From Patescibacteria group bacterium (GTDB lineage: Bacteria > Patescibacteriota > Minisyncoccia > UBA6257 > 2-01-FULL-56-20), in NCBI GenBank assembly GCA_038063055.1, contig JBBTVY010000004.1, forward strand, positions 1 to 53,581: a DNA stretch of 53,581 bases, read 5' to 3'. Below, piece after piece: positions 1-53,581 of the stretch (its first letter is position 1; every line of letters begins with the position of its first letter). Both the position numbers and the translations under genes were made by a program. The notes under the pieces are model-generated. The model was not told the origin of the DNA and made no database searches. It saw only the letters and a list, made by a program, of their open reading frames with translations.

Positions 1-512
1 CGGGCATACAAAAGGCGGTTTTGAACACCGTTCATGGCTATACGGCCACCCAGAATCTGGTTGACGGGCCGACAAAAGGAACGGATTATCGCCGCGGGCG
101 CGCCGCTGCCCAAAACATCGTGCCGTCTACAACCGGGGCGGCTGTCGCCGTTACCCGCGCCATGAAAGAGCTCGAAGGAAAATTCGACGGAATTGCAATG
201 AGGGTGCCGGTCGCTTGCGGCTCTATTGCTGACATAACTTTTGTTTCCAAAAGGAGAGTAACCGTCGAAGAAATAAACGACATTTTCCGGAAAGCGGCCG
301 CCGAACCGAGATGGCAGGGAATTTTAAAAATTACGGAAGAGCAACTCGTGTCTTCCGACGTCATAGGAGAACCCTACGGGGCCATCATCGACCTGAAATT
401 CACGAAGGTTATAGACGGCGACCTGGTCAAGGTGCTTTCATGGTACGACAACGAGTTCGGATACGTGTCCACGCTTCTTAAACACGTTCTTGGCGTGGCT
501 TCATCCATTTAA
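1..512 (+). CDS. gap: glyceraldehyde-3-phosphate dehydrogenase, C-terminal part (5' end upstream of window)
   Basis: The frame is open to the window edge. The translation is GAPDH catalytic-domain sequence (PSTTGAA, AMRVPV) and carries the hallmark WYDNEFGY near the C-terminus. Confidence 0.92.
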   Translation, partial: GIQKAVLNTVHGYTATQNLVDGPTKGTDYRRGRAAAQNIVPSTTGAAVAVTRAMKELEGKFDGIAMRVPVACGSIADITFVSKRRVTVEEINDIFRKAAAEPRWQGILKITEEQLVSSDVIGEPYGAIIDLKFTKVIDGDLVKVLSWYDNEFGYVSTLLKHVLGVASSI

Positions 513-523
513 CTTTTTTAACG

Positions 524-979
524 ATGCTTATATATCTGGGAGCGGACCATCGCGGTTTCAATCTTAAAAAATCCGTAAGCGATTTTTTGAGGAACAAAGG
601 ATACGAGGTGGTCGATTTGGGCAATCAGAATTACGACGAAAACGACGACTATGTCGATTTCGCGGGCGAAGTGGCCAAAAAAATAAGCGCCGATTCCGAA
701 AATAGGCGAGGAATACTTATTTGCGGTTCCGGAGTCGGAGTCGACATTGCCGCCAACAAATTCAGGGGTGTCCGCTCGGCTCTCGGAATTTCAGCCGACC
801 AGGTTTATGAAGCCAGGCGCGACGACGACGTAAATATTTTGAGCATTGCCGCCGACTTCACCGCGGAATCCGACGCGCAAAAAATTATAGAAACTTTTTT
901 GGAAACTCCGTTCCGGGAAGAAGAAAAATATAGGCGCCGTCGGGACAAATTAACGCAGCTCGAAGAAAATTTGCCCTGA
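524..979 (+). CDS. rpiB: ribose-5-phosphate isomerase B (RpiB/LacAB family)
   Basis: The 151-aa product has LIYLGADHRGFNLK at the N-terminus and ILICGSGVGVDIAANK. Size and motifs are typical of RpiB. Confidence 0.9.
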   Translation: MLIYLGADHRGFNLKKSVSDFLRNKGYEVVDLGNQNYDENDDYVDFAGEVAKKISADSENRRGILICGSGVGVDIAANKFRGVRSALGISADQVYEARRDDDVNILSIAADFTAESDAQKIIETFLETPFREEEKYRRRRDKLTQLEENLP

Positions 980-1013
980 ACCGGCCGGCAAATAAATAAA
1001 GCCAATAAATCAC

Positions 1014-1643
1014 ATGGAGATAATACCGGTCATAAATTGTCACACCTCGGAAGAAGTCGCGGAACGCGTCAAAAAGGCGAATAAGTTCGCGGACTGGGTT
1101 CATCTCGACGTATCCGACGCGCGGTTTACTTTCAACAAAAGCTGGGGCGACTCTTCGGCATGGGCGAAAATGGGCAACAAGGCAAATTTGGAGGTTCATT
1201 TAATGGTTGAAGAACCGGAAAAATATGTCGATGGCTGGGTTAAAGCCGGCGCCAAGCGTTTAATCGTTCATCTCGAGGCGCTGAACGAAAAAACTTTTTT
1301 AGAAATAAAGAAAAAAACCGGTAAAAAAGCCGAGCTTATGTTGGCCGTAAATCCGGAAACGCCCGCCAATGAACTGAAACCGTATTTCAAAGAAATTTCT
1401 TCTTTCCAAATTTTGGCTGTTTATCCCGGGCCATCCGGCCAAAAATTCCGGACTCTTGTTACAGACAAAATAAAATTTTTGCGGCGAGAAATGCCCGATG
1501 CTACAATTGAAATTGACGGCGGGATAAACGAAGAAACGGCAAAACTCGCCAAATCAGCCGGAGCGGATATAGTTAGTTCCGGGTCATACATTTTTAACAG
1601 CCCGGATCCGTCTTCAGCATACGAAAAGCTTAAATCAATTTAA
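1014..1643 (+). CDS. rpe: ribulose-phosphate 3-epimerase-like TIM-barrel enzyme
   Basis: The 209-aa product has HLDVSD, HLMV, YPGPSGQKF and EIDGGIN motifs in Rpe order. It sits in a pentose-phosphate gene context. Confidence 0.8.
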   Translation: MEIIPVINCHTSEEVAERVKKANKFADWVHLDVSDARFTFNKSWGDSSAWAKMGNKANLEVHLMVEEPEKYVDGWVKAGAKRLIVHLEALNEKTFLEIKKKTGKKAELMLAVNPETPANELKPYFKEISSFQILAVYPGPSGQKFRTLVTDKIKFLRREMPDATIEIDGGINEETAKLAKSAGADIVSSGSYIFNSPDPSSAYEKLKSI

Positions 1644-2503
1644 TGGAGGCACTTCACGAAAAGAAATTAAAATTCCTCGAAGAGACGGCGAATCGTTTAA
1701 GACAGGACGTGATTGAGATGGTTTCGCGCGCCGGTTCGGGGCACATCGCGGGGCCGCTTGGGCTTGCAGAAATAGCGGCCGCTTTTTATTTTCATATTTT
1801 GAATCACAATCCGAAGAAACCGAAGTGGCCCGAGCGAGACCGACTTGTCGTTTCTAACGGACATACCTGCCCTGTTTTTTACGCGGCGCTCGCCCGCGCC
1901 GGATATTTTCCGGTAGAAGAGTTAAAAACCCTCCGCCAGATAAATTCGCGTCTACAGGGTCATCCGCACAGAAAAGTCTTGCCGGGAATCGAAACAACGT
2001 CCGGCCCTCTTGGTTCCGGCATATCCCAGTCCATCGGCATGGCTTTGGCCGGCCGTCTGGACGGCAAAAAATATCAGGTTTATTGCGTTACTTCCGACGG
2101 TGAGCATCAGGAAGGAAACACCTGGGAAGCCATAATGTTCGCCGGAAAAAATAAGCTGAATAATTTGACAGTTGTCGTCGACCGTAACAATATTCAAATA
2201 GACGGTTTCACGGAAAACGTGATGCCGCTGGAACCGCTGCGCGCAAAATACGAATCGTTCAACTGGCACGTTATAGAGATTGACGGCCATAACATACAGC
2301 AATTTACGGACGCGGTTGCCGAGGCAAAAGCGATTTATGAAAAACCGACAGCGATAATCGCGCACACCATACCCGGCAAGGGGGTCGATTTTATGGATCA
2401 CGATTATTTCTGGCATTCCAAATCTTTCGCGCCGGGCGAGGCGGAAAAGGCCATAAAAGAACTAAGAACTTTGCGCGGCAAAATACAGTCGGAACATCAA
2501 TAA
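1643..2503 (+). CDS. transketolase, N-terminal (TPP-binding) subunit
   Basis: The 286-aa product has GSGHIAGPLG, SNGH, GPLGSGISQS and SDGEHQEGNTWEA. This is the split-transketolase N half. Its start overlaps the rpe stop (TAATG). Confidence 0.93.
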   Translation: MEALHEKKLKFLEETANRLRQDVIEMVSRAGSGHIAGPLGLAEIAAAFYFHILNHNPKKPKWPERDRLVVSNGHTCPVFYAALARAGYFPVEELKTLRQINSRLQGHPHRKVLPGIETTSGPLGSGISQSIGMALAGRLDGKKYQVYCVTSDGEHQEGNTWEAIMFAGKNKLNNLTVVVDRNNIQIDGFTENVMPLEPLRAKYESFNWHVIEIDGHNIQQFTDAVAEAKAIYEKPTAIIAHTIPGKGVDFMDHDYFWHSKSFAPGEAEKAIKELRTLRGKIQSEHQ

Positions 2504-2509
2504 AAAAAT

Positions 2510-3472
2510 ATGGACAACCAAATTCAAAAAACTTATCCGAGGGACGTATTCATGCATCTTCTGAATACGATAACTCTTTACATAAGCGCGGGCAGTTTTC
2601 TCAGTCTCGTTTTCGATTACATTAATGCCTTATTCCCAGACAAGCTCAATCCGTATTATTCCCCTGGGGATTCCATACGCTGGACACTTTCGCTATTCAT
2701 AATAATTTTCGGCGTTTTTGTGTGGACATCGAGGTTCATAGAAAAGGATTTAGTCGGCAATCCGGGCAAGAATGACCTAAAAATAAGAAGATGGCTTATT
2801 TACTTGACGATATTTTTTGCGGCGCTTCTTCTTATCGGCGACCTGGTCGCCCTCATATATAATTTTCTGAACGGGGATTTAACAGCGACATTTATTCTCA
2901 AGGTAATTTCGGTTTTCGCGGTCGGGGGAGTTGTCTTCTGGTATTACCTGTACGACCTTAAAAAGAACCCGGGAGAATTTTCTCCCAAGGCGAGGATGAT
3001 AATTTGTGGAGCAATGATAGTCACGATCGCCGCCATAGTTTACGGATTTTACCTGGCGGGTTCGCCTTTCAAGCAGCGCATGATCAGATTCGACAATCAG
3101 CGTGTATATGACCTCCAAGCCGTTCAAAGCCAGATAGTTTATTACTGGCAGCAGAAGAACAAATTGCCCCAGTCGTTGAGCGACCTCGTAGACAATATTT
3201 CCGGCTTTGCTCCTTCCATGGACCCGGACACCGGCAAATCATACGAATATAAAGTTACCGGCAGTTTGTCTTTTGAGCTCTGCGCCGATTTTTCACTGTC
3301 TTCTGATGTGGGATCTTCGGCTACCCCGCCGAGAATTGCGTATCCCGCGAGAATTGCGTATCCCGGCGGAGTCGGCGACAACTGGGACCACAAAGAAGGA
3401 AACATTTGTTTCAGCCGCACAATCGACCCGGAACTTTACAGAAACAATCAAACAAAACCGTTTATTCAATAA
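2510..3472 (+). CDS. DUF5671-like multi-pass membrane protein
   Basis: The N-terminal block YPRDVFMHLLNTITLYISAGSFLSLVFDYINALFPD is followed by about 5 more hydrophobic helices. The soluble C-terminal part contains an 18-nt tandem duplication (RIAYPA/RIAYPG). The gene lies between the two transketolase halves. Confidence 0.7.
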   Translation: MDNQIQKTYPRDVFMHLLNTITLYISAGSFLSLVFDYINALFPDKLNPYYSPGDSIRWTLSLFIIIFGVFVWTSRFIEKDLVGNPGKNDLKIRRWLIYLTIFFAALLLIGDLVALIYNFLNGDLTATFILKVISVFAVGGVVFWYYLYDLKKNPGEFSPKARMIICGAMIVTIAAIVYGFYLAGSPFKQRMIRFDNQRVYDLQAVQSQIVYYWQQKNKLPQSLSDLVDNISGFAPSMDPDTGKSYEYKVTGSLSFELCADFSLSSDVGSSATPPRIAYPARIAYPGGVGDNWDHKEGNICFSRTIDPELYRNNQTKPFIQ

Positions 3473-3473
3473 T

Positions 3474-4487
3474 ATGTTCAATCCGGAAGCAAAATTGAGT
3501 TCTGCGATTTTTTTGAGTGATGTCGCGCAAGCTCCGACACGGAACGGTTACGGGGAAGGGCTCGTGGCGGCAGGCGAGAAAGATAAAAACATAGTTGTTT
3601 TGTGCGCCGATTTGACCGAATCGACCCGCTCGGAAGCTTTCGCCAAAAAATTTCCTGAGCGCTTTTTTGAGTGCGGCGTCGCCGAACAAAACATGGCGAC
3701 TATTGCCGCCGGACTTGGAGTTTCGGGGAAAATACCATTCATTTCCTCATACGCGACTTTTTCTCCGGGCAGGAACTGGGAACAAATAAGGACGACCATT
3801 GCCTACAACGACTCGAACGTCAAAATAGCCGGGCATCATGCCGGTATTTCGACCGGTCCGGATGGAGCCACGCATCAGGCGACCGAAGACATCGCCATAA
3901 TGCGCGCAATGCCGAACATGAAAGTAATCGTGCCCTGCGACGCCATCGAGGCAAAAAAAGCGACGTTGGCCGCTTCGAAAATATGGGGTCCTGTTTATAT
4001 GAGATTTCAGAGAGAAAAGTCGCCCGTATTAACGACTGAAGAAACTCCATTTATTCCGGGCAAGGCGGAGGTTTTCTGGGTCCCTTCGGCGAACTCAGGA
4101 CAAGCGAAAAAGCCGCAGGTTCTTATAATCGGATGCGGGCCGCTTCTTTATAATTCTCTCCTGGCGGCGCGGGAACTGGAAAAAGAAAAAATAGGCGCAG
4201 TCGTTTTAAACACGCACACAATCAAACCGCTCGACGAGGAAAAAATAATTTCCCTCGCCAAAAGAATCGGCTCGGTTGTGACCGTGGAGGAACATCAGAT
4301 AAACGGCGGATTGGGCGGCGCCGTCGCGGAAGTTCTGGCCCGCCGCGCGCCGACGCCGATTGAATTTATAGGGCTCCAGAATGTTTTTGGAGAATCCGGT
4401 TCCCCGGGTGAGCTTTTAGCCAAATACGGAATGGCCACAAAAGACATAAAAGCCGCCGCCAAGAGGGCAATAAGGAGAGCGAATTGA
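3474..4487 (+). CDS. transketolase, C-terminal (pyrimidine-binding) subunit
   Basis: I start it at ATG 3474 (MFNPEAK...). It has TRNGYGEGL, FFECGVAEQNM and TVEEHQINGGLG. The longer ORF from 3207 would overlap the upstream gene. Confidence 0.93.
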   Translation: MFNPEAKLSSAIFLSDVAQAPTRNGYGEGLVAAGEKDKNIVVLCADLTESTRSEAFAKKFPERFFECGVAEQNMATIAAGLGVSGKIPFISSYATFSPGRNWEQIRTTIAYNDSNVKIAGHHAGISTGPDGATHQATEDIAIMRAMPNMKVIVPCDAIEAKKATLAASKIWGPVYMRFQREKSPVLTTEETPFIPGKAEVFWVPSANSGQAKKPQVLIIGCGPLLYNSLLAARELEKEKIGAVVLNTHTIKPLDEEKIISLAKRIGSVVTVEEHQINGGLGGAVAEVLARRAPTPIEFIGLQNVFGESGSPGELLAKYGMATKDIKAAAKRAIRRAN

Positions 4488-4554
4488 GCGGCGCGACGAT
4501 AAATTTAGAATACCTTGCCGGGGCTGCCGAACTCTTAAAACCGGCAAAACCGAA

Positions 4555-6237
4555 ATGAATTCACTTTCTCGTTATAGAAACTTTTTTTTGGCTGTTTTTA
4601 TTTGCCTCGTTTTTTTGTATTCGTTCAATCAAATAAACAATTCCGACACTTTCTACGATTTAAAAACTGGGCAGTATATTTTGGAAAATTTTAAAATTCC
4701 GACGCACGATATTTTTTCTTTGCCCGCGTACGGAGCGCCGTGGGTTCCCCACGAATGGCTGGCTCAAATAATTTTTTATCTGGTTTACGGAATCGGCGGA
4801 TTTTTGGGGTTGATTGTTTTTTCCGCGCTGTTCGGGGTTTCGACGTATTACATTTTATGGCGCCTGGCCGTTAAAAAAGGGGCCGATTTCCACCTGAGCA
4901 TTCTCCTAATGTTTCTTTTGAGCTATTTGACCCTGGAACTTTGGGTTCCCCGGCCGCAAATTTTCGCCTATCTGTCTTTTGCGGTTTTGATTTATCTTCT
5001 GGAAAGTTATCGCGACAAGCCGGACAAAAAATATCTTCTGGGTTCGGTGCTGACAATCTGGTTTTGGGCCAACACAAACGCCAGTTTCATACTCGGTTTG
5101 GTCGTTATTGTTTTTTATTTTTTTTCTGAGATGATGGGCAACAGATGGCGCGAATTGGTGAATAAAAGTCTTTCTTTGGAAGAAGTAAAAAATCTGGGAT
5201 TCGCCGCCGCGGCTTCCATTTTCGCGGCCTTTTTAACTCCCGCCGGATATCACGGTTTTCTTTACAGTTTTTACGTTAAAGAAGTAGCGAATTATCTGAA
5301 CGTTTTGGAGTGGAAGCCGATAACCGTATTTTTGTATGAGGTTCAGGCGCAATTTTTTCTGGCGATACTTTTTTTGGTCGATGCGTTTTTTGTCTGGTGG
5401 TTTTGGCTAAGAAAAGAATCGCGCGATATCACTCTTTTGGGTTTGGCTCTGGGAGTTTCCCTTTTACCCTTCATTTCCATACGGCACGTCGGCTTTTGGC
5501 CGATAGCGCTTTTCGTGTCGGCGGCCGTATCTTTGAGCGGAATGTTGAAGATTTTTTTGACGCGATTTTCGGATAAATCACTCGGAATATTCTTGTTCAT
5601 TATCGGAATAGTTTTCATTTCAGGCCGTTTATTATGGTTTCCCAAATCTTTGATCAGCGAAAATATAATTCCCGTCAAAGCGGTTGATTTTATAAAAGAA
5701 AACCAAATTCACGGACCCCTGTTTAATCTTTATAACGAGGGCGGTTATTTGATTTTCCGTTTATGGCCGGAAGACAAGGTTTTTATCGACGGGCGTTCGG
5801 AGGTATACGGCGGCCAGCCGATAATAGATTTTTTCACTATTTTTGGAAGACATCGCGGCTGGCAAGAGTTGGCTGAGGCAAAATATAACCTGAATTATTT
5901 CTTTTTTGACAGCTATTTGCATCCAGCCGTCAGAAAATTCATCGAGCCGCTTACACTTGAACTTTTAAAAAATAATTTTAGCCTGGTTTACTGGGATGAC
6001 CTGACCATTGTTCTCGTTCGCGACGTTCCGGAAAACAGCGAGGTTATAAAAAAGTACGGATTAAAACACATCAATCCTTTCCGTAACCCGGAAACAATTC
6101 CTCCCGGCGAAACCAAAACCGCGGCCGCGGAAATCCAGTCGCTTCTTGACCGGTTTCCCGGATCATCGGCGGCGCGGGATTACGCGGACCGTTTTCTCGG
6201 CGCCCGTTCAAATATAAAATTTATCCCTTCTTTTTAG
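4555..6237 (+). CDS. large polytopic membrane protein, possibly a GT-C-fold glycosyltransferase
   Basis: The 560-aa product has more than 10 hydrophobic helices. An Asp-rich first loop (NNSDTFYDLKTG) and HEWL follow TM1, and there is a soluble C-terminal domain. The function call is only an architectural guess. Confidence 0.55.
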   Translation: MNSLSRYRNFFLAVFICLVFLYSFNQINNSDTFYDLKTGQYILENFKIPTHDIFSLPAYGAPWVPHEWLAQIIFYLVYGIGGFLGLIVFSALFGVSTYYILWRLAVKKGADFHLSILLMFLLSYLTLELWVPRPQIFAYLSFAVLIYLLESYRDKPDKKYLLGSVLTIWFWANTNASFILGLVVIVFYFFSEMMGNRWRELVNKSLSLEEVKNLGFAAAASIFAAFLTPAGYHGFLYSFYVKEVANYLNVLEWKPITVFLYEVQAQFFLAILFLVDAFFVWWFWLRKESRDITLLGLALGVSLLPFISIRHVGFWPIALFVSAAVSLSGMLKIFLTRFSDKSLGIFLFIIGIVFISGRLLWFPKSLISENIIPVKAVDFIKENQIHGPLFNLYNEGGYLIFRLWPEDKVFIDGRSEVYGGQPIIDFFTIFGRHRGWQELAEAKYNLNYFFFDSYLHPAVRKFIEPLTLELLKNNFSLVYWDDLTIVLVRDVPENSEVIKKYGLKHINPFRNPETIPPGETKTAAAEIQSLLDRFPGSSAARDYADRFLGARSNIKFIPSF

Positions 6238-6272
6238 CGAATTAAGGGGCCGTGGTGTATAATTGGAAAAAA

Positions 6273-7295
6273 ATGTTCGACGTGACAACAATAGGTTCCG
6301 CGACCCTCGATACTTTTTTTGAGGGTGATTTTCCTCTTGTCGATTGGCCGGGAACCGAATCCGGCAGGGCATATCTTATGCCGCTCGGAGAAAAGCTCGA
6401 AATTGAAAAAGCTTATTCTACGGTCGGCGGGAACGCAGCCAACGCTTCGGCGACGTTCGCGCGCCAGGGATTTAAAACCGCCTGCGCCGCCAAAACGGGA
6501 GCCGATATTTCCGGCTTGGAAATAAAGACAAGATTGAAAAAAAATAAAATTGAAAACAAATTCGTCGTTTCGGATGCAAATATGCCTACCTCCTGTTCTG
6601 TTTTGCTTCTTAACAAAGGGGAGCGGACGATTTTAAACTACCGCGCCGCCGCCGATTCTTTTTCAATGAAAGATTTAAATATGAAAAAAATATTGGCCAA
6701 ATGGTGGTACATTTCTTTAGCCGGAGAGTCGGATAAAATGTTTAAGCCGATAGTTGATTTTGGCGAGCGAAACAACGTAGCTATGGCTTTAAATCCAAGC
6801 GGACACCACATAAAACACAAAAAGAAAGAGATTATTTCTCTTCTGAAAAATTTGTCATTCATGGTTTTGAACGAAGGAGAAGCCGCGCTTCTCACGGGAA
6901 TTTCATTCAAAAAAGAAAAAAATGTTTTTAAAAAACTCGACGCCCTGACGCCCGGGATTCTGGCGGTAACGGACGGGAAAAACGGCGTAACTGTTTCCGA
7001 CGGACGCTTTGTTTACAGAGCAGGGACATTCAAAGAAAAAAAATTGGTTGACCGGACCGGCGCCGGCGACGCTTTCGGCTCGGGTTTCGTGGCGGGCCTT
7101 CTGCGGCGCGGCTTGACGGGCAAAAATATCGTTTCGGCGAAGCCCGAAGATATTTGCCACGCAATTCGTCTGGCAACGGCCAACGCCACGTCGGTCGTGG
7201 AAAAAATCGGCGCCACTGAGGGAATTATCGGCAAAAGGGAATTTGAAAAAAATAAGCGTTGGCGGAACCTAAAAATCTCCGTCGATAAAATATAA
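6273..7295 (+). CDS. PfkB-family carbohydrate kinase (ribokinase/phosphofructokinase-like)
   Basis: It has TIGSATLD at the N-terminus and the PfkB signature DRTGAGDAFGSGFVAGL. I prefer ATG 6273, but GTG 6252 is an alternative start. Confidence 0.88.
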   Translation: MFDVTTIGSATLDTFFEGDFPLVDWPGTESGRAYLMPLGEKLEIEKAYSTVGGNAANASATFARQGFKTACAAKTGADISGLEIKTRLKKNKIENKFVVSDANMPTSCSVLLLNKGERTILNYRAAADSFSMKDLNMKKILAKWWYISLAGESDKMFKPIVDFGERNNVAMALNPSGHHIKHKKKEIISLLKNLSFMVLNEGEAALLTGISFKKEKNVFKKLDALTPGILAVTDGKNGVTVSDGRFVYRAGTFKEKKLVDRTGAGDAFGSGFVAGLLRRGLTGKNIVSAKPEDICHAIRLATANATSVVEKIGATEGIIGKREFEKNKRWRNLKISVDKI

Positions 7296-7305
7296 ATACT
7301 GCGCG

Positions 7306-8583
7306 ATGGAAAACATAGCCAAAATTCTCCGGACCGACAAGCACCGCCTCATAAACGTTGAAAAGAGAATGTCGGAAATTACCGGCAAGAAAAACGTTTT
7401 AGAAAAGATCGAACATGAAAATCAGGAAATAATCAGCGACCGCATGCAGACGCTGGGCGTTCCCAGGGACGCCAACGCAAAAGAAATTTACGATGCCCTG
7501 ATTTCCAAAATAGATTCGGATGACCACCGATTTTTCGAAGTTCTGAATAAACCTAATTGCCGGAAACAGGAAGACTGCCAGAATATCGCCGAAACAGCGC
7601 TGAAAATCGCCGGCGGGCCGAAAGGGTTTTTCATTAAACTCGATAAGGCAAAAGAATTTTTGATTAAAGAACCGCCCCGGGAAACAATGGATTTTTTGGG
7701 TTACGATTCTGCTGAAAAAATGCTTGCCACGGAGGATCTGTTTCAGGTTTACAGCAGTCTGCGGTTCATCGAAGGAAACGCCTGGCTGAACGGATACTTT
7801 TTCAAGCAATACAAATCTCTCAAGCCGGAAGATTTCGAGGAGCGCGAAGTAAAAGTCCTCGCACTCGACGCCAAATGGGGAAAGGCCGCGGAACAATTCG
7901 TCGTCAAAAAAAAGCACAATATAAGCCATCTTAAAGAACTCGGCGTCGTTTTCGTGATTCCGGCGATGCTCGGGATTTCCGGAGAAATTCTTCGGATGGT
8001 GGCCATGATAATGCATTATCTTCACGAGATTCCTTTTTATTCCGATATAGCCAGAAAAATCTCAAAGGAAGAAAATTTCGCGGCAAATTATGTCTCGCTT
8101 CTTCGCGGCGACGTTATCGAGAAAGTTCCCGACCCCGAAAAATCCGCCAGCGGGCGGATAAACGGGGCAGGAAGCGACAAGGCGTTATGGCTCGTGATTC
8201 AGCGTTACCTTTCCAAAGAAGACGAAAACGACTGGCGTCTTTTCGCGCCGCACGTTAATCCGGAAGCGATTCATTGGGAAAAAGCCGAAAAAAATCTTTC
8301 CGACTTTGGTGAAAAAGACAGCGCCTTTTCAAAAGAACTTTCTTTTTGGAACGGTCTTAACTGGGTCGGCGATTTTTTCAGGGATGAAACCGGTGTGGAA
8401 GTGCTCGCGAGCTTCAATCTGGTGGACGCGGTAATGTCGCTGGTAAAAGAAGAAGAAATGGTAAAATATCTTTATCATCATCAGGAAGCGTTATGGAACA
8501 AGATTTTTTCCGAATATATGGGCGCCGCCGAACCGGAAAAATTCTCGCGCGATTTTCTGCTTAAGGGGTACTTTGAGATATGA
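7306..8583 (+). CDS. hypothetical protein (425 aa), no family recognised
   Basis: This long ORF has coding-like composition. Its stop overlaps the fba start (ATGA at 8580-8583). I found no recognisable motif. Confidence 0.75.
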   Translation: MENIAKILRTDKHRLINVEKRMSEITGKKNVLEKIEHENQEIISDRMQTLGVPRDANAKEIYDALISKIDSDDHRFFEVLNKPNCRKQEDCQNIAETALKIAGGPKGFFIKLDKAKEFLIKEPPRETMDFLGYDSAEKMLATEDLFQVYSSLRFIEGNAWLNGYFFKQYKSLKPEDFEEREVKVLALDAKWGKAAEQFVVKKKHNISHLKELGVVFVIPAMLGISGEILRMVAMIMHYLHEIPFYSDIARKISKEENFAANYVSLLRGDVIEKVPDPEKSASGRINGAGSDKALWLVIQRYLSKEDENDWRLFAPHVNPEAIHWEKAEKNLSDFGEKDSAFSKELSFWNGLNWVGDFFRDETGVEVLASFNLVDAVMSLVKEEEMVKYLYHHQEALWNKIFSEYMGAAEPEKFSRDFLLKGYFEI

Positions 8584-9449
8584 AAAAATTAATAGAAATA
8601 ATTAAGGAAACGGAACTCAAAAGAATCGCAATCGGTCATTTCAACATTTCCGACATCGCCGCGCTAAAGGCGATTTTTGAATCCGCGCGCAGGTTGAATT
8701 TGCCGGTTATAATCGGGACCTCGGAAGGCGAGAGGGAATTTATCGGCCCGAAACAGGCGGCGGCGCTGGTTAAAAGCTTGCGCGAGGAATACGATTTTCC
8801 TATTTTTTTGAATGCCGACCACACGCATTCGCTTGAAAAAATCAAAGAAGCGGTCGAGACCGGCTACGACGCCGTGCTTTTCGACGGCGGCAAACTTCCG
8901 TTTGAAGAAAACATTAAACAAACCAAAGCCGTTGTTGATTATGTGAAATCCGTTAATCCGGAGATTTTGGTTGAAGGCGAAATAGGATATATCGGTTCGT
9001 CCTCGGAGGTTCTTAAAGAAATCCCCGCCGACGCGGCCCTGAAACCGGAAGAGCTGACTTCGCCGGAACAAGCAAAAGAATTTGTCCAGAAAACCAGAGT
9101 TGATTTTTTGGCGCCCGCGGTGGGCAACATTCACGGCATTATTGTCCAGCCGGGATTCGTCGAGAAACTCGACATTGAAAGGATAAAAAAAATAAAGGAA
9201 GCGGCCGGAATTCCTTTGGTTTTGCACGGCGGCTCCGGCTTGAGCGAAGACGATTTCCGAGACGCCATAAAAGCGGGAATAAATATCGTTCATATCAGTG
9301 CTGAAATCCGCCAGGCCTGGCGCCGCGGCGTAGAAGAAGCGCTGAAAAATAATCCGGATGAAATCGCGCCTTATAAAATTTATGCCCCGGCCATTGGGAA
9401 AATCGGGGAAGTTGTCGAAAATCGGATAAAAATTTTCTCCGGTTTATAA
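8580..9449 (+). CDS. fba: class II fructose-bisphosphate aldolase
   Basis: It has HFNISD, PVIIGTSEGE, LNADHTHS and VLHGGSG, which are class II FBA/tagatose-bisphosphate aldolase motifs. Confidence 0.92.
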   Translation: MKKLIEIIKETELKRIAIGHFNISDIAALKAIFESARRLNLPVIIGTSEGEREFIGPKQAAALVKSLREEYDFPIFLNADHTHSLEKIKEAVETGYDAVLFDGGKLPFEENIKQTKAVVDYVKSVNPEILVEGEIGYIGSSSEVLKEIPADAALKPEELTSPEQAKEFVQKTRVDFLAPAVGNIHGIIVQPGFVEKLDIERIKKIKEAAGIPLVLHGGSGLSEDDFRDAIKAGINIVHISAEIRQAWRRGVEEALKNNPDEIAPYKIYAPAIGKIGEVVENRIKIFSGL

Positions 9450-9511
9450 AATTCTCGCGCCGGATTGCGTCATTTGCAAAATTCCGTTCCGGCGGATAGA
9501 ATTTCTTTACT

Positions 9512-10183
9512 ATGCTTCTATCCAGAACCGGAATTTTGCGTCACATGAAAGACGGGACTATCGTAATCGATCCGTTCGAAGATGACAACCTTAAAACAAC
9601 CAGTTATGACGTGACGCTCGGCGAGTGGTATTGGAAAGAAAAAAACCCAAGCGGACGTCACACCGTGCATAACATGTATGACAAAAAATCCACCGAGGCG
9701 GTCTGGGAAGGGCCTTGCCGCGCCGAGCTTGCCAGCGATTTGCGCGAAAGAACCGGCGTTTCTCTGGAAAATATTCCCGACGGGGCCAAAGTCATTTTGC
9801 TCGGTCCGGGCGAAACTATTCTCGCCCATACCAACGAGTACGTAGGCGGGCGGAAAATTTGCGTGGCCAAAATGTATGCCCGCTCGTCGCTCGGCAGAAA
9901 TTTCATAGAGGTTTGCAAAGACGCCGGCTGGGGCGATATTGGCTATTTCAACCGCTGGACGATGGAAGTTACGAACAACTCAAAGAATTTTTCCATACCC
10001 CTCGTAGTCGGTCGCAGGGTAGCCCAAATGGTTTTTTATGAAGTTGAACCGCTTGGAGGAGATTACGTGGAAGAGAAGGGAAAATATCAAATTTCGGCGC
10101 AACTCGACGAGCTCAAAAGAACCTGGCATCCGGAAATGATGCTGCCGCAGATGCACCTGGATAAAGAAGTAATACAGAATTAA
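9512..10183 (+). CDS. dcd: dCTP deaminase / dUTPase-superfamily protein
   Basis: The N-terminus (ILRHMKDGTIVIDPF...TSYDVTLG) and the GxxxAH...G core are typical of Dcd. Confidence 0.85.
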   Translation: MLLSRTGILRHMKDGTIVIDPFEDDNLKTTSYDVTLGEWYWKEKNPSGRHTVHNMYDKKSTEAVWEGPCRAELASDLRERTGVSLENIPDGAKVILLGPGETILAHTNEYVGGRKICVAKMYARSSLGRNFIEVCKDAGWGDIGYFNRWTMEVTNNSKNFSIPLVVGRRVAQMVFYEVEPLGGDYVEEKGKYQISAQLDELKRTWHPEMMLPQMHLDKEVIQN

Positions 10184-10246
10184 GCGCAGGCGGCCGGAAT
10201 CTCAGAAAAGGTTGCCATTTTCCCGTAATTTTGTTATTTTATCTAC

Positions 10247-10930
10247 ATGGATTTAGCAGTAAAAGAAAGGGAAAAATTCGGGAAAAACCTGAAAAGTTTG
10301 CGTCGGGAAGGTTTAATTCCCGCAGAACTTTACGGCCATGGCTTTAAAAACGTCCATTTGGCGGTTGACCGCAAGGATTTCGAAAAAGTTTTCGCGGAGG
10401 CAGGCGAAAGCACCGTCATCAACCTTTTGATTGGCGGAGACTCGTCTCGCTTTGCTGGCGAAGCGGGCAAAAAGTCTGCTTTGGTGCATGATATTCAGAA
10501 AAATTTCCTGACCGACGAGGTGATCCACATTGATTTTTATCAGGTAAGGATGGACGAGAAAATAAAAGCCCGCATCCCTCTCGAGTTCGTCGGCGAAGCT
10601 CCGGCGGTCAGGGAATTCAGCGGCATTCTGAATAAAACTATTTCTGAAATAGAAGTTGAAGCCTTGCCCGCTGATTTGCCAAGGTATTTTGAAGTTGATA
10701 TGACGAAATTAAAAGAATTGAATCAGAGTGTTTATGTCAGCGATTTGAAAATTCCCGCGGGAGTGGAAATTTTAATTGAACCTAAAACCGTTATAGCCAC
10801 AGTCACGCCGCCGCTCGAAGAAGAGAAAATTGAAGAAGCGCCGGTTGATTTGAGCGCTGTAAAAGTGGAAACCGAAGAAAAAGCGGCGGAGCGCGTCAAA
10901 GAGAAATCCGAAACTGAAGAAAAGAAATAA
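10247..10930 (+). CDS. rplY: 50S ribosomal protein L25/Ctc
   Basis: It has RREGLIPAELYG and VHDIQ...HIDF, followed by an acidic C-terminal tail. Confidence 0.9.
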   Translation: MDLAVKEREKFGKNLKSLRREGLIPAELYGHGFKNVHLAVDRKDFEKVFAEAGESTVINLLIGGDSSRFAGEAGKKSALVHDIQKNFLTDEVIHIDFYQVRMDEKIKARIPLEFVGEAPAVREFSGILNKTISEIEVEALPADLPRYFEVDMTKLKELNQSVYVSDLKIPAGVEILIEPKTVIATVTPPLEEEKIEEAPVDLSAVKVETEEKAAERVKEKSETEEKK

Positions 10931-10951
10931 CTACAACCAGAGGAGAATTAT

Positions 10952-12385
10952 ATGAAGCTTCTTAAACCAAAAGTTTTAGAAGATATTCAGTCGCAATCAA
11001 AAAGCGTATTCAGAAAATCCGAACAGCGTATTAATTTAAGCTATCGGCCAATTCGGCGCTTGCCGATATCGCTATTTACCAAATGTTCCGTTATAGTTGT
11101 TGCTCTCTTTTTTCTTTTCGCGGGCTTCGTTTCCGCGCCGATAACTAACCAGACTCTGGCGCAAATAATTTCTCCGTCGCCGGCCGACCAGGAACGTCAA
11201 GCTCTTGAAGCGCAATTGAAAGAGCTGGGAACACAAATGGATGTTTATCAAAACCAAATTGAAGGATATCAAAAACAAGGAAATTCCCTTAAAGGAGAAA
11301 TTAACCAGCTTAACGGCAAAATTTCACAGACAAGTTTGCAGATAAAAGCCATAAATCTTACGCTTGGCCAGCTTGACGACAATATAACCGAAACCGCCAA
11401 CAAGATTTCCCTTACCGAAAACACGATAAGCAACAACAAGGAAGCGCTGGGCGTTCTTCTCCGGCAGCTTTACGTAAACGAACGCGCAAATCTTCTGGAA
11501 ATTTTTCTTCAGCATCCTAAGCTTTCCGATTTTTTTAACGATGTTAACAGCATAGATAACCTCCAAAATAATCTTCGCCTCACGATAATCAAAATAAGAG
11601 ACCTTCGCGCCCAATTGGAGGACCAGCAAAGCCAACTGGCGCTGGCCAGAGCCGATGCGGCTTCAGTCAAGGAATATCAGGTCGTCAAAAAGAGCGAAGC
11701 TGAGGAAATAAAGAATCAAAAAAATAATCTTTTGAGCGTTACCAAGGGGCAGGAATCCAAATATCAAGCCCTTTTGAAGGAAACCAAAGAAAATGCCGCA
11801 CAGATAAGGAGCAGAATTTTCCAGCTTTTGGGCGGCGGCCAGCTGTCGTTCGAAGAGGCATATAAATACGCAAAATTGGCGAGTGACGCCACCGGAGTAA
11901 GGCCGGCTTTGATTCTGGCCGTTCTGGACAGGGAATCGGCTCTCGGACAGAACGTCGGGAGATGCGGTTATCAGACGGCCATGAGTCCCCAAAACCAGCA
12001 GGTTTTTTTGGCTCTTTTGCAGCAATTGAATATTTCCCCCGATTCGGTAATGGTTTCCTGTCCCAACCGAGACGGTGTTTATGGCGGCGCCATGGGACCG
12101 GCCCAGTTTATTCCGGCTACTTGGAAAATTTATTCCAGCCAGATCTCAAAGATAACAGGAAGGTCTCCGGCCAACCCGTGGAATAACGCGGACGCTTTCG
12201 TTGCCACAGCCCTTTATCTGCGCGACGCCGGGGCATCCGGTAGCCCGTCGATTTCGCAGGAAAGAATAGCGGCAGCCAGATATTACGCCGGTGGCCGCTG
12301 GCAGAGATACCTTTGGACTTACGGCCAGGCCGTGGTAAATTTGGCGCAGAAGTTCCAGGGCGATATAGACACAATAACCAGCTGA
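10952..12385 (+). CDS. membrane-anchored coiled-coil protein with C-terminal lytic transglycosylase (MltB/SLT_2-like) domain
   Basis: An N-terminal TM is followed by about 250 aa of heptad-rich Q/L/E sequence. The C-terminus has RESALGQN and GAMGPAQFIPATW, typical of MltB-type transglycosylases. Confidence 0.8.
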   Translation: MKLLKPKVLEDIQSQSKSVFRKSEQRINLSYRPIRRLPISLFTKCSVIVVALFFLFAGFVSAPITNQTLAQIISPSPADQERQALEAQLKELGTQMDVYQNQIEGYQKQGNSLKGEINQLNGKISQTSLQIKAINLTLGQLDDNITETANKISLTENTISNNKEALGVLLRQLYVNERANLLEIFLQHPKLSDFFNDVNSIDNLQNNLRLTIIKIRDLRAQLEDQQSQLALARADAASVKEYQVVKKSEAEEIKNQKNNLLSVTKGQESKYQALLKETKENAAQIRSRIFQLLGGGQLSFEEAYKYAKLASDATGVRPALILAVLDRESALGQNVGRCGYQTAMSPQNQQVFLALLQQLNISPDSVMVSCPNRDGVYGGAMGPAQFIPATWKIYSSQISKITGRSPANPWNNADAFVATALYLRDAGASGSPSISQERIAAARYYAGGRWQRYLWTYGQAVVNLAQKFQGDIDTITS

Positions 12386-12389
12386 CAAT

Positions 12390-13664
12390 ATGAAAGAAGA
12401 ATTCAAAAGAACAATACTTAAAAACGGCTTGAGGGTTATCTTGGCTCCTCAAAAAAGCATGGCGGCCACCGCTTTGGTTTTGGTGGAAGCCGGTTCGGAA
12501 TATGAAACAAAAAATATAAACGGACTTTCGCATTTTCTTGAACATCTTGTGTTTAAAGGGACGTTAAAAAGGCCGCGCCCGGGAGCGATAGCCGAAGAAC
12601 TGGATTCTCTTGGCGCGGAATATAACGCTTTCACTGGCCAGGAATACACGGGTTACTGGGCAAAAGCGCAAAATGAAAAACTTTCCCGTATTTTGGAAAT
12701 AGTTTCCGATTTGTACCTTAACCCGGTATTTAATAAGGATGAGATGGACAAGGAACGCGGCGTCGTAATAGAAGAAATTAACATGTACGAGGATACGCCC
12801 ATGCGGCGAGTCCACGAGATTTTCACGCAGCTTCTTTATGGCAATCAGCCCGCAGGGTGGGATGTCGGAGGCAGCAAGGAAGTCATACGCCGGGTATCTC
12901 GCGACGAATTGCTGGCTTACAGGAACAAGCACTATGTGGCCTCGGCGACCGCGGTCATCCTGGCAGGCGACTTTGACGAAAAAAAAGTTTTGCGTCTGAG
13001 CCGGAATCTTTTTTCAAAACTGTCCCGTGGACGGAAAGCGTCTAAGTCAAAAACAAAAGAAAAACAATCAAGGCCAGCCGCCGTCGCCAAATTCAAGGAA
13101 TCGGACCAGACTCATCTGGTAATCGGAACCCGAGCTTTCAACATTTTTGATAAGCGTCGCTACGCGCTTCAGGTTCTTGCCGATATAATAGGCGGAGGCA
13201 TGAGCTCCCGGCTTTTCCACCGCATCAGGGAAGAGCTTGGGGCGGCTTATTACGTACACGCGGGCAGCGAGCTTTTTTTGGATCACGGCTACTTTTCGAT
13301 TTCGGCGGGCGTTGACCATAAAAAAATCGAACTTGTCATTAAGTCGATTTTGTCAGAATTGAGCCGTTCGGCCGAAGATTCCGTCGGCAGGGAAGAGCTG
13401 CAAAAAGCGAAGGACCATATTGTCGGGAATTTCATTCTGGGGCTGGAAACATCAGATGAACTTGCCGGTTTTTACGGCAGCCAGGAGATAATTTCAAAAA
13501 AACTCTTGAAACCGGCGCAGATAACGGATAAAATCCAAAAAGTGAGTCCCGATGACGTCAAAAGCGTAGCCAGGCATATTTTCAAAAACGAGAAGCTCAA
13601 TCTGGCTCTAATCGGCCCGTACAAACGAATAGAAACTTTCAAAAAATTACTTCGTTTTAAGTAA
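12390..13664 (+). CDS. M16-family (pitrilysin/insulinase-like) zinc peptidase
   Basis: It carries the inverted zinc motif HFLEHLVFKGT and has the two-lobe length of 424 aa. Confidence 0.9.
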   Translation: MKEEFKRTILKNGLRVILAPQKSMAATALVLVEAGSEYETKNINGLSHFLEHLVFKGTLKRPRPGAIAEELDSLGAEYNAFTGQEYTGYWAKAQNEKLSRILEIVSDLYLNPVFNKDEMDKERGVVIEEINMYEDTPMRRVHEIFTQLLYGNQPAGWDVGGSKEVIRRVSRDELLAYRNKHYVASATAVILAGDFDEKKVLRLSRNLFSKLSRGRKASKSKTKEKQSRPAAVAKFKESDQTHLVIGTRAFNIFDKRRYALQVLADIIGGGMSSRLFHRIREELGAAYYVHAGSELFLDHGYFSISAGVDHKKIELVIKSILSELSRSAEDSVGREELQKAKDHIVGNFILGLETSDELAGFYGSQEIISKKLLKPAQITDKIQKVSPDDVKSVARHIFKNEKLNLALIGPYKRIETFKKLLRFK

Positions 13665-13675
13665 TAGGACAGGAA

Positions 13676-14698
13676 ATGCAAAAAAACGTTTTAGAAATTT
13701 CGTGGGCCAGCTTATGGAGAATTTTATTTTTCGTTTTACTGGTGGTTTTTATGTTTATGGCCAAAAATATCGTTTTAGGTCTGTTTTTGGCCATAGTCAT
13801 ATCGTCCGGCCTTGAAATCCCCATAGATGCCCTTGAAAAAAGGAAGGTGCCGAGAACGGTCGGGGCGATACTCCTTTTCTTGATTTTGATTTTCGCGATT
13901 GCCGTATTTTTATACGCCGTAGTTCCGCTTGTGATTGTCAACCTCAACGAGGCGATATTCAACATTCAAAAAGCTTCTCAAGGAACGTGGTGGCAGTCCA
14001 TTTTCAACATAAAGACATCGCGCTCAATTAACGATTTGATGAGCAAAATCGTTGACAATTTCATATCCACGGGAACTTCTCCTCTTGAAGCGATTTCACA
14101 GGTTTTTGGGGGTTTGAGTCTGACAATTTCCGTTTTCATACTTTCTTTTTATTTGAGCGTCAACAGAAACGGCGTCGAGCGTTTCATCAGAATAATGTCC
14201 CCGATTGATTACGAAGGAACAGCCCTTAGGATTTTCGAACGCTCAAGAAAGAAGATAGGTCTTTGGTTTAAAGCCCAATTTGTTCTCAGCTTAATGATGG
14301 CTTTGCTTGTCTGGATAGCGCTTTCTTTGCTTGGGGTTAAATACGCGCTGATTCTGGGAGCGACGGCCGGCATAATGGAACTGATTCCTTTCGTCGGGCC
14401 GATATTGGCGGGGGCGGCGGCCGTACTTGTGGCAATTTCCGATTCGACGACGCTCGCCGTTTACACTTTGATAGTTTTTTTGGTCCTGCAACAGCTGGAG
14501 TCCAATGTTTTGGTGCCGCTTTTAATGAATAAAGCCGCCGGCTTGCACCCTATATTGGTCATAATATCTCTTTTGATGGGTATAGAAATAGCCGGTTTTT
14601 TGGGGGCGATTATCGCGATTCCGGTAGCCGCGGTTTTTCAGGAAATAGTCGAAGATTGGGATAGAAGAAAATCGACGCGAAGGGCGGTGGCGCAGTAA
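13676..14698 (+). CDS. AI-2E family transporter (PerM/UPF0118)
   Basis: The 340-aa product has about 8 TM helices. The conserved C-terminal block is IPFVGPILAG...LQQLESNVLVP. Confidence 0.85.
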   Translation: MQKNVLEISWASLWRILFFVLLVVFMFMAKNIVLGLFLAIVISSGLEIPIDALEKRKVPRTVGAILLFLILIFAIAVFLYAVVPLVIVNLNEAIFNIQKASQGTWWQSIFNIKTSRSINDLMSKIVDNFISTGTSPLEAISQVFGGLSLTISVFILSFYLSVNRNGVERFIRIMSPIDYEGTALRIFERSRKKIGLWFKAQFVLSLMMALLVWIALSLLGVKYALILGATAGIMELIPFVGPILAGAAAVLVAISDSTTLAVYTLIVFLVLQQLESNVLVPLLMNKAAGLHPILVIISLLMGIEIAGFLGAIIAIPVAAVFQEIVEDWDRRKSTRRAVAQ

Positions 14699-16185
14699 TG
14701 AAAAATAAATTTTATATCACGTCGCCGATTTATTACGTGAACGACAAACCGCATGTCGGTCATGCATACTCGACTATAATTGCGGATACTTTAGCACGTT
14801 ATCATCGCGCACTCGGAGACGAAGTCATATTTTTAACAGGTACAGATGAGAATTCTCAAAAAACGGTGGATGCTGCACAAAAAGCGAGCGAGGACATTGT
14901 CTCTTATACCGACCGGCTTGCTGCAATTTGGAAATCGGTATGGAAAGCGCTTAATATAAGCAATACTGATTTTATTAGAACGACGGAACTGCGTCACAGA
15001 AAAATAGTTGAGGAATTTTGGAAAAGGATATGGGATAAAGGAGATATTTACAAAGGTAAATATGAGGGCTTGTATTGCAAAGGCCATGAGGCTTTTATAA
15101 AAGCCAGCGATTTGGTGGACGGACTATGTCCTGACCATAAAACAAAACCAGAACATTTGGTCGAGGAAAATTATTTTTTTAAGCTTAAAAAATATGAAAA
15201 GGATTTGCTGGCGTTTTATGAAAAAAATCCAAATTTTGTTGTACCAGAGAATAGATATAACGAAGTAAAAGCTTTCGTTCGTGAGGGACTTGAGGACTTA
15301 AGTATATCTAGGCAGGTTCAGAAATGGGGAATTCCAGTTCCCAGTGATCCAGGCCATGTTGTTTATGTCTGGTTTGACGCCTTGATTAATTATGTTTCAG
15401 CAATCGGTACGGAAAAATGGCAAGGACATCCGGCAGACGTACATGTAATCGGTAAAGATATAGTCCGCTTCCACGCCATAATATGGCCAGCCATGCTTAT
15501 GTCGGCAGGTTTTTCTTTGCCAAAACAGATAGCGGCAAACGGTTTTTTTACAGTGAACGGAGTGAAGATTTCCAAATCTCTCGGCAATGCCATTGACCCG
15601 ATTGGTTTGGTAGAAAAATACGGGACGGACGCGTTGCGGTATTTCTTGTTGCGTGAAATTCCTTACGGTGAAGATGGAGACTTTTCCGAAGAAAAATTAA
15701 AAGAGCGGTACAACGCCGATTTGGCGAATGGCCTCGGGAATTTGGTGAGCAGGGTAATGAAAATGGCGGTTACGAATGATGTTAGGCTGGAGTCAGGAGA
15801 TTTTTACTCGTTCAAAGAGTGGGCCAAGAAAGACTTTTTCGCTAAGCAGTTTACAGAAGCCCTCGAGAAATTCCAGCTTTCTAGGGCGGTAGAACTTTTA
15901 TTTGCCATACCTCGAGATTACTCTCCGGCGTTCGTGCAATACTATGCCACAGGAGACGATAGCACCATGTCCGTATCCGCTACGAATCTACTCATCCAAG
16001 AGGAAGAACCATTCAAAGAAAAAGATCCAGAAAAGCGAAAAGAGAAAATTCGCAACGAACTTCTTAAGTTGCAGAAGCTTGCGATACTACTTGAGCCGAT
16101 CCTCCCTAATACGAGTTTAAAAATCACAACTTTACTGAGAAATAATTCCGAACCAAAGACACCTATTTTTCCGAGGATCTCCTGA
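14698..16185 (+). CDS. metG: methionine--tRNA ligase (short form, no C-terminal tRNA-binding domain)
   Basis: It has ITSPIYYVNDKPHVGHAYS (HIGH region) and KISKSLGN (KMSKS). Confidence 0.95.
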   Translation: MKNKFYITSPIYYVNDKPHVGHAYSTIIADTLARYHRALGDEVIFLTGTDENSQKTVDAAQKASEDIVSYTDRLAAIWKSVWKALNISNTDFIRTTELRHRKIVEEFWKRIWDKGDIYKGKYEGLYCKGHEAFIKASDLVDGLCPDHKTKPEHLVEENYFFKLKKYEKDLLAFYEKNPNFVVPENRYNEVKAFVREGLEDLSISRQVQKWGIPVPSDPGHVVYVWFDALINYVSAIGTEKWQGHPADVHVIGKDIVRFHAIIWPAMLMSAGFSLPKQIAANGFFTVNGVKISKSLGNAIDPIGLVEKYGTDALRYFLLREIPYGEDGDFSEEKLKERYNADLANGLGNLVSRVMKMAVTNDVRLESGDFYSFKEWAKKDFFAKQFTEALEKFQLSRAVELLFAIPRDYSPAFVQYYATGDDSTMSVSATNLLIQEEEPFKEKDPEKRKEKIRNELLKLQKLAILLEPILPNTSLKITTLLRNNSEPKTPIFPRIS

Positions 16186-16186
16186 T

Positions 16187-17185
16187 ATGAAATTTTTCGA
16201 CGCGCATACGCACGTTCAATTTGCGGCTTTTGATAAAGACCGGAAAGAAGTTATTGAACGCGCAATTAAAAACGGCGTTTCAATAATAAACGTCGGGACG
16301 CAGGCGGACACTTCGGCGGCCGCGATTAAATTGGCGAATGAATATGCGGAAGGCTTGCCCGCCGAAGCTTTAGCGAAGGCGGGGATTTACGCGAGCGTCG
16401 GTTTGCATCCGATTCACACGGAAAAGTCATATCACGATAAGAAAGAACTTGGTAACGGAGATTCAGCCAAGGCGTTTAATAGTCGCGGAGAAGATTTTGA
16501 CTACGACTACTACAAAAAACTGGCGTTTGACCCGAAAGTCGTCGCGATAGGCGAGTGTGGACTCGATTATTACCGTTTGTCGGAAGAAACCCCTTCGACA
16601 GATTCGACAAGCTCACTGCAAGCAGGCTCAGGGCAGGCAAAAGAAAAACAAAAAAAGGTATTCATAAAACAAATTGAATTGGCGAAAGATGTCAAAAAGC
16701 CCCTGATGATTCACTGTCGCTCCAGCGTACCGAAGCGAACATCGCCCCAGAATGGGGCGGGCCGTAACGCATTTCAGGACCTTATAGATATTCTTGTTTC
16801 TTGTCGCTTATCTCTTGTTTCTCCGCCGGGCGTTATACACTTCTTCAGCGGCACAGCCGGAGACGCCAAAAAGCTTTTGGAACTCGGTTTTTCGTTTACT
16901 TTTGGAGGTGTGGTTACATTTCCGCCAAGAAACAGATTCGACAAGCTCACTGCGGGAGGGAATAGCGCCGGCGATTACGACGAAGTTATAAAAATGATTC
17001 CTTTGGACAGGATTTTGAGTGAGACCGACGCGCCTTATGTGACACCGGCGCCTTATCGCGGAAAAAGAAACGAACCGCTTTATGTGATTGAAGTCGTAAA
17101 AAAACTGGCGGAAATAAAAGATGTCTCGACCGAAGAAATGGCAGAAAAAATTTTTGAAAACGCCAAAAGAATATTTAAAATTTAG
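16187..17185 (+). CDS. tatD: TatD-family metal-dependent hydrolase carrying several in-frame repeat insertions
   Basis: It has FDAHTHV, GECGLDY, MIHCR and ETDAPY motifs. At 332 aa it is about 75 aa longer than a typical TatD, and the excess maps to repeat elements. Confidence 0.9.
   Translation: MKFFDAHTHVQFAAFDKDRKEVIERAIKNGVSIINVGTQADTSAAAIKLANEYAEGLPAEALAKAGIYASVGLHPIHTEKSYHDKKELGNGDSAKAFNSRGEDFDYDYYKKLAFDPKVVAIGECGLDYYRLSEETPSTDSTSSLQAGSGQAKEKQKKVFIKQIELAKDVKKPLMIHCRSSVPKRTSPQNGAGRNAFQDLIDILVSCRLSLVSPPGVIHFFSGTAGDAKKLLELGFSFTFGGVVTFPPRNRFDKLTAGGNSAGDYDEVIKMIPLDRILSETDAPYVTPAPYRGKRNEPLYVIEVVKKLAEIKDVSTEEMAEKIFENAKRIFKI
16591..16638. repeat. family-A GC-rich repeat (ccttcgac..gctca(g/c)..cagggcaagc type), in frame in tatD
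   Basis: The sequence cccttcgacagattcgacaagctcactgcaagcaggctcagggcaggc encodes PSTDSTSSLQAGSGQA. Confidence 0.75.
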
Positions 17186-17186
17186 C

Positions 17187-17215
17187 TTTACATTGCTTTT
17201 AGCATCTGTTATATA
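17187..17215 (+). promoter_or_regulatory. sigma70-like promoter TTTACA-17-TATATA
   Basis: The hexamers and 17-nt spacer were read directly. It sits 30 nt upstream of the SD (AAGGAGA) of the 97-aa ORF. Confidence 0.5.
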
Positions 17216-17245
17216 AAAAGTGGTTGATTTCAAAAGGAGAAAGCC

Positions 17246-17539
17246 GTGAGCCGAAAATATTGGGTTGCCAGACACAAGGTTGAAAAATGGGGTGCCGAAC
17301 ATAAAAGAATAATCAGACTCCTCGATTCTAATGGCTATTGTATTACCTGGGGAGGTTCTTTTATCGGCGGGAAATGGGACGGGGAAGCATATTACCTGCT
17401 TGGTGAAAGCCTGGTTGCGCACGAGAACAGCAGATTCGCAATTGTGGCATCCTCACTCGCCAAGCTAAAAGGGGCTGCAAAGTTTCTCTCAATTCAACTC
17501 GGAGAAGTTTCGCAGGTCGGACCGCGGGCTCCGCGCTAA
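17246..17539 (+). CDS. small hypothetical protein (97 aa, GTG start)
   Basis: A strong SD (AAGGAGA) lies 7 nt upstream of the GTG. The gene has its own promoter-like hexamers and its own terminator. Confidence 0.6.
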   Translation: MSRKYWVARHKVEKWGAEHKRIIRLLDSNGYCITWGGSFIGGKWDGEAYYLLGESLVAHENSRFAIVASSLAKLKGAAKFLSIQLGEVSQVGPRAPR

Positions 17540-17571
17540 ATCAAGCTTGTCTAAAATAATGACCAAAATCG

Positions 17572-17606
17572 CCCGCCGGCAGAAAACCTGCTTCGGCGGG
17601 TTTTTT
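17572..17606 (+). terminator. intrinsic terminator
   Basis: A cccgccggcag...ctgcttcggcggg hairpin is followed by TTTTTTGTTTT. Confidence 0.75.
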
Positions 17607-17661
17607 GTTTTAAATCCAATAAATTTTTGAAAACCGCGTTTTATGTGTTAATTTTATTATT

Positions 17662-18108
17662 ATGACTTCCGTAATTATTGAATTTATCATTATCGGTTTC
17701 GCGCTCGTAGGATTGTGTCTTTCGATATACATTTATTGGACTAAACAAAAAGGCGAATCACTCGTCTGCCCAATAGACGGTTCGTGCGATATTGTGGTTC
17801 ATAGCGAGTACAGTGTTTTATTAGGCATTCCGCTCGAAGTATTCGGAATGTTTTATTATGGCGGGGTAGCGTTATTGCGTCTCGCCGCCATTATCGCGTC
17901 TCCGGCGCTTTATGAATCATTCATTCTTGTCGGCGCCGCCGTTTCCGCTGCCGGATTTTTGATGTCGCTTTATTTCACGTGGCTTCAGGTAGCTAAATTA
18001 AAACAATGGTGCGCGTTTTGCACCGCTTCGACGCTTATCACAACGATGATATTTATTTTTTCATTTTTTGGGTTTTGGCAGGTCATTGGTCCGTTTCTGG
18101 GTTTATGA
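17662..18108 (+). CDS. vitamin K epoxide reductase (VKOR)-family membrane protein
   Basis: The 148-aa product has 4 TM helices, a loop cysteine pair (CPIDGSC) and a CAFC redox motif in the last helix. Confidence 0.8.
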   Translation: MTSVIIEFIIIGFALVGLCLSIYIYWTKQKGESLVCPIDGSCDIVVHSEYSVLLGIPLEVFGMFYYGGVALLRLAAIIASPALYESFILVGAAVSAAGFLMSLYFTWLQVAKLKQWCAFCTASTLITTMIFIFSFFGFWQVIGPFLGL

Positions 18109-18133
18109 TTTATTTTTAGGTTAAAACTCGGCT

Positions 18134-21100
18134 ATGAAATACGACTTTAAAAAAATAGAATCAAAGTGGCAGAAGGTTTGGCAAAATGAAGGGGTTTATG
18201 AGCCGAATTTGAAAGAAGATAAGAATTCTACCCTTCGACCCGTTCGACCAGCTCAGGGCAAGCGGGCTCAGGGTAAAAAGGCTTCGCCTTTTTATAACCT
18301 GATGATGTTCCCGTATCCTTCGGCGGAAGGTCTTCATGTCGGGAACGCTTACGCTTTCGTTGGAAGCGACATTTATGGAAGGTTCAGAAGGATGAACTGC
18401 AATGACGTTTTCGAGCCGATAGGCCTCGACGGTTTCGGGATACATTCCGAAAATTATGCACTCAAAATCGGCGTTCATCCGGCTAAGCAGGCAAAAATTT
18501 CGGAAAAAAGATTCTATAAACAACTTGCTTCGCTAGGCAACGGATTTTCCTGGGACGAAAAACTCGAAACATACGACCCGGCTTATTATAAATGGACGCA
18601 GTGGATATTCACGCAGCTTTTTAAAAAGGGATTGGCTTATCGAAAGAAACAGCCGGTCAACTGGTGTCCTTCATGCAAGACAGTTCTTGCCGACGAGCAA
18701 GTGATACAAAAGAGACAAGAGACAAGAGACAAGAGACAAGGAATTACGTTTGGAGTATGCGAAAGATGCGATACAAAAGTAATCAAAAAGGAACTCGAGC
18801 AGTGGTTTTTCAAAATTACGGATTACGCAGAAAAGCTTTTGAAAAATATAGACGGGCTGGACTGGTCGGAGAAAGTGAAAGTCGCCCAACGGAATTGGCT
18901 CGGGAAATCCGAAGGCGCGGAAATTGATTTTGAAATAAAAACCAAAGAAAAGCCGAATTTCGTATTGCTTCACGGGTATAACGGTTCTCCGAAAGGCAAT
19001 TTTCGTCCATGGCTGAAAAAAGAACTTGAGAAAAAAGGATATAAAGTTTCCGTTCCGGCGTTGCCCAATTCCAAAAATCCGAAAGTAGCGGAACAAGTGG
19101 AATATGTTTTGAAACATGCCAAATTCGACAAAAATACCGTTCTTTTGGGCCACAGCTTGGGGGCAATCGTAGCGCTCAAGGTGTTGGAAAAACTAAAGCA
19201 GCCAGTATGGCGTTCAGTGCTTGTTGCCGGTTTCGTTGAGAATAAATTTTTGGACCATGACAGGTTTGACGAGAATACATTTGACTGGAAGTTTAATGCG
19301 AAGCGCATCCGCGCGAATGTAGGCGATTTGCACATTCTTCGCGATACGACAGATGAAGTAGTTCCGCCAGACCAAGCCAAGAAACTCCAGAACCTCTTCG
19401 GAGGAGCCGTCGCTGAATTTGCGGCGCAGGAGCCCCACATGTGCGGGAAACAGGAGCCGGAAGTGCTTCGGAGTTGTGTTGATTCAATTCGTGTTTTCAC
19501 AACCCGTCCGGACACGCTTTTCGGAGCGACTTATATGGTTCTCTCGCCGGAGAATCCGCTGATTCAGAATCTGGAATCAAGAATTCAGAATTTAGTAGAG
19601 GTTAAAAAATATATTAAAAAAGCCAAAGCGAAATCGGAAGAAGAAAAGATCGCAGAGGGACAGGTTAAAACAGGCGTTGAATTGAAAGGAATCAAAGCAA
19701 TCAATCCGGCAAATGGAAAGGAAATTCCAATATGGATCGCAGATTACGTTCTGACCGGCTACGGAACCGGCGCGATTATGGCGGTTCCGGCGCACGACGA
19801 ACGCGACTTTGAATTTGCGAAGAAATATAGATTGCCGATTATCAATGTTATCGAACCGGAAACTGGAAAATCTTTGCCGAACGAAGAATACAGGCGAAGC
19901 ATTGTTGCTATAGTGGAAGACGTAAAAACCGGAAAATTCTTAACACTCAATTGGGGACAAAAACTCGGCGGCACACTTTTCATAGGCGGAGGGATAGAAA
20001 ATGGTGAAGATGAGATTAAAGCCGCAATAAGGGAAATAAAAGAAGAAACCGGATACATAGACGTTAAATTCGTCGCAAAGACGGAGCGCATGCATCATCA
20101 TTATTTCGCTTTTTCCAAAAACGTTGGGCGAAATATAAATGCAGTAGGATTGCATTTTCACCTGTCTGGCGATAAAAAAGAAGACACAAAACTGCAGGAA
20201 TACGAAAAATTTGAAATTGAATGGCTTACAAAAGAGGAAATCCTTCAAAAAGTAGAGGATGAAAACCACATCTTGAGCTTCCGACGCTTGATTCTCGGAG
20301 AAATTTATATTGGTTCCGGGAAAATGGCGAACTCCGGCAAATTCAACGGCCTCGATTCGGAAACCGCCAAATGGGAAATAACAAAATTCGTCGGCGGCAA
20401 AAGAAAAACACAATTCCGCCTGCGCGATTGGTTAATTTCCCGCCAGCGCTATTGGGGAGCTCCGATTCCGATGGTTTACTGCGAGAAATGCGCCGCTTCC
20501 GGAAAAGGCGAACGGAAAGAGATGCCTGGATGGTATTCCGTTCCAGAAAACAAGCTGCCGGTAAAATTGCCGTTCGTAAAAGATTTTCGGCCGAAGGGAA
20601 CGGGCAAATCGCCGCTGGCCACAGTCAAATCGTTTTACGAAACCAAATGCCCGAAGTGCGGAGGCAAAGCGCGGCGTGAAACGGACGTTTCCGACACATT
20701 CCTCGATTCCGCATGGTATTTCCTGCGCTACCCTTCGACTCGCTCTGCTCGCTCAGGGCAAGTCCCGTGGGATAAGGAAATAACAAAAAAATGGTTGCCG
20801 GTGAACATGTACATCGGCGGAGCCGAGCATTCCGTTCTCCATCTCCTTTATTCGAGATTTTTGACTATGTTTTTCAAAGACATTAAACTCACAAATTTTG
20901 ATGAGCCATTCACTAAATTCCGCGCGCACGGGCTTTTGATAAAAGAAGGCGCGAAAATGTCGAAATCGAAAGGCAACGTTGTTAATCCTGACAAATATAT
21001 AAAAAACTTCGGCGCCGACACATTGCGTATGTATCTTATGTTTCTCGCGCCGTTTGAGCAGGGCGGTGATTTCAGGGATGCCGGAATTTTGGGAATCAAG

Positions 21101-21703
21101 AGATTTTTAGAAAGGGTCTGGAAAATGGGAACGCAGGCAACTTTTGCAGAACATCCGGCCAACAACAGAAAGATAAAACAGGCGCTTCACGCAACTATAA
21201 AGAAAGTTACAGAAGACATCGGAGAACTGCGGTACAATACCGCCATTTCGGCGCTGATGATACTTTTAAACGAATTCGAGGCCAACCCCGGTAATGTAAC
21301 AAAAGACGACTTCGAAAATTTTCTGAAGTTACTTGCCCCGTTCGCGCCGCATATCACGGAAGAGCTCTGGTACAGAACGCAGATAAACGCAGATGGTCAC
21401 GCAGATAAACGCAGATACATCAGCGAAAATCTGCGTAGTAATCAGCGAAAATCTGCGTTCAGAAGTATCCACTTGGAGAAATGGCCGGAGTACGACAAGA
21501 ACCTAGCGAAGAGTGAAACTTTTACGCTTGTAATACAGGTAAACGGCAAAGTTCGGGACAGCGTGGAGGCGCCCTCGGGCATCGGGAAAGAGGAAGCCGA
21601 AAAACTTGCCTTAAACAGCGAAAAGGTTAAAAATATCATTAAATCGGGAACCGCAAAGAAAACGATATACGTTCCCGGACGCCTCATAAATTTGGTTGTC
21701 TAA
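18134..21703 (+). CDS. leuS: leucine--tRNA ligase, 1189 aa, with two nested foreign enzyme domains and repeat insertions
   Basis: LeuRS core motifs are present: FPYPSAEGLHVGNA (HIGH), TTRPDTLFGATY and GTGAIMAVPAHDERDFEFA (CP1 editing), RDWLISRQRYWGAPIP, and KMSKSKGN. Confidence 0.96.
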   Translation: MKYDFKKIESKWQKVWQNEGVYEPNLKEDKNSTLRPVRPAQGKRAQGKKASPFYNLMMFPYPSAEGLHVGNAYAFVGSDIYGRFRRMNCNDVFEPIGLDGFGIHSENYALKIGVHPAKQAKISEKRFYKQLASLGNGFSWDEKLETYDPAYYKWTQWIFTQLFKKGLAYRKKQPVNWCPSCKTVLADEQVIQKRQETRDKRQGITFGVCERCDTKVIKKELEQWFFKITDYAEKLLKNIDGLDWSEKVKVAQRNWLGKSEGAEIDFEIKTKEKPNFVLLHGYNGSPKGNFRPWLKKELEKKGYKVSVPALPNSKNPKVAEQVEYVLKHAKFDKNTVLLGHSLGAIVALKVLEKLKQPVWRSVLVAGFVENKFLDHDRFDENTFDWKFNAKRIRANVGDLHILRDTTDEVVPPDQAKKLQNLFGGAVAEFAAQEPHMCGKQEPEVLRSCVDSIRVFTTRPDTLFGATYMVLSPENPLIQNLESRIQNLVEVKKYIKKAKAKSEEEKIAEGQVKTGVELKGIKAINPANGKEIPIWIADYVLTGYGTGAIMAVPAHDERDFEFAKKYRLPIINVIEPETGKSLPNEEYRRSIVAIVEDVKTGKFLTLNWGQKLGGTLFIGGGIENGEDEIKAAIREIKEETGYIDVKFVAKTERMHHHYFAFSKNVGRNINAVGLHFHLSGDKKEDTKLQEYEKFEIEWLTKEEILQKVEDENHILSFRRLILGEIYIGSGKMANSGKFNGLDSETAKWEITKFVGGKRKTQFRLRDWLISRQRYWGAPIPMVYCEKCAASGKGERKEMPGWYSVPENKLPVKLPFVKDFRPKGTGKSPLATVKSFYETKCPKCGGKARRETDVSDTFLDSAWYFLRYPSTRSARSGQVPWDKEITKKWLPVNMYIGGAEHSVLHLLYSRFLTMFFKDIKLTNFDEPFTKFRAHGLLIKEGAKMSKSKGNVVNPDKYIKNFGADTLRMYLMFLAPFEQGGDFRDAGILGIKRFLERVWKMGTQATFAEHPANNRKIKQALHATIKKVTEDIGELRYNTAISALMILLNEFEANPGNVTKDDFENFLKLLAPFAPHITEELWYRTQINADGHADKRRYISENLRSNQRKSAFRSIHLEKWPEYDKNLAKSETFTLVIQVNGKVRDSVEAPSGIGKEEAEKLALNSEKVKNIIKSGTAKKTIYVPGRLINLVV
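18231..18276. repeat. family-A repeat, in frame in leuS (N-terminus)
   Basis: The sequence cccttcgacccgttcgaccagctcagggcaagcgggctcagggtaa encodes LRPVRPAQGKRAQGK. Confidence 0.75.
18711..18738. repeat. (agagaca)x4 heptamer microsatellite inside leuS
   Basis: There are four perfect tandem heptamers encoding RQETRDKRQ. They lie between the CPSC and CERC zinc-knuckle cysteines. Confidence 0.9.
18947..19489 (+). other. alpha/beta-hydrolase (YdeN/RBBP9 serine-hydrolase-like) domain nested in LeuRS (aa ~272-452)
   Basis: It has NFVLLHGYNGSPKGNF, the nucleophile elbow LLGHSLGA, then DTTDEVVP and EPHM as candidate Asp and His. It lies between the LeuRS segments GAEIDF and IRVFTTRPDT. Confidence 0.8.
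19889..20299 (+). other. Nudix hydrolase domain nested in the LeuRS CP1 editing domain (aa ~586-722)
   Basis: A perfect Nudix box GX5EX7REUXEEXGU is present as GGIENGEDEIKAAIREIKEETGY (nt 19988-20056). Confidence 0.85.
20730..20763. repeat. family-A repeat, in frame in leuS (anticodon-binding side)
   Basis: The sequence cccttcgactcgctctgctcgctcagggcaagtc encodes PSTRSARSGQV. Confidence 0.75.
21377..21460. repeat. family-B repeat (cgcagataaacgcagat / atcagcgaaaatctgcg), in frame in leuS
   Basis: It contains internal direct and inverted copies of cgcagat/atctgcg and encodes QINADGHADKRRYISENLRSNQRKSAF. Confidence 0.8.
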
Positions 21704-21720
21704 TTGGATAAATAACAAAC

Positions 21721-22638
21721 ATGCAACATATCGGTTTCATAGTTTTTGTCGTACTTGCTTCTGTCCTTATAACCTATTCCATTTACTTGTACGGCAACCC
21801 CAATATTTTTACATTGGGTTTCGGCGTCCGCCAGGGAAACGTTCAAACTTCGACGACGAGGGTTATTACAAGACAGTATTCAAGTTCAACTGTTTCAAAG
21901 CAGCAATCCGGGCAACAAGCGGCTCCTTCGCCGTCTTATTGCGGCCAGCTCAACATAAATCTTTCGCAAATACCAGCCGGTTTTTTACTGAGAGAAATAT
22001 CTCCTTGTTTTGGGAAAATAGGAATCTCGGCTTCCCCCGGCTATCCTGGGTCTTACAGCCAAATAACCCTTTACAGCTATCTTCCTTCTTCGGCCGGCAC
22101 GCTCAACATAACCGGATGGCTTATGAAGGGGAACCGCGGCAGCCAGTATGTTCCGCAGGCGGTTAACGTTTATGACCCGTCCGGACTGTCTTCGCAGAGC
22201 GACATATATGTTAAAAACGGCGATACCGTGAAAATTTATTCGAACCAGAGCGCGATAGGGGTCAATCTGCGCCTGAATAAATGCATCGGCTATCTCGCGA
22301 ACGCCAACAAATTCAACCCGCCGCTTTACATGAATTGTCCATACGTAAACCGCTCCGACATAATCAATTTCAGCGGCCAGTGCCAGAATTACGTACTTTC
22401 TTTGGCTTCCTGCCAGATGCCGGCTCCCAACCCGCCGATTCCGCAGACGGACTACTCCTGTCGGGCTTACTTGGACAACCTGAACTACGGAGGGTGTTTT
22501 GCGAACCACAGAAACGATAACGACTTTTTGAGCAATCAGTGGGTTGCCTGGAGCGGTAGCCAGTTTCTCGATTTCCAGCATGACCGCCTTCTTCTTTTTG
22601 ACAGAAGCGGCCTGCTGGTGGCGGAATACACTTATTGA
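21721..22638 (+). CDS. secreted/anchored cysteine-rich hypothetical protein (possible lamin-tail-like beta-sandwich)
   Basis: An N-terminal TM/signal anchor is followed by LNITGWLMKG and 8 Cys in the C-terminal half. The family assignment is tentative. Confidence 0.6.
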   Translation: MQHIGFIVFVVLASVLITYSIYLYGNPNIFTLGFGVRQGNVQTSTTRVITRQYSSSTVSKQQSGQQAAPSPSYCGQLNINLSQIPAGFLLREISPCFGKIGISASPGYPGSYSQITLYSYLPSSAGTLNITGWLMKGNRGSQYVPQAVNVYDPSGLSSQSDIYVKNGDTVKIYSNQSAIGVNLRLNKCIGYLANANKFNPPLYMNCPYVNRSDIINFSGQCQNYVLSLASCQMPAPNPPIPQTDYSCRAYLDNLNYGGCFANHRNDNDFLSNQWVAWSGSQFLDFQHDRLLLFDRSGLLVAEYTY

Positions 22639-22650
22639 TTTATATAATTT

Positions 22651-23139
22651 ATGGGAAAATCTCAAATTTTATCGATTATAGGTTTCATCGTTATCGCCCT
22701 GTCGCTTTTGTGGGCCGGTTCCCGATATAGCGGAAAGATTTCCAGCGATTCGCTGGAAACACAGAAAAAACTCGCCGATGAAGCCGCGCAAGCGGAATCA
22801 AAAATAATGGAAAACCTTAAAATAACCGACATCATAAAAGGAAACGGAGCAGAAGCGAAGAGCGGCGACGTGGTCACCGTCAATTATGTCGGCGCCCTGG
22901 ATAACGGCAAAAAATTCGACAGTTCCTATGACAGAAATGAGCCACTTAGTTTCACGCTTGGCTCAGGCGAAGTGATAAGGGGCTGGGATTTGGGCGTTGT
23001 CGGAATGAAAGTTGGCGGCAAAAGAGAACTTTCCATTCCGCCGGAGCTTGGCTACGGCGCGAACGGAGCGCCGCCGGTAATCCCACCGAACTCCACGCTA
23101 CATTTTACGGTAGAGCTTTTGAAAATCGGTTCCAATTGA
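22651..23139 (+). CDS. membrane-anchored FKBP-type peptidyl-prolyl isomerase
   Basis: It has GDVVTVNYVGALDNGKKFDSSYDR, GSGEVIRGWDLGVVGMKVGGKR and IPPNSTLHFTVELL. Confidence 0.92.
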   Translation: MGKSQILSIIGFIVIALSLLWAGSRYSGKISSDSLETQKKLADEAAQAESKIMENLKITDIIKGNGAEAKSGDVVTVNYVGALDNGKKFDSSYDRNEPLSFTLGSGEVIRGWDLGVVGMKVGGKRELSIPPELGYGANGAPPVIPPNSTLHFTVELLKIGSN

Positions 23140-23181
23140 ACCGGCGGCTTAAATTATTGATTAAAGTGGTACAATAGCCAT

Positions 23182-23943
23182 ATGTTCAACTTATCGGGAA
23201 AAGTTGCTTTGGTTACCGGCGCAAGAAGGGGAATGGGAAAGGCGCACGCGCTGGCTCTTTCTGGACAGGGCGCGGCGGTTGCCGTCACAGACATAAATCT
23301 GGAAGAGTGCCAGTCGGTGGTAAATGAAATAACAACAAAGGGCGGGCAAGCTACGGCTTTCAAGCTGGATGTTTCAAATAAGACGGAAGTCAATTCCGTT
23401 TTCGATGAAGTTATTAAGCATTTTGGACGATTGGATATTTTGGTCAACAACGCGGGCATCTTCGAACCGAAACCGGCGCTTGATTTGTCGGAAAGCGAAT
23501 GGGAAAAAACTATTAACATAAATCTCAAAGGCCAATTCCTGTGCGCCCAGCGCGCCGCCAGGGAAATGGCGAAAAACAAGTGGGGGAGAATCATAAATAT
23601 CGCTTCCATAGCTTCCGGCGGCGTCGGAGTCGGTATTCCGGGCGGCGTGCATTACACCGCCTCCAAAGGCGGCATTATCGGCATGACCGAAACGCTTGCC
23701 ATAGAATTGGCGCCGCTTGGCATTAATGTAAACGTCATTGGTCCCGGGGCGATTGACACGCCTATGGTAAATGCGGCGCAGATACCGAAAGAAGAAATGG
23801 ATGTTTTTCTCAACCGCATCGTTCTTAAAAGAATGGGCAGACCCGAAGAAGTTTCCGCCGCCGTGGTTTTTTTGGCTTCCGACGAGGCGAGCTATACCAC
23901 CGGCGCGACTTTTTACATAGACGGCGGCTGGCTCTCCGATTAG
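23182..23943 (+). CDS. SDR-family oxidoreductase (FabG-like)
   Basis: It has the TGARRGMG Rossmann motif, NNAG, and the YTASKGG catalytic YxxxK. Confidence 0.92.
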   Translation: MFNLSGKVALVTGARRGMGKAHALALSGQGAAVAVTDINLEECQSVVNEITTKGGQATAFKLDVSNKTEVNSVFDEVIKHFGRLDILVNNAGIFEPKPALDLSESEWEKTININLKGQFLCAQRAAREMAKNKWGRIINIASIASGGVGVGIPGGVHYTASKGGIIGMTETLAIELAPLGINVNVIGPGAIDTPMVNAAQIPKEEMDVFLNRIVLKRMGRPEEVSAAVVFLASDEASYTTGATFYIDGGWLSD

Positions 23944-23964
23944 AAAAATTGTTATAATTAAAAC

Positions 23965-24417
23965 ATGAACGATTTTGACGGCGACATCTCTGATTCGGAA
24001 CAAGAAAACAGGCACGGAAAAAGGGCCACGCATCCCCAACACTATTACGGCGACAACGTTAGAAAACTTTTTGTTGCCGGCGCGCTGATAATGCTTGTCA
24101 CTTTGCCGTTTTTCAAGGATTTTATCAGCGTCCCGGTTTCCTATTACATTATGGCGATGATTTTTTTGGGCCTTGTGGCCGGGTTTACCAATCCGAGGCA
24201 CCGCTGGGTGGTAATATTTAACGTAGCCATTTCGATTTATGCCATATTCTTTTTCGAGTCCGAGGCCATTTCCGCATTCGACTTTTATCAGAGAGAAATA
24301 TGGTATTTCTGGACAAACCAGCTTCTGGCGTTTATTTTCCTGATGTCTCTTTACTATGCCGCAAAGACGGAACGCGGCGCCTGGTTCAGGCACAGAAGGC
24401 ACGAAAATAATGAATAA
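23965..24417 (+). CDS. small membrane protein, hypothetical
   Basis: The 150-aa product has 4 predicted helices and is followed immediately by a terminator. Confidence 0.6.
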   Translation: MNDFDGDISDSEQENRHGKRATHPQHYYGDNVRKLFVAGALIMLVTLPFFKDFISVPVSYYIMAMIFLGLVAGFTNPRHRWVVIFNVAISIYAIFFFESEAISAFDFYQREIWYFWTNQLLAFIFLMSLYYAAKTERGAWFRHRRHENNE

Positions 24418-24424
24418 CTAAAAA

Positions 24425-24446
24425 CCCCGCCGTTGCGGGTTTTTTT
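24425..24446 (+). terminator. intrinsic terminator
   Basis: A cccgc-cgtt-gcggg hairpin is followed by T7. Confidence 0.75.
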
Positions 24447-24473
24447 AAAAATTTTTATCCACAACCGCCATTA

Positions 24474-24501
24474 TTGACACGAGTTTATCCGGCTATATAC
24501 T
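24474..24501 (+). promoter_or_regulatory. sigma70-like promoter TTGACA-16-TATACT
   Basis: The hexamers were read directly. It sits about 10 nt upstream of the riboswitch-like element. Confidence 0.6.
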
Positions 24502-24510
24502 GGTCTTGCT

Positions 24511-24643
24511 GTTATTTGTCGGGCGAAAGCCCGAGTCAACCGTAGACAGGAAGTGAGGTTTGATTCCTCCACTATGCCGTAGCGGTAATGTCCCGATCCT
24601 GAGTTTATCGAAGGAGAGGGAACAAGTCCGATCGTCAAATAAC
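24511..24643 (+). promoter_or_regulatory. cobalamin-riboswitch-like aptamer
   Basis: A closing helix pairs gttatttg (24511-18) with caaataac (24636-43). The core GGAAGTGAGGTTTGATTCCTCC..GCCGTAGCGGTAA resembles the B12 aptamer consensus, and AAGTCCGATCGTC sits at the B12-box position. The downstream genes are DUF4430-type. Confidence 0.6.
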
Positions 24644-24702
24644 ATAAAATTCCCGAGCAGGAAGTAGGCCGTTTCGGCTTATTGGATATCGATGATATTT
24701 CA

Positions 24703-24727
24703 CTTCCGCTCGGCGCGGAAGTTTTTT
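24703..24727 (+). terminator. riboswitch expression-platform terminator
   Basis: A cttccgc-tcggc-gcggaag hairpin is followed by T6. The left arm can alternatively pair with ggaagt at 24660-24665. Confidence 0.65.
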
Positions 24728-24733
24728 ATTTTT

Positions 24734-25282
24734 ATGAGCAAAAAAATATCTGTAATTTTAATTTCCGCTTGCGCCGTTTTCGGCATTTTATTCGTTCTAA
24801 TCGGGGACAAAGCGTTTTTGAACCGGACTTCTCCGACAGAATCAACGCAAAATAAAACAGACGATATTGTCGAGAATTCACCGCAAATTGATTTGCCGGA
24901 AAAGCTGAAGGTTCAATCGCCGGCAAAATCGGCTCCGGATAATACAGTCATTCAGCCTGACAATAGTTCTGCCGTGAGCTCATCCGATGACCAAAAAATA
25001 AAAGTTTCATTTACGGCGGGGGAATTTTCGCGTTCTTTTGATATTCCCGCTGATTCAACGGCGTACGACCTAATGACGGAGCTTGCTTCAACCACAGATT
25101 TCGCTTTTAAAAGCCGATATTATTCGGGGCTCGGATATTTCGTTCAGGAAATAAATGGTCGGCCCAACGCCGGCGGCGCCTATTGGACTCTCTACGTCAA
25201 CGGCAAATATTCGAATGTCGGCGCGTCGCAATACAAGCTTCAGCCGGGGGACGCGGTCGAATGGAGGTATGAAAAACAATGA
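24734..25282 (+). CDS. anchored DUF4430 (transcobalamin beta-domain-like) protein
   Basis: I start it at ATG 24734, downstream of the terminator (MSKKISVILISACAVF signal anchor). The C-terminus is GGAYWTLYVNGKYSNVGASQYKLQPGDAVEWRY. Confidence 0.8.
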   Translation: MSKKISVILISACAVFGILFVLIGDKAFLNRTSPTESTQNKTDDIVENSPQIDLPEKLKVQSPAKSAPDNTVIQPDNSSAVSSSDDQKIKVSFTAGEFSRSFDIPADSTAYDLMTELASTTDFAFKSRYYSGLGYFVQEINGRPNAGGAYWTLYVNGKYSNVGASQYKLQPGDAVEWRYEKQ

Positions 25283-25291
25283 AAATTTAAG

Positions 25292-28078
25292 ATGACATCG
25301 AAACGTTTTTCAAAATTATTAGTTTTTTCCGTTATTTTCTTTTCTGTTTTTATATCGTTCAATGCAGATGTTTCGGCGGATGATTCGAGTTCGACTACGC
25401 CAATCGACACCTCTATGTCGACAACCAGTTCGACTGACTTAACTTCTACGTCTACGATAACCGATGCTACGACTACGGTTCGCGCCGTAACGCTGACTCT
25501 CCGCGACGGCGGTTTTATAATCTGGACCGGCCCGGTTAGCGTGCCGGACTCCGATGTCGCAACGACAACGATTACGGCTACGGACGGCACCGCCGCCGAT
25601 GCGTACGCCGCGAGCGTACTTGCCGCGCTGGTTTCGGCGGACGCGGCCCAGCCGGAATTCTCCATATCGGACCTTCGGTACTACGGCTCATTTGCCTCGT
25701 TTTATCTCAAGTGTATAACGGCAGGCACAGAGCTTTGCGATAACTGGCAGTATGTCGTCAACAACACATACCCATCATCGGGAATGGCTCAGTACATACT
25801 GCGCGACGGGGATGCCGTATATCTTTATTTCGGGTCGCGGCGCCGCGTTCTACTCTCGGCAACAGAAACTGTTCCGACAATTCCTGTCGTCGCGCGCGTC
25901 GAGTCGTATAATTACACCGACGATTCTTGGTCGCCCCTTGTCGGCGAGACGGTCGGCGCGACAATGCCGAACCACGACGATCCGTGGAATCCCATTGTCG
26001 CCACCACAACAACAAGCGGCGCCGATGGCGCGGCGATTCTGACGCTTAACGCGACCGGAACTTACAACGTCGGGCTTGCATCCGATTATTACTTGACAAC
26101 CACGCCGCTGACGGTGCGTTCGCTCGCGCCCGACGAAGTGACCATGCGCGTCAGAAGCGGCGCAGACCTTGCTTATCAAGGGATAGTGACTATTTTCATG
26201 GCCACCACGTCCATCGCCGCAACGGACGGTTCGACGCACGATATCTCCGGCGCGACGCCGCTTGCGGTACTCGCTCTCGCCGATCAGGCATCGAACGCAT
26301 TCGACATTTCAAACCTGCAATATTTTGACTCATTCGGCGCATTCTATGTTAAATGCATCACTCTTTCTGGCCCACTGTGTGACAACTGGCAATATGCCGT
26401 GAACGGCGCGGTTCCCGGTGTCGGAGCGGATGCGTATAATCTTTTGGGAGGCGAAGACGTGTTCTTCTTTTATGGCTACCCGCGGCGAGTTTCTCTTTCG
26501 TCTTCAAGCATAACAATCGACTCGTCCGTGACCGCAACGGCGGAAACCTATGCGCCTTCCAGTAATATATATGTTCCAACGCCCGGACTCACTATTGGCG
26601 TCACGCAGCCAGATCCAGTAAATCCATGGACCCCCATTGAAATCGCTACATCCACTTCGGACGCGAACGGACAGGCGACATTCACCCTTAATGCCACAGG
26701 CACGTACCAGGTAGGCATACGGGAGGATTTCTATTTTCCGTCGACGGATATTGCCGTTACTTATATTTCCCAAACCCCGGTTATATCCGTGGGCGGCGGC
26801 GGTGGAGGAGGCGCCATACATCATGCGATTGACATCGCCAAGGCCGTCCAGTTTCTTTCAGGTCATCAGCTTGATAACGGTTCATTCGGCCCGCTTCTTT
26901 ACACGGATTGGGCGGCCATAGCTCTGGCCGCGAGCGCGAATTCGGGAAGTTCCACGGCAAAAATCGCGGCGTATTTAAAATCGGCTAACGACGGCATGTC
27001 GACGGCAACGGATTACGAAAGGCACGCAATGGCGCTTATGGCTTTGGGAATAAATCCTTATACGGATACGCCGGTAAACTATATCCAAAAAATTGTTGAT
27101 AAATTCGACGGAACCCAAATCGGCGATTTCAACCTGGTAAACGACGACATATTTTCTTTATTTCCGCTTATCAAAGCCGGTTACGCCAGCGACGAACCGA
27201 TTATCCAAAAAATTATTTCGTTTGTTTTGAGTAAACAATTGGACGATGGTTCGTGGGAAGGAAGCATTGACTTGACCGCGGCCGGCATCCAGGCGCTTTC
27301 GCTTAATTCCGGAATCAGCGGCGTTTCCCAAGCTATAATAAGCTCCCGCGCATATCTCGCCGCCCACCAGAGTTCGGACGGGGGATTCGGAACAAGTTTT
27401 TCCACAAGCTGGGCGCTTCAGGCAATCTCCGCGCTCCGCGAATCGGAATCCAATTGGACAAAAAACAATAATACGCCGAATGATTATCTTTTCGCTTTGC
27501 AGGCGGGCGACGGCGGCATAGAGCCGACTTCAACAGATTTGAATTCCCGAATATGGGCGACCTCGTATGCGATTCCGGCAACACTCAATAAATCCTGGGG
27601 AGATTTGCTTCATTCCTTTACGAGGCCTGCCGCGGGAACAACTACGGTTGTTTCCGTTCCGGGTTCTTCCGGAGGAAATTCGCAAAGTCAGACAACCTCA
27701 ACAGTGCCTTCTATTACTAAGGCAACGTCGTCTCCAGAAACAGACGCTTATATTATTGTTTCGACCTCGACGTTGTCCATCACAACGTCAACGGCTTCCG
27801 GCGCAAAAAATGCCGTTCCTCGAAGTACTGCCGTTAAAAACACTCTTTCTTTAACAGAAGTTTCAACCAAGATTTCTTCTCCCGGCGAAGGTTTTTTGGA
27901 TAAATTGTCGGAAAATAATCCAGTTTTAACTCTTGAGCCGTCTCCGCAGCCCCAGAAAACGGGAACATCCGGATTTGCGAACATTGCCGCTTTCGGTCAT
28001 AATTTGCTGAATTTTATGGCGAACATAGGCGGTTTGATTATTTCCAAATTTTTATCTATTATTGGATTAATAAAGTAA
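25292..28078 (+). CDS. 928-aa surface protein: 2 x (DUF4430 + Ig-like) + prenyltransferase-like alpha/alpha toroid + S/T-rich stalk + C-terminal TM anchor
   Basis: It has a signal peptide and two DUF4430 motifs (CDNWQYVVNN..GDAVYLYFG and CDNWQYAVNG..GEDVFFFYG). Four Q..DGxF/W repeats are present (HQLDNGSFG, KQLDDGSWEG, HQSSDGGFG, LQAGDGGIE), and the tail is hydrophobic. Confidence 0.85.
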   Translation: MTSKRFSKLLVFSVIFFSVFISFNADVSADDSSSTTPIDTSMSTTSSTDLTSTSTITDATTTVRAVTLTLRDGGFIIWTGPVSVPDSDVATTTITATDGTAADAYAASVLAALVSADAAQPEFSISDLRYYGSFASFYLKCITAGTELCDNWQYVVNNTYPSSGMAQYILRDGDAVYLYFGSRRRVLLSATETVPTIPVVARVESYNYTDDSWSPLVGETVGATMPNHDDPWNPIVATTTTSGADGAAILTLNATGTYNVGLASDYYLTTTPLTVRSLAPDEVTMRVRSGADLAYQGIVTIFMATTSIAATDGSTHDISGATPLAVLALADQASNAFDISNLQYFDSFGAFYVKCITLSGPLCDNWQYAVNGAVPGVGADAYNLLGGEDVFFFYGYPRRVSLSSSSITIDSSVTATAETYAPSSNIYVPTPGLTIGVTQPDPVNPWTPIEIATSTSDANGQATFTLNATGTYQVGIREDFYFPSTDIAVTYISQTPVISVGGGGGGGAIHHAIDIAKAVQFLSGHQLDNGSFGPLLYTDWAAIALAASANSGSSTAKIAAYLKSANDGMSTATDYERHAMALMALGINPYTDTPVNYIQKIVDKFDGTQIGDFNLVNDDIFSLFPLIKAGYASDEPIIQKIISFVLSKQLDDGSWEGSIDLTAAGIQALSLNSGISGVSQAIISSRAYLAAHQSSDGGFGTSFSTSWALQAISALRESESNWTKNNNTPNDYLFALQAGDGGIEPTSTDLNSRIWATSYAIPATLNKSWGDLLHSFTRPAAGTTTVVSVPGSSGGNSQSQTTSTVPSITKATSSPETDAYIIVSTSTLSITTSTASGAKNAVPRSTAVKNTLSLTEVSTKISSPGEGFLDKLSENNPVLTLEPSPQPQKTGTSGFANIAAFGHNLLNFMANIGGLIISKFLSIIGLIK

Positions 28079-28122
28079 AAATAAATTTTAACTTGTCGGC
28101 TCGCTGTCAAGTGTAAAATAAT

Positions 28123-28674
28123 ATGTCCAGAAAATTTTCCATTTTTGTAGTCGTTTTGCTGATTACCGCTGGAGTTGCCAGCCGTTTCCTTCCGCATGCC
28201 TGGAATATGACTCCGATTACGGCCATAGCTCTCTTTACGTCTGTTTATTTTGGAATTCGATATTCGCTTTTTATAGTTTTGGCGACGATGTTCATCTCCG
28301 ATTTATTCATCGGGTTTTACGACTGGCGGATAATGCTTTCGGTTTACGCCGGATTCGCGGTGGCCGGCATTATCGGCGTTCTTGTCCGCAGGCATAAAAC
28401 GGTTATTAGCGTTGCTTTGGGCGCAATATCTTCTTCCGTGTTTTTCTTCATATTTACGAACTGGGCGGTTTGGCAATTCGGCGTGATGTACGAACATTCC
28501 TTTGCTGGATTGTTGCAATCTTATGCGATGGCTCTGCCGTTCTTCAAGAATATGTTTGTTGGAGACTTGGTTTATTCGGGAATTCTTTTCGGGAGTTACG
28601 AGCTTGCGTTGCTTCTTTCCAAAAAACTTAAATTTCGTTCCTCGTCCAAAAATCTTTCTTTGGAGAAAATATAA
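28123..28674 (+). CDS. small 6-TM protein, ECF S-component / BtuM-like putative corrinoid transporter (DUF6580-like)
   Basis: The 183-aa product has RFLPHAWNMTPITAIALF near the N-terminus and 5-6 hydrophobic helices. It is the last gene of the riboswitch-led operon. The function is inferred from context. Confidence 0.5.
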   Translation: MSRKFSIFVVVLLITAGVASRFLPHAWNMTPITAIALFTSVYFGIRYSLFIVLATMFISDLFIGFYDWRIMLSVYAGFAVAGIIGVLVRRHKTVISVALGAISSSVFFFIFTNWAVWQFGVMYEHSFAGLLQSYAMALPFFKNMFVGDLVYSGILFGSYELALLLSKKLKFRSSSKNLSLEKI

Positions 28675-28745
28675 TTTTGTTATCCCTCGTCGCTTTGCTT
28701 CTTGTTTTTAGGTACCCTCGGTTCGAATCCTGTCTTCCATAGAAA

Positions 28746-28778
28746 ACAAAAAATGCGACACAAGGCCGCACTTTTTGT
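28746..28778. terminator. hairpin, possible bidirectional terminator
   Basis: The arms acaaaaaatgcg and cgcactttttgt form a 12-bp stem with 1 mismatch, flanked by A/T runs. It lies between convergent transcription units. Confidence 0.5.
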
Positions 28779-28887
28779 TTTGCTCCGATGTTCGTTTCAC
28801 TCAATACGGAGCATCGAAATTCTAAAACGCTTTGCGCTAAGAATTTCTGATGCGTAGGGTAGAGGATTTCTGTTTTTCCATCCAGCG

Positions 28888-28974
28888 CGGAGGAGGTGAG
28901 ATTCGAACTCACGATGCCCTTTCAAGCATACCGCATTTCGAGTGCGGCGCCTTCGGCCACTCAGCCACTCCTCC
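28888..28974 (-). tRNA. tRNA-Ser(CGA)
   Basis: Manual cloverleaf: acceptor GGAGGAG/CTCCTCC, anticodon loop CTCGAAA, long variable arm, T-loop TTCGAAT. Confidence 0.9.
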
Positions 28975-29089
28975 GTTAGAAAATCTTAGCGATTCACAAT
29001 AACGAAAAGCTTTAGATTTTCTTTTGCTCCGACCGCGGTCGGGACACTCATTTTTCTAAGCTTATAATTCGCTAAAAAAAAATTGAGTG

Positions 29090-29161
29090 TCCCCCCGGTA
29101 GGAATCGAACCTACATCAGCTCGTTAGGAGTGAGCCATTCTATCCATTGAACTACGAGGGG
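29090..29161 (-). tRNA. tRNA-Arg(CCT)
   Basis: Manual cloverleaf: acceptor CCCCTCG/CGGGGGG, anticodon loop CTCCTAA, T-loop TTCGATT. There is one A-C mismatch in the anticodon stem. Confidence 0.85.
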
Positions 29162-29208
29162 TATGCCAAATCAATCCTGCTATACGCTTTTTCATTGCGA
29201 AAAATTCT

Positions 29209-29424
29209 TTAAGCAATAATCCAATTATTTTCGGAAATTATTTTGCTTGCATTGCGACGATTCAACCACCGTTCGTAATGCAGAGGAGAGATTGTAACAC
29301 CTTTTACATATCTGGAAACCGTAGATTTAGGACGGTTGAGATGTTTGCTGATCTCGGGGATACTAAACCCTCTTCTTCTCAAGCTTCTTATTTGGGAAAT
29401 TATTTTGGTATTCAAGCTCTTCAC
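29209..29424 (-). CDS. small HTH protein (71 aa, GTG start), possible remnant of a homing-endonuclease/resolvase-type gene
   Basis: IRSLRRRGFSIPEISKHLNRPKSTVSRYV is a classic helix-turn-helix. The ORF sits between tRNA-Arg(CCT) and a decayed copy of a tRNA-Arg 5' half. Confidence 0.55.
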   Translation of the reverse strand: MKSLNTKIISQIRSLRRRGFSIPEISKHLNRPKSTVSRYVKGVTISPLHYERWLNRRNASKIISENNWIIA

Positions 29425-29458
29425 GTATATTATTATATCAAATAATATACCCTTTACA

Positions 29459-29494
29459 AGGATAAGATTGCTCTATCCATTGAACTACGAGGGC
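29459..29494 (-). pseudogene. tRNA-Arg 5'-half fragment (acceptor to anticodon CCT, no 3' half)
   Basis: It reads GCCCTCGTAGTTCAATGGATAGAGCAATCTTATCCT. A 22-nt stretch (29472-29493) is identical to 29139-29160 of the intact tRNA-Arg(CCT). Confidence 0.7.
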
Positions 29495-29510
29495 ATCTAT
29501 CGGAAGTTTG

Positions 29511-29581
29511 TGGACCTACGGGGAGTCGAACCCCGACCTGTTCCATGCCATGGAACTGTTCTACCGCTATACTATAGGCCC
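29511..29581 (-). tRNA. tRNA-Ala(GGC)
   Basis: Manual cloverleaf: G3:U70 in the acceptor GGGCCTA/TAGGTCC, anticodon loop ATGGCAT. Confidence 0.85.
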
Positions 29582-29672
29582 TGTTTTTCTTGCAACGCGG
29601 CGTTTTGTAGGATATATTATAATTTATCGCTAAAATTTTTTCAAACTTATTTTGAATTAACCCGCTTTCAAG

Positions 29673-29744
29673 GCCGCGGTAGCTCAGTGGTAGAGCGCTA
29701 CCCTGAAGAGGTAGGCGTCGGGTGTTCGATTCACCCCCGCGGCA
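29673..29744 (+). tRNA. tRNA-Phe(GAA)
   Basis: Manual cloverleaf: GCCGCGG/CCGCGGC, D-arm GCTCAGTGGTAGAGC, anticodon loop CTGAAGA. Confidence 0.92.
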
Positions 29745-29757
29745 CACTTCGCATAAA

Positions 29758-30468
29758 ATGAGTAATCTGCCCAAACATATAGTTCTCATTCCTGACGGAA
29801 ACAGGCGGTGGGCCAAGAAAAAAGGCCTGCCGCCGTTTTTCGGCCACCGCGAGGGAGCTAAGAACACGGAAAAATTGCTCAAGGCCGCGCTGAATTTAGG
29901 AATAGAAAATCTTACCATTTGGGGCTGTTCGGTTGATAATGTTACAAAAAGGACTCCGGCAGAAGTGAAGTTTCTCATGAAAATATTCGAAACCTACTCT
30001 AAAAAGCTCGCCAATAACAGGAAAGAAATTCCTGAAAACGAAGTTAGAGTAAATGTTCTTGGCAGATGGAAAGAACTGTTCCCTGAAGCCACCAAAAAAG
30101 CGATACAATCGGCCATTGATAAAACAAAAAAATATGACAAGCGCCGGCTTACTGTCCTGATGGCTTATAGCGGGACGGACGAAATGACACAAGCGGTAAA
30201 TAAAATTTCGGCGCTGAAATCAAAAAATAAAAAGCTGAAAATCGACGGGAATTTGATAAAAAATAATCTTTGGACTAAAGATTTGCCGCCGGTGGATTTG
30301 GTAATCAGGATGGGCGGCGAACCACACTTGTCAAGCGGCATGATGATGTGGGACATAGCCAACAGCCAGCTTTATTTTACGGAAACCCTTTATCCGGACT
30401 TCTCTGTTGCGGAATTCAAGAAAGCGTTGGAGAATTACGGCAAGACCGAACGGAGAATGGGGAAGTAG
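29758..30468 (+). CDS. uppS: isoprenyl transferase (undecaprenyl-diphosphate synthase)
   Basis: I start it at ATG 29758 (MSNLPKHIVLIPDGNRRWA). RMGGEPHLSSGMMMW is also present. The longer ORF would overlap tRNA-Phe. Confidence 0.92.
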   Translation: MSNLPKHIVLIPDGNRRWAKKKGLPPFFGHREGAKNTEKLLKAALNLGIENLTIWGCSVDNVTKRTPAEVKFLMKIFETYSKKLANNRKEIPENEVRVNVLGRWKELFPEATKKAIQSAIDKTKKYDKRRLTVLMAYSGTDEMTQAVNKISALKSKNKKLKIDGNLIKNNLWTKDLPPVDLVIRMGGEPHLSSGMMMWDIANSQLYFTETLYPDFSVAEFKKALENYGKTERRMGK

Positions 30469-30476
30469 TTTGAGAT

Positions 30477-30562
30477 GGGCCGTTAGTCCGACCGCTGTCG
30501 GACTCCGACTGCGGTCGGAGCTCAGTTGCGGTCGGAGCTCAGTTGCGGTCGGAGTAGAGCGC
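30477..30562 (+). pseudogene. disrupted copy of the tRNA-Ala(TGC) 5' region (acceptor + D-arm) interrupted by ccgac..gtcgg hairpin repeats
   Basis: GGGCCGTTAG ... AGCTCAGTTG (x2, inside a 17-nt tandem repeat) ... GTAGAGCGC matches positions 1-27 of the intact tRNA at 30826. Confidence 0.65.
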
Positions 30563-30564
30563 AA

Positions 30565-30822
30565 ATGAAAAAACAAAGCAATAAAAATGGCAGATATTAC
30601 ACTGGCAGCACAGACGACATGGAAAACAGATTGAAGTGTCATAATTCCGGCTGGGTCGCCGCAACTAAAAATTACCGACCATTTAAGTTGTTAGCTTTTT
30701 TGCCTTGTGCTAATTTAAGTGAAGCTAGGAAATCAGAGTATCGTCTTAAGCAATACAAGAGAAAGGATATATTGGAAAAAGTAGTCGCCGATCTAGAATT
30801 TCCCTGGTTGCATAAAGTTTAG
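30565..30822 (+). CDS. GIY-YIG nuclease-family protein (YhbQ/UPF0213-like), apparently lacking the first GIY strand
   Basis: It has YYTGSTDDMENRLKCHNSG and EARKSEYRLKQ. The stop lies 3 nt before tRNA-Ala(TGC). Confidence 0.7.
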   Translation: MKKQSNKNGRYYTGSTDDMENRLKCHNSGWVAATKNYRPFKLLAFLPCANLSEARKSEYRLKQYKRKDILEKVVADLEFPWLHKV

Positions 30823-30825
30823 AAT

Positions 30826-30898
30826 GGGCCGTTAGCTCAGTTGGTAGAGCGCCTCGTTTGCAACGAGGAGGTCAGCGGTTCAAATCCGCTACGGTCCA
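30826..30898 (+). tRNA. tRNA-Ala(TGC)
   Basis: Manual cloverleaf: GGGCCGT/ACGGTCC with G3:U70, anticodon loop TTTGCAA. Confidence 0.92.
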
Positions 30899-30920
30899 CA
30901 GGCCTGTCTGCGGCAGGCAG

Positions 30921-30956
30921 GGTGGGGTGTCCGAGTGGTTTAAGGAGACGGTCTTG
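30921..30956 (+). pseudogene. tRNA-Ser 5'-half fragment
   Basis: GGTGGGGTGTCCGAGTGGTTTAAGGAGACGGTCTTG parallels the intact tRNA-Ser(TGA) up to anticodon-loop position 35 and then diverges. Confidence 0.65.
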
Positions 30957-31009
30957 TTCCCGATTTGTCTGAGCGGAGCGAAGTTACAAATCGCAATCCC
31001 GCACAGAGC

Positions 31010-31096
31010 GGAGGCGTGCGTGAGTGGTTTAAACGGACGGTCTTGAAAACCGTTATGCCTTAACCGGCATCGAAGGTTCGAATCCTTCCGCCTCCG
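31010..31096 (+). tRNA. tRNA-Ser(TGA)
   Basis: Manual cloverleaf: GGAGGCG/CGCCTCC, anticodon loop CTTGAAA, long variable arm TATGCCTTAACCGGCATC. Confidence 0.9.
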
Positions 31097-31196
31097 CTTT
31101 GTGCGGGAAAAACATCAATGAGAGTTCTCCCGCCGCGGCGGGAAGAATCTCACCCCCACCGCCAGAAAAAAGTTTTATCGGCAGACCCACCAGCAT

Positions 31197-31727
31197 ATGG
31201 CACATATCAATATTGAGATTAAAGCAAGGTGTGATAATCACGAAAAAGTTCGCAACTTTCTTAAATCTAGGAAGGCGGGTTTTAGGGGTATAGACCATCA
31301 AGTAGATACATATTTTAAAGTTGGGGCTGGAAGATTGAAGCTACGAGAGGGTAATATTGAAAATTATTTAATTTTCTATGAGAGAGAAAATAAAGAAGGG
31401 CCAAAACAATCTAAGGTTAATCTCTTCAAAACGCCCCCAAAATCCTCACTAAAGGACATCCTTACTCAGGCTTTGGGAGTTTTGGTAATAGTTGATAAGA
31501 AGAGGGAGATTTATTTTATTGAAAATGTAAAGTTCCATATTGATACAGTCAAAGATCTAGGAACTTTTATGGAAATCGAAGCCATTGATAGTGATGGAAA
31601 TATAGGAAAAGAAAAACTTTTAGAGCAGTGTAATAACTACATAAAATCATTCGATATTTCAGAAAATGACCTTATATCTGTCTCCTATAGCGATTTGCTT
31701 TTACAACAGCCCAACCCACATGCCTAA
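31197..31727 (+). CDS. CYTH-domain protein (class IV adenylate cyclase / triphosphatase-like)
   Basis: It has the N-terminal INIEIKAR (ExExK motif), then GRLKLRE, FHIDTV and FMEIEA strands. Confidence 0.8.
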   Translation: MAHINIEIKARCDNHEKVRNFLKSRKAGFRGIDHQVDTYFKVGAGRLKLREGNIENYLIFYERENKEGPKQSKVNLFKTPPKSSLKDILTQALGVLVIVDKKREIYFIENVKFHIDTVKDLGTFMEIEAIDSDGNIGKEKLLEQCNNYIKSFDISENDLISVSYSDLLLQQPNPHA

Positions 31728-31911
31728 AATTTCAATTTTTTCAGACCCTCAATAAATCCTTATACTGCTTGCGCACGGTGGACACTTAACCCGAGTGTCC
31801 CGCCAGTTAGAGGATCGGTTCGAGAAACATTCCGGCCTGCGGTGGCAGGGCGACCTAAATACATCTACATCAATACCCAAGTTTTCGCAGAGCAGCTATA
31901 ATAAAACACTA

Positions 31912-32811
31912 ATGAGACACATTATCGAATCACAGCAATTCGATCGAAAAACCATAGAAAATATTTTTTACCTTGCAGACAGTTTAGAGAAAAAGAAAGA
32001 TTCATCATTGAAAGGGAAAATAATGGCATCGCTTTTTTATGAACCGAGTACCAGAACCCGGTTTTCGTTTGAATCAGCAATGTTGCGACTTGGGGGAGAT
32101 GTTATCACAACTGAAAATGCTAAAGAATTTTCCTCGGCAGCGAAAGGAGAAACATTGGAGGATACAATACGAGTTATCAATAACTATGCCGACGTCATTG
32201 TACTCCGACACTACGAGAAAGGCGCTTCGGAAAGAGCTGCTACGGTGTCCGAAATTCCCATCATTAACGCCGGGGACGGAACTGGCCAACACCCCACACA
32301 GGCCCTCCTTGATATTTACACAATCCGAAAAGAGCTTGGAAAAATCGACGGGATAAAAATCGCTTTTGTGGGTGATCTAAAAAATGGAAGGACGGTGCGA
32401 TCATTGGCCTACTTACTTGGCAAATATCATAATGTGCGAATCTTTTTTATATCGCCGCGAGGGCTCAAAATAAGCAGAGACATAAAAGATTATTTAAACA
32501 GACATGCCATCTCTTATAAAGAGCTAGAGCAATGGGATTCGATCCTAAAAAATATTGATGTTCTTTATCAGACAAGAATTCAAAAGGAGAGATTTAAAAA
32601 TGTTCGAGAATACAAAAAATTCAAGGGGCAGTATATTCTTACGCTTAAAGAGGTCGAGAAAATGAAATCGAATGCGATTATTATGCATCCTCTTCCGCGA
32701 GTGGACGAAATAGCGGTTGAAGTAGATTCTTCGCCCAAAGCGGCCTATTTTAAACAAGCGCGCTACGGACTACTTATAAGAATGGCGCTTCTTAAATTTT
32801 TACTAAAATAA
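31912..32811 (+). CDS. pyrB: aspartate carbamoyltransferase catalytic subunit
   Basis: I start it at ATG 31912 (MRHIIESQQF). FYEPSTRTRFSFE, HPTQALLD and MHPLPR are present. Confidence 0.93.
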   Translation: MRHIIESQQFDRKTIENIFYLADSLEKKKDSSLKGKIMASLFYEPSTRTRFSFESAMLRLGGDVITTENAKEFSSAAKGETLEDTIRVINNYADVIVLRHYEKGASERAATVSEIPIINAGDGTGQHPTQALLDIYTIRKELGKIDGIKIAFVGDLKNGRTVRSLAYLLGKYHNVRIFFISPRGLKISRDIKDYLNRHAISYKELEQWDSILKNIDVLYQTRIQKERFKNVREYKKFKGQYILTLKEVEKMKSNAIIMHPLPRVDEIAVEVDSSPKAAYFKQARYGLLIRMALLKFLLK

Positions 32812-32937
32812 ACGAGCGACATACAGGCCTCGAATGATTCACTGCCAAGAACGTTGCAACGACTTGCCAGAACCGGTTATAAACCCACGCACTCCGCCAG
32901 TTTTGATTGTCAATTATTCGTATAAATTTCGGCGCGG

Positions 32938-33321
32938 CTACCAATAAATCCAAATGCCGTAAGAACGCAGAAACGGGCCTCCAAAATATGAAGCAGCGTT
33001 GCCGCAGAAAGACGCGACAAACGCGGTTCTCCAGCTTATTTTAAGAAAAAGCCGGTAGAAAATCGCTTCGACGGCGAAAGCAAACAACTCGCTAAATACC
33101 AGAGACGCATCCGGAGACCAATTGTAAGCGTAGGGGAAGACGAACCAGACGTACGGAATGGTTGCAAAAGAAGCGAATAACCCCGCGAATATTATCGATT
33201 TATAATCCAGCGCCGGTTTTTTCCAAATAAACTTAAAAATCAGTAATAAAATTGCCGTTTCGACCACAGCCGTAAAAACAAGCGAAGTTATAAATCTATG
33301 TATCAAAAATATTGTTATCAT
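32938..33321 (-). CDS. small 4-TM membrane protein, hypothetical
   Basis: The 127-aa product has four hydrophobic helices. I recognised no motif. Confidence 0.55.
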   Translation of the reverse strand: MITIFLIHRFITSLVFTAVVETAILLLIFKFIWKKPALDYKSIIFAGLFASFATIPYVWFVFPYAYNWSPDASLVFSELFAFAVEAIFYRLFLKISWRTAFVASFCGNAASYFGGPFLRSYGIWIYW

Positions 33322-33446
33322 TATTTTAAGCGGATTATAAAAATTATAACCCGTACAACAAAAAGATAAACCATATAATTTTTTTTATGCCTGAGCAGGG
33401 ATAATTTGCTTAGAAGAGAAAATCGTTTACAATTCTTTTGCCGGAT

Positions 33447-33518
33447 GCCGGAGTAGCTCAATGGCAGAGCAATGCTTTCGTAAAGCAGAGGTTGGAGGTT
33501 CGACTCCTCTCTCCGGCT
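33447..33518 (+). tRNA. tRNA-Thr(CGT)
   Basis: Manual cloverleaf: GCCGGAG/CTCCGGC, anticodon loop TTCGTAA, T-loop TTCGACT. Confidence 0.85.
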
Positions 33519-33528
33519 CATAACGCTT

Positions 33529-34155
33529 TTAGGTTGTTGCATCCAATTTATTCTTTGGCAACGTTCTTTTTTTGAAATATCGTATCGCTGAATAAGCGAT
33601 TATTAGAGCAGTGTAGTTTACGACTATGAACAGGGGATTTGCCCAAGCATATCCCTGGAACTTCCATCCTGCGATTGGCCAAAAAACGGGAGTCGGGTAA
33701 AACGCGTAGGAATGCGTCGGAACGTCGAGAGCTATATGGAGGAACCACCCGCCCATTTCCCAGGGAATTCGATTTTTTTTAAGGAAAAATTTTCTGAAAA
33801 TAATTACAAGCGCTATAACGACGAAGAAAACGACCATGCTGTGCGAAATGTTGTAAAGCGACGCGGTCAGATAAGAAATCGATGATTCGGCCTGTCGCGT
33901 GTCGCCGTTGCCAAAAAGAAGTTTCCTTTCAGGTTCGTCTCCTGTCGGCGGATGTATATCCGAAAAGTTAACGTTGCCCGAAAGCAGATTCCCAAAAAGC
34001 CAGACGAATGGAATTGTGAAGGCGAATAAATCCGGGAAAACGCCCCAAAAAGCCGTCAGCCAGACGTTAAGCTTCCTTTTAGATTCTTTACCCTGAGCTT
34101 GTCGAAGGGCTTTTGCTGCCGCTCCGGCCCAAAGACCATGTGAAAGAATGTCCAT
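33529..34155 (-). CDS. membrane-bound metal-dependent hydrolase (YdjM/DUF457-like)
   Basis: It has MDILSHGLWA at the N-terminus, His-rich loops and 4-5 TM helices. It carries an in-frame family-A repeat (ALRQAQGK). Confidence 0.7.
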   Translation of the reverse strand: MDILSHGLWAGAAAKALRQAQGKESKRKLNVWLTAFWGVFPDLFAFTIPFVWLFGNLLSGNVNFSDIHPPTGDEPERKLLFGNGDTRQAESSISYLTASLYNISHSMVVFFVVIALVIIFRKFFLKKNRIPWEMGGWFLHIALDVPTHSYAFYPTPVFWPIAGWKFQGYAWANPLFIVVNYTALIIAYSAIRYFKKRTLPKNKLDATT

Positions 34156-34197
34156 TATATCTAGTCTTGCGTAATTTTCTCGGTGCCCCGCACAAAG

Positions 34198-34271
<74 letters not shown>

Positions 34272-34407
34272 ACTTTGTGCGGGATTGCGATTTGTGCATA
34301 AAAATTCTACGCGAGCTTGAATTTTTAGACAAATCGGAAATAAACTTACGCTCTACTGCCACTGCCTGTCCGCCTCTGGCGGAAGCTAATCGCGCTCTTA
34401 CGTTATC

Positions 34408-35194
34408 TTAACGGAATTCAATTACAAGCGGCAAGTGGTCGGAAATTTCGATATCCGGCGCGCTAAACCCTAAAACTTCAATTTCCGGGGAAACGAAAGT
34501 ATAATCGGAAAATTTTAATTCTCTCGGAGTCCCGTGCCACGGCGAAATTTTGCTTCGCGTTGTCGAGACGCCATATTTTTTTATAAGATTCACGAATTTA
34601 TCTTCAAACATGATGATACTTTGAGTTTGAGGAAATACGTTGAAATCGCCGCAAATTATGACAGGGCCGTTTTCTTTAGTGGCGAATTCTTTTATTAATC
34701 GCGACTGTTCCAGTCGTTCTGGCGTGTCAAGCTTGTCATCGGGGCGAAAAGTCAGGCCGTGCACGTTTATAACGGCAATTACATTGTTTTTATAAGGTAT
34801 TCTTAAATAGCCGAAATTGCTGGGATAGAATTTATTTTCTGCCGGATAAATATCCTTCTTCCCAGAACTTATCGGTATTTCTCCCGACGAGACGATTGGA
34901 ATCTGTTTTTTGACAAACTCCGCCTGACCAGTTTCCAGTTCAAAATCGACAGGACCTTCGACATCAAAGCCGTTGCTGACAGGATGGAAGACGCTATTGA
35001 AATCAGGCAATGCATTTGTTATTTCGTCGAGAATGTTAATTCTGGTTTTTTCGGCTGGTTTCAATGTCTTTTCTAGACGACCTGAAAACTTCCTGAAAAC
35101 AAAAAATGTCCGTGGAATCGGCTTGTCCGCGGACAAATTTCATAAGCGGTTCGTATACTCTCCCACCCCAGACATTTAGGCAAATAAGTTTCAT
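34408..35194 (-). pseudogene. endonuclease/exonuclease/phosphatase (EEP)-family gene interrupted by a +1 frameshift
   Basis: The N-terminal 37 aa (MKLICLNVWGGRVYEPLMKFVRGQADSTDIFCFQEVF, from ATG 35194) are in one frame. The rest (..VINVHGL..IICGDFNV..ISDHLPLVIEF) is in the +1 frame. The junction lies near the T6/T4 runs at 35084-35107. Confidence 0.75.
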
Positions 35195-35309
35195 TATGAA
35201 AACAAAGTTGATTTTAATCTATTTTCGCGATAATTTAAAGATACACTTTGGTTCGTTTGTGTGAATTTAAGCGGGCTTGCCCGCCATAGTTCGCACAGGT
35301 GAGCGAAGG

Positions 35310-35380
35310 CGGGCTGTCGTATACCGGTAGTACGCATACTTTGGGAGTATGTAGACTGGGTTCAATTCCCAGCAGCCCGA
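35310..35380 (+). tRNA. tRNA-Pro(TGG)
   Basis: Manual cloverleaf: CGGGCTG/CAGCCCG (C1:G72), anticodon loop TTTGGGA. Confidence 0.9.
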
Positions 35381-35446
35381 CACGAATTTTCCCCAAGAGC
35401 GCAGCGATTGGTCGGAAAATTCAGTGCCCCGCCATCGGCGGGGCGA
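35381..35446 (+). repeat. conserved two-hairpin trailer module, copy A (after tRNA-Pro(TGG))
   Basis: It contains gaattttcc..ggaaaattc and gccccgcc-atc-ggcggggc hairpins. It is nearly identical to 46589-46654 on the opposite strand, after tRNA-Pro(GGG). Confidence 0.7.
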
Positions 35447-35458
35447 TATCCGAAGTAT

Positions 35459-35530
35459 GCCCTCGTAGCTTAATGGACAAAGCAGGACTCTTCTAAGGTC
35501 TTGATGGGGGTTCGATTCCCTCCGAGGGTA
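35459..35530 (+). tRNA. tRNA-Arg(TCT)
   Basis: Manual cloverleaf: GCCCTCG/CGAGGGT, anticodon loop CTTCTAA. Confidence 0.88.
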
Positions 35531-35604
35531 CGTTACGAATTCCTACACCCGCAACTGCGAGGCTGTCGTGGTATAATTTTGGGGGAAGAAAATTTTTTAA
35601 TCCT

Positions 35605-36342
35605 ATGAACCAAAGAGGTTTTGTAAATATAGTTTTGATTTTGATAGGCGTCATTATTATTGTAGGTGGAATTGGCTATTTTGTTTTGCGAAACAATCAA
35701 ACTTTGCCTACTACGCGAGGACCAGAGCAAGCTCCCTCCCCGACAAATACAATCACTCAACCAACATCTACTCCGCCTCAAGGGCAAATCCCTCAAAATC
35801 AAAACATGAGCATTTATCAAAATGTGACATATGGTTTTCGTGTTGAATACCCAAAAACTTGGGAAGCGATTGAAGCGACGATAAAAGGAGTGCCAAAGCA
35901 ATCGACGTGGGCGGGCAACGTTCTCCAAGGAGATGAACTGCATAAAGTCACTTTTTTGGAAAAAGAATATGGGGTTTGGCAGGCTGATTTTGCCGTAAGA
36001 GTTTTGCCCAACTCCGAAAATCTTTCCATAAAACAATGGCGAGAAGCACAACTCCAAAAAAGTGATGCTGAACAAGTGCAATGCAGAAAAGAAAATCCGG
36101 AATCTCCCTGTCTCTCTGCTCGCGACCTGCAACGAGGCGAGGAACAAATCACCTTTAACGGACTTACCGCATATAAAATTAGTATCTTTGGCTTTGATCA
36201 TACTCGTGAGTGCATTCAAGTGATTAAAAATAAATTTGTTTACGACCTATGTTATGATGGTGCCAACCCAAATGATCCTGATTTTGATAAACATCGAGAA
36301 ATAACAACTGACATACTTGCTTCATTTAAATTTTTGAATTAA
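35605..36342 (+). CDS. anchored secreted hypothetical protein
   Basis: An N-terminal TM (FVNIVLILIGVIIIVGGIGYF) and a P/T/Q-rich linker precede a globular domain. The overlapping antisense ORF was rejected. Confidence 0.65.
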   Translation: MNQRGFVNIVLILIGVIIIVGGIGYFVLRNNQTLPTTRGPEQAPSPTNTITQPTSTPPQGQIPQNQNMSIYQNVTYGFRVEYPKTWEAIEATIKGVPKQSTWAGNVLQGDELHKVTFLEKEYGVWQADFAVRVLPNSENLSIKQWREAQLQKSDAEQVQCRKENPESPCLSARDLQRGEEQITFNGLTAYKISIFGFDHTRECIQVIKNKFVYDLCYDGANPNDPDFDKHREITTDILASFKFLN

Positions 36343-36392
36343 GAACTTGTCGCCAAAGAAAAATTTGTCTGCTTTACCGAGGTAGCAATATT

Positions 36393-37205
36393 TTATTTTT
36401 CCCCGTTGAGCGTATAAAAATTCTCGAACAGCTTTGCCACTAAAATAGGCCCTGTTCCGCCAGGTGTCGGAGTGTAAAAAGACAATTTGGATAAATCTCC
36501 GGAAGCGTCCAAATCACTGGATATTTTTCCGTTTTGGATGGAATAGCCGAAATCAATAACGCTGGCTCCGGTTTTCAGCATTTCCGGTTTGATGAGCCAC
36601 GCTTTGCCGACTCCGGAAATAACGATATCCGCGTTTTTGATAACCGACAGGTCGTTGAACTTGTCCAGAAGTATTATTTCTTTTGCCTTGTCCATAAGCC
36701 AGACGCTTACAGGTTTACCTATAAGGAAACCGAGGCCAACCACGGCGACGCTTAAAGTTGAAAGTTCAAGGTCTAAAGTTGAAAGGATTTTTTCAACCGT
36801 TCCGACGGCCGGAGGAAGAACCGGATTCCGCCACGTATAAAAAGCTCCGAGCGCGCGTTCGCCGAGCACATCAACGTCTTTTTCGCGCGGAATGACGTTA
36901 AGAATATAGTGCTTATTTATCTGTTCCGGAAGGGGAAGCTGGACGATGACACCGCCGCAGGTTTTGTGTTCCGCGATTTTACGCACTTCTTCGCGGAGTT
37001 CATCGTTATTCAATCCTTCCGTGAAATTATAAAGCCGGAAATCGACGCCGAGCTCTTTTGCGGTTTTTTCTTTCTGTTTTATGAAATTCGCCGAAATCTC
37101 GTCGTTGCCGATAAGAACGGCAGCCATGAATTTTTCCGGTTTCGGTCGTGATTTTAAATCCTCAATAATTTCCTGCGCGATTTTTCTCCCGTTGATGATA
37201 GTCAT
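36393..37205 (-). CDS. folD: bifunctional methylene-THF dehydrogenase / methenyl-THF cyclohydrolase
   Basis: It has the FolD N-terminus MTIINGRKIAQEI, then VQLPLP, VVGLGFLIGKP and TPTPGGTGP. Confidence 0.93.
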   Translation of the reverse strand: MTIINGRKIAQEIIEDLKSRPKPEKFMAAVLIGNDEISANFIKQKEKTAKELGVDFRLYNFTEGLNNDELREEVRKIAEHKTCGGVIVQLPLPEQINKHYILNVIPREKDVDVLGERALGAFYTWRNPVLPPAVGTVEKILSTLDLELSTLSVAVVGLGFLIGKPVSVWLMDKAKEIILLDKFNDLSVIKNADIVISGVGKAWLIKPEMLKTGASVIDFGYSIQNGKISSDLDASGDLSKLSFYTPTPGGTGPILVAKLFENFYTLNGEK

Positions 37206-37260
37206 TTTTTTAACAATTTTTTATCTTATTCTTTATTTAATTATTTACCCAATTTTCCCA

Positions 37261-37295
37261 TTTCCGATTGTTCCCTTTTTAGATACAATCGGAAA
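37261..37295. repeat. copy 1 of the ATTGTTCCCTTTTTAG(A/C)TACAAT motif, embedded in an 11-bp-stem hairpin
   Basis: tttccgattgt / acaatcggaaa arms flank the loop tccctttttagat. Confidence 0.7.
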
Positions 37296-37380
37296 TGTGT
37301 CCCATTTTGATTATATTTTTCTTGGTTATACTCATGCTTGGTTATATTTCTAATATTGTGTTATTTATCCTTCTCAATAC

Positions 37381-37402
37381 TTGTTCCCTTTTTAGCTACA
37401 AT
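37381..37402. repeat. copy 2 of the 23-nt motif (same orientation as copy 1)
   Basis: The sequence is ttgttccctttttagctacaat. Confidence 0.7.
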
Positions 37403-37421
37403 GCTGATTTTATTGTTTCTT

Positions 37422-37682
37422 TTATGATTTCATTGATTTAATTATGGCCCTGATTTCGTTGTAGAGAGGATGTTTTCGGTTAAGGCGAAAATATTTTTCA
37501 CGGCCGCGCTTGGATGAAATAAAAATACCGTTGGCGGTAAGCGCCTTAAGTTCTCGCGACAGGAAAGACGCGTTAAAAGAAAGAATTCTCGAAAGTTCGC
37601 GCAAGTAATGTTCGGCGCCGGGATTGGCGAAATAATACCCGAGAAGTTTTTGGTCAATTTTTGAGCGAAAATTTATCGGCAT
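37422..37682 (-). CDS. small winged-helix (ArsR/MarR-like) DNA-binding protein
   Basis: The 86-aa product has HYLRELSRILSFNASFLSRELKALTANGIF..KYFRLN, an HTH plus wing. Confidence 0.65.
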   Translation of the reverse strand: MPINFRSKIDQKLLGYYFANPGAEHYLRELSRILSFNASFLSRELKALTANGIFISSKRGREKYFRLNRKHPLYNEIRAIIKSMKS

Positions 37683-37690
37683 TGATTTAT

Positions 37691-37719
37691 TTTACTTTAA
37701 TTATTTATGGATATATACT
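37691..37719 (+). promoter_or_regulatory. sigma70-like promoter TTTACT-17-TATACT
   Basis: The hexamers and 17-nt spacer were read directly. Confidence 0.5.
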
Positions 37720-37726
37720 CAATATT

Positions 37727-37930
37727 AGCGGCGAGGGCATACTGGTCAAGCTCTCGTGTTCACTCTGGGATAAACAAACAGGCTGCGTGAATTCGCGTCT
37801 GGTAGTTCTGGAGATAATGCTAAGACCCCGCCAAGTAAGCCGCGTGCATACCCTAATTTAGGTATACGCCGGGACATCGCTCCCGATGATCGAAAAGAGC
37901 TTAGCATTTCTCGGCGGCTTTTTTATTTTA
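37727..37930 (+). ncRNA. candidate ~200-nt structured small RNA, class unknown
   Basis: It is bounded by the promoter above and by a cgccggga...tctcggcg stem plus T6. Internal hairpins include gcgt-atacc/ggtat-acgc and catcg/cgatg. There are mutually exclusive pairings aagctct:agagctt and atgctaag:cttagcat. No plus-strand ORF lies downstream. Confidence 0.45.
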
Positions 37931-37954
37931 GTAATTACTTCTACCTCTCTAACG

Positions 37955-37977
37955 ATTGTAGCTAAAAAGGGAACAAT
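37955..37977. repeat. copy 3 of the 23-nt motif, inverted relative to copies 1-2
   Basis: The sequence is attgtagctaaaaagggaacaat. Confidence 0.7.
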
Positions 37978-38037
37978 GTCAAAATAAAGTATTTAATAAT
38001 AATTATCAGGCATCAGAAATCAATCGAACATTAAAAA

Positions 38038-39282
38038 TTAGAACGACGAGGGAATAGGGAAGCGGCGGCATAGCTTTTTGACGCGCGGTTTCATGTTTTT
38101 GCCGTTGACCAGAATCTCTTTCATTATTTCGGCGACCTCTTCCATTTGTTTTTCTTTCATTCCGCGGCTCGCAAGAGTCGGCGTGCCGATGCGGATTCCC
38201 GAAGGGTCAAATGGCGAACGCGTGTCGAATGGAATCGTGTTCCGATTGACGATGACGCCAGATTCCTCAAGGCGGTCCTGGGCTTCGCGTCCGGAAATCC
38301 CAAGGTTTGTAAGGTCTATGAGTATTAAATGATTGTCGGTGCCGCCACTTACTAATTCAAAGCCGCGCTTAATCAATTCGCGCGCCAGCGTTTTCGCGTT
38401 GCGGACAATTTGCCGACCGTATTTTTTGAATGCCGGTTTTGACGCTTCAAAAAGAGCCGCGGCTATGGCGGCCGTCTGGTGGTTATGCGGGCCGCCTTGA
38501 AGGCCGGGGAAAACCGCTTTGTCTATGGCCGAAGCGATATCCAGTTTTTTAAGCTCGGCTATTTTTGATTTTTTATTCGCGAATATCATCGCACCGCGTG
38601 GTCCGCGGAGGGTTTTGTGCGTGGTTGTCATGACAACGTCTGCGTAAGGAAATGGCGACGGATGCGCGCCGGCGGCTATCAATCCGGCGATGTGCGAAAT
38701 ATCGGCAAGGAAATAGGCACCGACTTCATTGGCGATTTTGCCGAATTTTTGGAAATCAAAAGTGCGGGGATAGGCGGTGGCGCCGGCGACTATGATTTGC
38801 GGGCGTTCCTTTTTGGCAAGTTTCCTTACGGCATTGTAATCAATCAGTCCGTCGCGCCCGAGTTCGTATTGAACAGATTTATAAAATCTTGCGGAGAAAT
38901 TTACTTTCCAGCCGTGAGTCAGATGCCCGCCGAACGGTAGACTCATTCCCATTATCTTGTCACCGGGTTTTAAAAGCGCGTAGTAGACGGCCTGATTGGC
39001 GGGGGAGCCGGAATAGGGCTGGACGTTTACATGCCAGTTCTTGCCGAGGCGGAAAACTTTTCTGGCCCGTTCCTGCGCCAGAGTTTCAATTTCATCAATT
39101 ATGGAATTTCCCGCGTAATATCTTTTTCCCGGATAACCCTCGGAATATTTATTTGTCAGTTCCGAGCCGAGCGCTCTTAATACGTCTTTTGAAACTACAT
39201 TTTCGGAAGGTATCAGGTCAAGCGTCTCTTCCTGCCGTTTGATTTCTCTTTTGATTAATTTTTCAAGAATTTTGTCTTTCAT
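38038..39282 (-). CDS. glyA: serine hydroxymethyltransferase
   Basis: It has LIPSENVVS, GYPGKRYY and VMTTTHKTLRGPRG (PLP lysine region). Confidence 0.96.
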   Translation of the reverse strand: MKDKILEKLIKREIKRQEETLDLIPSENVVSKDVLRALGSELTNKYSEGYPGKRYYAGNSIIDEIETLAQERARKVFRLGKNWHVNVQPYSGSPANQAVYYALLKPGDKIMGMSLPFGGHLTHGWKVNFSARFYKSVQYELGRDGLIDYNAVRKLAKKERPQIIVAGATAYPRTFDFQKFGKIANEVGAYFLADISHIAGLIAAGAHPSPFPYADVVMTTTHKTLRGPRGAMIFANKKSKIAELKKLDIASAIDKAVFPGLQGGPHNHQTAAIAAALFEASKPAFKKYGRQIVRNAKTLARELIKRGFELVSGGTDNHLILIDLTNLGISGREAQDRLEESGVIVNRNTIPFDTRSPFDPSGIRIGTPTLASRGMKEKQMEEVAEIMKEILVNGKNMKPRVKKLCRRFPIPSSF

Positions 39283-39863
39283 ATGTTGGGAATTATGTAA
39301 TCAGCATAACTCATAGGATTATGCTTTTCAAAATAATCTTTGTCGTTAAGAGACCATTTATCATCCCAAAATGTATCATGGTCGGCACCCATTCCCTTAT
39401 CCCGTTTTCTTCCTCTTTCTTTAGCAATTTCAGGCTGAACGTTCACCCATATTTTATAGTCAAAAAATTTATTTAGTTTTTCTTGAATTAATCCTACACC
39501 TTCTAAGATTACATATTTTGAAACCTTAATTTTATTTTTTCTTCCAAGCTTATTATTTCCCCAATCGTAAATATCATATTCTATATTTTTTTCGCCGTTA
39601 CGAATCGGCTCTAAAACCTGGCTTATAAGCCTACCCCAGTCAAAACCATCCCAATCCGCAGAACGCTTGGATAATCTATTTAAAATAAAATCATCCAGTT
39701 CTACTAAATTTGAATTTCCAATGGCTTTTGCAAGTTCCAATGCTACTGTACTTTTCCCCGCCCCTCCAAAGCCCGAAATTGCAATTACAAACAACTTTTT
39801 ATTACCGGCTTTTTCCTTGATAGTTTGAGAAAGCTTTTCTATTGAAGCTGCGTTATTAAACAT
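39279..39863 (-). CDS. P-loop nucleoside/nucleotide kinase-like protein (uridine kinase/PRK-like)
   Basis: It has the Walker A GFGGAGKST. I start it at ATG 39863, immediately after the tRNA-His CCA. The stop overlaps the glyA start (ATGA). Confidence 0.7.
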   Translation of the reverse strand: MFNNAASIEKLSQTIKEKAGNKKLFVIAISGFGGAGKSTVALELAKAIGNSNLVELDDFILNRLSKRSADWDGFDWGRLISQVLEPIRNGEKNIEYDIYDWGNNKLGRKNKIKVSKYVILEGVGLIQEKLNKFFDYKIWVNVQPEIAKERGRKRDKGMGADHDTFWDDKWSLNDKDYFEKHNPMSYADYIIPNI

Positions 39864-39938
39864 TGGGGTGCCTATCGGGATTTGAACCCGATCCGAGACT
39901 GCCACAGAGTCTAGTGCTGCCATTACACCATAGGCACC
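39864..39938 (-). tRNA. tRNA-His(GTG) with encoded G-1 and encoded 3' CCA
   Basis: Manual cloverleaf: G-1 + GTGCCTA/TAGGCAC + C73 + CCA, anticodon loop CTGTGGC. Confidence 0.9.
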
Positions 39939-40102
39939 ATTTATAGTGAGCTTCGTAGAACTATTATTTACGCCTTCATTTTAATGATTGTTGCACAAAA
40001 AAGCAAAAAGTATCGATACCAATATACTAATTTACTAATGATACCAATTAGTTGAAATTATTCGTATAATTGGTATTAATTTGTATATTAGCATCGATAT
40101 AA

Positions 40103-40477
40103 ATGATTAATCTATCCGATAAAAAATGCGTTGCGTGTGAGGGCGGAGTTCCGCCGCTCGGCGAAAAAGAGATAGGGGAGTATCTTGGCCAGATTAAGAA
40201 GGGGTGGGAGGTCATAGACCCTTCGACTTCCCTCGACGCGGCTCGGGATAAATCGCTCAGGGCAAGCGGCAAGAAAATCCAGAAAGAATTTAAGTTTAAG
40301 GACTTCAAGGAGGCGATGGAATTCGTCAATAAAGTCGCCGCCGTTGCGGAAGAAGAAAGCCATCACCCGGACATCCATATTTTTTACAATCTTGTCGAAA
40401 TCGAGCTTTGGACGCACGCTATTTGGGGATTGTCGGAAAACGACTTCATTTTGGCCGCAAAGGTTGACAATTTATAG
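40103..40477 (+). CDS. phhB: pterin-4-alpha-carbinolamine dehydratase with an in-frame repeat insertion
   Basis: It has KEFKFKDFKEAMEFVNKVAAVAEEESHHPDI...LWTH. The insertion DPSTSLDAARDKSLRASGKK maps to a family-A repeat. Confidence 0.88.
   Translation: MINLSDKKCVACEGGVPPLGEKEIGEYLGQIKKGWEVIDPSTSLDAARDKSLRASGKKIQKEFKFKDFKEAMEFVNKVAAVAEEESHHPDIHIFYNLVEIELWTHAIWGLSENDFILAAKVDNL
40229..40277. repeat. family-A repeat, in frame in the pterin dehydratase gene
   Basis: The sequence is cccttcgacttccctcgacgcggctcgggataaatcgctcagggcaagc. Confidence 0.75.
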
Positions 40478-40534
40478 ACGGACAGCTTATAATTTGTGCC
40501 ATCGGTTTCAGATTGTTTAGAATGGTTCGACCAG

Positions 40535-40585
40535 GCTCCTTCGACCCTTCGACTACGCTCGGGGCAGGCAAGCTCAGGACAAGTC
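40535..40585. repeat. family-A repeat, intergenic (upstream of infA)
   Basis: The sequence is gctccttcgacccttcgactacgctcggggcaggcaagctcaggacaagtc. Confidence 0.75.
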
Positions 40586-40609
40586 ACCATAAATGAAAAA
40601 TCACTGTTC

Positions 40610-40831
40610 ATGGTAAACAACGGGCCGGATCCCAGTCGCCGCGAAGGGTTGGTTGAAGAAGCGCTTCCGGGAATGACTTTCCGCGTTCGTCTGGACGGCG
40701 ACACTGAAACTGTCTTGGCTTACTTGAGCGGCAAAATGAGGATAAACCATATCCGCATAATGCCGGGCAACAGAGTCATCGTAGAGATGGGTCCTGACGG
40801 CCGCCGCGGAAGAATAGTCCGCCGCCTCTGA
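40610..40831 (+). CDS. infA: translation initiation factor IF-1
   Basis: I start it at ATG 40610. [42 protein letters not shown] is the S1-like IF-1 core. Confidence 0.9.
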
Positions 40832-41060
40832 ATTTATGCAGTTGAGCGGCATAGTTGGCGGGAATAATCGCGCCGTTCGTCTGCCGGCAGACAGGCGCGA
40901 AATTGTTTTTTTAACGTAGGATGAATAAAAAAATGAATCCCGTTAGAGACAATTAGAAATAGAAACAACACTTGCCGAATAAATCGCACAAAGTCGTTAA
41001 AATAAAAAATTAATTTACATATCACGGATGTGTTGAAAAACACATCCTGTCTTTAACGGG

Positions 41061-41174
41061 ATGAAGGTCAGAAGTTCAATAAAAAAAATATGTAAGGGCT
41101 GCAAGATAACCAAGCGGCGCGGTCGCCTTTACGTCATTTGTAAAAATCCCAAGCACAAACAGCGGCAAGGATAA
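41061..41174 (+). CDS. rpmJ: 50S ribosomal protein L36
   Basis: I translated this by hand because it is below the ORF-track size cut-off. The product is [37 protein letters not shown]. Confidence 0.93.
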
Positions 41175-41209
41175 CAAATAGAATCTAGAATATTTTTAAA
41201 TAAATTACC

Positions 41210-41593
41210 ATGAGACTTTTAGGAATAAACATTCCGGACAATAAAAGAATAGAAACGTCTTTGACTTACATTTATGGCATCGGTTTGTCGAGAAGCCGGC
41301 GCATACTCGAAGTTTCCAAAATAAGCCTGGACAAGAGGACTAAAGAACTTAGTTCGGACGAAATAAACAAGATTAAAACATTGATAGAAAAAAATTATCA
41401 GACAGAAGGAGAATTGCGCCAGATAGTCAGAAAAAACATACAGAGCATGAAAGAACTGCAAACGTATCGCGGAACAAGGCACGCGAGGCGTTTGCCTGTC
41501 CGAGGACAACGCACCAAGACCAATTCCAGGACAGTAAGGGGCAATGTGAGAAAAACAGTCGGCAGCGGCAAGAGAAAAGTTGAGCTGAAATAA
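41210..41593 (+). CDS. rpsM: 30S ribosomal protein S13
   Basis: It has the N-terminus RLLGINIPDNKRIETSLTYIYGIG and YRGTRHARRLPVRGQRTKTN. Confidence 0.96.
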   Translation: MRLLGINIPDNKRIETSLTYIYGIGLSRSRRILEVSKISLDKRTKELSSDEINKIKTLIEKNYQTEGELRQIVRKNIQSMKELQTYRGTRHARRLPVRGQRTKTNSRTVRGNVRKTVGSGKRKVELK

Positions 41594-41599
41594 TCCGAT

Positions 41600-42043
41600 A
41601 TGGGAAAGAAAAAAGTAGTTCAAAAACCGGTTGACGGGGCCAAAAAAGACGGCGGGGCCGAACCTTCCGCCAAAAGCGTTTCCAAGAAATCCAAGGCCGT
41701 TCAAAAAGGAAGGATTTATATAAACGCGACCTACAACAACACCATGATTACGGTTACGGACATGAAAGGTAACGTGCTGGCCTGGGCTTCGGCTGGTTCA
41801 CTCGGTTTTTCCGGGCCCAAAAAGGCGACCCCATTCGCGGCTTCCAAAATTGTTTCCGTTATCGCCGAAAAAATGGCTCCTTTGGGCATGACCGAAGCGG
41901 AGGTTTTTGTCAGGGGAGTCGGCAGCGGAAGAGACTCGGCTCTCAGGTCGTTTATAAACAGGGGGCTTAACGTTTCGCTTATTAGGGACAGAACGCCGAT
42001 TCCGCACAATGGTCCTCGTCCGCCCAAAGCCAGAAGAATTTGA
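41600..42043 (+). CDS. rpsK: 30S ribosomal protein S11
   Basis: It has IYINATYNNTMITVTD..GNVLAWASAGS.GF.G and IRDRTPIPHNG.RPPK. Confidence 0.96.
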   Translation: MGKKKVVQKPVDGAKKDGGAEPSAKSVSKKSKAVQKGRIYINATYNNTMITVTDMKGNVLAWASAGSLGFSGPKKATPFAASKIVSVIAEKMAPLGMTEAEVFVRGVGSGRDSALRSFINRGLNVSLIRDRTPIPHNGPRPPKARRI

Positions 42044-42077
42044 TTATTGTTAAAGATTCCATATTCTAAACTTAATT

Positions 42078-42695
42078 ATGAAAGGACCAAAAGAAAAAAA
42101 AGAACGCTCGCTTGGCGAGCATCTTCATCTGAAGGGCTATAGATGCCAGTCGCCCAAGTGCGCGCTCGTCAGGCGTCCTTTCGGGCCGGGCCAGCATGGG
42201 CAAAAGCATAAAAGGAAATCGCTTTCCGATTTCGGACTCCAGCTGAAAGAAAAACAGAAATTCAAATTGAGTTACGGGCTCGACGAACGCAACCTTAAAA
42301 GGATTTTCAAGGAGGCACAAAGAAGCAAGGGTTCGAACGTTGAAAAATTGATTGAACTGGTTGAACGCCGCCTGGACAATGTTGTCTTCAGGCTCGGCCT
42401 TGCTTCTTCTCGTTCGCACGCAAGACAGCTCATAATACACGGGCACGTTTTTGTGAATAAGACGAGAGTGCGCTCCCCGGGATTTTCAGTAAAGGTCAAC
42501 GATGTTGTCCGGGTAAGGGAAGAATCAAAAAACAAATCGACCTTCAAAGACCTGAAGGAAAACCTCAAAAACTACGAACAACCCTCCTGGTTGCTTCTCG
42601 ACAAAGAAAAACTTGAGGGCAGGGTTTTGGAGTTGCCGAAGGAAGCGGAACTTCCCGTCGAAGTAAATTTATTGGTCGAATCGTTTAATAAATAA
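42078..42695 (+). CDS. rpsD: 30S ribosomal protein S4
   Basis: It has LERRLDNVVFRLGLASSRSHARQLIIHGHVFVN (S4 domain). Confidence 0.95.
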   Translation: MKGPKEKKERSLGEHLHLKGYRCQSPKCALVRRPFGPGQHGQKHKRKSLSDFGLQLKEKQKFKLSYGLDERNLKRIFKEAQRSKGSNVEKLIELVERRLDNVVFRLGLASSRSHARQLIIHGHVFVNKTRVRSPGFSVKVNDVVRVREESKNKSTFKDLKENLKNYEQPSWLLLDKEKLEGRVLELPKEAELPVEVNLLVESFNK

Positions 42696-42711
42696 TAAAA
42701 TAAACAAAAAT

Positions 42712-42745
42712 TTTCTAGATTCTACTTTCTAGATTCTAGATTCTC
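42712..42745. repeat. 7-nt-periodic array (ttctaga/ttctact) in the rpoA 5' UTR
   Basis: The sequence is ttctagattctactttctagattctagattctcg. Confidence 0.8.
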
Positions 42746-42752
42746 GTCAATC

Positions 42753-43565
42753 ATGAACTACACTTATCTAAGCGAAACAATAGGAATAAAAACGGTTTCC
42801 GAAGACGCAAAAAAGGGAATATTTGAAATAGAAGGCCTTTATTCCGGTTACGGTCTTACGATTGGCAACGCCATTCGCAGGGCTCTACTCTCTTCGCTTC
42901 CCGGGGCGGCGGTAACATACATAAAAATAAAAAACGCCCAGCATGAATTTTCCACCCTGCCTGGCCTGAAAGAAGACCTGGTCGATTTAACGCTTAATTT
43001 CAAAAGAATACGCTTTAAAATGCACACCGACGAGACTCAAATACTTACCCTTAAGATAAAAGGCGAAAAAGAAGTTACGGCGGGGGACATAAAAACCAGT
43101 TCCGTCGTGGAAGTGGCCAATCCGGACGAACACGTTGCCTCCATGACCTCCAAGAACGCCGAGCTCGATATTGAAATTACGGTTGAGAAGGGTTTGGGTT
43201 ATTCGTCCGTCGAGTCGAGGAAGGAAAAAAAGCTGACTGTCGGCCTGATAGGAATCGACGCGTTTTTTTCGCCGGTCAGGAAAGTCAATTACACCATTGA
43301 AAACATGCGCGTCGGCGAACACACCGATTACAACCGTCTCCGAGTCGAGATAGAAACCGACGGCACTGTCAGTCCGTCTTCCGCGCTCCACAAAACGGCG
43401 AACATACTTAACGACCACTTCCAGAAAGTTTCAGCCGTTCAGGTTCAGGAATTTGAAATGGCCGGCGCAAAATCTTCAAAGCATACGAAGAAAGAAAAAG
43501 AAAACGAAGAAACTCCCAAGAAAAAAGGACGTTCCCCAAAAAAGAATGTAGAAAGTAGTAAGTAG
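42753..43565 (+). CDS. rpoA: DNA-directed RNA polymerase alpha subunit, N-terminal domain only plus Lys-rich tail
   Basis: It has GYGLTIGNAIRRALLSSLPGAAVT and the NTD insert/dimerisation regions. The protein ends at 270 aa with KHTKKEKENEETPKKKGRSPKK and has no alpha-CTD. Confidence 0.92.
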   Translation: MNYTYLSETIGIKTVSEDAKKGIFEIEGLYSGYGLTIGNAIRRALLSSLPGAAVTYIKIKNAQHEFSTLPGLKEDLVDLTLNFKRIRFKMHTDETQILTLKIKGEKEVTAGDIKTSSVVEVANPDEHVASMTSKNAELDIEITVEKGLGYSSVESRKEKKLTVGLIGIDAFFSPVRKVNYTIENMRVGEHTDYNRLRVEIETDGTVSPSSALHKTANILNDHFQKVSAVQVQEFEMAGAKSSKHTKKEKENEETPKKKGRSPKKNVESSK

Positions 43566-43636
43566 AATGTAGCGGAATAAATCCCGTTTAACTATAAACT
43601 TCTACATTCTACATTCTACATTCTAATTTCTAATCT
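43547..43636. repeat. inverted 7-nt-periodic arrays (gtagaat / attctac) spanning the rpoA stop to the rplQ start
   Basis: The arms gtagaaagtagtaagtagaatgtag ... cttctacattctacattctacattctaatttctaat are complementary. Confidence 0.8.
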
Positions 43637-43637
43637 T

Positions 43638-43991
43638 ATGCATCACCGCAAAAAGGGCAGAAAATTTCACCGCTTAACGGGCAGGAGAAAATCGTTTCTC
43701 AGAAATCTTGTCGGCAATTTGGTGCGCGACGAGAAAATTGAAACTACTGAAATAAGAGCGAAGGCGATTCGTCCGTTGGCGGAAAAAATGGTTTCCATAG
43801 CCAAAAAAGGCGACCTTGCCGCGCGCCGTCTTCTTTTGCGGCGCTTGCACGATAAAAACATTGTTGGAAAACTTATGGAAACCATAGGCCCACGCTATAA
43901 AGAAAGAAAAGGCGGTTTTACCCGCATAACAAAGTCGGGCAAAAGCAGGAAGCGCGACGGGACACGGGTGGCTTTGATTGAATTCGTGTAA
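43638..43991 (+). CDS. rplQ: 50S ribosomal protein L17
   Basis: It has MHHRKKGRKF.R....R..LLRNL and GGFTRI. Confidence 0.95.
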   Translation: MHHRKKGRKFHRLTGRRKSFLRNLVGNLVRDEKIETTEIRAKAIRPLAEKMVSIAKKGDLAARRLLLRRLHDKNIVGKLMETIGPRYKERKGGFTRITKSGKSRKRDGTRVALIEFV

Positions 43992-44010
43992 ATCTGGTAA
44001 AACATTTCAA

Positions 44011-44355
44011 ATGGAACACGTTATCGACGCGAAAAACAAAAAACTCGGCAGATTGGCTTCCGAAATCGCGGTTATATTGCAGGGCAAAAAATCCCCTGAT
44101 TACGAACCGCGGCTTGTCGGCGCGGATAAAGTCGTCCTCAAAAATTACCGGGAAATAACCCTGACCGGAAAGAAATTCAAAGAAAAAAAATATTATCGTC
44201 ACACGGGCTACGTAGGACACCTGAAACAGCGAAGTTTTGAAGAGGCTTTCAATAAAGACCCGAAACAGGTTATCCGCGAAGCCGTACGGAGGATGCTTCC
44301 CAAAAATTTTTTAAATAGTCGCCGCATGAAAAAACTGGTGTTTGTCGAATCATAA
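44011..44355 (+). CDS. rplM: 50S ribosomal protein L13 (short form)
   Basis: I start it at ATG 44011. IDAKNKKLGRLASEIAVILQGK, YYRHTGYVGHLK and AVRRMLPKN are present. Confidence 0.92.
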   Translation: MEHVIDAKNKKLGRLASEIAVILQGKKSPDYEPRLVGADKVVLKNYREITLTGKKFKEKKYYRHTGYVGHLKQRSFEEAFNKDPKQVIREAVRRMLPKNFLNSRRMKKLVFVES

Positions 44356-44358
44356 AAA

Positions 44359-44787
44359 ATGACCAAAAAACAAGAAATCGCCCAAGCCCCCAAAAAAATC
44401 GAGAGATATTTCGAGGGCGTAGGCAGGCGCAAAACCGCGGTTGCTCGCGTCCGGATAACCAAAGGCGGAGGAACGGTGGTTGTCAACGGAAAGAAAGCCG
44501 GGGAGTATTTCAATACGCCGCTGTTCGGGCAAATGGCTTCTTCCCCGTTGGACAAACTGGCTATTTCGGATAAGTTTAACGTCAGCGTCAAAGTTTCCGG
44601 CGGCGGAATTAACGCGCAAGCAGAGGCCGTAAGATTGGGCCTTGCCCGCGCATTGGTTGTTTTCGATTCGGAATTGAAGGGAAAACTCAGGGCGTTTGGG
44701 TTTTTGACGCGCGACCCGAGAATGGTTGAACGCAAGAAATACGGTTTAAAGAAAGCGAGGCGCGCTCCTCAGTGGAAAAAACGATAA
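44359..44787 (+). CDS. rpsI: 30S ribosomal protein S9
   Basis: It has GVGRRKTAVARVRI, GGGINAQAEAVRLGLARAL and LTRDPRMVERKKYGLKKARRAPQWKKR. Confidence 0.96.
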   Translation: MTKKQEIAQAPKKIERYFEGVGRRKTAVARVRITKGGGTVVVNGKKAGEYFNTPLFGQMASSPLDKLAISDKFNVSVKVSGGGINAQAEAVRLGLARALVVFDSELKGKLRAFGFLTRDPRMVERKKYGLKKARRAPQWKKR

Positions 44788-44807
44788 TTTTACTCCAACT
44801 TTTTTTC

Positions 44808-44857
44808 CACCCCGAGATTACCTGCCCTGAGCCGAGTCGAAGGGTCGAACGGGTGGA
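44808..44857. repeat. family-A repeat, intergenic, opposite orientation (after rpsI)
   Basis: The sequence is ccaccccgagattacctgccctgagccgagtcgaagggtcgaacgggtgg, with complementary ends ccaccc/gggtgg. Confidence 0.75.
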
Positions 44858-44893
44858 AGAAGAGATAAAATTAGCGAATACGGATATATAAAT

Positions 44894-44924
44894 AAAAGAA
44901 GCCGTTTATATGACGGCTTCTTTT
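44894..44924. terminator. bidirectional intrinsic terminator between convergent rpsI and PEGA genes
   Basis: An aaaagaagccgt-ttatatg-acggcttctttt hairpin has A/T runs on both sides. Confidence 0.75.
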
Positions 44925-46257
44925 ATTTGGGAAAAGCCAGTTTTCTTAATTCGTTATCTTTTATGAAGTAAAAGATATTCTGCCGCGGGTCGTAATGGGC
45001 CTGATTTCCGGACGCGATTACCGGAAAATTCTCCAAACTTTTGTCGTTAAGGTCCAGAAATCTCGTTTCTTGCGGATAGATAACGAAAAGATGGTTTTTG
45101 TCGGCGTACCATTCCAGCCGCAATATTTTTTCGTTTTCAGGAAGACGGAATCGCCAATAATTATTTTCCGAGTTTAGCGAAAAAATTTCCACCGCCTGAT
45201 TTTCCAGTACGGCTGCCATGCTGCCGTCGGGCGAGAAAACGAAATTTCTGGCGTCACTCGCGGTTTTTTCGTGCTGGCCTGCCTGCGCGGACAAGCCTCC
45301 GTTCGAGCTTCCGATATAGAAACCGCCGTCGTCCTGAAGAATTCCCAGCCCTTCGTCGTTTCTGAAACCAAGCCCCACTGTTTTTCCGGGCAGCTCGAAC
45401 GCGTTCCGGAAAGAACGCGAATCCCGCTCGTAAAACCATACTTTTGATTTTTCGTTCTTGGCATCTGAGCTCGACCAGGCTATCCAGGACTTGGAAACGG
45501 CCATTTTTGTTATTGTCGAACTGGAAGAGATTAATTGGGAAATTTCCCGGTTAACGACATTTAGTGAAAAAATTTTCGTTCCGGTTCTCAGAATGACATT
45601 GTTCGCCAAAGCGGGATCTACGGTTATTTCGTAAATATTCGACGGGTTGATTCCGGAAGCGCTCAGTTTTTGATTTAACGCGGTTGAAGTTGGGGTCGAA
45701 CCGGAAAAATAATTTAGAAAATATGTTTTAGCCGCCGCGTTTTTTGTCAGGACGGTTTTTGAGCCGGAATTTTGCCACAAAACGTCGCTGCCCGAAATTT
45801 TTTCTCCGTTGAGAAAAAGCGACTTTCCCGAATCAATTATAATTTGGTCATTGTCGGCCCAGAATCTTTTGGCCGTACCGACATAAACCAATTCGGATTT
45901 TTTAGGAATCAAAACCGCATATTTTATTTCTGAAACGAGAGAAGAGTTGACCTGCACGTGTTCGACCCAGTCGAGGTAGCCGTCTTCCGAAAGGGACAGA
46001 TTGTAATTTTTGGGGAATAGATTCCCGATAAACCTGCCGCGGTCAAGCAGTCCCGGTTTTTTGTCGATAAACTCGCCGTTCAGAACTATTTTGGCGTTAT
46101 CGGGAAAGCTTCTTACGTATATTCCTCCAACCTTCTTTAATCCGAACGTTTCGTAATCGAAACGCCAGCCTTGGGCGTAAAGAACGGCCGTGACCCCGGC
46201 CACGACGAAAACCGCGCAAAGCCCGTAAAAAACCGATTTTCTGGTCTTTTTATTCAT
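44923..46257 (-). CDS. membrane-anchored PEGA-domain protein with a probable beta-propeller-like C-terminal region
   Basis: An N-terminal TM is followed by SFPDNAKIVLNGEFI...YNLSLSEDGYLDW, a PEGA-type fold motif. Confidence 0.65.
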   Translation of the reverse strand: MNKKTRKSVFYGLCAVFVVAGVTAVLYAQGWRFDYETFGLKKVGGIYVRSFPDNAKIVLNGEFIDKKPGLLDRGRFIGNLFPKNYNLSLSEDGYLDWVEHVQVNSSLVSEIKYAVLIPKKSELVYVGTAKRFWADNDQIIIDSGKSLFLNGEKISGSDVLWQNSGSKTVLTKNAAAKTYFLNYFSGSTPTSTALNQKLSASGINPSNIYEITVDPALANNVILRTGTKIFSLNVVNREISQLISSSSTITKMAVSKSWIAWSSSDAKNEKSKVWFYERDSRSFRNAFELPGKTVGLGFRNDEGLGILQDDGGFYIGSSNGGLSAQAGQHEKTASDARNFVFSPDGSMAAVLENQAVEIFSLNSENNYWRFRLPENEKILRLEWYADKNHLFVIYPQETRFLDLNDKSLENFPVIASGNQAHYDPRQNIFYFIKDNELRKLAFPK

Positions 46258-46414
46258 TAATCTACTGATAATAAACGTATTTTTATGTTTTGAAAATGGC
46301 TTTTATGCCAGGCAGTGCCTGCCTGCCGGCAGGCAGGGAAATTCGATTAGTTAATTATGCAGTATAATTTTTCCGCCGGAGGCGGATCTGCCTGAGGCAT
46401 GACACTGCCTGGTA

Positions 46415-46423
46415 TGCTATAAT
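46415..46423 (+). promoter_or_regulatory. extended -10 promoter element TGCTATAAT
   Basis: This is a perfect TGnTATAAT. I found no good -35. Confidence 0.55.
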
Positions 46424-46429
46424 ACAAAC

Positions 46430-46585
46430 AGTCCTGCTTAGAGTTCGGATCAAACAATTTTGTCAGGGAGGGCAACAGCGCTCCGATGTAACGTCGGAGT
46501 TGAGTCCACCCACTTGGTTTTAAAGCCGGGCAAAATCTAAGCGGGACCACAAAAATCGTCCGTTGAAGCGGACGATTTTTGTTTT
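46430..46585 (+). ncRNA. candidate ~120-nt structured small RNA plus terminator, class unknown
   Basis: A 12-bp closing helix pairs gtcctgcttaga (46431-42) with tctaagcgggac (46536-47). An apical hairpin is ctccga-tgtaacg-tcggag. A strong terminator aaaaatcgtccg-ttgaa-cggacgattttt follows at 46551-46580. No credible ORF is present. Confidence 0.5.
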
Positions 46586-46588
46586 ATT

Positions 46589-46654
46589 TCGCCCCGCCAC
46601 GGGCGGGGCACTGAATTTTCCAGCCAATCGCTTCGCTCTTGGGAAAAATTCGTG
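46589..46654 (-). repeat. conserved two-hairpin trailer module, copy B (after tRNA-Pro(GGG))
   Basis: Its reverse complement matches 35381-35446. The few differences lie outside the stem pairs, including the loop of the gccccgcc hairpin. Confidence 0.7.
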
Positions 46655-46725
46655 TCGGGGTGCGGAGAATCGAACTCCGACTACAACCACCCCATGGTCG
46701 CGTACTACCGTTATACTACACCCCG
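46655..46725 (-). tRNA. tRNA-Pro(GGG)
   Basis: Manual cloverleaf: CGGGGTG/CACCCCG, anticodon loop ATGGGGT. Confidence 0.9.
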
Positions 46726-46734
46726 GTAAAATTT

Positions 46735-46777
46735 AGGCTGGCAAGTGTCCTCGTACTGCCACTATACTACAGCCGCC
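46735..46777 (-). pseudogene. tRNA 5'-half fragment (Pro-like D-arm) upstream of tRNA-Pro(GGG)
   Basis: GGCGGCTGTAGTATAGTGGCAGTACGAGGACACTTGCC shares TGTAGTATA..GG.AGTACG with the Pro tRNAs. It has no T-arm or 3' acceptor strand. Confidence 0.55.
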
Positions 46778-46892
46778 AAGCGGCGCAAATTCAAAATCCG
46801 AAGCGCCAAATTACAAACAATATCTAAATCTCAAATTTCAAATGTTTGTGATTTGTAAATTTTGAATTTGTTTAGGATTTAGAAATTAGAAT

Positions 46893-47081
46893 TTAGGATT
46901 TACGCTGCTTATGCAGCGTTCTAAGGCACTGGGTGCAGATAAGTTTGCGAACGCCGCCTGTTTTGGTCCACTGGAGATTCGGATACTTTCTCGATTTGGA
47001 AACGGGATTATAGTGGCCCCGGAGAAGTCTTCTTCTTCCTCCCATAATCGAGCCTTTCCCGCAAATTGAGCACTGTCTCAT
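46893..47081 (-). CDS. rpmB: 50S ribosomal protein L28
   Basis: It has MRQCSICGKGSIMG...VSKS.RK..PNLQ. Confidence 0.9.
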   Translation of the reverse strand: MRQCSICGKGSIMGGRRRLLRGHYNPVSKSRKYPNLQWTKTGGVRKLICTQCLRTLHKQRKS

Positions 47082-47084
47082 TGT

Positions 47085-47166
47085 TTAGAATCTAGAATCT
47101 AGAATTTAGAATTTAGAACATAATAACTTTCTACTACATTCTACATACTACTTTCTACATTCTCGT
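47085..47166. repeat. 7-nt-periodic arrays (tctagaa, tttagaa, attctac) upstream of rpmB
   Basis: The sequence is tagaatctagaatctagaatttagaatttagaa ... ctttctactacattctacatactactttctacattctc. Confidence 0.8.
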
Positions 47167-47168
47167 TT

Positions 47169-47666
47169 TTATTCGACTTTGACTTTAAGTTTTTTCGTCT
47201 TCTTTCTGGTAAATTTGGGGAGTTTTACTGTCAGAACGCCGTCTTTGAAGTTTACCGTGGCGCCGTCCGGGTCTACTTCTTCCGGAAGTATGACTGACCT
47301 TGAAAATCGCCCCCAGTAGCATTCCTGATAGAAATAGTCTTCTTCTTTGATTTTTTCGTTATGGCGGCGTTCGCCCCTGATGGTTATCGAATCACTGGAA
47401 ACGTTTATATCCAGGTCTTCCGGTTTGACTCCGGCAATCGCGGATTCGACGACTATTTCCGTCGGCGTCTGGTAGACGTCAATGGTAAGTTTTCCCTCCG
47501 TTTCCGGAATGTTGTCCGTGAATTTAGGCGTTAACGCGATTTCTTCCGAATCGGCCTCGTCGTCGTTTTCTGGTGAAGCCGGCGGACTCGCCTCGCCGGA
47601 GCCTCGGCGAAGCGGGCGGCCGCCCTTGGTCAGATTTTCGAAAAATTGTTCTTCGGAGTTTGACAT
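47169..47666 (-). CDS. Hsp20/alpha-crystallin small heat-shock protein
   Basis: It has LTIDVYQTPTEIVVESAIAGVKPEDLDINV..ITIRGER and DGVLTVKLPK. I prefer ATG 47666, but TTG 47681 is an alternative start. Confidence 0.9.
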   Translation of the reverse strand: MSNSEEQFFENLTKGGRPLRRGSGEASPPASPENDDEADSEEIALTPKFTDNIPETEGKLTIDVYQTPTEIVVESAIAGVKPEDLDINVSSDSITIRGERRHNEKIKEEDYFYQECYWGRFSRSVILPEEVDPDGATVNFKDGVLTVKLPKFTRKKTKKLKVKVE

Positions 47667-47730
47667 GCCAATTTTACCCAAGAGGGGTGATTAAAATTAT
47701 AACACAGCCCGATTGGCTGTAAAATTGAGC

Positions 47731-47836
47731 ACCGAGCACATAAATTTAAAACGATGACCGATTATAAATCGTACGTTGATGCCTGTAAATTCTTGATTAT
47801 ATGTTTTGATTGATTTCATAAATTTATGTGCTCGGT
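47731..47836. promoter_or_regulatory. perfect 18-bp inverted repeat with 70-nt spacer upstream of hsp20
   Basis: The arms are accgagcacataaattta (47731-48) and taaatttatgtgctcggt (47819-36). Confidence 0.5.
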
Positions 47837-47893
47837 AAAGGTTTTGTCATCAAAAATTCTTCGGCGTTACCTCGAATTTTTGAACAAAGCCCT

Positions 47894-48595
47894 TTAAAGC
47901 CTTCTCCTTTTTAGCTTCTCGAAGTCGTTCAGCGTGAAGAAACCGACTATAGCCACGAAAATTATGGGGTAGAGGAGATTGCTGTAAATGAGTATAAGAT
48001 AATTGAAAACGGCATGCAAGGCGGCGCCGAGAATCAGCCCGGAGATTATGAATTTCCCGCTCTTGAAATTCCTTATCTCAAGAGCCCAGAAATAGCCGAC
48101 GATTGAAGCGGTCAGGGTATGAAGAAGAGTGGTCCCGACGAAACGGAAAGTCGCTATTTCGAATATATCGTTGAAAATTACCGGCGCTCCGTTGCCCAAG
48201 AGGGCTCCGATGTTTTCAACTGTGGCGAATCCCAAAGCCGCGACGGCCATGTAAATCATCGCTTCCACCGGTTCGTCGAAATATTTGCTTTTGGCCACGA
48301 CCAAATAAGCGGCGCAAAATTTCGCCGTTTCTTCGACTATGGCGAAAATAAGTATCAAAAGAGGCGTGAGTTGTATTCCGTCTATGAATTTTTGGGAACA
48401 TCCGTTTAGACGGTAAACAAAGGCGCAACTGATGAACAATTCGACCGCCAGCGCCGCGACCGCCGAAGCCGCTCCGGCGACAAACACGGTCGCTATCATT
48501 TTTTTCGGCTCGGGATGAACTTCTTCCTGGAGATAAAAAAGAAGCCACGTGAAACCGGGTAAAAATCCCAAAAAGATTATTACGAATGTCAGCAT
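47894..48595 (-). CDS. PrsW-family intramembrane protease
   Basis: The product has 7-8 TM helices. EETAKF and the HxxxN-type motif LHAVFN are in the PrsW arrangement. Confidence 0.75.
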   Translation of the reverse strand: MLTFVIIFLGFLPGFTWLLFYLQEEVHPEPKKMIATVFVAGAASAVAALAVELFISCAFVYRLNGCSQKFIDGIQLTPLLILIFAIVEETAKFCAAYLVVAKSKYFDEPVEAMIYMAVAALGFATVENIGALLGNGAPVIFNDIFEIATFRFVGTTLLHTLTASIVGYFWALEIRNFKSGKFIISGLILGAALHAVFNYLILIYSNLLYPIIFVAIVGFFTLNDFEKLKRRRL

Positions 48596-48616
48596 GCCAA
48601 TGTTGTTGCGGTAATC

Positions 48617-51493
48617 TTACCACTCTTCCATCATCAAAAATCCGCCAGCGCGAATTTTTTGGAATATGGCTTCCGTGACGAACGGCATGAACGGATGAAG
48701 CATTTTCAGGCACTCAATAAGTATCGTTTCAAGCGTGGAGTAAGCCGCGGCGGCATCAGATTCTTCTTTAGCGCTCAAGCGCGCCTGCCCGCCGTAGCTT
48801 TGTCCGGCCTTCGCAGCCGAAGCGGCAGCTTCGGCGGAGTAGGCACGAAGGCGGGGCTTATAACTTTCTATTATTTTGTCGGCAAAATTGTGCCAGACAT
48901 AGTGATAAACCGTTTCGGCGGCCAGATGGAATTCGTAGCGTTCAATGTGCCTGCCGACTTTCGCTTTTATTTTTTTGAGTTCGTTAATGTTTTTTTTGTC
49001 GGCTGCGGTTAATTTCACAATACTTCCGCCCGGTTTTTTCGAATTGTTTCGCCCCGGTTTATTCATAAGAATAAACCGGCTTATATTCCATATTTTTGTT
49101 GCGAAGTTTCTGTAGCCCCTTATTTTATCTTCCGAAATGACTATGTCTTTTCCGGCCGTGTTTCCTGCGACGAGCGCGATGCGAAGAGCGTCGCTTCCGT
49201 AAATTTCGGCGACACCGAGCGGGTCTATTACATTACCCTTGGACTTCGACATTTTTATCTTGTCTTTATCCAGAACCAGGCCGTGGAGATAAACGTTTTT
49301 GAAGGGAATCTTCCCAGTCGTGTAAAGTCCGAGCATTACCATCCGCGCAACCCAGAAGAAAAGAATATCGTATCCGGTTTCCATGACGTCGGTCGGATAG
49401 AATGTCTTAAAGTCGTTCGATGTTCGATGTTCGATGTTCGAACGCCAAACTTTTAACTTCGAACTTTGGCCGCTGGCCAAAAGCGTAGCGAATGGCCACT
49501 GCCCGGAAGAGAACCAGGTATCGAAAACATCACTATCCTGTTCATAGAAGTGATTTCCGCATTTCTTGCAAGGCTCAAGCATGTCGAGTTGTATTATCTC
49601 GGCGTTCTTTATGGAGGGCCTCGAAAGCGCTTCCTTTGGGTCAAGATTTTTTATTCGCTTATTGATCATGCGTATCGTTCCGCCATGCGTGACCAAAACA
49701 ACGTTTTTGTGATTGTTTTTTAAATGATGTGAAGAAAAAGCTTTCCACGCGCGTTGTTCTACATCGTAATAACTTTCTCCGCCATTATATTTGTTTTCAT
49801 ACATATAAGGTTTGCGGCCGTGCTTGAATAGTTCTTCTCTATCCATTCCTTCGACTTCGCCGTAGGAACGCTCTCTTAAGTTCTCGTCGATTATAATCTC
49901 CGCTCCAGTTTCTTTTCGGATAACTTCGGCGGTTTGTTGGCAACGCGCTGAATCCGAGGTTATTACGAGGTCGATATTGTAAATTTTTAGCTTTTTAGCC
50001 GCATCTTTTGCCTGATCGAATCCTGTTTGGTTCAGAGAAATATCGGCATGTCCCATAACCCGGTTTTCTTTGTTCCAATCCGTTTCCCCGTGCCTGACCA
50101 GAAACCACCGCGATTTAACATCGGGGTTTATGCTTGGTTCGGAGCAGGAGAGGCAGTACCAGGCGGGGATTCTTATTCCCCAGACGATTTGCCGCGATAT
50201 GTTCCAGTCGCGGATGTTTTTAAGCCAGTGGAGATAAACTTTTTTGCCGCTTTCCGGGCGGAAAGTTATTTTATTTGCGGCTTTTATGGCTTTTTCCGCG
50301 AGCGGTTTTGTTTTAACGAACCACTGCCGAAGAATTCTCGGTTCAAGAACATTTTGGCATTTATAACAGGTGGCTACGGAGTGTTTGTAATTCCGGTCTA
50401 TTTTTGCGAGCAACCCTTCTTTTTCCATATCCTCTTCGATCAGTTTTCTGGCATCGGCTATTTTCAAACCGTGATATCTTTTAGATTTCTCGTTATCGGA
50501 AAACGCGCTTAAGTCCATGCGGCCGTATTGGTCGATTACTTTCTTGGGGGCGGGAATTTCGTTTTCATGCCTTTTCCATATTTCAAAGTCGTTCGGGTCA
50601 TGTGCCGGAGTAACTTTGACCGCGCCGGTGCCGAATTTCATGTCGACTGCGTCGTCGGCGATAACTTTTATTTTCGCCGGTCCAAGAAGCGTTTTTATTT
50701 CTATTTCTTTGCCGACGTATTTCGAATATCTTTTATCTTTCGGATTAACCGCAACCGCCGTATCGCCGAATTTGGTTTCCGGGCGGACTGTTGCCAGCTC
50801 CAATGGGCCGTACTTTATATAATAGAGCGGGTCTTCTCTCTCGATATATTTGGTTTCAAGTTCCGAAAGTGTCGTCTGGTGTTTTGCGCACCAGTTGACT
50901 ATGCGATTGTCGCGGTAGGCCAAGCCGTCCTTATAAAGTTTTTCGAATGTTTGGTAAACGATTTTGACTATATCCGGGTCGAGCGTGAATTTCTCGCGAG
51001 ACCAGTCGCAGGAGGCGCCTAACTTGCGGAGCTGTTCCTCCATTATTTTTTTGTTGGATTGCGTGAATTCCCATATTTCTTTGAAAAGCTGTTCTCTCGG
51101 TATCTCGAACCTGTTTCTTCCTTCTTTGTCGAGTTTTTTGTCGAACACAACCTGCGTTTCGAATCCCGCGTGGTCGGCGCCCGGAAGCCACAAAGTTTTT
51201 CTGCCCTTCATCCGCCAGAAACGGATTAAAATATCCTGAAGAGTTATGAATACAGCGTGGCCGAGATGAAGCGAGCCGTTGGCGTTCGGCGGAGGCATTA
51301 TTATGCAGAACGTTGATTTACGCGGATTTCTGCGCCGATTTGCGCTGATTTTATATCCGCGCTTATCTGCGTTTATATCTGCGCCCATCTGCGGCGAGTT
51401 GTCTGGATTAAAATACCCGGATTTTTCCCAGAGTTTGTATATTTCTCCCTCCGTTTTCCGGTGGTCGTATCTCGGTTCCAAAAGTTCAAGCAT
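48617..51493 (-). CDS. valS: valine--tRNA ligase, 958 aa, with a nested histidine-phosphatase domain and repeat insertions
   Basis: It has PPPNANGSLHLGHA (HIGH), TGAVKVTPAHDPNDFE (editing), WNISRQIVWGIRIPAWYC, DVFDTWFSSG and KMSKSKGN. Confidence 0.96.
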   Translation of the reverse strand: MLELLEPRYDHRKTEGEIYKLWEKSGYFNPDNSPQMGADINADKRGYKISANRRRNPRKSTFCIIMPPPNANGSLHLGHAVFITLQDILIRFWRMKGRKTLWLPGADHAGFETQVVFDKKLDKEGRNRFEIPREQLFKEIWEFTQSNKKIMEEQLRKLGASCDWSREKFTLDPDIVKIVYQTFEKLYKDGLAYRDNRIVNWCAKHQTTLSELETKYIEREDPLYYIKYGPLELATVRPETKFGDTAVAVNPKDKRYSKYVGKEIEIKTLLGPAKIKVIADDAVDMKFGTGAVKVTPAHDPNDFEIWKRHENEIPAPKKVIDQYGRMDLSAFSDNEKSKRYHGLKIADARKLIEEDMEKEGLLAKIDRNYKHSVATCYKCQNVLEPRILRQWFVKTKPLAEKAIKAANKITFRPESGKKVYLHWLKNIRDWNISRQIVWGIRIPAWYCLSCSEPSINPDVKSRWFLVRHGETDWNKENRVMGHADISLNQTGFDQAKDAAKKLKIYNIDLVITSDSARCQQTAEVIRKETGAEIIIDENLRERSYGEVEGMDREELFKHGRKPYMYENKYNGGESYYDVEQRAWKAFSSHHLKNNHKNVVLVTHGGTIRMINKRIKNLDPKEALSRPSIKNAEIIQLDMLEPCKKCGNHFYEQDSDVFDTWFSSGQWPFATLLASGQSSKLKVWRSNIEHRTSNDFKTFYPTDVMETGYDILFFWVARMVMLGLYTTGKIPFKNVYLHGLVLDKDKIKMSKSKGNVIDPLGVAEIYGSDALRIALVAGNTAGKDIVISEDKIRGYRNFATKIWNISRFILMNKPGRNNSKKPGGSIVKLTAADKKNINELKKIKAKVGRHIERYEFHLAAETVYHYVWHNFADKIIESYKPRLRAYSAEAAASAAKAGQSYGGQARLSAKEESDAAAAYSTLETILIECLKMLHPFMPFVTEAIFQKIRAGGFLMMEEW
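49414..49470. repeat. heptamer array (gttcgat)x3-gttcgaa plus partner arm, in frame in valS
   Basis: The sequence tcgttcgatgttcgatgttcgatgttcgaacgccaaacttttaacttcgaac encodes WRSNIEHRTSNDF. Confidence 0.8.
49580..50113 (-). other. histidine phosphatase (phosphoglycerate-mutase-like) domain nested in ValRS (aa ~461-638)
   Basis: It has the RHGETDWN catalytic motif, SDSARCQQTA, ERSYGEVEG and VLVTHGGTIR. It is inserted between CLSC (aa 447-450) and CKKC (aa 642-645) of the ValRS zinc knuckle. Confidence 0.85.
51311..51391. repeat. family-B repeat, in frame in valS (before HIGH)
   Basis: The sequence gcgcagat / atctgcgtttat... encodes QMGADINADKRGYKISANRRRNPRKST. Confidence 0.8.
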
Positions 51494-51675
51494 AAAACAA
51501 TTCTATCGTGATTTCTGGTTTTATGTAAATCCATATGTGACTAGTGGAGCAATTGCGGATAATGCGGATGTAGGCAAAATAACGCAAGTAAGTGATAAGC
51601 GACAAAAGGCACGGAATACAGACGATGAACCATGAATTTTAAAAATCGAGCGGTAAAAACTAATTATATTATAGA

Positions 51676-51695
51676 TGCTGTGACATATCACAGCA
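51676..51695. promoter_or_regulatory. palindromic operator-like site TGCTGTGACATATCACAGCA upstream of the TrpR-like gene
   Basis: It lies 27 nt upstream of ATG 51722. A second, perfect 22-nt copy is at 52155-52176. Confidence 0.55.
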
Positions 51696-51721
51696 CTTGT
51701 CTTTGTGTTAAACTATATTAT

Positions 51722-52135
51722 ATGAATAAAAAGTTTGTTGGTAAGAATAAATTACCAATCATGCCGAAAATTGGCGATTACAATTCCCGCGTCGAATGGG
51801 AAAATGCTTGTTGGCGCAAAATATCGGCGTCAAAAGATACACTTGAGTTACTTTCTACATCTAATGAAAGGCATAATTTAGTCATGCGCGTTACGGTTGT
51901 AAATGCTCTTGCTTCAGGTAAAAGCTATAGGCAAATCAGTAAGGAATTATGGCTTTCGTCGCAAACAATCAGCAGTATCAAAAAAGCATTAACTGAAAAT
52001 AATTATAGAAGTTATCCGGAGCGCAGCAAAAAAGAACGGAAGAAAAAAATCTATAGCTATAGAACAAAAACTGGACGGTCTAAGCCAAGAGGCACGCCGC
52101 ATCGGACAAAATATGGAATTTTATATATGCCATAA
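51722..52135 (+). CDS. TrpR/YerC/YecD-like HTH regulator
   Basis: I start it at ATG 51722. ERHNLVMRVTVVNALASGKSYRQISKELWLSSQTISSIKKAL follows the Trp-repressor-like pattern. Confidence 0.7.
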   Translation: MNKKFVGKNKLPIMPKIGDYNSRVEWENACWRKISASKDTLELLSTSNERHNLVMRVTVVNALASGKSYRQISKELWLSSQTISSIKKALTENNYRSYPERSKKERKKKIYSYRTKTGRSKPRGTPHRTKYGILYMP

Positions 52136-52154
52136 TTGTGCCAATATATCCAAG

Positions 52155-52176
52155 ATGCTGTGATATATCACAGCAT
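52155..52176. promoter_or_regulatory. perfect 22-nt palindrome ATGCTGTGATATATCACAGCAT
   Basis: It lies 20 nt after the TrpR-like stop and has the same half-sites as 51676-51695. Confidence 0.55.
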
Positions 52177-52190
52177 CCAGTAATGCGGCG

Positions 52191-52224
52191 TTTTGTCCAC
52201 TACTACATGTAGTAGTGGACAAAA
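52191..52224. terminator. perfect 34-nt palindrome, bidirectional terminator candidate
   Basis: The sequence is ttttgtccactactaca|tgtagtagtggacaaaa. It lies between the convergent TrpR-like and tsaD genes. Confidence 0.7.
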
Positions 52225-52237
52225 CTAACTGTTGCCA

Positions 52238-53434
52238 TCAAATGTTTAAATATCCCTTTGCTTCGAGTTTGTATTTTTTCTTGCGTGAAAGACCAATATA
52301 AGCGGCGGCGGCTATCATGGCGGCGTTGTCGTTGTTGTATTCTAAATCCGAAACAATAAATTTTATTTCCTTGTCTCTTGCTCGCCTCGCTCCCGCTTCG
52401 CCGAATCGAGGCGAGTCGTTGGCGAAACGGGTCGCTTGCCGCAGGTTACTTCTTAATTTTTTGTTGGCGGCCACGCCTCCGCAGAGGATTATCGAGCGGG
52501 CGCCATATTCCTTTGCCGCGCGCATGGTTTTTACAACGAGAACTTCGATAACCGCCCGCTGGAACGAAGCGGCCACATCAGCGAATAACGAATCTTTTCC
52601 GAATTTACGAATTCGTATATTCGTATTAAATTCGTTATTCGTTGATAGTTTTTTATCTCGCAGATAATAGAACACAGAAGTTTTGAGTCCGGAAAAACTG
52701 AAATCATAATTTTTTTGGTTAAGCATCGGTTTCGGAAAATTTATTGAAGGTTTTTCTCCCTTCGGCATACTCAGGGCGAGACGCTCGATCTCCGGTCCGC
52801 CGGGATAGGGGAGTTCGAGCATTCTGGCTACCTTGTCGAAAGCTTCTCCTGCGGCATCATCCCTTGTTTCTCCGAGCTTTTTCCATACCCTTAGGCTTTT
52901 CATCGCAAGAAGAGCAGTATGCCCGCCGCTTACAAGCAGGGCGATTGCTGGGAACATGTTGGAGGTTCGAGATGTTGGAGGTTCGAGATGTTTGGAGTTC
53001 ATAGTTTTACCCCGAACCCCGAACCTCGAACCTCGAACACTTTTTGGCAGTAAAAAACTGTAGAGATGTCCCTCAAGATGATTGGCGCCGAAAAGCGGCT
53101 TTTTATATTTTTTAGCCAATTCTTCCGCAAAATTTATTCCCGTCCAGAGCGCCGGTTCAAGCCCCGGTCCGACCGTTACCGTTATGAAATCTATGTTCTT
53201 CAAATTCGTTCCCGCAGTTTTTAGTTTTTTGAAAAGAATCGGAAGATTTTTCAAGTGCTCGCGCTTGGCAAGATTGGGAACGACTCCGCCGAACGGCCGG
53301 TGGATTTTTATCTGGGAGCTGACGAGATTTTCCAAAACTTTTATTTTGGGATTTGAAAATCCACCTCCTGCTTCGACAACCGCCAGCCCGGTTTCATCGC
53401 ACGAAGTTTCGACTGCGAGTATGGTTTTTTTCAT
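52238..53434 (-). CDS. tsaD: tRNA N6-adenosine threonylcarbamoyltransferase TsaD with three in-frame repeat insertions
   Basis: I start it at ATG 53434 (MKKTILAVETSCDETG). GANHLEGH, LLVSGGHT and CGGVAAN are present. Confidence 0.93.
   Translation of the reverse strand: MKKTILAVETSCDETGLAVVEAGGGFSNPKIKVLENLVSSQIKIHRPFGGVVPNLAKREHLKNLPILFKKLKTAGTNLKNIDFITVTVGPGLEPALWTGINFAEELAKKYKKPLFGANHLEGHLYSFLLPKSVRGSRFGVRGKTMNSKHLEPPTSRTSNMFPAIALLVSGGHTALLAMKSLRVWKKLGETRDDAAGEAFDKVARMLELPYPGGPEIERLALSMPKGEKPSINFPKPMLNQKNYDFSFSGLKTSVFYYLRDKKLSTNNEFNTNIRIRKFGKDSLFADVAASFQRAVIEVLVVKTMRAAKEYGARSIILCGGVAANKKLRSNLRQATRFANDSPRFGEAGARRARDKEIKFIVSDLEYNNDNAAMIAAAAYIGLSRKKKYKLEAKGYLNI
52582..52641. repeat. 60-nt hairpin element with perfect 12-nt terminal inverted repeats, in frame in tsaD
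   Basis: The ends are cgaataacgaat ... attcgttattcg. The length is exactly 20 codons, encoding TNNEFNTNIRIRKFGKDSLF. Confidence 0.8.
52946..53030. repeat. inverted heptamer arrays (ggaggttcgagatgtt x2 ... ccgaacc x2, tcgaacc x2), in frame in tsaD
   Basis: The arms are complementary (ggttcgaggttcg vs cgaacctcgaacc). The element encodes VRGSRFGVRGKTMNSKHLEPPTSRTSN. Confidence 0.8.
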
Positions 53435-53451
53435 GTAATAACTGATGGCTT

Positions 53452-53527
53452 GCACTGAGCGAGCCTTCGACTTGACTCAGGTCAAGGCGGAACGAGTCGA
53501 AGTGCCCGCACTGAGCGAGTCGAAGTG
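53452..53527. repeat. family-A-related repeats, intergenic (between tsaD and tRNA-Glu)
   Basis: The sequence is gcactgagcgagccttcgacttgactcaggtcaaggcggaacgagtcgaagtgcccgcactgagcgagtcgaagtg. Confidence 0.7.
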
Positions 53528-53581
53528 TAGCCCCGACGGGATTCGAACCCGTGTACCAGGCTTGAAAAGCCTGTGTCCTAG
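53528..53581 (-). tRNA. tRNA-Glu(TTC), 3' two-thirds (5' end beyond window)
   Basis: It has the anticodon stem-loop CAGGC-TTTTCAA-GCCTG, the T-arm ACGGG-TTCGAAT-CCCGT and the acceptor 3' strand CGGGGCT+A. Confidence 0.8.

What the first reader, a model, noticed from the sequence alone, without database searches (positions are those of the whole stretch)
18947..20299. LeuRS carries two nested foreign enzyme domains: an alpha/beta serine hydrolase and a Nudix hydrolase
SEEN: The 1189-aa LeuRS is one uninterrupted ORF with all core motifs. Two complete extra domains are spliced into it. (1) aa ~272-452 (NFVLLHGYNGSPKGNF...LLGHSLGA...DTTDEVVP...EPHM) is a YdeN/RBBP9-type serine-hydrolase pattern. 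It is inserted exactly between GAEIDF and IRVFTTRPDTLFGATY, at the entry to the CP1 editing domain. (2) aa ~586-722 has a perfect Nudix box, GGIENGEDEIKAAIREIKEETGY. It is inserted in the CP1 loop after AHDERDFEFAKKYRLPIINVI and before GKFNGLDSETA. ESTABLISHED: Ordinary bacterial LeuRS is about 800-880 aa and has neither domain. Nudix enzymes hydrolyse nucleoside-diphosphate-X compounds, including Ap4A, which aaRSs make as a side product. INFERENCE: This may be a composite aaRS coupling aminoacylation/editing to nucleotide-metabolite or ester hydrolysis. Alternatively, essential aaRS genes may act as safe harbours for domain capture in reduced genomes. I did not recognise an intein signature: no Cys/Ser/Thr-start plus HN-end junctions.
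Basis: partly seen in the sequence, partly recalled or inferred. Interest (0 to 1): 0.8.

Follow-up and report, generated by a model that had tools for sequence, protein, structure and literature searches.

The report
Leucyl-tRNA synthetase carrying swappable hydrolase domains
The enzyme that loads leucine onto tRNA in this tiny-genome bacterium really does carry two complete extra enzymes (a serine esterase/aminopeptidase-type hydrolase and a Nudix pyrophosphatase) inside its proofreading domain. This is one case of a widespread, apparently undescribed system of interchangeable hydrolase modules that travel with leucyl-tRNA synthetase, inserted in it or encoded next to it.

Summary
ORF 18134-21703 (+) is one uninterrupted 1189-aa bacterial-type LeuRS (TIGR00396, 822 bits).

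- **Insert 1:** a YdeN/RBBP9-type serine hydrolase (PF06821, triad S341/D407/H435) at aa 267-451, four residues before the editing motif TTRPDT.
- **Insert 2:** a Nudix domain with a perfect Nudix box (aa 619-641) at aa ~578-724, about 20 residues after the editing Asp.

It is not an assembly artefact or an intein. The same two sites are occupied in over 100 independent Patescibacteria assemblies, and the catalytic residues are conserved.

Three new points:

1. The sites are hot spots. Presence and absence are mosaic, insert and core similarity are decoupled, and clear cassette swaps occur. Other cargos are Ham1/ITPase, GNAT, a second hydrolase and an IS200-like domain.
2. Of 7 free-standing members of the hydrolase family whose context was looked up, 5 abut leuS and a sixth lies 1.35 kb upstream. 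One abuts an archaeal-type leuS in an operon with a YbaK deacylase and Ham1.
3. The other aaRS hosts found (IleRS, ValRS, AlaRS) are also editing synthetases, with single fusions to other housekeeping proteins. The window's own ValRS carries a histidine phosphatase.

The best reading is accessory hydrolase cassettes functionally tied to editing synthetases. Their substrates are unknown.

The parts
18134..21703 (+). leuS: one uninterrupted ORF, 1189 aa, bacterial-type leucyl-tRNA synthetase that hosts both inserts
   Evidence: ORF. TIGR00396 scores 822 bits in 3 stretches; the AF2 model has pLDDT 86.1 and pTM 0.74 and superposes on solved LeuRS structures with TM 0.80-0.82 (normalised to the target).
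18335..18346 (+). HIGH-type signature of the synthetic site, here H-V-G-N (aa 68-71)
   Evidence: H68 and G70 are invariant in 60 relatives.
18932..19486 (+). Insert 1 (site 1), aa 267-451: YdeN/RBBP9-type alpha/beta serine hydrolase domain
   Evidence: PF06821 and PF00561 score above their cut-offs; the insert profile hits YdeN 1uxo at 2.6e-29 and RBBP9 at 8e-21; pLDDT is about 85-93 across the segment; site 1 is occupied by about 185-190 aa in 89 of 120 relatives.
19154..19156 (+). Codon of Ser341, the nucleophile in G-H-S-L-G-A
   Evidence: Ser is invariant in 39 diverse inserts. The xSxG motif is present in 88 of 88 hydrolase inserts.
19352..19354 (+). Codon of Asp407, the putative catalytic acid (D-T-T-D-E-V-V-P)
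   Evidence: D or E occupies this column in all 39 aligned inserts. It aligns with the 'DDQIVP' / 'DDPFLP' acid motif of YdeN and RBBP9.
19436..19438 (+). Codon of His435, the catalytic histidine (E-P-H-M)
   Evidence: Invariant in 39 inserts and at least 90% conserved among 89.
19487..19864 (+). Core of the CP1 editing domain between the two inserts. It contains the Thr-rich motif VFTTRPDT (19493-19516) and AHDERD (19790-19807).
   Evidence: PF13603 scores 198.6 bits in 2 stretches; alignment to Tth LeuRS residues 243-371. T456, T457, R458, D460, T461 and D558 are invariant in 60 relatives.
19865..20305 (+). Insert 2 (site 2), aa ~578-724: Nudix hydrolase domain
   Evidence: PF00293 scores 49-54 bits. 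AF2 pLDDT 93.9, pTM 0.88. Foldseek finds Nudix structures (best 2azw, then ADPRase and RppH); site 2 is occupied by about 175-200 aa in 73 of 120 relatives.
19988..20056 (+). Nudix box, aa 619-641: GGIENGEDEIKAAIREIKEETGY
   Evidence: exact match to GX5EX7REUXEEXGU. The full box is present in 64 of 72 Nudix inserts. E634, E637, E638 and G640 are invariant in 39 inserts.
20954..20968 (+). KMSKS loop of the synthetic site (aa 941-945)
   Evidence: Invariant in relatives.
18228..18262 (+). Short interspersed repeat translated in frame (aa 32-43, within the low-complexity stretch 'TLRPVRPAQGKRAQGK')
   Evidence: families D2/D4, with copies at 16588-16638, 16932-16972 and 20728-20762. AF2 pLDDT below 50 at aa 29-47.
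20728..20762 (+). Second copy of the same short repeat, in frame (aa ~866-877, 'PSTRSARSGQV')
   Evidence: family D4 (83% identical to 18228-18262).
21383..21417 (+). Another short repeat, in frame (aa 1084-1095, 'INADGHADKRRY'). Its partner lies in the N-terminus of the window's ValRS.
   Evidence: I10/I14, paired with 51345-51393. AF2 pLDDT below 50 at aa 1086-1107.

Best explanation
**Shown.**
- This is a functional-looking bacterial LeuRS. Its synthetic and CP1 editing motifs are intact.
- Its CP1 domain hosts two autonomous, catalytically competent-looking enzyme domains in surface loops next to the editing-site residues. One is a YdeN/RBBP9-type serine hydrolase, 4 residues before the Thr-rich strand. 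The other is a Nudix pyrophosphatase, about 20 residues after the editing Asp.
- The two loops are recurrent insertion hot spots in Patescibacterial LeuRS. They hold interchangeable cassettes that are gained, lost and replaced by recombination.
- The same hydrolase family also occurs as a separate gene. That gene abuts leuS in most cases examined, including an archaeal-type leuS in a DPANN MAG.
- The family also occurs as an insert in IleRS, ValRS and AlaRS.

**Inferred.**
- The cassettes are accessory 'clean-up' enzymes that work with editing synthetases rather than random passengers.
- The one characterised relative, RBBP9, cleaves hydrophobic alpha-aminoacyl groups that carry a free amine from amides and from a nucleoside-analogue ester. 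By analogy, insert 1 most likely hydrolyses an alpha-aminoacyl ester or amide that arises at, or is aimed at, LeuRS. Candidates are a mis-acylated tRNA 3' end, an aminoacyl-nucleotide, or an editing by-product such as a thiolactone.
- Insert 2 most likely cleaves a nucleoside-diphosphate-X by-product or analogue, such as a dinucleoside polyphosphate.
- Being tethered beside the editing pocket gives both enzymes proximity to the substrate and 1:1 expression with the synthetase.
For: **Architecture and motifs.**

**Fold.**

**Conservation of catalytic residues.**
- Ser, Gly and His are invariant in 39 diverse hydrolase inserts, and the acid position is always D or E.
- xSxG is present in 88 of 88 hydrolase inserts, and the full Nudix box in 64 of 72 Nudix inserts.
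- The CP1 editing residues are invariant whether or not inserts are present.

**Recurrence in independent assemblies.**
- 117 of the 120 best homologue clusters carry at least one insert. Some lie on contigs of 0.55-0.84 Mb.
- 74 of 80 metagenome loci found with a profile of the free-standing hydrolases have the domain inside a LeuRS ORF.

**Association with leuS when free-standing.**
- P0127, P0136 and P0137 lie directly upstream of leuS, and P0160 directly downstream.
- P0147 lies 1.35 kb upstream.
- L077 and L082 hold free copies 1.0-1.3 kb upstream.
- Only P0174 is elsewhere.

**Independent archaeal case.** L037 encodes Ser_hydrolase, Ser_hydrolase, YbaK-type tRNA_edit, Ham1-like and archaeal-type LeuRS (TIGR00395, 784 bits) as abutting or overlapping genes. 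Ham1 is also a site-1 cargo in bacterial LeuRS (P0038 and L011).

**The other aaRS hosts found are also editing synthetases.**
- ValRS P0164 and AlaRS P0173.
- IleRS L128-L131. L128 carries an LMW phosphatase, a Nudix and two hydrolases.

**The two cargos are linked to each other and to CP1 outside LeuRS.**
- A free-standing hydrolase-Nudix fusion lies at L053 2492-3601.
- Free-standing mini-CP1+Nudix proteins of 270-291 aa exist, one of them in a complete Aenigmatarchaeota genome.

**Biochemical precedent.**
- RBBP9 needs a free alpha-amine and traps Leu/Ile, Phe, Tyr and Trp (PMC8866121).
- RBBP9 activates valacyclovir, a valyl ester of a nucleoside analogue (Shenoy 2020, cited in PMC7730578).
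Against: - No substrate was or could be tested. Neither sequence nor fold assigns the Nudix to a substrate class.
- The inserts are dispensable. Close relatives lack one or both, and most other Patescibacterial LeuRS have none. An indispensable proofreading role would not predict this.
- Cargo is heterogeneous: GNAT, Ham1, histidine phosphatase, LMW phosphatase and even an IS200-like transposase domain.
- The hydrolase is occasionally fused to non-aaRS housekeeping proteins: TsaD, an EngA-type GTPase, SecA and adenylate kinase. This fits opportunistic parking.
- Adjacency to leuS could partly reflect shared ancestry of a few lineages rather than independent events. The domain tree behind the 'interleaved' picture is a neighbour-joining tree on about 180 residues.
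- Free-standing Nudix relatives (P0273, P0278) are not next to leuS.
- The geometry of the active sites relative to the editing pocket could not be measured, because no model coordinates were available.
Confidence: 0.5

Rival explanations
1. Passive 'parking' or co-expression. Permissive surface loops of large, essential, constitutively expressed translation proteins act as landing sites for small independent house-cleaning enzymes in streamlined genomes. The inserts work on general cellular substrates and have no mechanistic link to LeuRS.
For: - Cargo and host are both promiscuous.
- In the same window, ValRS carries an unrelated histidine phosphatase.
- The same genes also tolerate short in-frame repeat insertions.
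- Presence and absence are mosaic, and the editing site is intact without inserts.
- The inserts evolve much faster than the core: 41% and 34% mean identity against 67%.
Against: - This does not explain why free-standing copies abut leuS in 5 of 7 looked-up cases, with a sixth 1.35 kb upstream. It also does not explain why hydrolases and Ham1 sit in an operon with a YbaK deacylase and an archaeal-type LeuRS.
- LeuRS is the host in roughly 60% of fused representatives and in 74 of 80 metagenome loci. The other aaRS hosts are also editing enzymes.
- Both sites lie next to the editing residues rather than in any loop of the protein.
Confidence: 0.27
2. Built-in antidote. The cassettes (aminoacyl esterase/amidase, Nudix, Ham1, GNAT, phosphatases) detoxify natural aminoacyl-adenylate-mimic inhibitors or toxins that target editing synthetases. 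They would act at the target enzyme itself and turn over like defence genes.
For: - Rapid cassette replacement in nearly identical leuS backgrounds. P0111 and P0062 are 100% identical over the 3' half, but only 30-65% identical in DNA and 37% in protein over the insert.
- Mosaic gain and loss.
- Cargo types recall known immunity chemistries against aminoacyl-nucleotide antibiotics. From my own knowledge, MccE/RimL-type GNAT acetylation and MccF-type cleavage of the aminoacyl-nucleotide bond are examples.
- A GNAT+hydrolase cargo occurs in site 1 of P0198.
- NCBIfam has an 'IleRS, N-acetyltransferase domain-containing' model, NF040702.
Against: - There is no evidence that any such inhibitor exists in these communities.
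- The hydrolase is not related to MccF.
- A PADLOC scan gave nothing meaningful.
- The recombination signal may simply reflect high recombination in these populations.
Confidence: 0.15
3. Selfish in-frame mobile cassettes. These would be intein-like in population behaviour but never spliced out, and persist only because the loops tolerate them.
For: - Distribution is mosaic and insert phylogeny is decoupled from the core (Pearson 0.24 and 0.32).
- One LeuRS (P0183) carries an IS200/RAYT-like HUH domain in frame at site 1.
- Short interspersed repeats lie in frame in the same gene.
Against: - Catalytic residues of both enzymes are conserved across deep divergence. This indicates selection on enzyme activity.
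- There are no terminal repeats, no nuclease or Hint domain and no compositional anomaly in the window.
- The same enzymes exist as ordinary genes beside leuS.
Confidence: 0.06
4. Artefact: a chimeric assembly, a frameshifted fusion of neighbouring genes, or inteins removed after translation.
For: None found. The idea rests only on the unusual length of the protein.
Against: - The same junctions occur in more than 100 independent assemblies from NCBI, JGI, ENA and Logan.
- The reading frame is continuous.
- The AF2 model is confident for the whole chain.
- There is no Hint/intein hit and no Cys/Ser/Thr...His-Asn junction residues (and the sequence itself).
Confidence: 0.02

Closest known systems
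Canonical bacterial LeuRS with CP1 editing domain (T. thermophilus 1h3n/2bte, E. coli 4aq7)
   Same: The core domains are the same, and the Thr-rich and Asp editing motifs and KMSKS are present. It scores 630 bits against 1h3n. The model superposes on solved LeuRS structures with TM 0.80-0.82.
   Different: It has about 330 extra residues forming two folded enzyme domains inside CP1. A 2026 survey of domain insertions lists the LeuRS editing domain as 'insertion-exclusive', with zero cases as a host (PMC13114784). The HIGH motif reads HVGN.
YdeN (B. subtilis, PDB 1uxo) and RBBP9 (PDB 2qs9/7oex), Pfam PF06821
   Same: Insert 1 shares the family, the fold class and the Ser-Asp-His triad, and has the same size of about 180 aa. 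Free-standing members of the insert's own subfamily also exist.
   Different: Here the domain is embedded in, or encoded beside, a tRNA synthetase. The physiological substrate of YdeN is unknown. RBBP9 is a human aminopeptidase and valacyclovir esterase. No activity is known for this subfamily.
Nudix hydrolases (closest structures 2azw E. faecalis MutT/nudix, T. thermophilus ADP-ribose pyrophosphatase, E. coli RppH)
   Same: The Nudix box is exact and the fold is predicted with confidence.
   Different: The domain forms its own subfamily. It has an invariant Trp (W121 of alignment A1) and a K-x-x-N-R motif. No substrate-class signature could be assigned. It is inserted in CP1 or fused to a mini-CP1.
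Editing modules that occur either inserted or free-standing (the ProRS INS domain versus YbaK/ProXp, the AlaRS editing domain versus AlaX). This comparison rests on my own knowledge of the field.
   Same: The evolutionary logic is the same: a hydrolytic module found in cis in some lineages and as a separate gene in others. A YbaK-type gene sits in the archaeal hydrolase-Ham1-leuS cluster.
   Different: The folds are unrelated (alpha/beta hydrolase, Nudix). No deacylase activity has been shown. The canonical CP1 editing site is retained alongside the inserts.
Other aaRS with embedded enzyme domains: NCBIfam NF040702 'isoleucine-tRNA ligase, N-acetyltransferase domain-containing'
   Same: A class Ia synthetase carrying a foreign catalytic domain. 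A GNAT is also found as a site-1 cargo in a LeuRS (P0198).
   Different: The cargo and host differ. Nothing was tested about that family here beyond its appearance as a weak partial hit.
Inteins, and Rickettsia-type in-frame palindromic elements. This comparison rests on my own knowledge.
   Same: Sporadic, site-specific in-frame insertions in essential genes. Short interspersed repeats are indeed translated within this LeuRS.
   Different: The two large inserts have no splicing or homing motifs and encode conserved enzymes. They are not repeats.

Membership tests
Bacterial-type leucyl-tRNA synthetase (TIGR00396) | Whole-protein score above the curated cut-off | tested here: met
   822.1 bits against a cut-off of 548.4. 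The best PDB hits are LeuRS.
Bacterial-type leucyl-tRNA synthetase (TIGR00396) | Class I signatures HIGH and KMSKS | tested here: met
   KMSKS is exact (aa 941-945). HIGH is present as HVGN (aa 68-71), with Asn in the fourth position, as in its relatives.
Bacterial-type leucyl-tRNA synthetase (TIGR00396) | CP1 editing domain with the Thr-rich motif and the conserved Asp | tested here: met
   PF13603 scores 198.6 bits. TTRPDT (aa 456-461) and AHDERD (aa 553-558) are present and invariant in 60 relatives.
Bacterial-type leucyl-tRNA synthetase (TIGR00396) | Leucylation and editing activity | not testable with these tools
   Needs biochemistry.
Ser_hydrolase PF06821 (YdeN/RBBP9) | Profile score above Pfam's gathering threshold | tested here: met
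   33.9 bits in context and 39.1 bits isolated, against a cut-off of 22. The profile of 39 inserts hits YdeN at 2.6e-29 and RBBP9 at 8e-21.
Ser_hydrolase PF06821 (YdeN/RBBP9) | Ser-Asp-His catalytic triad in the family's positions | tested here: met
   S341 lies in GHSLGA, D407 in D-E-V-V-P and H435 in P-H-M. Ser and His are invariant, and the acid is D or E in all 39 aligned inserts.
Ser_hydrolase PF06821 (YdeN/RBBP9) | Alpha/beta-hydrolase fold | tested here: met
   In the full-length AF2 model the segment has pLDDT of about 85-93 and alternating strand/helix secondary structure. No separate fold search was run on this domain.
Ser_hydrolase PF06821 (YdeN/RBBP9) | Alpha-aminoacyl ester/amide hydrolase activity, as in RBBP9 | not testable with these tools
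   Known only by analogy with RBBP9.
Nudix hydrolase PF00293 | Nudix box GX5EX7REUXEEXGU | tested here: met
   Exact match at aa 619-641.
Nudix hydrolase PF00293 | Profile score above the gathering threshold, and the Nudix fold | tested here: met
   49.2 to 54.0 bits against a cut-off of 21.1. AF2 pLDDT 93.9. Foldseek probability 1.0 to Nudix structures, with TM up to 0.74-0.76.
Nudix hydrolase PF00293 | Assignment to a substrate subclass (Ap4A, ADP-ribose, 8-oxo-dGTP, RNA 5' ends) | tested here: inconclusive
   All NCBIfam equivalog models score far below their cut-offs. The nearest structures span several substrate classes.
Intein | Hint domain, an N-terminal Cys/Ser/Thr, and a C-terminal His-Asn followed by Cys/Ser/Thr | tested here: not met
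   There is no Hint or intein Pfam hit. The junctions read F|EIKT...DS|IRV and VIEPE...GEIYI|GSG.
Known immunity enzymes against aminoacyl-nucleotide antibiotics (MccF S66 peptidase, MccE GNAT) | Homology to MccF or MccE | tested here: not met
   Insert 1 is PF06821, not an S66 peptidase. The window protein has no GNAT. The resemblance is only in possible chemistry.

The most novel reading that the evidence does not exclude
Ultra-small bacteria and archaea (CPR/DPANN) may have an unrecognised modular layer on their editing synthetases (LeuRS first, also IleRS, ValRS and AlaRS). In this reading, interchangeable hydrolase or transferase cassettes are inserted beside the editing pocket or encoded next to the gene. 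The cassettes seen are a YdeN-type aminoacyl esterase, Nudix, Ham1, GNAT and phosphatases. They are shuffled by recombination like defence genes. They destroy either toxic by-products of amino-acid activation and editing, or natural aminoacyl-adenylate-mimic inhibitors, at the very enzyme that makes or binds them.
Probability: 0.25. Interest if true: 0.9.

Novelty: new variant of a known kind. Interest (0 to 1): 0.72.

Why it matters
- **A view of the enzyme would need revising.** aaRS editing domains are regarded as fixed insertion modules that never act as hosts (PMC13114784). Here the CP1 domain is a recurrent host for whole enzymes, and the cargo is exchangeable.
- **An orphan family gets a testable function.** The link between a YdeN/RBBP9-type hydrolase and LeuRS holds across three arrangements: insertion, gene adjacency in bacteria, and an operon with a YbaK deacylase next to an archaeal-type LeuRS. 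This is a classical 'Rosetta stone' signal. YdeN has no known function, and this points to a hypothesis in translation quality control or inhibitor resistance.
- **It may reveal a missing process.** It could expose a proofreading, sanitation or immunity step that free-living model organisms lack or perform elsewhere.
- **It is a natural protein-engineering example.** It shows which loops of an essential enzyme accept 140-190-aa domains.
- **It affects annotation.** Many of these proteins are labelled only 'alpha/beta fold hydrolase' or 'class I tRNA ligase family protein'.

Tried and rejected
1. **Intein or assembly artefact: rejected.** There are no Hint motifs, and the architecture is reproduced in more than 100 independent assemblies.
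2. **Mobile-element signatures at the insert borders: none found.** There are no flanking direct or inverted repeats and no G+C anomaly.
3. **Single-sequence homologue search with the Nudix insert.** It returned nothing, which is a limit of the word index. Repeating it with the alignment worked.
4. **The search for related loci with the broad insert alignments A1 and A2.** A tighter alignment of free-standing hydrolases (A5) worked.
5. **Apparent 1600-1700-aa 'LeuRS' matches in GTDB loci L012, L014, L017, L022, L027 and L035.** These are two adjacent class I synthetase genes joined by the matcher, not giant LeuRS proteins.
6. **Assigning the Nudix to Ap4A, ADP-ribose or RppH classes: not possible.** This was tried with NCBIfam, PDB profile search and Foldseek.
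7. **PADLOC defence models: no informative hit**.
8. **Rfam scan of the window:** only tRNAs.
9. **Literature:** seven full-text searches and four papers read found no description of hydrolase or Nudix inserts in LeuRS.
10. **Distances between active sites in the AF2 model:** could not be measured, because coordinates are not exposed.

Full report
**1.

The window has one uninterrupted ORF at 18134-21703 (+) of 1189 aa. It is a bacterial-type LeuRS: TIGR00396 scores 822 bits against a cut-off of 548, matched in three pieces. The closest solved structures are T. thermophilus, N. gonorrhoeae and E. coli LeuRS.

Pfam places two extra domains above their gathering thresholds:
- Ser_hydrolase PF06821 and Abhydrolase_1 at aa 274-428;
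- NUDIX PF00293 at aa 586-709.

The alignment to T. thermophilus LeuRS fixes the junctions.
- Insert 1 (aa 267-451) replaces a two-residue turn between Tth E240 and I243. Its C-terminus joins the strand that carries the Thr-rich editing motif (TTRPDT, aa 456-461) after only four residues.
- Insert 2 (aa ~578-724) sits between Tth ~371 and 377, about 20 residues after the editing Asp in AHDERD (aa 553-558).

The catalytic motifs are all present:
- GHSLGA with S341;
- D407 in DTTDEVVP;
- H435 in EPHM;
- an exact Nudix box GX5EX7REUXEEXGU at aa 619-641.

G+C does not differ from the flanks. No repeats border the inserts. No intein or Hint family is hit.

**2. The domains fold, and the host is not disturbed**

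An AlphaFold2 model of the Nudix insert, built on 39 homologues, has pLDDT 93.9 and pTM 0.88. It matches Nudix structures with probability 1.0. The best match is the uncharacterised E. faecalis protein 2azw, followed by ADP-ribose pyrophosphatase and RppH.

The full-length model has pLDDT 86.1 and pTM 0.74, and both inserts are confident. It superposes on solved LeuRS structures with a target-normalised TM of 0.80-0.82.

The only segments below pLDDT 50 are aa 29-47, 199-203, 688-690 and 1086-1107. Two of these coincide with short interspersed DNA repeats translated in frame.

A profile of 39 hydrolase inserts hits B. subtilis YdeN (1uxo) at 2.6e-29 and human RBBP9 at 8e-21.

**3. It is not a one-off**

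Among the 120 best homologue clusters (analysed):
- site 1 is filled with about 185-190 aa in 89 (88 hydrolases and one Ham1/ITPase);
- site 2 is filled with about 175-200 aa in 73 (72 Nudix and one second hydrolase);
- both sites are filled in 45;
- neither site holds a full-size domain in 3 (one of them, P0086, has a 107-aa unknown insert at site 2).

These come from NCBI, JGI, ENA and Logan assemblies. They are named Liptonbacteria, Sungbacteria, Jorgensenbacteria, Paceibacterota and so on, and some lie on contigs of 0.55-0.84 Mb.

This sample is biased towards the query. Among species representatives of other Patescibacteria, most LeuRS are 800-890 aa without inserts.

Database names are uninformative: 'class I tRNA ligase family protein' or 'alpha/beta fold hydrolase'. 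JGI uses 'leucyl-tRNA synthetase/predicted alpha/beta hydrolase family esterase'.

Catalytic residues are conserved.
- Ser, Gly and His are invariant, and the acid is always D or E, in 39 diverse hydrolase inserts.
- xSxG is present in 88 of 88 hydrolase inserts.
- The full Nudix box is present in 64 of 72 Nudix inserts. Five of the rest form a sub-group with Gln at the first conserved Glu and Ala or Leu at the Arg.
- The CP1 editing residues are invariant in 60 relatives, with or without inserts. The inserts therefore add to the canonical editing site and do not replace it.

**4. The two loops are hot spots for exchangeable cassettes**

On a neighbour-joining tree of 753 core columns, the four states (both, hydrolase only, Nudix only, none) are thoroughly interleaved.

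Insert identity is nearly uncorrelated with core identity. Pearson is 0.24 and 0.32, and Spearman is 0.15 and -0.04. Mean identity is 41% and 34% for the inserts against 67% for the core.
- The window protein is 82% identical in the core to both P0003 and P0004.
- It shares 80% (hydrolase) and 38% (Nudix) with P0003.
- It shares 30% (hydrolase) and 67% (Nudix) with P0004.

P0111 and P0062 have a 93% identical core but hydrolase inserts only 37% identical. At the DNA level the 3' half of the two genes is 100% identical. The 5' part is about 80-93% identical, and the insert (nt 743-1344) only 30-65%. This is a mosaic gene with a replaced cassette.

Other cargos at the same sites:

| Cargo | Where |
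|---|---|
| Ham1/ITPase | site 1 of P0038 and L011 |
| second Ser_hydrolase | site 2 of P0063, P0135, P0233 |
| Nudix + hydrolase in tandem | P0141, P0149, P0166 |
| GNAT + hydrolase | site 1 of P0198 |
| IS200/RAYT-like HUH domain ('PEHVHLL', 'SYIQNNP'), in frame | site 1 of P0183 |
| unidentified domains | site 2 of L004 and P0086 |

**5. The hydrolase travels with leuS even when it is a separate gene**

An exhaustive profile search of 1.84 billion representative proteins found 198 hits at E<=1e-30. About half of the best 150 are free-standing proteins of 175-195 aa that start with Met.

I looked up seven of them:

| Protein | Position relative to leuS |
|---|---|
| P0127 | 7 bp upstream of an insert-less LeuRS |
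| P0136 | directly upstream of an insert-less LeuRS |
| P0137 | directly upstream of a LeuRS that has only the Nudix insert |
| P0160 | 3 bp downstream of leuS |
| P0147 | 1.35 kb upstream |
| P0130 | directly upstream, in the archaeal cluster described below |
| P0174 | elsewhere |

P0130 lies in a 'Pacearchaeota archaeon' MAG. There five abutting or overlapping genes encode hydrolase, hydrolase, a YbaK-type tRNA_edit protein, a Ham1-like protein and an archaeal-type LeuRS (TIGR00395, 784 bits).

A metagenome scan with a profile of the free-standing proteins returned 80 loci.
- In 74 the domain is inside a bacterial LeuRS ORF.
- In 2 it is free, 1.0-1.3 kb upstream of leuS.
- In 4 it is inside IleRS.

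One of those IleRS (L128, 1753 aa) carries an LMW phosphatase, a Nudix and two hydrolases.

Further hosts are ValRS (P0164) and AlaRS (P0173). Single fusions to TsaD, an EngA-type GTPase, SecA, adenylate kinase and a formyltransferase also exist.

On a domain tree, free-standing forms, site-1 forms and the ValRS and AlaRS inserts are interleaved, while most site-2 forms cluster together. This suggests repeated fusion and fission. The tree is a neighbour-joining tree on about 180 residues and should be read with caution.

**6. The Nudix is tied to CP1 and to the hydrolase**

The profile search with the Nudix inserts found proteins of 270-291 aa that consist of a reduced LeuRS-type CP1 fragment with the Nudix in the same loop (P0272, P0274-P0276). 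One of them is in a complete 875-kb Aenigmatarchaeota genome and is not beside leuS. Its Thr-rich motif is degenerate.

A free-standing hydrolase-Nudix fusion also exists at L053 2492-3601.

Free Nudix relatives P0273 and P0278 are not near leuS.

**7. Mechanism**

*What is shown.* Two catalytically intact-looking hydrolases are tethered next to the editing-site residues of an otherwise canonical LeuRS. A conserved genomic partnership links this hydrolase family, and also Ham1, with LeuRS across Bacteria and Archaea. The other aaRS hosts found are also editing synthetases.

*What is inferred.* The cassettes act on compounds made at, or aimed at, these synthetases.

The only characterised PF06821 member, RBBP9, removes hydrophobic alpha-aminoacyl groups and requires a free alpha-amine. 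Its trapped acyl-enzyme species were Leu/Ile, Phe, Tyr and Trp (PMC8866121). It also hydrolyses valacyclovir, a valyl ester of a nucleoside analogue (reference in PMC7730578). This chemistry resembles the aminoacyl ester at a tRNA 3' end or an aminoacyl-nucleotide.

A related precedent comes from a different alpha/beta hydrolase. By the title of PMC4198189, the valacyclovirase BPHL is an efficient homocysteine thiolactonase. From my own knowledge, homocysteine thiolactone is the product of homocysteine editing by class I synthetases.

I therefore commit to 'accessory clean-up or proofreading hydrolases working in cis with the synthetase' as the most likely reading, at about 0.5.

Against this reading:
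- the inserts are dispensable;
- they turn over quickly;
- cargo and host are somewhat promiscuous.

These points keep two rivals alive. Passive parking in permissive loops stands at about 0.27. A built-in antidote against aminoacyl-adenylate-mimic inhibitors stands at about 0.15, and it would explain the defence-gene-like turnover and the GNAT cargo. A purely selfish element (about 0.06) is disfavoured by the conserved catalytic residues. An artefact (about 0.02) is effectively excluded.

**8. Comparison with what is known**

The protein is a member of bacterial LeuRS, PF06821 and Nudix. All sequence-level defining features were tested and met. The substrate classes are untestable here.

The architecture was not found in the literature. 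A 2026 survey explicitly lists the LeuRS editing domain as never acting as a host.

The nearest conceptual precedents are editing modules that exist both in cis and in trans (INS and YbaK, AlaX), and the NCBIfam 'IleRS with GNAT' family.

I rate it a new variant of a known kind: a multi-domain synthetase with accessory catalytic modules. The new elements are nesting inside CP1, cassette exchange, and a cross-domain leuS-hydrolase linkage.

**9. Seen in passing**

- The window's ValRS (48617-51493, minus strand) carries a histidine-phosphatase domain (PF00300, 158 bits). It has the RHG and HGG motifs and lies between two CxxC knuckles. At least two of the three synthetases in this 53-kb window therefore host foreign enzymes. 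MetRS does not.
- Several genes (LeuRS, ValRS, TatD, TsaD) contain short interspersed or palindromic repeats translated in frame.

Noticed in passing
window 48617-51493 (-); insert at 49580-50104: The window's ValRS (958 aa; NF004349 814 bits in two stretches) carries a complete histidine-phosphatase/PGM-like domain (PF00300, 158 bits, aa 464-638). The domain has the 'RHGET' and 'THGG' motifs and lies between two CxxC zinc-knuckle halves. This is a second synthetase in the same genome that hosts a foreign enzyme. The protein also lacks the usual C-terminal coiled coil.
   Followed up: partly
window 18228-18262, 20728-20762, 16588-16638, 16932-16972, 40540-40578, 44811-44849: A family of short GC-rich interspersed repeats (about 35-40 nt, '...TTCGAC...GCTCAGGGCAAG') lies in frame inside LeuRS (twice) and inside the upstream 332-aa ORF at 16187-17185. 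By position that ORF matches the TatD_DNase gene seen upstream of leuS in L048/L049. It was not itself scanned. The repeats give low-complexity peptides such as 'RPAQGKRAQGK' and 'STRSARSGQ'. One LeuRS copy coincides with the AF2 low-confidence segment at aa 29-47.
   Followed up: partly
window 21383-21417 and 51345-51393: A second short repeat ('...AACGCAGAT...') is translated in frame near the C-terminus of LeuRS ('INADGHADKRRY', AF2 pLDDT below 50). It also appears in the N-terminus of ValRS on the other strand ('GADINADKRGYKIS'). The same element is therefore inserted in two synthetase genes.
   Followed up: partly
window 52238-53455 (-); palindrome 52577-52646: TsaD is about 65-90 aa longer than its family model (405 aa, against a 314-position profile). 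It contains a 70-nt near-perfect palindrome inside the coding sequence (peptide 'LSTNNEFNTNIRIRKFGKDSLF') and other low-complexity in-frame stretches.
   Followed up: partly
window 42708-42751, 43538-43635, 46873-47174: Arrays of 7-nt units (TTCTACA/TTCTAGA and their complement) lie in several stretches near or between the listed ORFs. Together they form long imperfect inverted repeats. Their function is unknown.
   Followed up: no
window 35310-35449 and 46586-46725: A 140-nt inverted duplication (81% complementary) comprising a tRNA gene plus about 70 nt of flank. There is also a dense tRNA cluster at 28.9-35.5 kb (10 tRNAs).
   Followed up: no
L037 5001-9882 (GCA_020049755.1, 'Pacearchaeota archaeon'): An operon-like cluster of Ser_hydrolase, Ser_hydrolase, YbaK-type tRNA_edit, Ham1-like and archaeal-type LeuRS. 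The genes abut or overlap.
   Followed up: yes
L050 6001-6864 (CP066684.1, Aenigmatarchaeota archaeon, 875-kb genome); also P0272, P0275, P0276: Free-standing proteins of 270-291 aa made of a reduced bacterial-type LeuRS CP1 fragment with the Nudix domain in the same loop. The Thr-rich editing motif is degenerate in P0274. These may be a stand-alone derivative of the CP1+Nudix module.
   Followed up: partly
L053 2492-3601 (-) and 8446-10323 (+): A free-standing Ser_hydrolase-Nudix fusion protein (369 aa). In the same locus there is a class II AspRS/AsnRS-type synthetase fused to a YbaK-type tRNA_edit domain.
   Followed up: no
L128 3348-8606 (also L129-L131): IleRS of 1286-1753 aa with multiple inserted enzymes. 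L128 has an LMW phosphotyrosine-phosphatase-like domain, a Nudix and two tandem Ser_hydrolase domains inside the catalytic/CP1 region.
   Followed up: partly
P0183 aa 269-374; P0198 aa 306-388: A LeuRS with an IS200/RAYT-like HUH transposase domain translated in frame at site 1. Another LeuRS has a GNAT acetyltransferase plus the hydrolase at site 1.
   Followed up: partly
window 18335-18346: The class I 'HIGH' signature of this LeuRS and its relatives reads H-V-G-N, with Asn instead of the final His.
   Followed up: no

Follow-up and report, generated by a model that had tools for sequence, protein, structure and literature searches.

A candidate cobalamin riboswitch and corrinoid capture operon in a Patescibacteria genome

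A leader RNA and the three genes behind it in a Patescibacteria (CPR) genome probably constitute a transcriptional OFF cobalamin riboswitch and the corrinoid capture and import operon that it controls. They lie within a window of 53,581 nucleotides (53.6 kb), the whole stretch of DNA that was analysed (Table 1). The riboswitch class is already known and the leader would be a fresh member of it, while the operon would be a novel variant of the transcobalamin-like scavengers predicted in bacteria. Computation shows here the RNA family and how it folds, the alternative helices, the conserved gene order and the folds of the proteins. A preliminary description of this DNA had proposed a cobalamin riboswitch repressing a surface corrinoid operon that ends in an S-component-like permease, and every computational test supports that proposal. 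The three same-strand genes are separated by gaps of 9 and 44 nt, short as described, and the DUF4430 modules, toroid repeats and six-TM protein are all found. The order of riboswitch element, DUF4430 gene, toroid gene and DUF6580 gene is kept in at least 50 of 80 related loci. The element lies upstream of DUF6580 in at least 52 of the 80, nearly all with the same gene order; about 14 related loci have no riboswitch despite enough upstream sequence.

Table 1. Features of the leader and operon, in window coordinates
Feature	Position	Strand	Details or basis
Sigma-70-type promoter	24474..24501	+	TTGACA 24474-79, 16-nt spacer, TATACT 24496-501
Cobalamin-riboswitch aptamer, whole (predicted)	24510..24644	+	Covariance model R1, covariation, homologs above Rfam thresholds
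Closing helix, 5' strand (P3-equivalent), UGUUAUUUG	24510..24518	+	Pairs with 24636-24644
Inserted hairpin a (U CGGGC GAAA GCCCG A)	24519..24534	+	Confined to the window's subgroup
Inserted hairpin b (GUC AACCGUA GAC)	24535..24547	+	Confined to the window's subgroup
J3/4 AGGAA (conserved GGAA)	24548..24552	+	Near-invariant in 50 sequences; aligns to UGGAAG of RF01482
P4 and loop L4 (G-U-GAGG UUUGAUU CCUC-C)	24553..24570	+	Covariation
P5/L5 (UAU GCC GUA)	24573..24581	+	Proposed kissing strand UGCCG 24575-79 = L5 and flanking bases
P6 around variable extension hairpin	24583..24630	+	CGG 24583-85 with CCG 24628-30; covariation
B12 box / J6-3 (AAGUCCGAUCGU)	24624..24635	+	Family near-invariant AAGUCCG(A/G)UCUU
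Closing helix, 3' strand, CAAAUAACA	24636..24644	+	Subgroup covariation
P13-type hairpin UUCC-CGAGCA-GGAA	24650..24663	+	Loop L13 24654-59, proposed to kiss L5
Antiterminator strand CCGAGC-A-GGAAGU	24653..24665	+	Pairs with 24702-24713
Two spacer hairpins	24664..24700	+	24664-82 and 24684-700, between P13 and terminator; in both constrained folds and the MFE fold
Intrinsic terminator	24702..24733	+	Stem 24702-09/24715-22, loop 24710-14, U-tract 24723-33
Gene 1, 182 aa	24734..25282	+	One DUF4430 module (beta-grasp of the transcobalamin beta-domain type) behind an N-terminal membrane anchor; Pfam, hydrophobic segment
Gene 2, 928-aa surface protein	25292..28078	+	Pfam, AlphaFold2, Foldseek, PDB profile search, motifs
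Gene 2, N-terminal part			Signal peptide; two DUF4430 beta-grasp and beta-sandwich repeats, aa 63-285 and 312-490
Gene 2, C-terminal part			Alpha/alpha toroid aa 515-772; Ser/Thr/Pro-rich stalk aa 786-900; C-terminal TM helix aa 903-925
Gene 3, 183-aa six-helix membrane protein, DUF6580	28123..28674	+	Pfam, AlphaFold2, Foldseek, PDB profile

The aptamer and its RNA family

The covariance model R1, built only from relatives outside the window's subgroup and with the window sequence left out, finds the leader at 53.2 bits (E 3.4e-15), its only match on both strands of the 53.6 kb. Among the 80 related loci, 52 have a single copy of the element, in every case on the strand of the operon. The minimum free energy of the leader has a z-score of -3.35; this and the R1 match place the element far outside chance expectation. 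Its fold shows covariation: 92.6% of cells are paired versus 36-52% in slid controls, 13 of 20 pairs are changed on both sides, and the covariation score is 0.50 against 0.07-0.13 in controls. Within the window's subgroup, 96.4% are paired (controls 33-48%). The closing helix, described earlier as gttatttg (24511-18) with caaataac (24636-43), is present and extends to 24510-18/24636-44; 95% of its cells are paired in the subgroup, with double changes at four of nine pairs. Its homologue in the main group is P3 (UAUAUCUG/CAGAUAUA), whose eight pairs all covary. Hairpin a is 97.6% paired in the subgroup (three of six pairs changed on both sides) and hairpin b 96%, with longer, compensated versions in L016, L013 and L012. 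P4 is 94.9% paired, with double changes at three of five pairs, and P5, an invariant UGU/GCA in other members, carries in the window a G-C to A-U double change at its middle pair. In P6, 29 sequences have G-C at the middle pair, 8 have U-A and 1 has C-G, and the P6 extension varies in length and is missing in L062. The core GGAAGTGAGGTTTGATTCCTCC..GCCGTAGCGGTAA (24549-24588) and AAGTCCGATCGTC at the B12 box (24624-36), both singled out in the preliminary description, are present and line up with the core, nearly invariant, of some 50 homologous elements. The B12 box also aligns to AAGUCAGGUCUUU of RF01482.

With Rfam clan CL00101 (RF01482 AdoCbl, RF00174 Cobalamin and RF01689 AdoCbl-II) the leader shares the P3-P6 four-way junction, the GGAA of J3/4, the CUGUGCCGCAACGGUAA P5/J5-6/P6 core, the AAGUCCGRUCUU B12 box, the proposed kissing of L5 with L13 and an expression platform of the terminator type. 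It departs from the clan in that the window's subgroup has two hairpins between the P3 5' strand and J3/4 and a UAU/GUA P5, and in that the window and most relatives fall below all three thresholds, the members being scattered over three Rfam models. In the Rfam check proposed earlier, the window leader is below every threshold (best AdoCbl-II, 15.8 bits against a cutoff of 36.5), but its fold forms the four-way junction and a kissing loop, with covariation. Scores below all three thresholds are also found for 9 of 10 loci of one set and 7 of 10 DUF4430-type loci of another, and homologs in L066 and L127 (RF01482), L114 (RF01689) and L146 (RF00174) exceed the Rfam gathering scores. The window leader appears to be a true, though divergent, vitamin-B12 riboswitch missed by the standard databases.

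Could the leader instead be a structured RNA, conserved and similar to a cobalamin aptamer but no longer sensing a ligand, such as a constitutive attenuator or a protein-binding leader? The low Rfam scores of the window copy, its two extra hairpins and a G in place of A at J5/6 would be consistent with such a loss. However, the pocket elements (GGAA of J3/4, B12 box, L5/L13) hardly vary across some 50 species, in contrast to the freely covarying helices, a pattern that indicates selection on a binding site, and close homologs do pass the Rfam thresholds, so that a non-sensing leader is most improbable. The genes found behind the same core are not unrelated ones: in other bacteria, the core located by DNA pattern alone lies upstream of CbiC, CbiX, corrin methylase and BtuF-type binding-protein genes, all of B12 biosynthesis or transport, and these operons also contain ABC-transporter genes.

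Expression platform and proposed switch

The promoter named in the preliminary description, TTGACA-16-TATACT, is present and has 11 of 12 matching positions, and no promoter-like site within 23900-29000 is better; TTGACA-like hexamers stand at an equal distance in many homologous loci. Behind the aptamer stands the P13 hairpin, whose loop is CGAGCA. It recurs, with covarying stems, in 50 of the 53 members of the family, and it is found in 64 of 107 gene-agnostic loci compared with 0 of 94 upstream controls. It is proposed that this conserved loop can kiss L5 (UGCCG), and changes in L5/L13 are compensated in L030 and L067. The terminator described earlier is present, at 24702-24722 with the U-tract, and is the top terminator-like site; 51 of 53 relatives have a hairpin of this kind. 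The 3' arm GGAAG of the window's terminator might also serve as the ribosome-binding site of gene 1. The spacer hairpins differ among relatives. The alternative pairing of the left arm of the terminator with ggaagt is real and longer than claimed, as CCGAGC-A-GGAAGU and ACUUCCGCUCGG (24702-13) form 12 Watson-Crick pairs with one bulged A, a helix of -16.2 kcal/mol on its own. The complement GCUCG is present in most relatives' terminators. Constrained folds give -26.7 kcal/mol for the antiterminator state and -26.6 for the terminator state, and a 12-bp antiterminator isoenergetic with the terminator points to an OFF switch.

Transcription from this strong promoter would start near 24508, and the nascent RNA would fold into a cobalamin aptamer with the P3 to P6 four-way junction, the GGAA of J3/4 and the B12 box in J6/3, carrying the two lineage-specific hairpins as insertions. 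With a corrinoid bound, L5 would kiss the P13 loop and keep P13 closed, so that the terminator would form and transcription would end before gene 1. Without ligand, CGAGCA-GGAAGU would pair with the terminator's 5' arm and loop, and the resulting antiterminator would allow the operon to be transcribed. We infer in this way both the ligand and the direction of regulation.

Surface proteins and their relation to transcobalamin

The Pfam family DUF4430, expected for the first two genes, is found in both. Gene 1 matches it at 3e-16; among PDB sequences, gene 1 comes closest to transcobalamin II (residues 311-410), although the match is weak (E 0.93). An alternative start of gene 1 at 24692 is unlikely, lying inside the leader and upstream of the terminator. 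Gene 2 matches DUF4430 in two stretches (1.6e-9) and contains four Q..DG[SG][WFI] repeats. Its AlphaFold2 model shows two beta-grasp modules and a toroid (pLDDT ~97) and, as the preliminary description anticipated, matches transcobalamin (Foldseek E 2e-6 to 7e-6). The idea of transcobalamin-like parts therefore holds for the DUF4430 modules (Pfam) and for the toroid fold (Foldseek), but not for the toroid sequence, whose profile is nearest in the PDB to squalene-hopene-cyclase-type repeats (squalene-hopene cyclase, 3e-17), with transcobalamin absent at E<=1. PF01122 is sub-threshold on gene 2 (19.2 versus 25 bits) and is carried by several homologs. Eukaryotic transcobalamin, intrinsic factor and haptocorrin (PF01122 and beta domain) use the same two blocks and enclose B12 between an alpha/alpha toroid and a DUF4430-type beta-grasp, whereas in the window the domains come in the reverse order and in greater number (beta, beta, alpha, with an additional beta protein), the protein is membrane-tethered and the toroid sequence is closer to terpene-cyclase repeats.

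The top Foldseek matches of full-length gene 2 are alpha2-macroglobulin/TEP proteins (TEP1, alpha2-macroglobulin, complement), and public annotations read 'terpene cyclase/mutase' or 'prenyltransferase/squalene oxidase'. Together with the cyclase profile match, these would suit an alpha2-macroglobulin-like surface protease trap or a terpene-cyclase-like enzyme, with a real riboswitch governing an operon that substitutes, independently of B12, for a B12-dependent process. Such a role is very unlikely: the toroid lacks cysteine and the CxEQ thioester motif, the protein lacks DxDD, and the segment aligned to cyclase DVDDTA reads SIDLTA. Moreover, there is one toroid of ~260 aa rather than a two-domain cyclase, the protein is predicted to be extracellular by its signal peptide, stalk and C-terminal anchor, and the toroid is always fused or adjacent to DUF4430 modules, followed by the S-component-fold protein.

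A role in corrinoid capture has a precedent in bacterial surface proteins that combine SLBB (DUF4430) with a toroid and have a second SLBB paralog in the operon, which were predicted to be B12 scavengers (Burroughs, Balaji, Iyer and Aravind 2007, PMC1796856). Like those of the window, they fuse a transcobalamin-clade beta-grasp to an alpha/alpha toroid and have a signal peptide, surface anchoring and extra Ig-like domains. Their operons, in Firmicutes and some archaea, usually include CbiO-like ATPase and CbiQ-like genes, while here DUF6580 is the sole membrane partner with no ATPase nearby; the host belongs to Patescibacteria, and the anchor is a C-terminal TM helix after a Ser/Thr-rich stalk, not LPXTG.

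Is the cargo complete cobalamin? The imported compound might be another tetrapyrrole, for example heme, or else a corrinoid precursor, for example cobinamide, with cobalamin sensed only as a proxy. In Lactobacillus sakei, the Lsa1836-1840 ECF-like system also encodes secreted transcobalamin beta-like and alpha-like proteins with an S-component, and the homologous split transcobalamin-like pair Lsa1839/1840 is experimentally linked to uptake of heme rather than B12 (bioRxiv 10.1101/864751); cobinamide is also carried by ECF-CbrT (PMC5997447), and Burroughs et al. allow 'B12 or its precursors' (PMC1796856). The L. sakei operon, assigned to heme uptake, has EcfA-A' and EcfT and no reported riboswitch (bioRxiv 10.1101/864751). 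The window operon has no heme-related gene. A cobalamin-class aptamer with conserved B12 box and kissing loop argues for a corrinoid, and the same aptamer type controls cbi and BtuF-type genes elsewhere, which makes this alternative unlikely.

DUF6580 as membrane partner

The product of gene 3 matches Pfam DUF6580 at 2e-45, again as expected, and its AlphaFold2 model has a pLDDT of 91.6. Its ten best PDB matches by Foldseek are all ECF S-components, for example RibU, ThiT and FolT (E-values 0.05 to 1, probabilities 0.72 to 1.0). Searched against the PDB, the DUF6580 profile has a single match, 6fnp chain A (E 0.0018), over helices 1-4 only. The entry is the ECF-CbrT B12 transporter of Lactobacillus delbrueckii (PMC5997447), and its chain A is, judging by size, probably CbrT, the B12 S-component. 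DUF6580 is thus modelled with an ECF S-component fold. It has in common with CbrT a small size, six helices, the predicted S-component fold and a B12 context, but the similarity is remote, and the CbrT gene belongs to an nrdJ-cbrS-cbrT-pduO cluster while that of DUF6580 follows surface capture proteins.

The preliminary description took as its model a solitary permease in the manner of BtuM, a protein of S-component type regarded as functioning with no ECF module of its own (PMC6072759). BtuM is not among the sequence or fold matches of DUF6580, and it binds cobalt via a cysteine, whereas the window's DUF6580 has none and no alignment column exceeds 16% Cys. DUF6580 could instead be an ordinary group-II S-component that docks on a shared EcfA/A'/T module encoded elsewhere, as CbrT does, with the riboswitch and capture proteins unchanged. 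Its only profile match is the presumed CbrT, partner of an ECF module, its fold resembles the module-dependent RibU, ThiT and FolT, and shared ECF modules are normally encoded apart from S-components (Rodionov et al. 2009, as cited in PMC5997447). This is an appreciable possibility, against which stands the genomic context: an ABC-ATPase-like ORF adjoins the operon in 0 of 80 loci and lies within 10 kb in only 4. As had been noted, the window has no visible ECF A/T or ABC ATPase gene, judging by the Pfam annotation of its 53.6 kb, whereas CbrT needs EcfAA'T; neither a B12-dependent enzyme, an adenosyltransferase nor an ECF module is visible within the window.

In the favoured reading of a B12-repressed capture operon, the products would act in series at the cell surface: the surface proteins would bind the corrinoid and pass it to DUF6580, a CbrT-like protein of S-component fold, which would carry it across the membrane. 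We infer this transport by DUF6580 and likewise its energy source. The capture and import module is common to many ultra-small (CPR/Patescibacteria) bacteria, and it points to a function for DUF6580, an uncharacterised membrane-protein family.

Structure and identity of the leader RNA

The leader upstream of the DUF4430 gene is almost certainly a cobalamin riboswitch, with ligand binding predicted from comparison of its sequence with related elements. The preliminary description had read this region as a cobalamin riboswitch over a corrinoid capture and uptake operon, and every sequence feature on which it drew is present: promoter and terminator (see the table), a closing helix to which one further pair could be added, an aptamer core running GGAAG...GCCGUAGCGGUAA and AAGUCCGAUCGUC, and three ORFs on one strand downstream, separated by gaps of 9 and 44 nt. 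The resemblance to the cobalamin consensus does not extend to the curated models, since the leader has no match at the gathering thresholds of RF00174, RF01482 or RF01689, and at gathering thresholds the whole window yields 13 tRNAs and nothing else. Under permissive settings its best match, AdoCbl-II (RF01689), reaches 15.8 bits where 36.5 are required, which taken alone would speak against a cobalamin riboswitch. The P6 register of that match, in which CGG and CCG close directly, is not conserved among relatives and was dropped in favor of a register of the RF01482 type, with a P6 extension. A pairing of CUUGCU (24505-10) with AGCAGG in the minimum free energy fold was also dropped, since L008, a related locus, does not keep it and most of it would precede the inferred start of transcription.

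Features of the window and of the gene 2 protein
Feature	Position	Basis and remarks
1189-aa class-I aminoacyl-tRNA synthetase	18134-21703 (+)	LeuRS-like Pfam; Abhydrolase_1/Ser_hydrolase and NUDIX matches between synthetase parts; unusual set of inserted or fused domains
150-aa membrane protein	23965-24446	no Pfam family; upstream of riboswitch promoter
GC-rich hairpin	24426-39	flanked by A-runs/T-runs; ends 150-aa protein region; terminator score on both strands; would shield riboswitch promoter from upstream transcription
Promoter TTGACA	24474-79	16-nt spacer; 11/12 positions match; top promoter-like site in 23900-29000
Promoter TATACT	24496-501
Closing helix	24511-18 / 24636-43	read from sequence, like the aptamer core
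Hairpins inserted in subgroup	24519-34, 24535-47	between P3 5' strand and GGAA
L5 and flanks, UGCCG	24575-79
CGAGCA-loop hairpin	24650-63	UUCC-CGAGCA-GGAA
Antiterminator, CGAGCA-GGAAGU segment	24653-65
Antiterminator, terminator 5' arm and loop	24702-13	ACUUCCGCUCGG
Terminator hairpin	24702-22	followed by U-tract; top terminator-like site
Start codon ATG	24734
Loose tRNA gene cluster	28888-35530	both strands; just downstream of operon; 13 tRNAs window-wide
GIY-YIG-domain ORF	30526-30822	between tRNA genes
958-aa class-I aminoacyl-tRNA synthetase	48617-51493 (-)	His_Phos_1 (histidine phosphatase) match between tRNA-synt_1 segments
Gene 2 signal peptide	N-terminal part	AlphaFold2 model, motifs
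Gene 2 two repeats, beta-grasp + beta-sandwich	aa 63-285, 312-490	AlphaFold2 model
Gene 2 glycine linker	between repeats and toroid	AlphaFold2 model
Gene 2 alpha/alpha toroid	aa 515-772	~260 aa; AlphaFold2 model, pLDDT ~97
Gene 2 disordered Ser/Thr/Pro-rich stalk, then TM helix	C-terminal (TM helix)	AlphaFold2 model, motifs

The evidence for a cobalamin aptamer comes from relatives. The contig belongs to Hainich groundwater Patescibacteria, its closest named relative being a Candidatus Liptonbacteria MAG, and 80 loci were fetched from species-representative genomes through an alignment of DUF6580 homologs. An nhmmer search with the leader finds a similar element in about 40 of these loci, on the operon strand every time and 2.5-4 kb upstream of DUF6580. 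Aligned, these relatives keep a near-invariant core in the order GGAAG, P4, ACUGUGCCGCAACGGUAA, a variable hairpin and AAGUCCGRUCUU, while the helix that flanks it varies freely in sequence. One of them (L066) passes RF01482 (AdoCbl; 54.5 versus 50 bits), and its alignment to that model displays the cobalamin architecture of P3, J3/4, P4, P5, P6 with its extension, B12 box and P3', from which the four-way junction of the leader was taken over. Further elements exceed Rfam gathering thresholds with RF01482 (L127, 50.5 bits), RF01689 (L114, 44.2 bits) and RF00174 (L146, 35.6 bits).

Across 39 sequences, a set that excludes the window and its six closest relatives, the RF01482-type structure pairs 92.6% of cells, versus 36-52% when the pairing partners are slid by 1-3 columns; both-sided changes occur in 13 of the 20 pairs, and the covariation score is 0.50 compared with 0.07-0.13 for the slid controls. 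P6 is particularly informative, its middle pair being G-C (29 sequences), U-A (8) or C-G (1). Because MAFFT could not align the P3 5' strand of the window's subgroup with its counterpart in the main group, each group was analysed on its own. The subgroup carries two inserted hairpins (see the table), and 96.4% of its cells pair (33-48% in slid controls), with compensatory changes in four pairs of the outer helix and in both insertions; in the unusual P5 of the window (UAU/GUA), A-U has replaced G-C by a double change. R1, a covariance model built from relatives outside this subgroup, scores the leader at 53.2 bits (E 3.4e-15) as its sole match in 53.6 kb on both strands, and finds exactly one copy per locus in 52 of the 80 loci. 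The four-way junction P3-P4-P5-P6, with its conserved J3/4 GGAA and J6/3 B12 box, is thus supported by covariation and by R1. The subgroup insertions and the long P6 extension probably account for the poor Rfam score of the window's leader.

Loci fetched through DUF6580 are a biased sample, so a DNA pattern of the aptamer core, with no reference to genes, was run over metagenome contigs and matched at least 120 stretches. Among the 120 matches listed, 28 lie ahead of a DUF4430, toroid or DUF6580 gene, another 28 have too little sequence for a call, and 64 lie ahead of other genes. Clustering and Pfam identify this last group as classical members of the B12 regulon, namely CbiC, corrin methylases (TP_methylase), CbiX, nitrite/sulfite-reductase-like proteins, a BtuF-type binding protein (Peripla_BP_2) and ABC transporters (ABC_tran). 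The preliminary description held that the same leader upstream of unrelated genes would count against a cobalamin reading; the other downstream genes found are those of B12 biosynthesis and transport (CbiC, CbiX, BtuF-type). R1 scores the elements of this gene-agnostic scan at 27-90 bits among the matches listed, and Rfam passes 5 of 10 biosynthesis/transport elements and 3 of 10 DUF4430/DUF6580 elements, spread over RF00174, RF01482 and RF01689. Such elements thus form a widespread configuration of the cobalamin riboswitch that scores close to the cutoff of each of the three Rfam models; they do not make up a new class, and the riboswitch described here is a fresh member of a known one, of a kind that Rfam mostly misses.

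Two protein clusters were seen directly after the riboswitch on non-CPR contigs (L116, L129, L130, L139, L152, L170, L198, L202), with complete members of ~430-510 and ~530-560 aa; the first is followed by a cytidylyltransferase-like gene in several loci. A Pfam scan of representatives of both gave no match, and the clusters are candidate B12-regulated proteins of unknown kind.

Expression platform and operon context

A small hairpin of the P13 type, with a CGAGCA loop (L13), lies 5-60 nt after the aptamer. Of 53 members, 50 have it, and its stems covary (UCC/GGA, UUCUU/AAGAA, UCUC/GAGA, CCCA/UGGG); a terminator-like hairpin follows in 51 of 53; in the gene-agnostic scan, the CGAGCA-loop hairpin occurs downstream in 64 of 107 loci among the matches listed, versus none of 94 upstream control regions. 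A kissing loop between L5 and L13 is a defining trait of cobalamin riboswitches. In the window, L5 and its flanks can form five pairs with CG(A)GCA, leaving one bulged A, and variants of L5 are matched by L13 in two relatives (AGCCG with UGAGCU in L030, UCGCG with UCGCGG in L067). With only these two independent variants, there is moderate confidence that an L5-L13 kissing loop would link the aptamer to its platform.

The proposal that the left arm of the terminator can pair elsewhere is borne out, as the CGAGCA-GGAAGU segment can pair with the terminator's 5' arm and loop, forming 12 Watson-Crick pairs with one bulge. A bulge-free scan underestimates this helix (7 bp for the window, versus 12 bp with the bulged A), which makes its per-locus significance values unusable. 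GCUCG is found in the terminator arm or loop of most relatives. The terminator and antiterminator states are isoenergetic (-26.6 versus -26.7 kcal/mol), in line with a switch whose outcome is set by ligand-dependent docking of L13. Bound corrinoid would close P13, allowing the terminator to form and turning the operon off. The GGAAG of the terminator 3' arm lies 13 nt upstream of the ATG and may serve ribosome binding as well.

Some relatives depart from this layout. L064 (7588-7640) and L068 (1341-1395) have two tandem hairpins after the aptamer instead of one, with loops CGAGC[AG]/UGAGCG, which may be a duplicated kissing-loop partner. L086 (7106-7200) combines the same operon with an aptamer of more classical type (GGGAAG..., L5 UCAGG, AGCCAGG box), and a CGAGCA hairpin is absent; judging from its sequence, L5 could pair instead with CCUG in the terminator arm.

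The order of element, small DUF4430 protein, large toroid protein and DUF6580 is kept in at least 50 of the 80 loci; in L054 and L019 the operon takes a short form that lacks the large protein. Where the element is absent, a contig end usually truncates the locus; ~14 loci lack it despite having enough upstream sequence. A two-gene short form, DUF4430 plus DUF6580, has no detectable riboswitch in L010, L015, L020, L037, L038, L047, L071, L076 and L082; a tRNA gene lies just upstream in its place in L037, and an assembly gap in L010. B12 control of the module is therefore not universal.

Proposed surface capture proteins and the DUF6580 membrane protein

Genes 1 and 2, encoding the anchored DUF4430 protein and the 928-aa surface protein, had been called transcobalamin-like, a label that holds in part. 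Pfam identifies DUF4430 (PF14478) in both, as had been claimed (3e-16 in gene 1; 1.6e-9 in gene 2, in two stretches), and the best PDB sequence match of gene 1 is the transcobalamin II beta domain, a weak one (E 0.93). The AlphaFold2 model of gene 2 (77-sequence alignment, pLDDT 76.9) contains the toroid, and each beta-grasp module has a conserved Cys pair (C141/C149, C355/C363). The beta domain and the toroid fold of transcobalamin are in place; the Pfam threshold of Cobalamin_bind (PF01122) is not reached, and the domains do not run alpha then beta. PF01122 reaches 19.2 of the required 25 bits, at aa 678-724 only, and SQHop_cyclase_C 21.9 of 26.1; several gene 2 homologs carry PF01122. NCBIfam has nothing for gene 1 or gene 3.

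Could the toroid belong to another family? Foldseek ranks TEP1, alpha2-macroglobulin and complement proteins first for gene 2; these too combine a beta-sandwich with a toroid. The query was the full-length protein, so that multi-domain, alpha2-macroglobulin-like matches dominate; transcobalamin chains come next (E 2e-6 to 7e-6, TM up to 0.48), and a terpene synthase is also matched. A thioester protein of the alpha2-macroglobulin/TEP type is at odds with the lack of any Cys in aa 505-780 and of C.EQ, and TED_complement reaches a Pfam E of 0.079. By sequence profile the nearest PDB relative of the toroid is squalene-hopene cyclase (3e-17), in a search that returned terpene cyclases and no transcobalamin. 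A class II terpene cyclase would have a DxDD motif and two domains; there is no D.DD anywhere in gene 2, SIDLTA aligns to DVDDTA, and there is one toroid of ~260 aa. With neither cysteine, CxEQ nor DxDD in the toroid, the thioester and cyclase readings both fail.

DUF4430 is the present name of the SLBB domain described in 2007. Burroughs et al. reported bacterial surface fusion proteins that combine a transcobalamin-clade beta-grasp (SLBB) with an alpha/alpha toroid, often with a paralogous SLBB protein in the operon and usually with CbiO/CbiQ genes, and predicted them to be B12 scavengers (PMC1796856). Transcobalamin is one chain, alpha then beta, whereas here the order is beta, beta, alpha with a separate anchored beta protein; both alpha/beta orders occur in bacteria (Burroughs et al., PMC1796856). 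A similar split pair in L. sakei has been assigned to heme uptake (bioRxiv 10.1101/864751).

Gene 3, a 183-aa protein, is assigned to DUF6580 by Pfam (2e-45), and its AlphaFold2 model has six helices (pLDDT 91.6). The S-component-like fold suggested earlier is recovered by Foldseek, whose first ten PDB matches are ECF S-components without exception (RibU, ThiT, 4huq_S; probability 0.72-1.0, TM 0.43-0.65). A DUF6580 profile has a single PDB match, 6fnp chain A (E 0.0018, 21 bits, helices 1-4), and the gene 3 sequence by itself matches 6fnp chain A and 4hzu_S weakly (E 0.34 and 0.18). 6FNP is the vitamin B12 transporter ECF-CbrT (PMC5997447), and its 182-residue chain A would, by size, be CbrT. 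The characterised S-component-type B12 importers are ECF-CbrT (PMC5997447) and BtuM, in which a conserved cysteine is the axial cobalt ligand (PMC6072759). The window's DUF6580 has no Cys, and across alignment A1 Cys peaks at a per-column frequency of 0.16; a BtuM-type reading was rejected, as ligand chemistry without a conserved cysteine is not BtuM-like. No ECF or ABC ATPase gene is seen among the window's genes (53.6 kb), as noted before, and among the 80 loci an ABC-ATPase motif lies within 10 kb of the operon in only four and adjacent to it in none.

Proposed corrinoid acquisition in Patescibacteria

CPR episymbionts rely heavily on externally supplied cofactors, and how they acquire vitamins is poorly known. 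Literature searches of one library returned no paper tying CPR or Patescibacteria to cobalamin riboswitches, and nothing relevant on Patescibacteria with B12-dependent ribonucleotide reductase, on CbrS or on DUF6580. The operon is a variant of a predicted system, joining transcobalamin-like capture proteins to a CbrT-like DUF6580 with no ATPase nearby, and is conserved across Patescibacteria. The preliminary reading is supported, and the mechanism proposed here, taken as a whole, is probable. Its components are of known kinds, and its value lies in predicting clearly what DUF6580 does, in demonstrating that Rfam coverage has a gap and in describing a vitamin-acquisition module conserved in CPR bacteria.

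The curated cobalamin-riboswitch models miss most copies in a lineage abundant in groundwater and other metagenomes, so that riboswitch censuses of the CPR under-count; R1 recovers the missed copies cleanly. For DUF6580, we propose a B12-regulated, CbrT-like corrinoid carrier on the basis of the riboswitch, a gene order shared by more than 50 species-level genomes, the fold and distant homology. The prediction made in 2007, of transcobalamin-like scavengers of B12 in bacteria, is extended to ultra-small episymbiotic ones. Could DUF6580 work without an ECF module at all? If so, it would be the second example of solitary S-component-type vitamin transport after BtuM. A tentative and rather doubtful extension has DUF6580 as a new corrinoid-transporter family of this kind, receiving its ligand straight from a transcobalamin-like capture complex tethered at the cell surface, with the B12-riboswitched module as the standard route to B12 in much of the CPR. 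Were it true, B12 dependence would be a common CPR trait, and the capture proteins would be a deep-branching prokaryotic counterpart of animal transcobalamin.

Follow-up and report, generated by a model that had tools for sequence, protein, structure and literature searches.

Valyl-tRNA synthetases of Patescibacteria with a predicted histidine phosphatase nested in the zinc knuckle

We found that the valyl-tRNA synthetase (ValRS) encoded in a 53,581-nt stretch of Patescibacteria DNA (contig JBBTVY010000004.1, hereafter the window) carries a phosphatase domain between the two CxxC halves of its CP3 zinc knuckle, as placed by Pfam, NCBIfam and alignment to Thermus thermophilus ValRS (1GAX). Few enzymes are as conserved as the aminoacyl-tRNA synthetases, and it is, to our knowledge, rare for a bacterial one to carry an accessory catalytic domain. 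A ValRS with a phosphatase in its zinc-binding loop is an undescribed design that is common to dozens of related species; our literature search found no publication on a ValRS with a nested phosphatase. The original prediction, made from the letters of the window, had put such an insert at 49580-50113 (aa 461-638), which fits the Pfam envelope of His_Phos_1 (aa 464-638, 49580-50104), and every string that it quoted is contained in the 958-aa product. The features of the gene are as follows.

48617..51493, minus strand: valS open reading frame (from the ORF listing), encoding the 958-aa ValRS with the nested phosphatase.
50156..51493, minus strand: N-terminal part of ValRS, aa 1-446, with the first half of the Rossmann domain and the CP1 editing domain, up to WNISRQ...IPAWY.
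51320..51379, minus strand: disordered window-specific peptide, aa 39-58 (…INADKRGYKISANRRRNPRK…), pLDDT <50.
51257-51268, minus strand: HLGH motif, aa 76-79.
50144..50155, minus strand: first CxxC pair of the CP3 zinc knuckle, C447-L-S-C450, matching C417/C420 of 1GAX.
50111..50143, minus strand: N-linker, aa 451-461, SEPSINPDVKS, conserved, with the family consensus xxPKINPxIKS (column conservation).
49574..50110, minus strand: histidine phosphatase (His_Phos_1, PF00300) domain, aa 462-640, 179 aa, RWFLV...DMLE.
50090-50095, 50072-50074, 49943-49945, 49871-49873 and 49685-49687, minus strand: catalytic codons of R467-H468, N474, R517, E541 and H603, respectively.
49541..49570, minus strand: second half of the zinc knuckle, C642-K-K-C645, with the tail G-N-H-F-Y-E651.
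48620..49540, minus strand: C-terminal part of ValRS, aa 652-958, including the anticodon-binding helical domain (1GAX alignment, Pfam Anticodon_1).
49505-49531, minus strand: DVFDTWFSS of ValRS.
49424..49465, minus strand: disordered variable peptide, aa 677-690, pLDDT <50, partly encoded by a threefold CGAACAT micro-repeat.
49241-49255, minus strand: KMSKS motif, aa 747-751.
48755..48826, minus strand: low-confidence window-specific peptide, aa 890-913 (AASAAKAGQSYGGQARLSAKEESD), GC-rich, pLDDT 58-64.

The host is recognized as a ValRS by NF004349 (814 bits, cut-off 704) and TIGR00422 (769 bits, cut-off 612). Pfam tRNA-synt_1 covers aa 47-461, the first and second host parts align to residues 32-424 and 437-663 of 1GAX, and the editing region is alignable to both 1GAX and 1WKA. 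With its HIGH motif, KMSKS motif and editing domain all intact, the gene is predicted to encode a working ValRS. In the full-length model (pLDDT 90.2, pTM 0.88), for which 1GAX is the best fold match, the knuckle and the insert reach pLDDT values of 94-98. The C-terminal part (aa 652-958) corresponds to 1GAX residues 437-705. Since the alignment stops there (1GAX has 862 residues), the protein ends at the expected start of the canonical C-terminal coiled-coil arm, and Pfam gave no match to this tRNA-binding arm (PF10458) in the window ValRS. The arm is present in P0223, a more distant insert-bearing ValRS; we treat its absence here as a clade trait and no ground to exclude ValRS identity. Annotation pipelines currently describe these proteins merely as 'class I tRNA ligase family protein'.

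The insert is directly preceded by IPAWYCLSCSEPSINPDVKS (aa 442-461) and directly followed by EPCKKCGNHFYEQDSDVFDTWFSSG. Between the second cysteine of the first pair and the first cysteine of the second pair lie 17 residues in 1GAX (C420..C438) and 191 in the window protein (C450..C642). C447 and C450 are kept in 96% and 94% of insert-bearing homologs, C642 and C645 are 97% conserved, and the N-linker forms a short strand in the model (pLDDT >90). In sequence and model, the two CxxC pairs come together across the insert and hold both ends of the phosphatase side by side, so that the synthetase fold is undisturbed; the pairs would still bind a single zinc. CP3 is described as lying at the periphery of IleRSs, which differ from one another in its topology and zinc motif, and it carries such a motif in T. 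thermophilus IleRS (PMC7191050); this would fit a permissive insertion site. The arrangement is comparable to connective-polypeptide insertions of IleRS, ValRS and LeuRS such as the CP1 editing domain, in which a hydrolytic domain is likewise nested in the class Ia Rossmann catalytic domain with zinc-stapled entry and exit points. However, CP1 is universal in class Ia IleRS, ValRS and LeuRS, acts on the aminoacyl ester of tRNA and belongs to an insertion-only family (PMC13114784), whereas the His_Phos cassette is lineage-restricted, dispensable and drawn from a family of free-standing enzymes. Another class Ia synthetase with an unrelated extra catalytic domain, known from a curated family model, is the IleRS with an N-acetyltransferase domain (NF040702, ileS_w_GNAT); its guest is a GNAT rather than a His_Phos domain, and the window ValRS matches NF040702 through the synthetase part only.

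The assignment of the insert to the histidine phosphatases, already proposed from its motifs, is borne out by PF00300, which matches the whole protein with E=2.5e-46 (158.2 bits, cut-off 21.7; profile positions 2-181 of 194) and the insert alone with E=9.2e-48. The AF2 model of the insert (pLDDT 95.3) adopts the α/β/α sandwich of the superfamily, with Foldseek probability 1.00 and TM 0.87-0.90 to GpgP, PspA and PhoE. The closest solved relatives by sequence are PhoE (YhfR) of Geobacillus stearothermophilus (PDB 1EBB/1H2E; E=1.6e-34), a broad-specificity phosphatase, followed by PspA (4IJ5), CobC (6NRU) and GpgP Rv2419c (4PZ9/6S2Q), all compact branch-1 phosphatases. The insert shares with these four the RHG nucleophile histidine, the asparagine, the second arginine, the glutamate acid and the second histidine, as well as the fold at about 180-210 aa (TM 0.87-0.90, rmsd 1.6-2.4 Å). 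Those enzymes stand alone, whereas the insert sits within a loop of a synthetase, its ends pinned by the CxxC...CxxC knuckle; its sequence identity to them is only 26-31%, and the specificity-determining cap (about aa 546-572) is hypervariable, with indels, across the insert family. From sequence and model we thus place the domain among the compact branch-1 histidine phosphatases, alongside PhoE, GpgP, PspA and CobC.

The original description of the domain as PGAM-like therefore stands at superfamily level and fails where it would name a cofactor-dependent phosphoglycerate mutase (dPGM) or CobC, the insert falling below the curated thresholds for CobC, GpmB, PspA and dPGM. That it is one of these known metabolic enzymes, dPGM or the CobC alpha-ribazole phosphatase, fused to ValRS has in its favour that the top NCBIfam match of the insert is TIGR03162 (ribazole_cobC) and that dPGM models match too; we find it scarcely credible. 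TIGR03162 scores 124.5 bits against a cut-off of 162.9; among the dPGM models, TIGR01258 (pgm_1) reaches 70.3 bits (cut-off 81.7) over residues 3-99 only, and the other equivalogs 47-84 bits against cut-offs of 225-421. The 179-aa domain lacks the dPGM extensions, it superimposes on dPGMs with an rmsd of 4-6 Å as opposed to about 1.7 Å for the compact phosphatases (GpgP, TM 0.90), and its specificity-determining cap varies across the family. Fusion of a CobC-like histidine phosphatase to a nucleic-acid enzyme is found in the bifunctional RNase H/acid phosphatase of the Rv2228c type (NF005567), whose phosphatase half the insert matches at 85.6 bits, far under the cut-off of 326. That protein is an end-to-end fusion with a different partner enzyme, while our insert is nested.

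The RHG/H pair, whose disruption would have refuted the prediction, is intact in the window copy, and R467, H468, N474, R517, E541 and H603 line up with their PhoE counterparts. These sites are conserved at 94%, 96%, 95%, 98%, 93% and 98%, respectively, and the complete R-H-N-R-E-H set is present in the window copy and in 84 of 98 family proteins, while the insert as a whole is only about 46% identical (host core, 66%). Conservation of 93-98% per catalytic site in a domain this divergent argues for selection for catalysis, and the domain is apparently active. In the remaining 14 of 98 proteins a catalytic residue is altered (in P0039 and P0077, for example, the nucleophile itself, H468Y; in a clade of five members, E541G), yet domain and knuckle are retained. 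This would suit a domain that is no longer mainly an enzyme but a structural or regulatory module, for instance one that senses phospho-metabolites or tunes ValRS through protein contacts, an idea that we consider quite unlikely given the intact set elsewhere in so divergent a domain and its repeated loss with no visible compensation in the host.

The nested phosphatase is present in 97 of the 120 best homolog clusters (NCBI, JGI, ENA, Logan) and in at least 57 species-representative Patescibacteria genomes (57 of 80 GTDB loci), a lower bound since the best 80 of 160 matches were kept. In an unbootstrapped neighbour-joining tree, ValRS proteins without the insert fall nested among insert-bearing ones; the cassette is ancestral to a large Patescibacteria ValRS clade and has been lost repeatedly within it. 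The same survey bears on misassembly, which had been named as a threat to the prediction. The probability that the architecture is an artefact, whether a chimeric assembly, a gene-calling fusion or an intein-like element removed from the mature protein, is practically negligible: the frame is open and continuous over both junctions, the same in-frame architecture recurs in these clusters and genomes from different studies and assemblers, and several pairs of ValRS have equally similar flanks and differ in the middle alone, which a simple chimera cannot yield. Pfam detected no Hint or homing-endonuclease domain, and the junctions (...VKS|RWF... and ...MLE|PCKKC) contain no splice-junction motifs, so that an intein was rejected. 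Nothing in favour of an artefact was found for the window; one related pair, P0038/P0062, could, taken by itself, reflect a chimeric contig.

Comparison of such pairs shows that the unit C447..E651 behaves as an exchangeable cassette. ValRS proteins with 90-100% identical flanks can have inserts that are just 34-56% identical, with a drop in identity that is sharply bounded at the insert; N flank, insert and C flank are 92/56/90% identical in P0008/P0014 and 92/51/91% in P0083/P0117, and P0038/P0062 share 100% of the N-terminus, 42% of the insert and 70% of the C-terminus. The sole host-side residue tracking insert presence is E651 (92% versus 10%), and since it lies in the cassette tail itself, no co-adapted host interface was detected. 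The same loop also holds other modules, namely an ASCH domain (PUA-like, RNA-associated; E=8e-6) in tandem inside the knuckle of P0006 and a different His_Phos in P0078. Knuckle and His_Phos moreover occur together as free-standing genes. At four loci the surrounding 6 kb or so contain no ValRS; in one case the gene lies 3 bp upstream of a ValRS, at a locus syntenic with the window. These Parcubacteria proteins (P0212, P0219, P0224 and the L001/L035/L056/L008 clade) belong to the same subfamily as the insert, scoring 202-231 bits against the insert profile, whereas generic standalone proteins reach at most 177 bits, and they share the flanking Y[FY]CxxCG and PCxxCGxDLYE elements with the ValRS insert, including the retained 'CxxCGxDLYE' tail. 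Unlike the insert, they stand outside any synthetase, are unannotated and uncharacterised, and are about 50% identical to any resident insert sampled. In our reading, the cassette is kept under selection for catalysis and yet has been deleted time and again, has given way to an ASCH domain or a His_Phos of another type, or has been swapped for divergent alleles by recombination across the conserved flanks; it also survives as an independent knuckle-phosphatase gene.

ValRS is not the only synthetase of the window with a guest. As had been predicted, a second one, LeuRS (18134-21703), contains nested hydrolase domains, an Abhydrolase/Ser_hydrolase (aa 274-428) and a NUDIX domain (aa 586-709), and the suspicion that this is a lineage-wide strategy is supported and extended by its relatives, in which α/β-hydrolase (Ser_hydrolase), NUDIX and Ham1 domains occur in every combination. 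In IleRS-type enzymes, a His_Phos domain of a different lineage occupies the homologous loop, in some proteins as 2-4 tandem copies; IleRS gained the same kind of domain independently, at a homologous loop. With the main ValRS clade, the P0078 type and the tandem IleRS type, at least three His_Phos lineages occupy the homologous CP3 loops of the paralogous ValRS and IleRS, and one of these lineages has an ASCH domain in tandem. Three further, repeat-derived peptide insertions had been proposed for valS, and here the outcome was mixed. The peptide at aa 39-58, missing from most homologs, does derive from a short DNA repeat that is also in-frame in LeuRS, with inverted-repeat partners at 21383-21417 and the counterpart peptide INADGHADKRRYISENLRSNQRKSA. 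The micro-repeat peptide at aa 677-690 has no demonstrated partner in the window, and the DNA of the peptide at aa 890-913, which is also missing from most homologs, resembles the GGGCAGGC..GCTCAG repeat family just loosely.

As to function, we lean modestly towards an autonomous accessory phosphomonoesterase cassette that acts on a small phosphoester, with ValRS as its permissive carrier. His468 would be phosphorylated and Glu541 would serve as the acid; the substrate may be of the nucleotide-, sugar- or amino-acid-phosphate type, apart from the aminoacylation chemistry. ValRS, itself essential and constitutively expressed, would carry the domain in a streamlined genome, and the nested α/β-hydrolase, NUDIX and Ham1 domains of LeuRS may be carried likewise. 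The housekeeping character of these LeuRS domains speaks for this reading, as do the cassette behaviour, the free-standing copies and the absence of a detected co-adapted host interface. Three observations count against it: a hypervariable cap would not usually be expected where a single metabolite is the conserved substrate; the presence of at least three His_Phos lineages in CP3 together with the tandem ASCH domain looks like more than mere permissiveness of the site and hints at a link to tRNA or synthetase; and so fast a turnover of the cassette would be expected of a conflict system sooner than of a housekeeping enzyme.

It is possible, if doubtful, that the phosphatase is instead directed at tRNA or the synthetase and serves repair or counter-defence from within its host enzyme. 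Tethered beside the synthetic site, it could clear the acceptor end of a blocking group, be it a 3'-phosphate or 2',3'-cyclic phosphate that nucleases leave behind or a 3'-pyrophosphate added by toxins of the toxSAS/CapRel type, or it could dephosphorylate a synthetase that a HipA-like kinase has inhibited; pyrophosphorylation of the tRNA 3'-CCA by toxins is an established block of aminoacylation (10.1101/2021.04.30.441581; PMC11559606; PMC9712102). The independent, partly tandem His_Phos lineages in the homologous loops of ValRS and IleRS and the RNA-associated ASCH domain of P0006 point in this direction, turnover with catalytic residues kept resembles conflict-driven evolution, the variable cap would fit a macromolecular or changing substrate, and the pTM of the full-length model suggests a defined pose on the host. 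On the other hand, inserts are swapped among hosts without host-side co-adaptation, and the module is also maintained apart from ValRS, in a gene of its own. With a mean net charge of -0.1 and a pI of 7.5, the insert is close to neutral and lacks an evident charge for binding RNA. Neither the window nor the related loci that we inspected showed a toxin or kinase gene near valS, and we know of no histidine phosphatase superfamily member that acts on RNA 3' ends. A bolder version, which we judge unlikely, would see the CP3 knuckle of Patescibacteria class Ia synthetases as a docking site at which recombination exchanges one enzyme cassette for another (His_Phos lineages, ASCH and other modules), with the phosphatase acting on the tRNA acceptor end or the synthetase, for example by stripping 3'-phosphates or 3'-pyrophosphates left by nucleases or toxSAS-like toxins; the synthetases would then be self-repairing, and the turnover of cassettes would reflect an arms race.

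A clade of ultra-small bacteria thus keeps an active-site-intact phosphatase inside ValRS, a guest that also lives as a separate gene, and the LeuRS of the same lineage hosts other hydrolases. If the phosphatase acts on tRNA or the synthetase, it would represent a form of quality control in translation, or of counter-defence, that is new. If it is autonomous, as we favour, it would be a clear natural case of essential genes carrying accessory enzymes in streamlined genomes, and protein engineers would find in the knuckle an insertion site that is ready for use and already validated by nature.

The ValRS of the window is encoded by the following reading frame:

48617..51493, minus strand: ValRS ORF, 958 aa

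Its translation contains all strings quoted in the original prediction, which had recognised a histidine-phosphatase domain at 49580-50113 between the two CxxC halves of the zinc knuckle; this interval corresponds to aa 461-638, and the full domain spans aa 462-640 (49574-50110). The PF00300 profile identified His_Phos_1 at aa 464-638 (E=2.5e-46, 158 bits, cut-off 21.7), and the 179-aa insert searched by itself against Pfam gave E=9.2e-48. The host part matched tRNA-synt_1 (E=1.4e-118) and Anticodon_1, and its NCBIfam scores exceed both equivalog cut-offs for valine--tRNA ligase (814 vs 704 and 769 vs 612). When aligned to the T. thermophilus ValRS structure 1GAX, the host falls into two blocks (aa 58-454 to 32-424 and aa 641-888 to 437-663), indicating that the guest takes the place of the short knuckle spacer, which measures 17 residues in 1GAX (C420 to C438) and 191 in the window ValRS (C450 to C642). 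In IleRS nomenclature, the knuckle is the zinc motif of CP3, a peripheral subdomain that connects CP2 with the latter half of the Rossmann fold and varies in topology from species to species (PMC7191050). HLGH (aa 76-79), KMSKS (aa 747-751) and the pocket motif DVFDTWFSS are intact in the host, as is the editing region, and the full-length model was predicted with a pLDDT of 90.2 and a pTM of 0.88, reaching pLDDT 94-98 over knuckle and insert, with 1GAX as top fold match. Judged by its motifs and model, the host ValRS looks functional. The C-terminal coiled-coil tRNA-binding arm is absent from this ValRS clade (valS 3' end, window 48617-48700): the window ValRS stops at the equivalent of 1GAX residue 705/862 and PF10458 was not matched, while P0223, a more distant insert-bearing ValRS, has kept the arm.

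Modelled alone, the insert folds confidently (pLDDT 95.3, pTM 0.91). When the window protein and 120 homologs were aligned with MAFFT, residues of the phosphatase site proved conserved across the insert-bearing set (R467 94%, H468 96%, G469 99%, N474 95%, R517 98%, E541 93%, E573 99%, R581 98%, H603 98%), as are the four knuckle cysteines (94-97%). The RHG/H pair is not disrupted in the window copy, which is one of 84 out of 98 proteins with a complete set of the six catalytic residues R467, H468, N474, R517, E541 and H603; all four cysteines are retained in 94 of the 98. Since mean pairwise identity is only 46% for the insert and 66% for the host core, the conserved catalytic set stands out as selected. 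Exceptions include H468Y in two proteins and E541G in a five-member clade. A non-catalytic or regulatory role of the domain is thus to be weighed against catalytic residues that are, at the level of the alignment, conserved clade-wide, and we consider it improbable. The nearest solved proteins by sequence profile were PhoE (1EBB/1H2E, E=1.6e-34), PspA, S. pombe PGM, CobC and GpgP, and in fold comparison GpgP, PspA and PhoE superimposed with TM 0.87-0.90 and an rmsd of 1.6-2.4 Å, compared with 4-6 Å for true mutases. The curated cut-offs were missed both for dPGM (70.3 vs 81.7, N-terminal half only) and for CobC (124.5 vs 162.9) and the fold disagreed with either assignment, making a specific dPGM or CobC enzyme very improbable in spite of the profile match to CobC. 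By profile and predicted fold, the insert belongs with the compact phosphatases of the superfamily rather than with the mutases, and it looks catalytically competent. Together, these data describe a complete compact histidine phosphatase with an intact catalytic site, clamped between the CP3 knuckle halves of a ValRS that itself looks functional.

Among the 120 best homolog clusters from NCBI, JGI, ENA and Logan, a list biased toward insert-bearing proteins because the query included the insert, PF00300 was present in 97 and absent in 23, at identities of 50-71%. Named taxa in this set were Liptonbacteria, Paceibacterota, Wolfebacteria and Parcubacteria, and the only NCBI product name was 'class I tRNA ligase family protein'. 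A search with an insert profile, covering a single genome for each GTDB species, yielded 160 confirmed matches, and among the 80 best, which were kept, 57 lie inside Patescibacteria ValRS ORFs; labels, as given in the deposited records, include Liptonbacteria, Colwellbacteria, Kaiserbacteria, Moraniibacteriota, Sungbacteria and Portnoybacteria. Even in the distant ValRS P0223 (1067 aa) the insert sits within a CLSC...CEKC knuckle. Misassembly, a chimera or a fused gene call is ruled out because the architecture recurs independently, in 97 clusters and at least 57 species-representative loci, and the probability that the arrangement is an artefact is negligible. Likewise, an intein or homing element is ruled out, as neither such domains nor junction motifs were present. 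The modest difference in composition (GC 0.434 vs 0.467, GC3 0.458 vs 0.537) is not diagnostic of a foreign origin. No direct or inverted DNA repeats were found flanking the insert, and no second His_Phos gene within the window.

An unbootstrapped NJ tree built on 659 columns of the host core places some 20 ValRS without insert at scattered positions within the insert-bearing clade, frequently next to an insert-bearing sister (P0090/P0009, P0115/P0032, P0107/P0030). This scatter suggests, within the limits of an unbootstrapped tree, that the insert is ancestral and was lost repeatedly. Host and insert identities are nearly uncorrelated (Spearman 0.12), as individual ValRS pairs illustrate:

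Identity of N-terminus, insert and C-terminus in pairs of ValRS homologs, from separate pairwise global alignments
P0038-P0062: N-terminus 1.00, insert 0.42, C-terminus 0.70
P0008-P0014: N-terminus 0.92, insert 0.56, C-terminus 0.90
P0083-P0117: N-terminus 0.92, insert 0.51, C-terminus 0.91
P0071-P0072: N-terminus 0.92, insert 0.49, C-terminus 0.84
P0050-P0071 (reverse pattern): N-terminus 0.91, insert 0.93, C-terminus 0.82

In windowed identity profiles the drop sets in after the first CxxC but before the RHGETD motif and stops at the second CxxC; identity on both sides is 95-100%. The separate alignments and these profiles rule out an alignment artefact as the source of the incongruence. Divergence is locally raised about sevenfold over an entire folded domain, for which allelic replacement via recombination in the conserved flanks is the best explanation. 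Targeting by a diversity-generating retroelement was set aside, since whole-domain divergence of ~50% with sharp edges would misfit a short A-mutagenised variable region. The sole host-side position that tracks insert presence is E651 (92% vs 10%). It sits in a CxxCGxDLYE tail that free-standing genes also keep, which suggests that the cassette unit extends over ~C447..E651 and that the host lacks a co-adapted interface; apart from E651 none was found.

Free-standing genes of the same subfamily are represented by P0212, P0219, P0224, P0236 and the clade at loci L001/L035/L056/L008, the members of which share 72-100% identity and have no ValRS within ~6 kb. They keep both knuckle halves together with ValRS-like residues (Y[FY]CxxCG ... 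PCxxCGxDLYE). Because WYCxxC and CxxCG...D.DV.DTWF are present in 1GAX and hence ancestral ValRS features, the free-standing genes most likely originate from an internal ValRS segment. At one locus, L007, which is syntenic with window 44.9-53.5 kb (TsaD ... ValRS-PrsW-HSP20-PEGA), both forms are adjacent:

10001-10708: free-standing gene P0212, 235 aa, knuckle plus His_Phos (JGI 3300081823 contig)
10711-13413: ValRS with its own insert, the P0212 gene lying 3 bp upstream

The two phosphatase copies of this locus are 48% identical. Neither the spare copy nor the free-standing clade is supported as recent donor of a sampled resident insert, the best identity being only ~50-53%; none of the sampled resident inserts closely matches a free-standing copy (~50% identity), and no donor-recipient pair emerged. 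Collectively, the data reveal a cassette that is gained, lost and exchanged as a module and also exists as a free-standing gene.

The knuckle loop has other occupants. In P0006, His_Phos is paired in tandem with an ASCH domain (E=8e-6); P0091 carries an ASCH-like module alone, P0119 and P0090 modules of ~80-130 aa without Pfam match, and P0078 a cysteine-free His_Phos of another type (99 bits); in P0105 and P0080 the knuckle is wholly lost. In addition, P0019 has ~140 extra residues before its His_Phos, and P0016 a weak DUF3850 (PUA-like) match at a second site, downstream of DTWFSS. When 1.84 billion representatives were searched exhaustively with the insert, the best matches included several other long proteins, and all those scanned with Pfam proved to be class I synthetases. 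Two His_Phos units are present in IleRS-type enzymes (with DUF5915), and as many as four RHG motifs in other synthetase fragments. The IleRS units occupy the homologue of the ValRS insertion loop, between WGTPLPIW and EVLDCWFESGS, and P0238 has an additional copy after KMSKR. On the ValRS-insert profile, the IleRS domains scored 74-138 bits, comparable to standalone proteins of the generic kind (median 136) and to a free-standing tandem di-His_Phos family, whereas ValRS-embedded domains reached a median of 228 bits and knuckle-standalones 202-231 bits; judged by these scores, IleRS capture of His_Phos looks independent of that in ValRS. Free-standing tandem di-His_Phos proteins (P0217, P0221, P0242, P0260 and ~10 others, 360-470 aa) resemble the pairs embedded in the IleRS-type P0243, P0238, P0226 and P0232. 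A second synthetase of the window harbours nested hydrolases, as had been predicted:

18134-21703, plus strand: LeuRS, 1189 aa

Its editing (CP1) region nests a Ser_hydrolase/α/β-hydrolase (Abhydrolase) domain at aa 274-428 and a NUDIX domain at aa 586-709, and LeuRS relatives possess both domains, either, neither, or NUDIX with Ham1/ITPase (P0402). The IleRS insertions and the LeuRS guests lend support to the earlier suggestion of a lineage-wide strategy.

The only disordered stretches in the ValRS model are aa 39-58, 677-690, 821-823 and ~890-913; the first, second and last are window-specific or variable peptides and correspond to three insertions originally proposed to be repeat-derived. 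This proposal is supported in part: it clearly holds for the first, which is the same in-frame repeat element as in LeuRS (ValRS INADKRGYKISANRRRNPRKS, LeuRS INADGHADKRRYISENLRSNQRKSA), encoded by inverted DNA repeats at 51345-51393 (ValRS aa ~39-58) and 21383-21417 (LeuRS C-terminal region). The second includes a CGAACAT x3 micro-repeat, and the peptide at aa ~890-913 bears only a loose resemblance to a GC-rich repeat family. More generally, essential genes of the window contain families of short DNA repeats whose in-frame translation yields disordered peptides (INADKRGYKISANRRR in ValRS; INADGHADKRRYISENLRSNQRKSA and RPAQGKRAQGKKA or SARSGQVP in LeuRS), and pLDDT falls below 50 in the ValRS model only in these stretches; further short-repeat sites are 18228-18278, 20728-20762, 16588-16638, 40540-40578 and 44811-44849. 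Other observations in the window concern the following features:

52238-53455, minus strand: TsaD ORF, 405 aa, Pfam match split in two, apparent extra low-complexity/GC-rich stretches (e.g. SVRGSRFGVRGKTMNSKHLEPPTSRTSNM, ANDSPRFGEAGARRARDKE), possibly further in-frame repeat insertions
42708-42751, 43538-43631, 47080-47168: intergenic repeat family of TCTAGATTCTA or TCTACATTCTA units, direct and inverted copies adjoining gene ends, including directly downstream of the HSP20 gene
28887-35531 and 46654-46725: tRNA gene cluster (12 tRNA genes in the window)
35310-35449 / 46586-46725: 140-nt inverted repeat, 81% complementary, spanning tRNA-Pro(TGG) and tRNA-Pro(GGG), each with ~70 nt flank
25292-28078, plus strand: 928-aa ORF with weak matches only (DUF4430, squalene-hopene cyclase C-terminal domain, cobalamin-binding protein; α/α-toroid-like)

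The sequences discussed here are public and have automatic Pfam matches, and a synthetase with an extra catalytic domain has been recognised by curators in ileS_w_GNAT (NCBIfam). Full-text literature searches did not turn up any account of a histidine-phosphatase insert in ValRS or IleRS, and a 2026 survey of domain insertions includes synthetases only as hosts of editing domains (PMC13114784). What is new is the dynamics of the cassette, together with the free-standing knuckle modules and the convergent insertion into IleRS.

As to the role of the phosphatase, it might be directed at tRNA or the synthetase, for instance stripping 3'-phosphate or 3'-pyrophosphate blocks of the kind that toxSAS toxins make (10.1101/2021.04.30.441581; PMC11559606). 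Such a function would fit the convergent capture of His_Phos domains at a single site of two different synthetases, and likewise the ASCH partner, the hypervariability of the cap and a cassette turnover that resembles that of conflict systems. However, we know of no RNA-end phosphatase in the histidine phosphatase superfamily, a basic, RNA-binding-like charge was not seen on the insert and no toxin or kinase genes were seen as neighbours in the inspected loci; overall, we regard a tRNA- or synthetase-directed activity as rather unlikely. We lean towards the insert being an autonomous accessory phosphomonoesterase that acts on small phosphoesters, because its nearest relatives are small-substrate phosphatases, some genomes have the module outside ValRS, no co-adaptation is seen in the host, the insert is close to neutral in charge and CP3 is naturally plastic (PMC7191050). 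ValRS would then carry a phosphatase in a permissive loop of an essential gene, as LeuRS carries housekeeping-type hydrolases.
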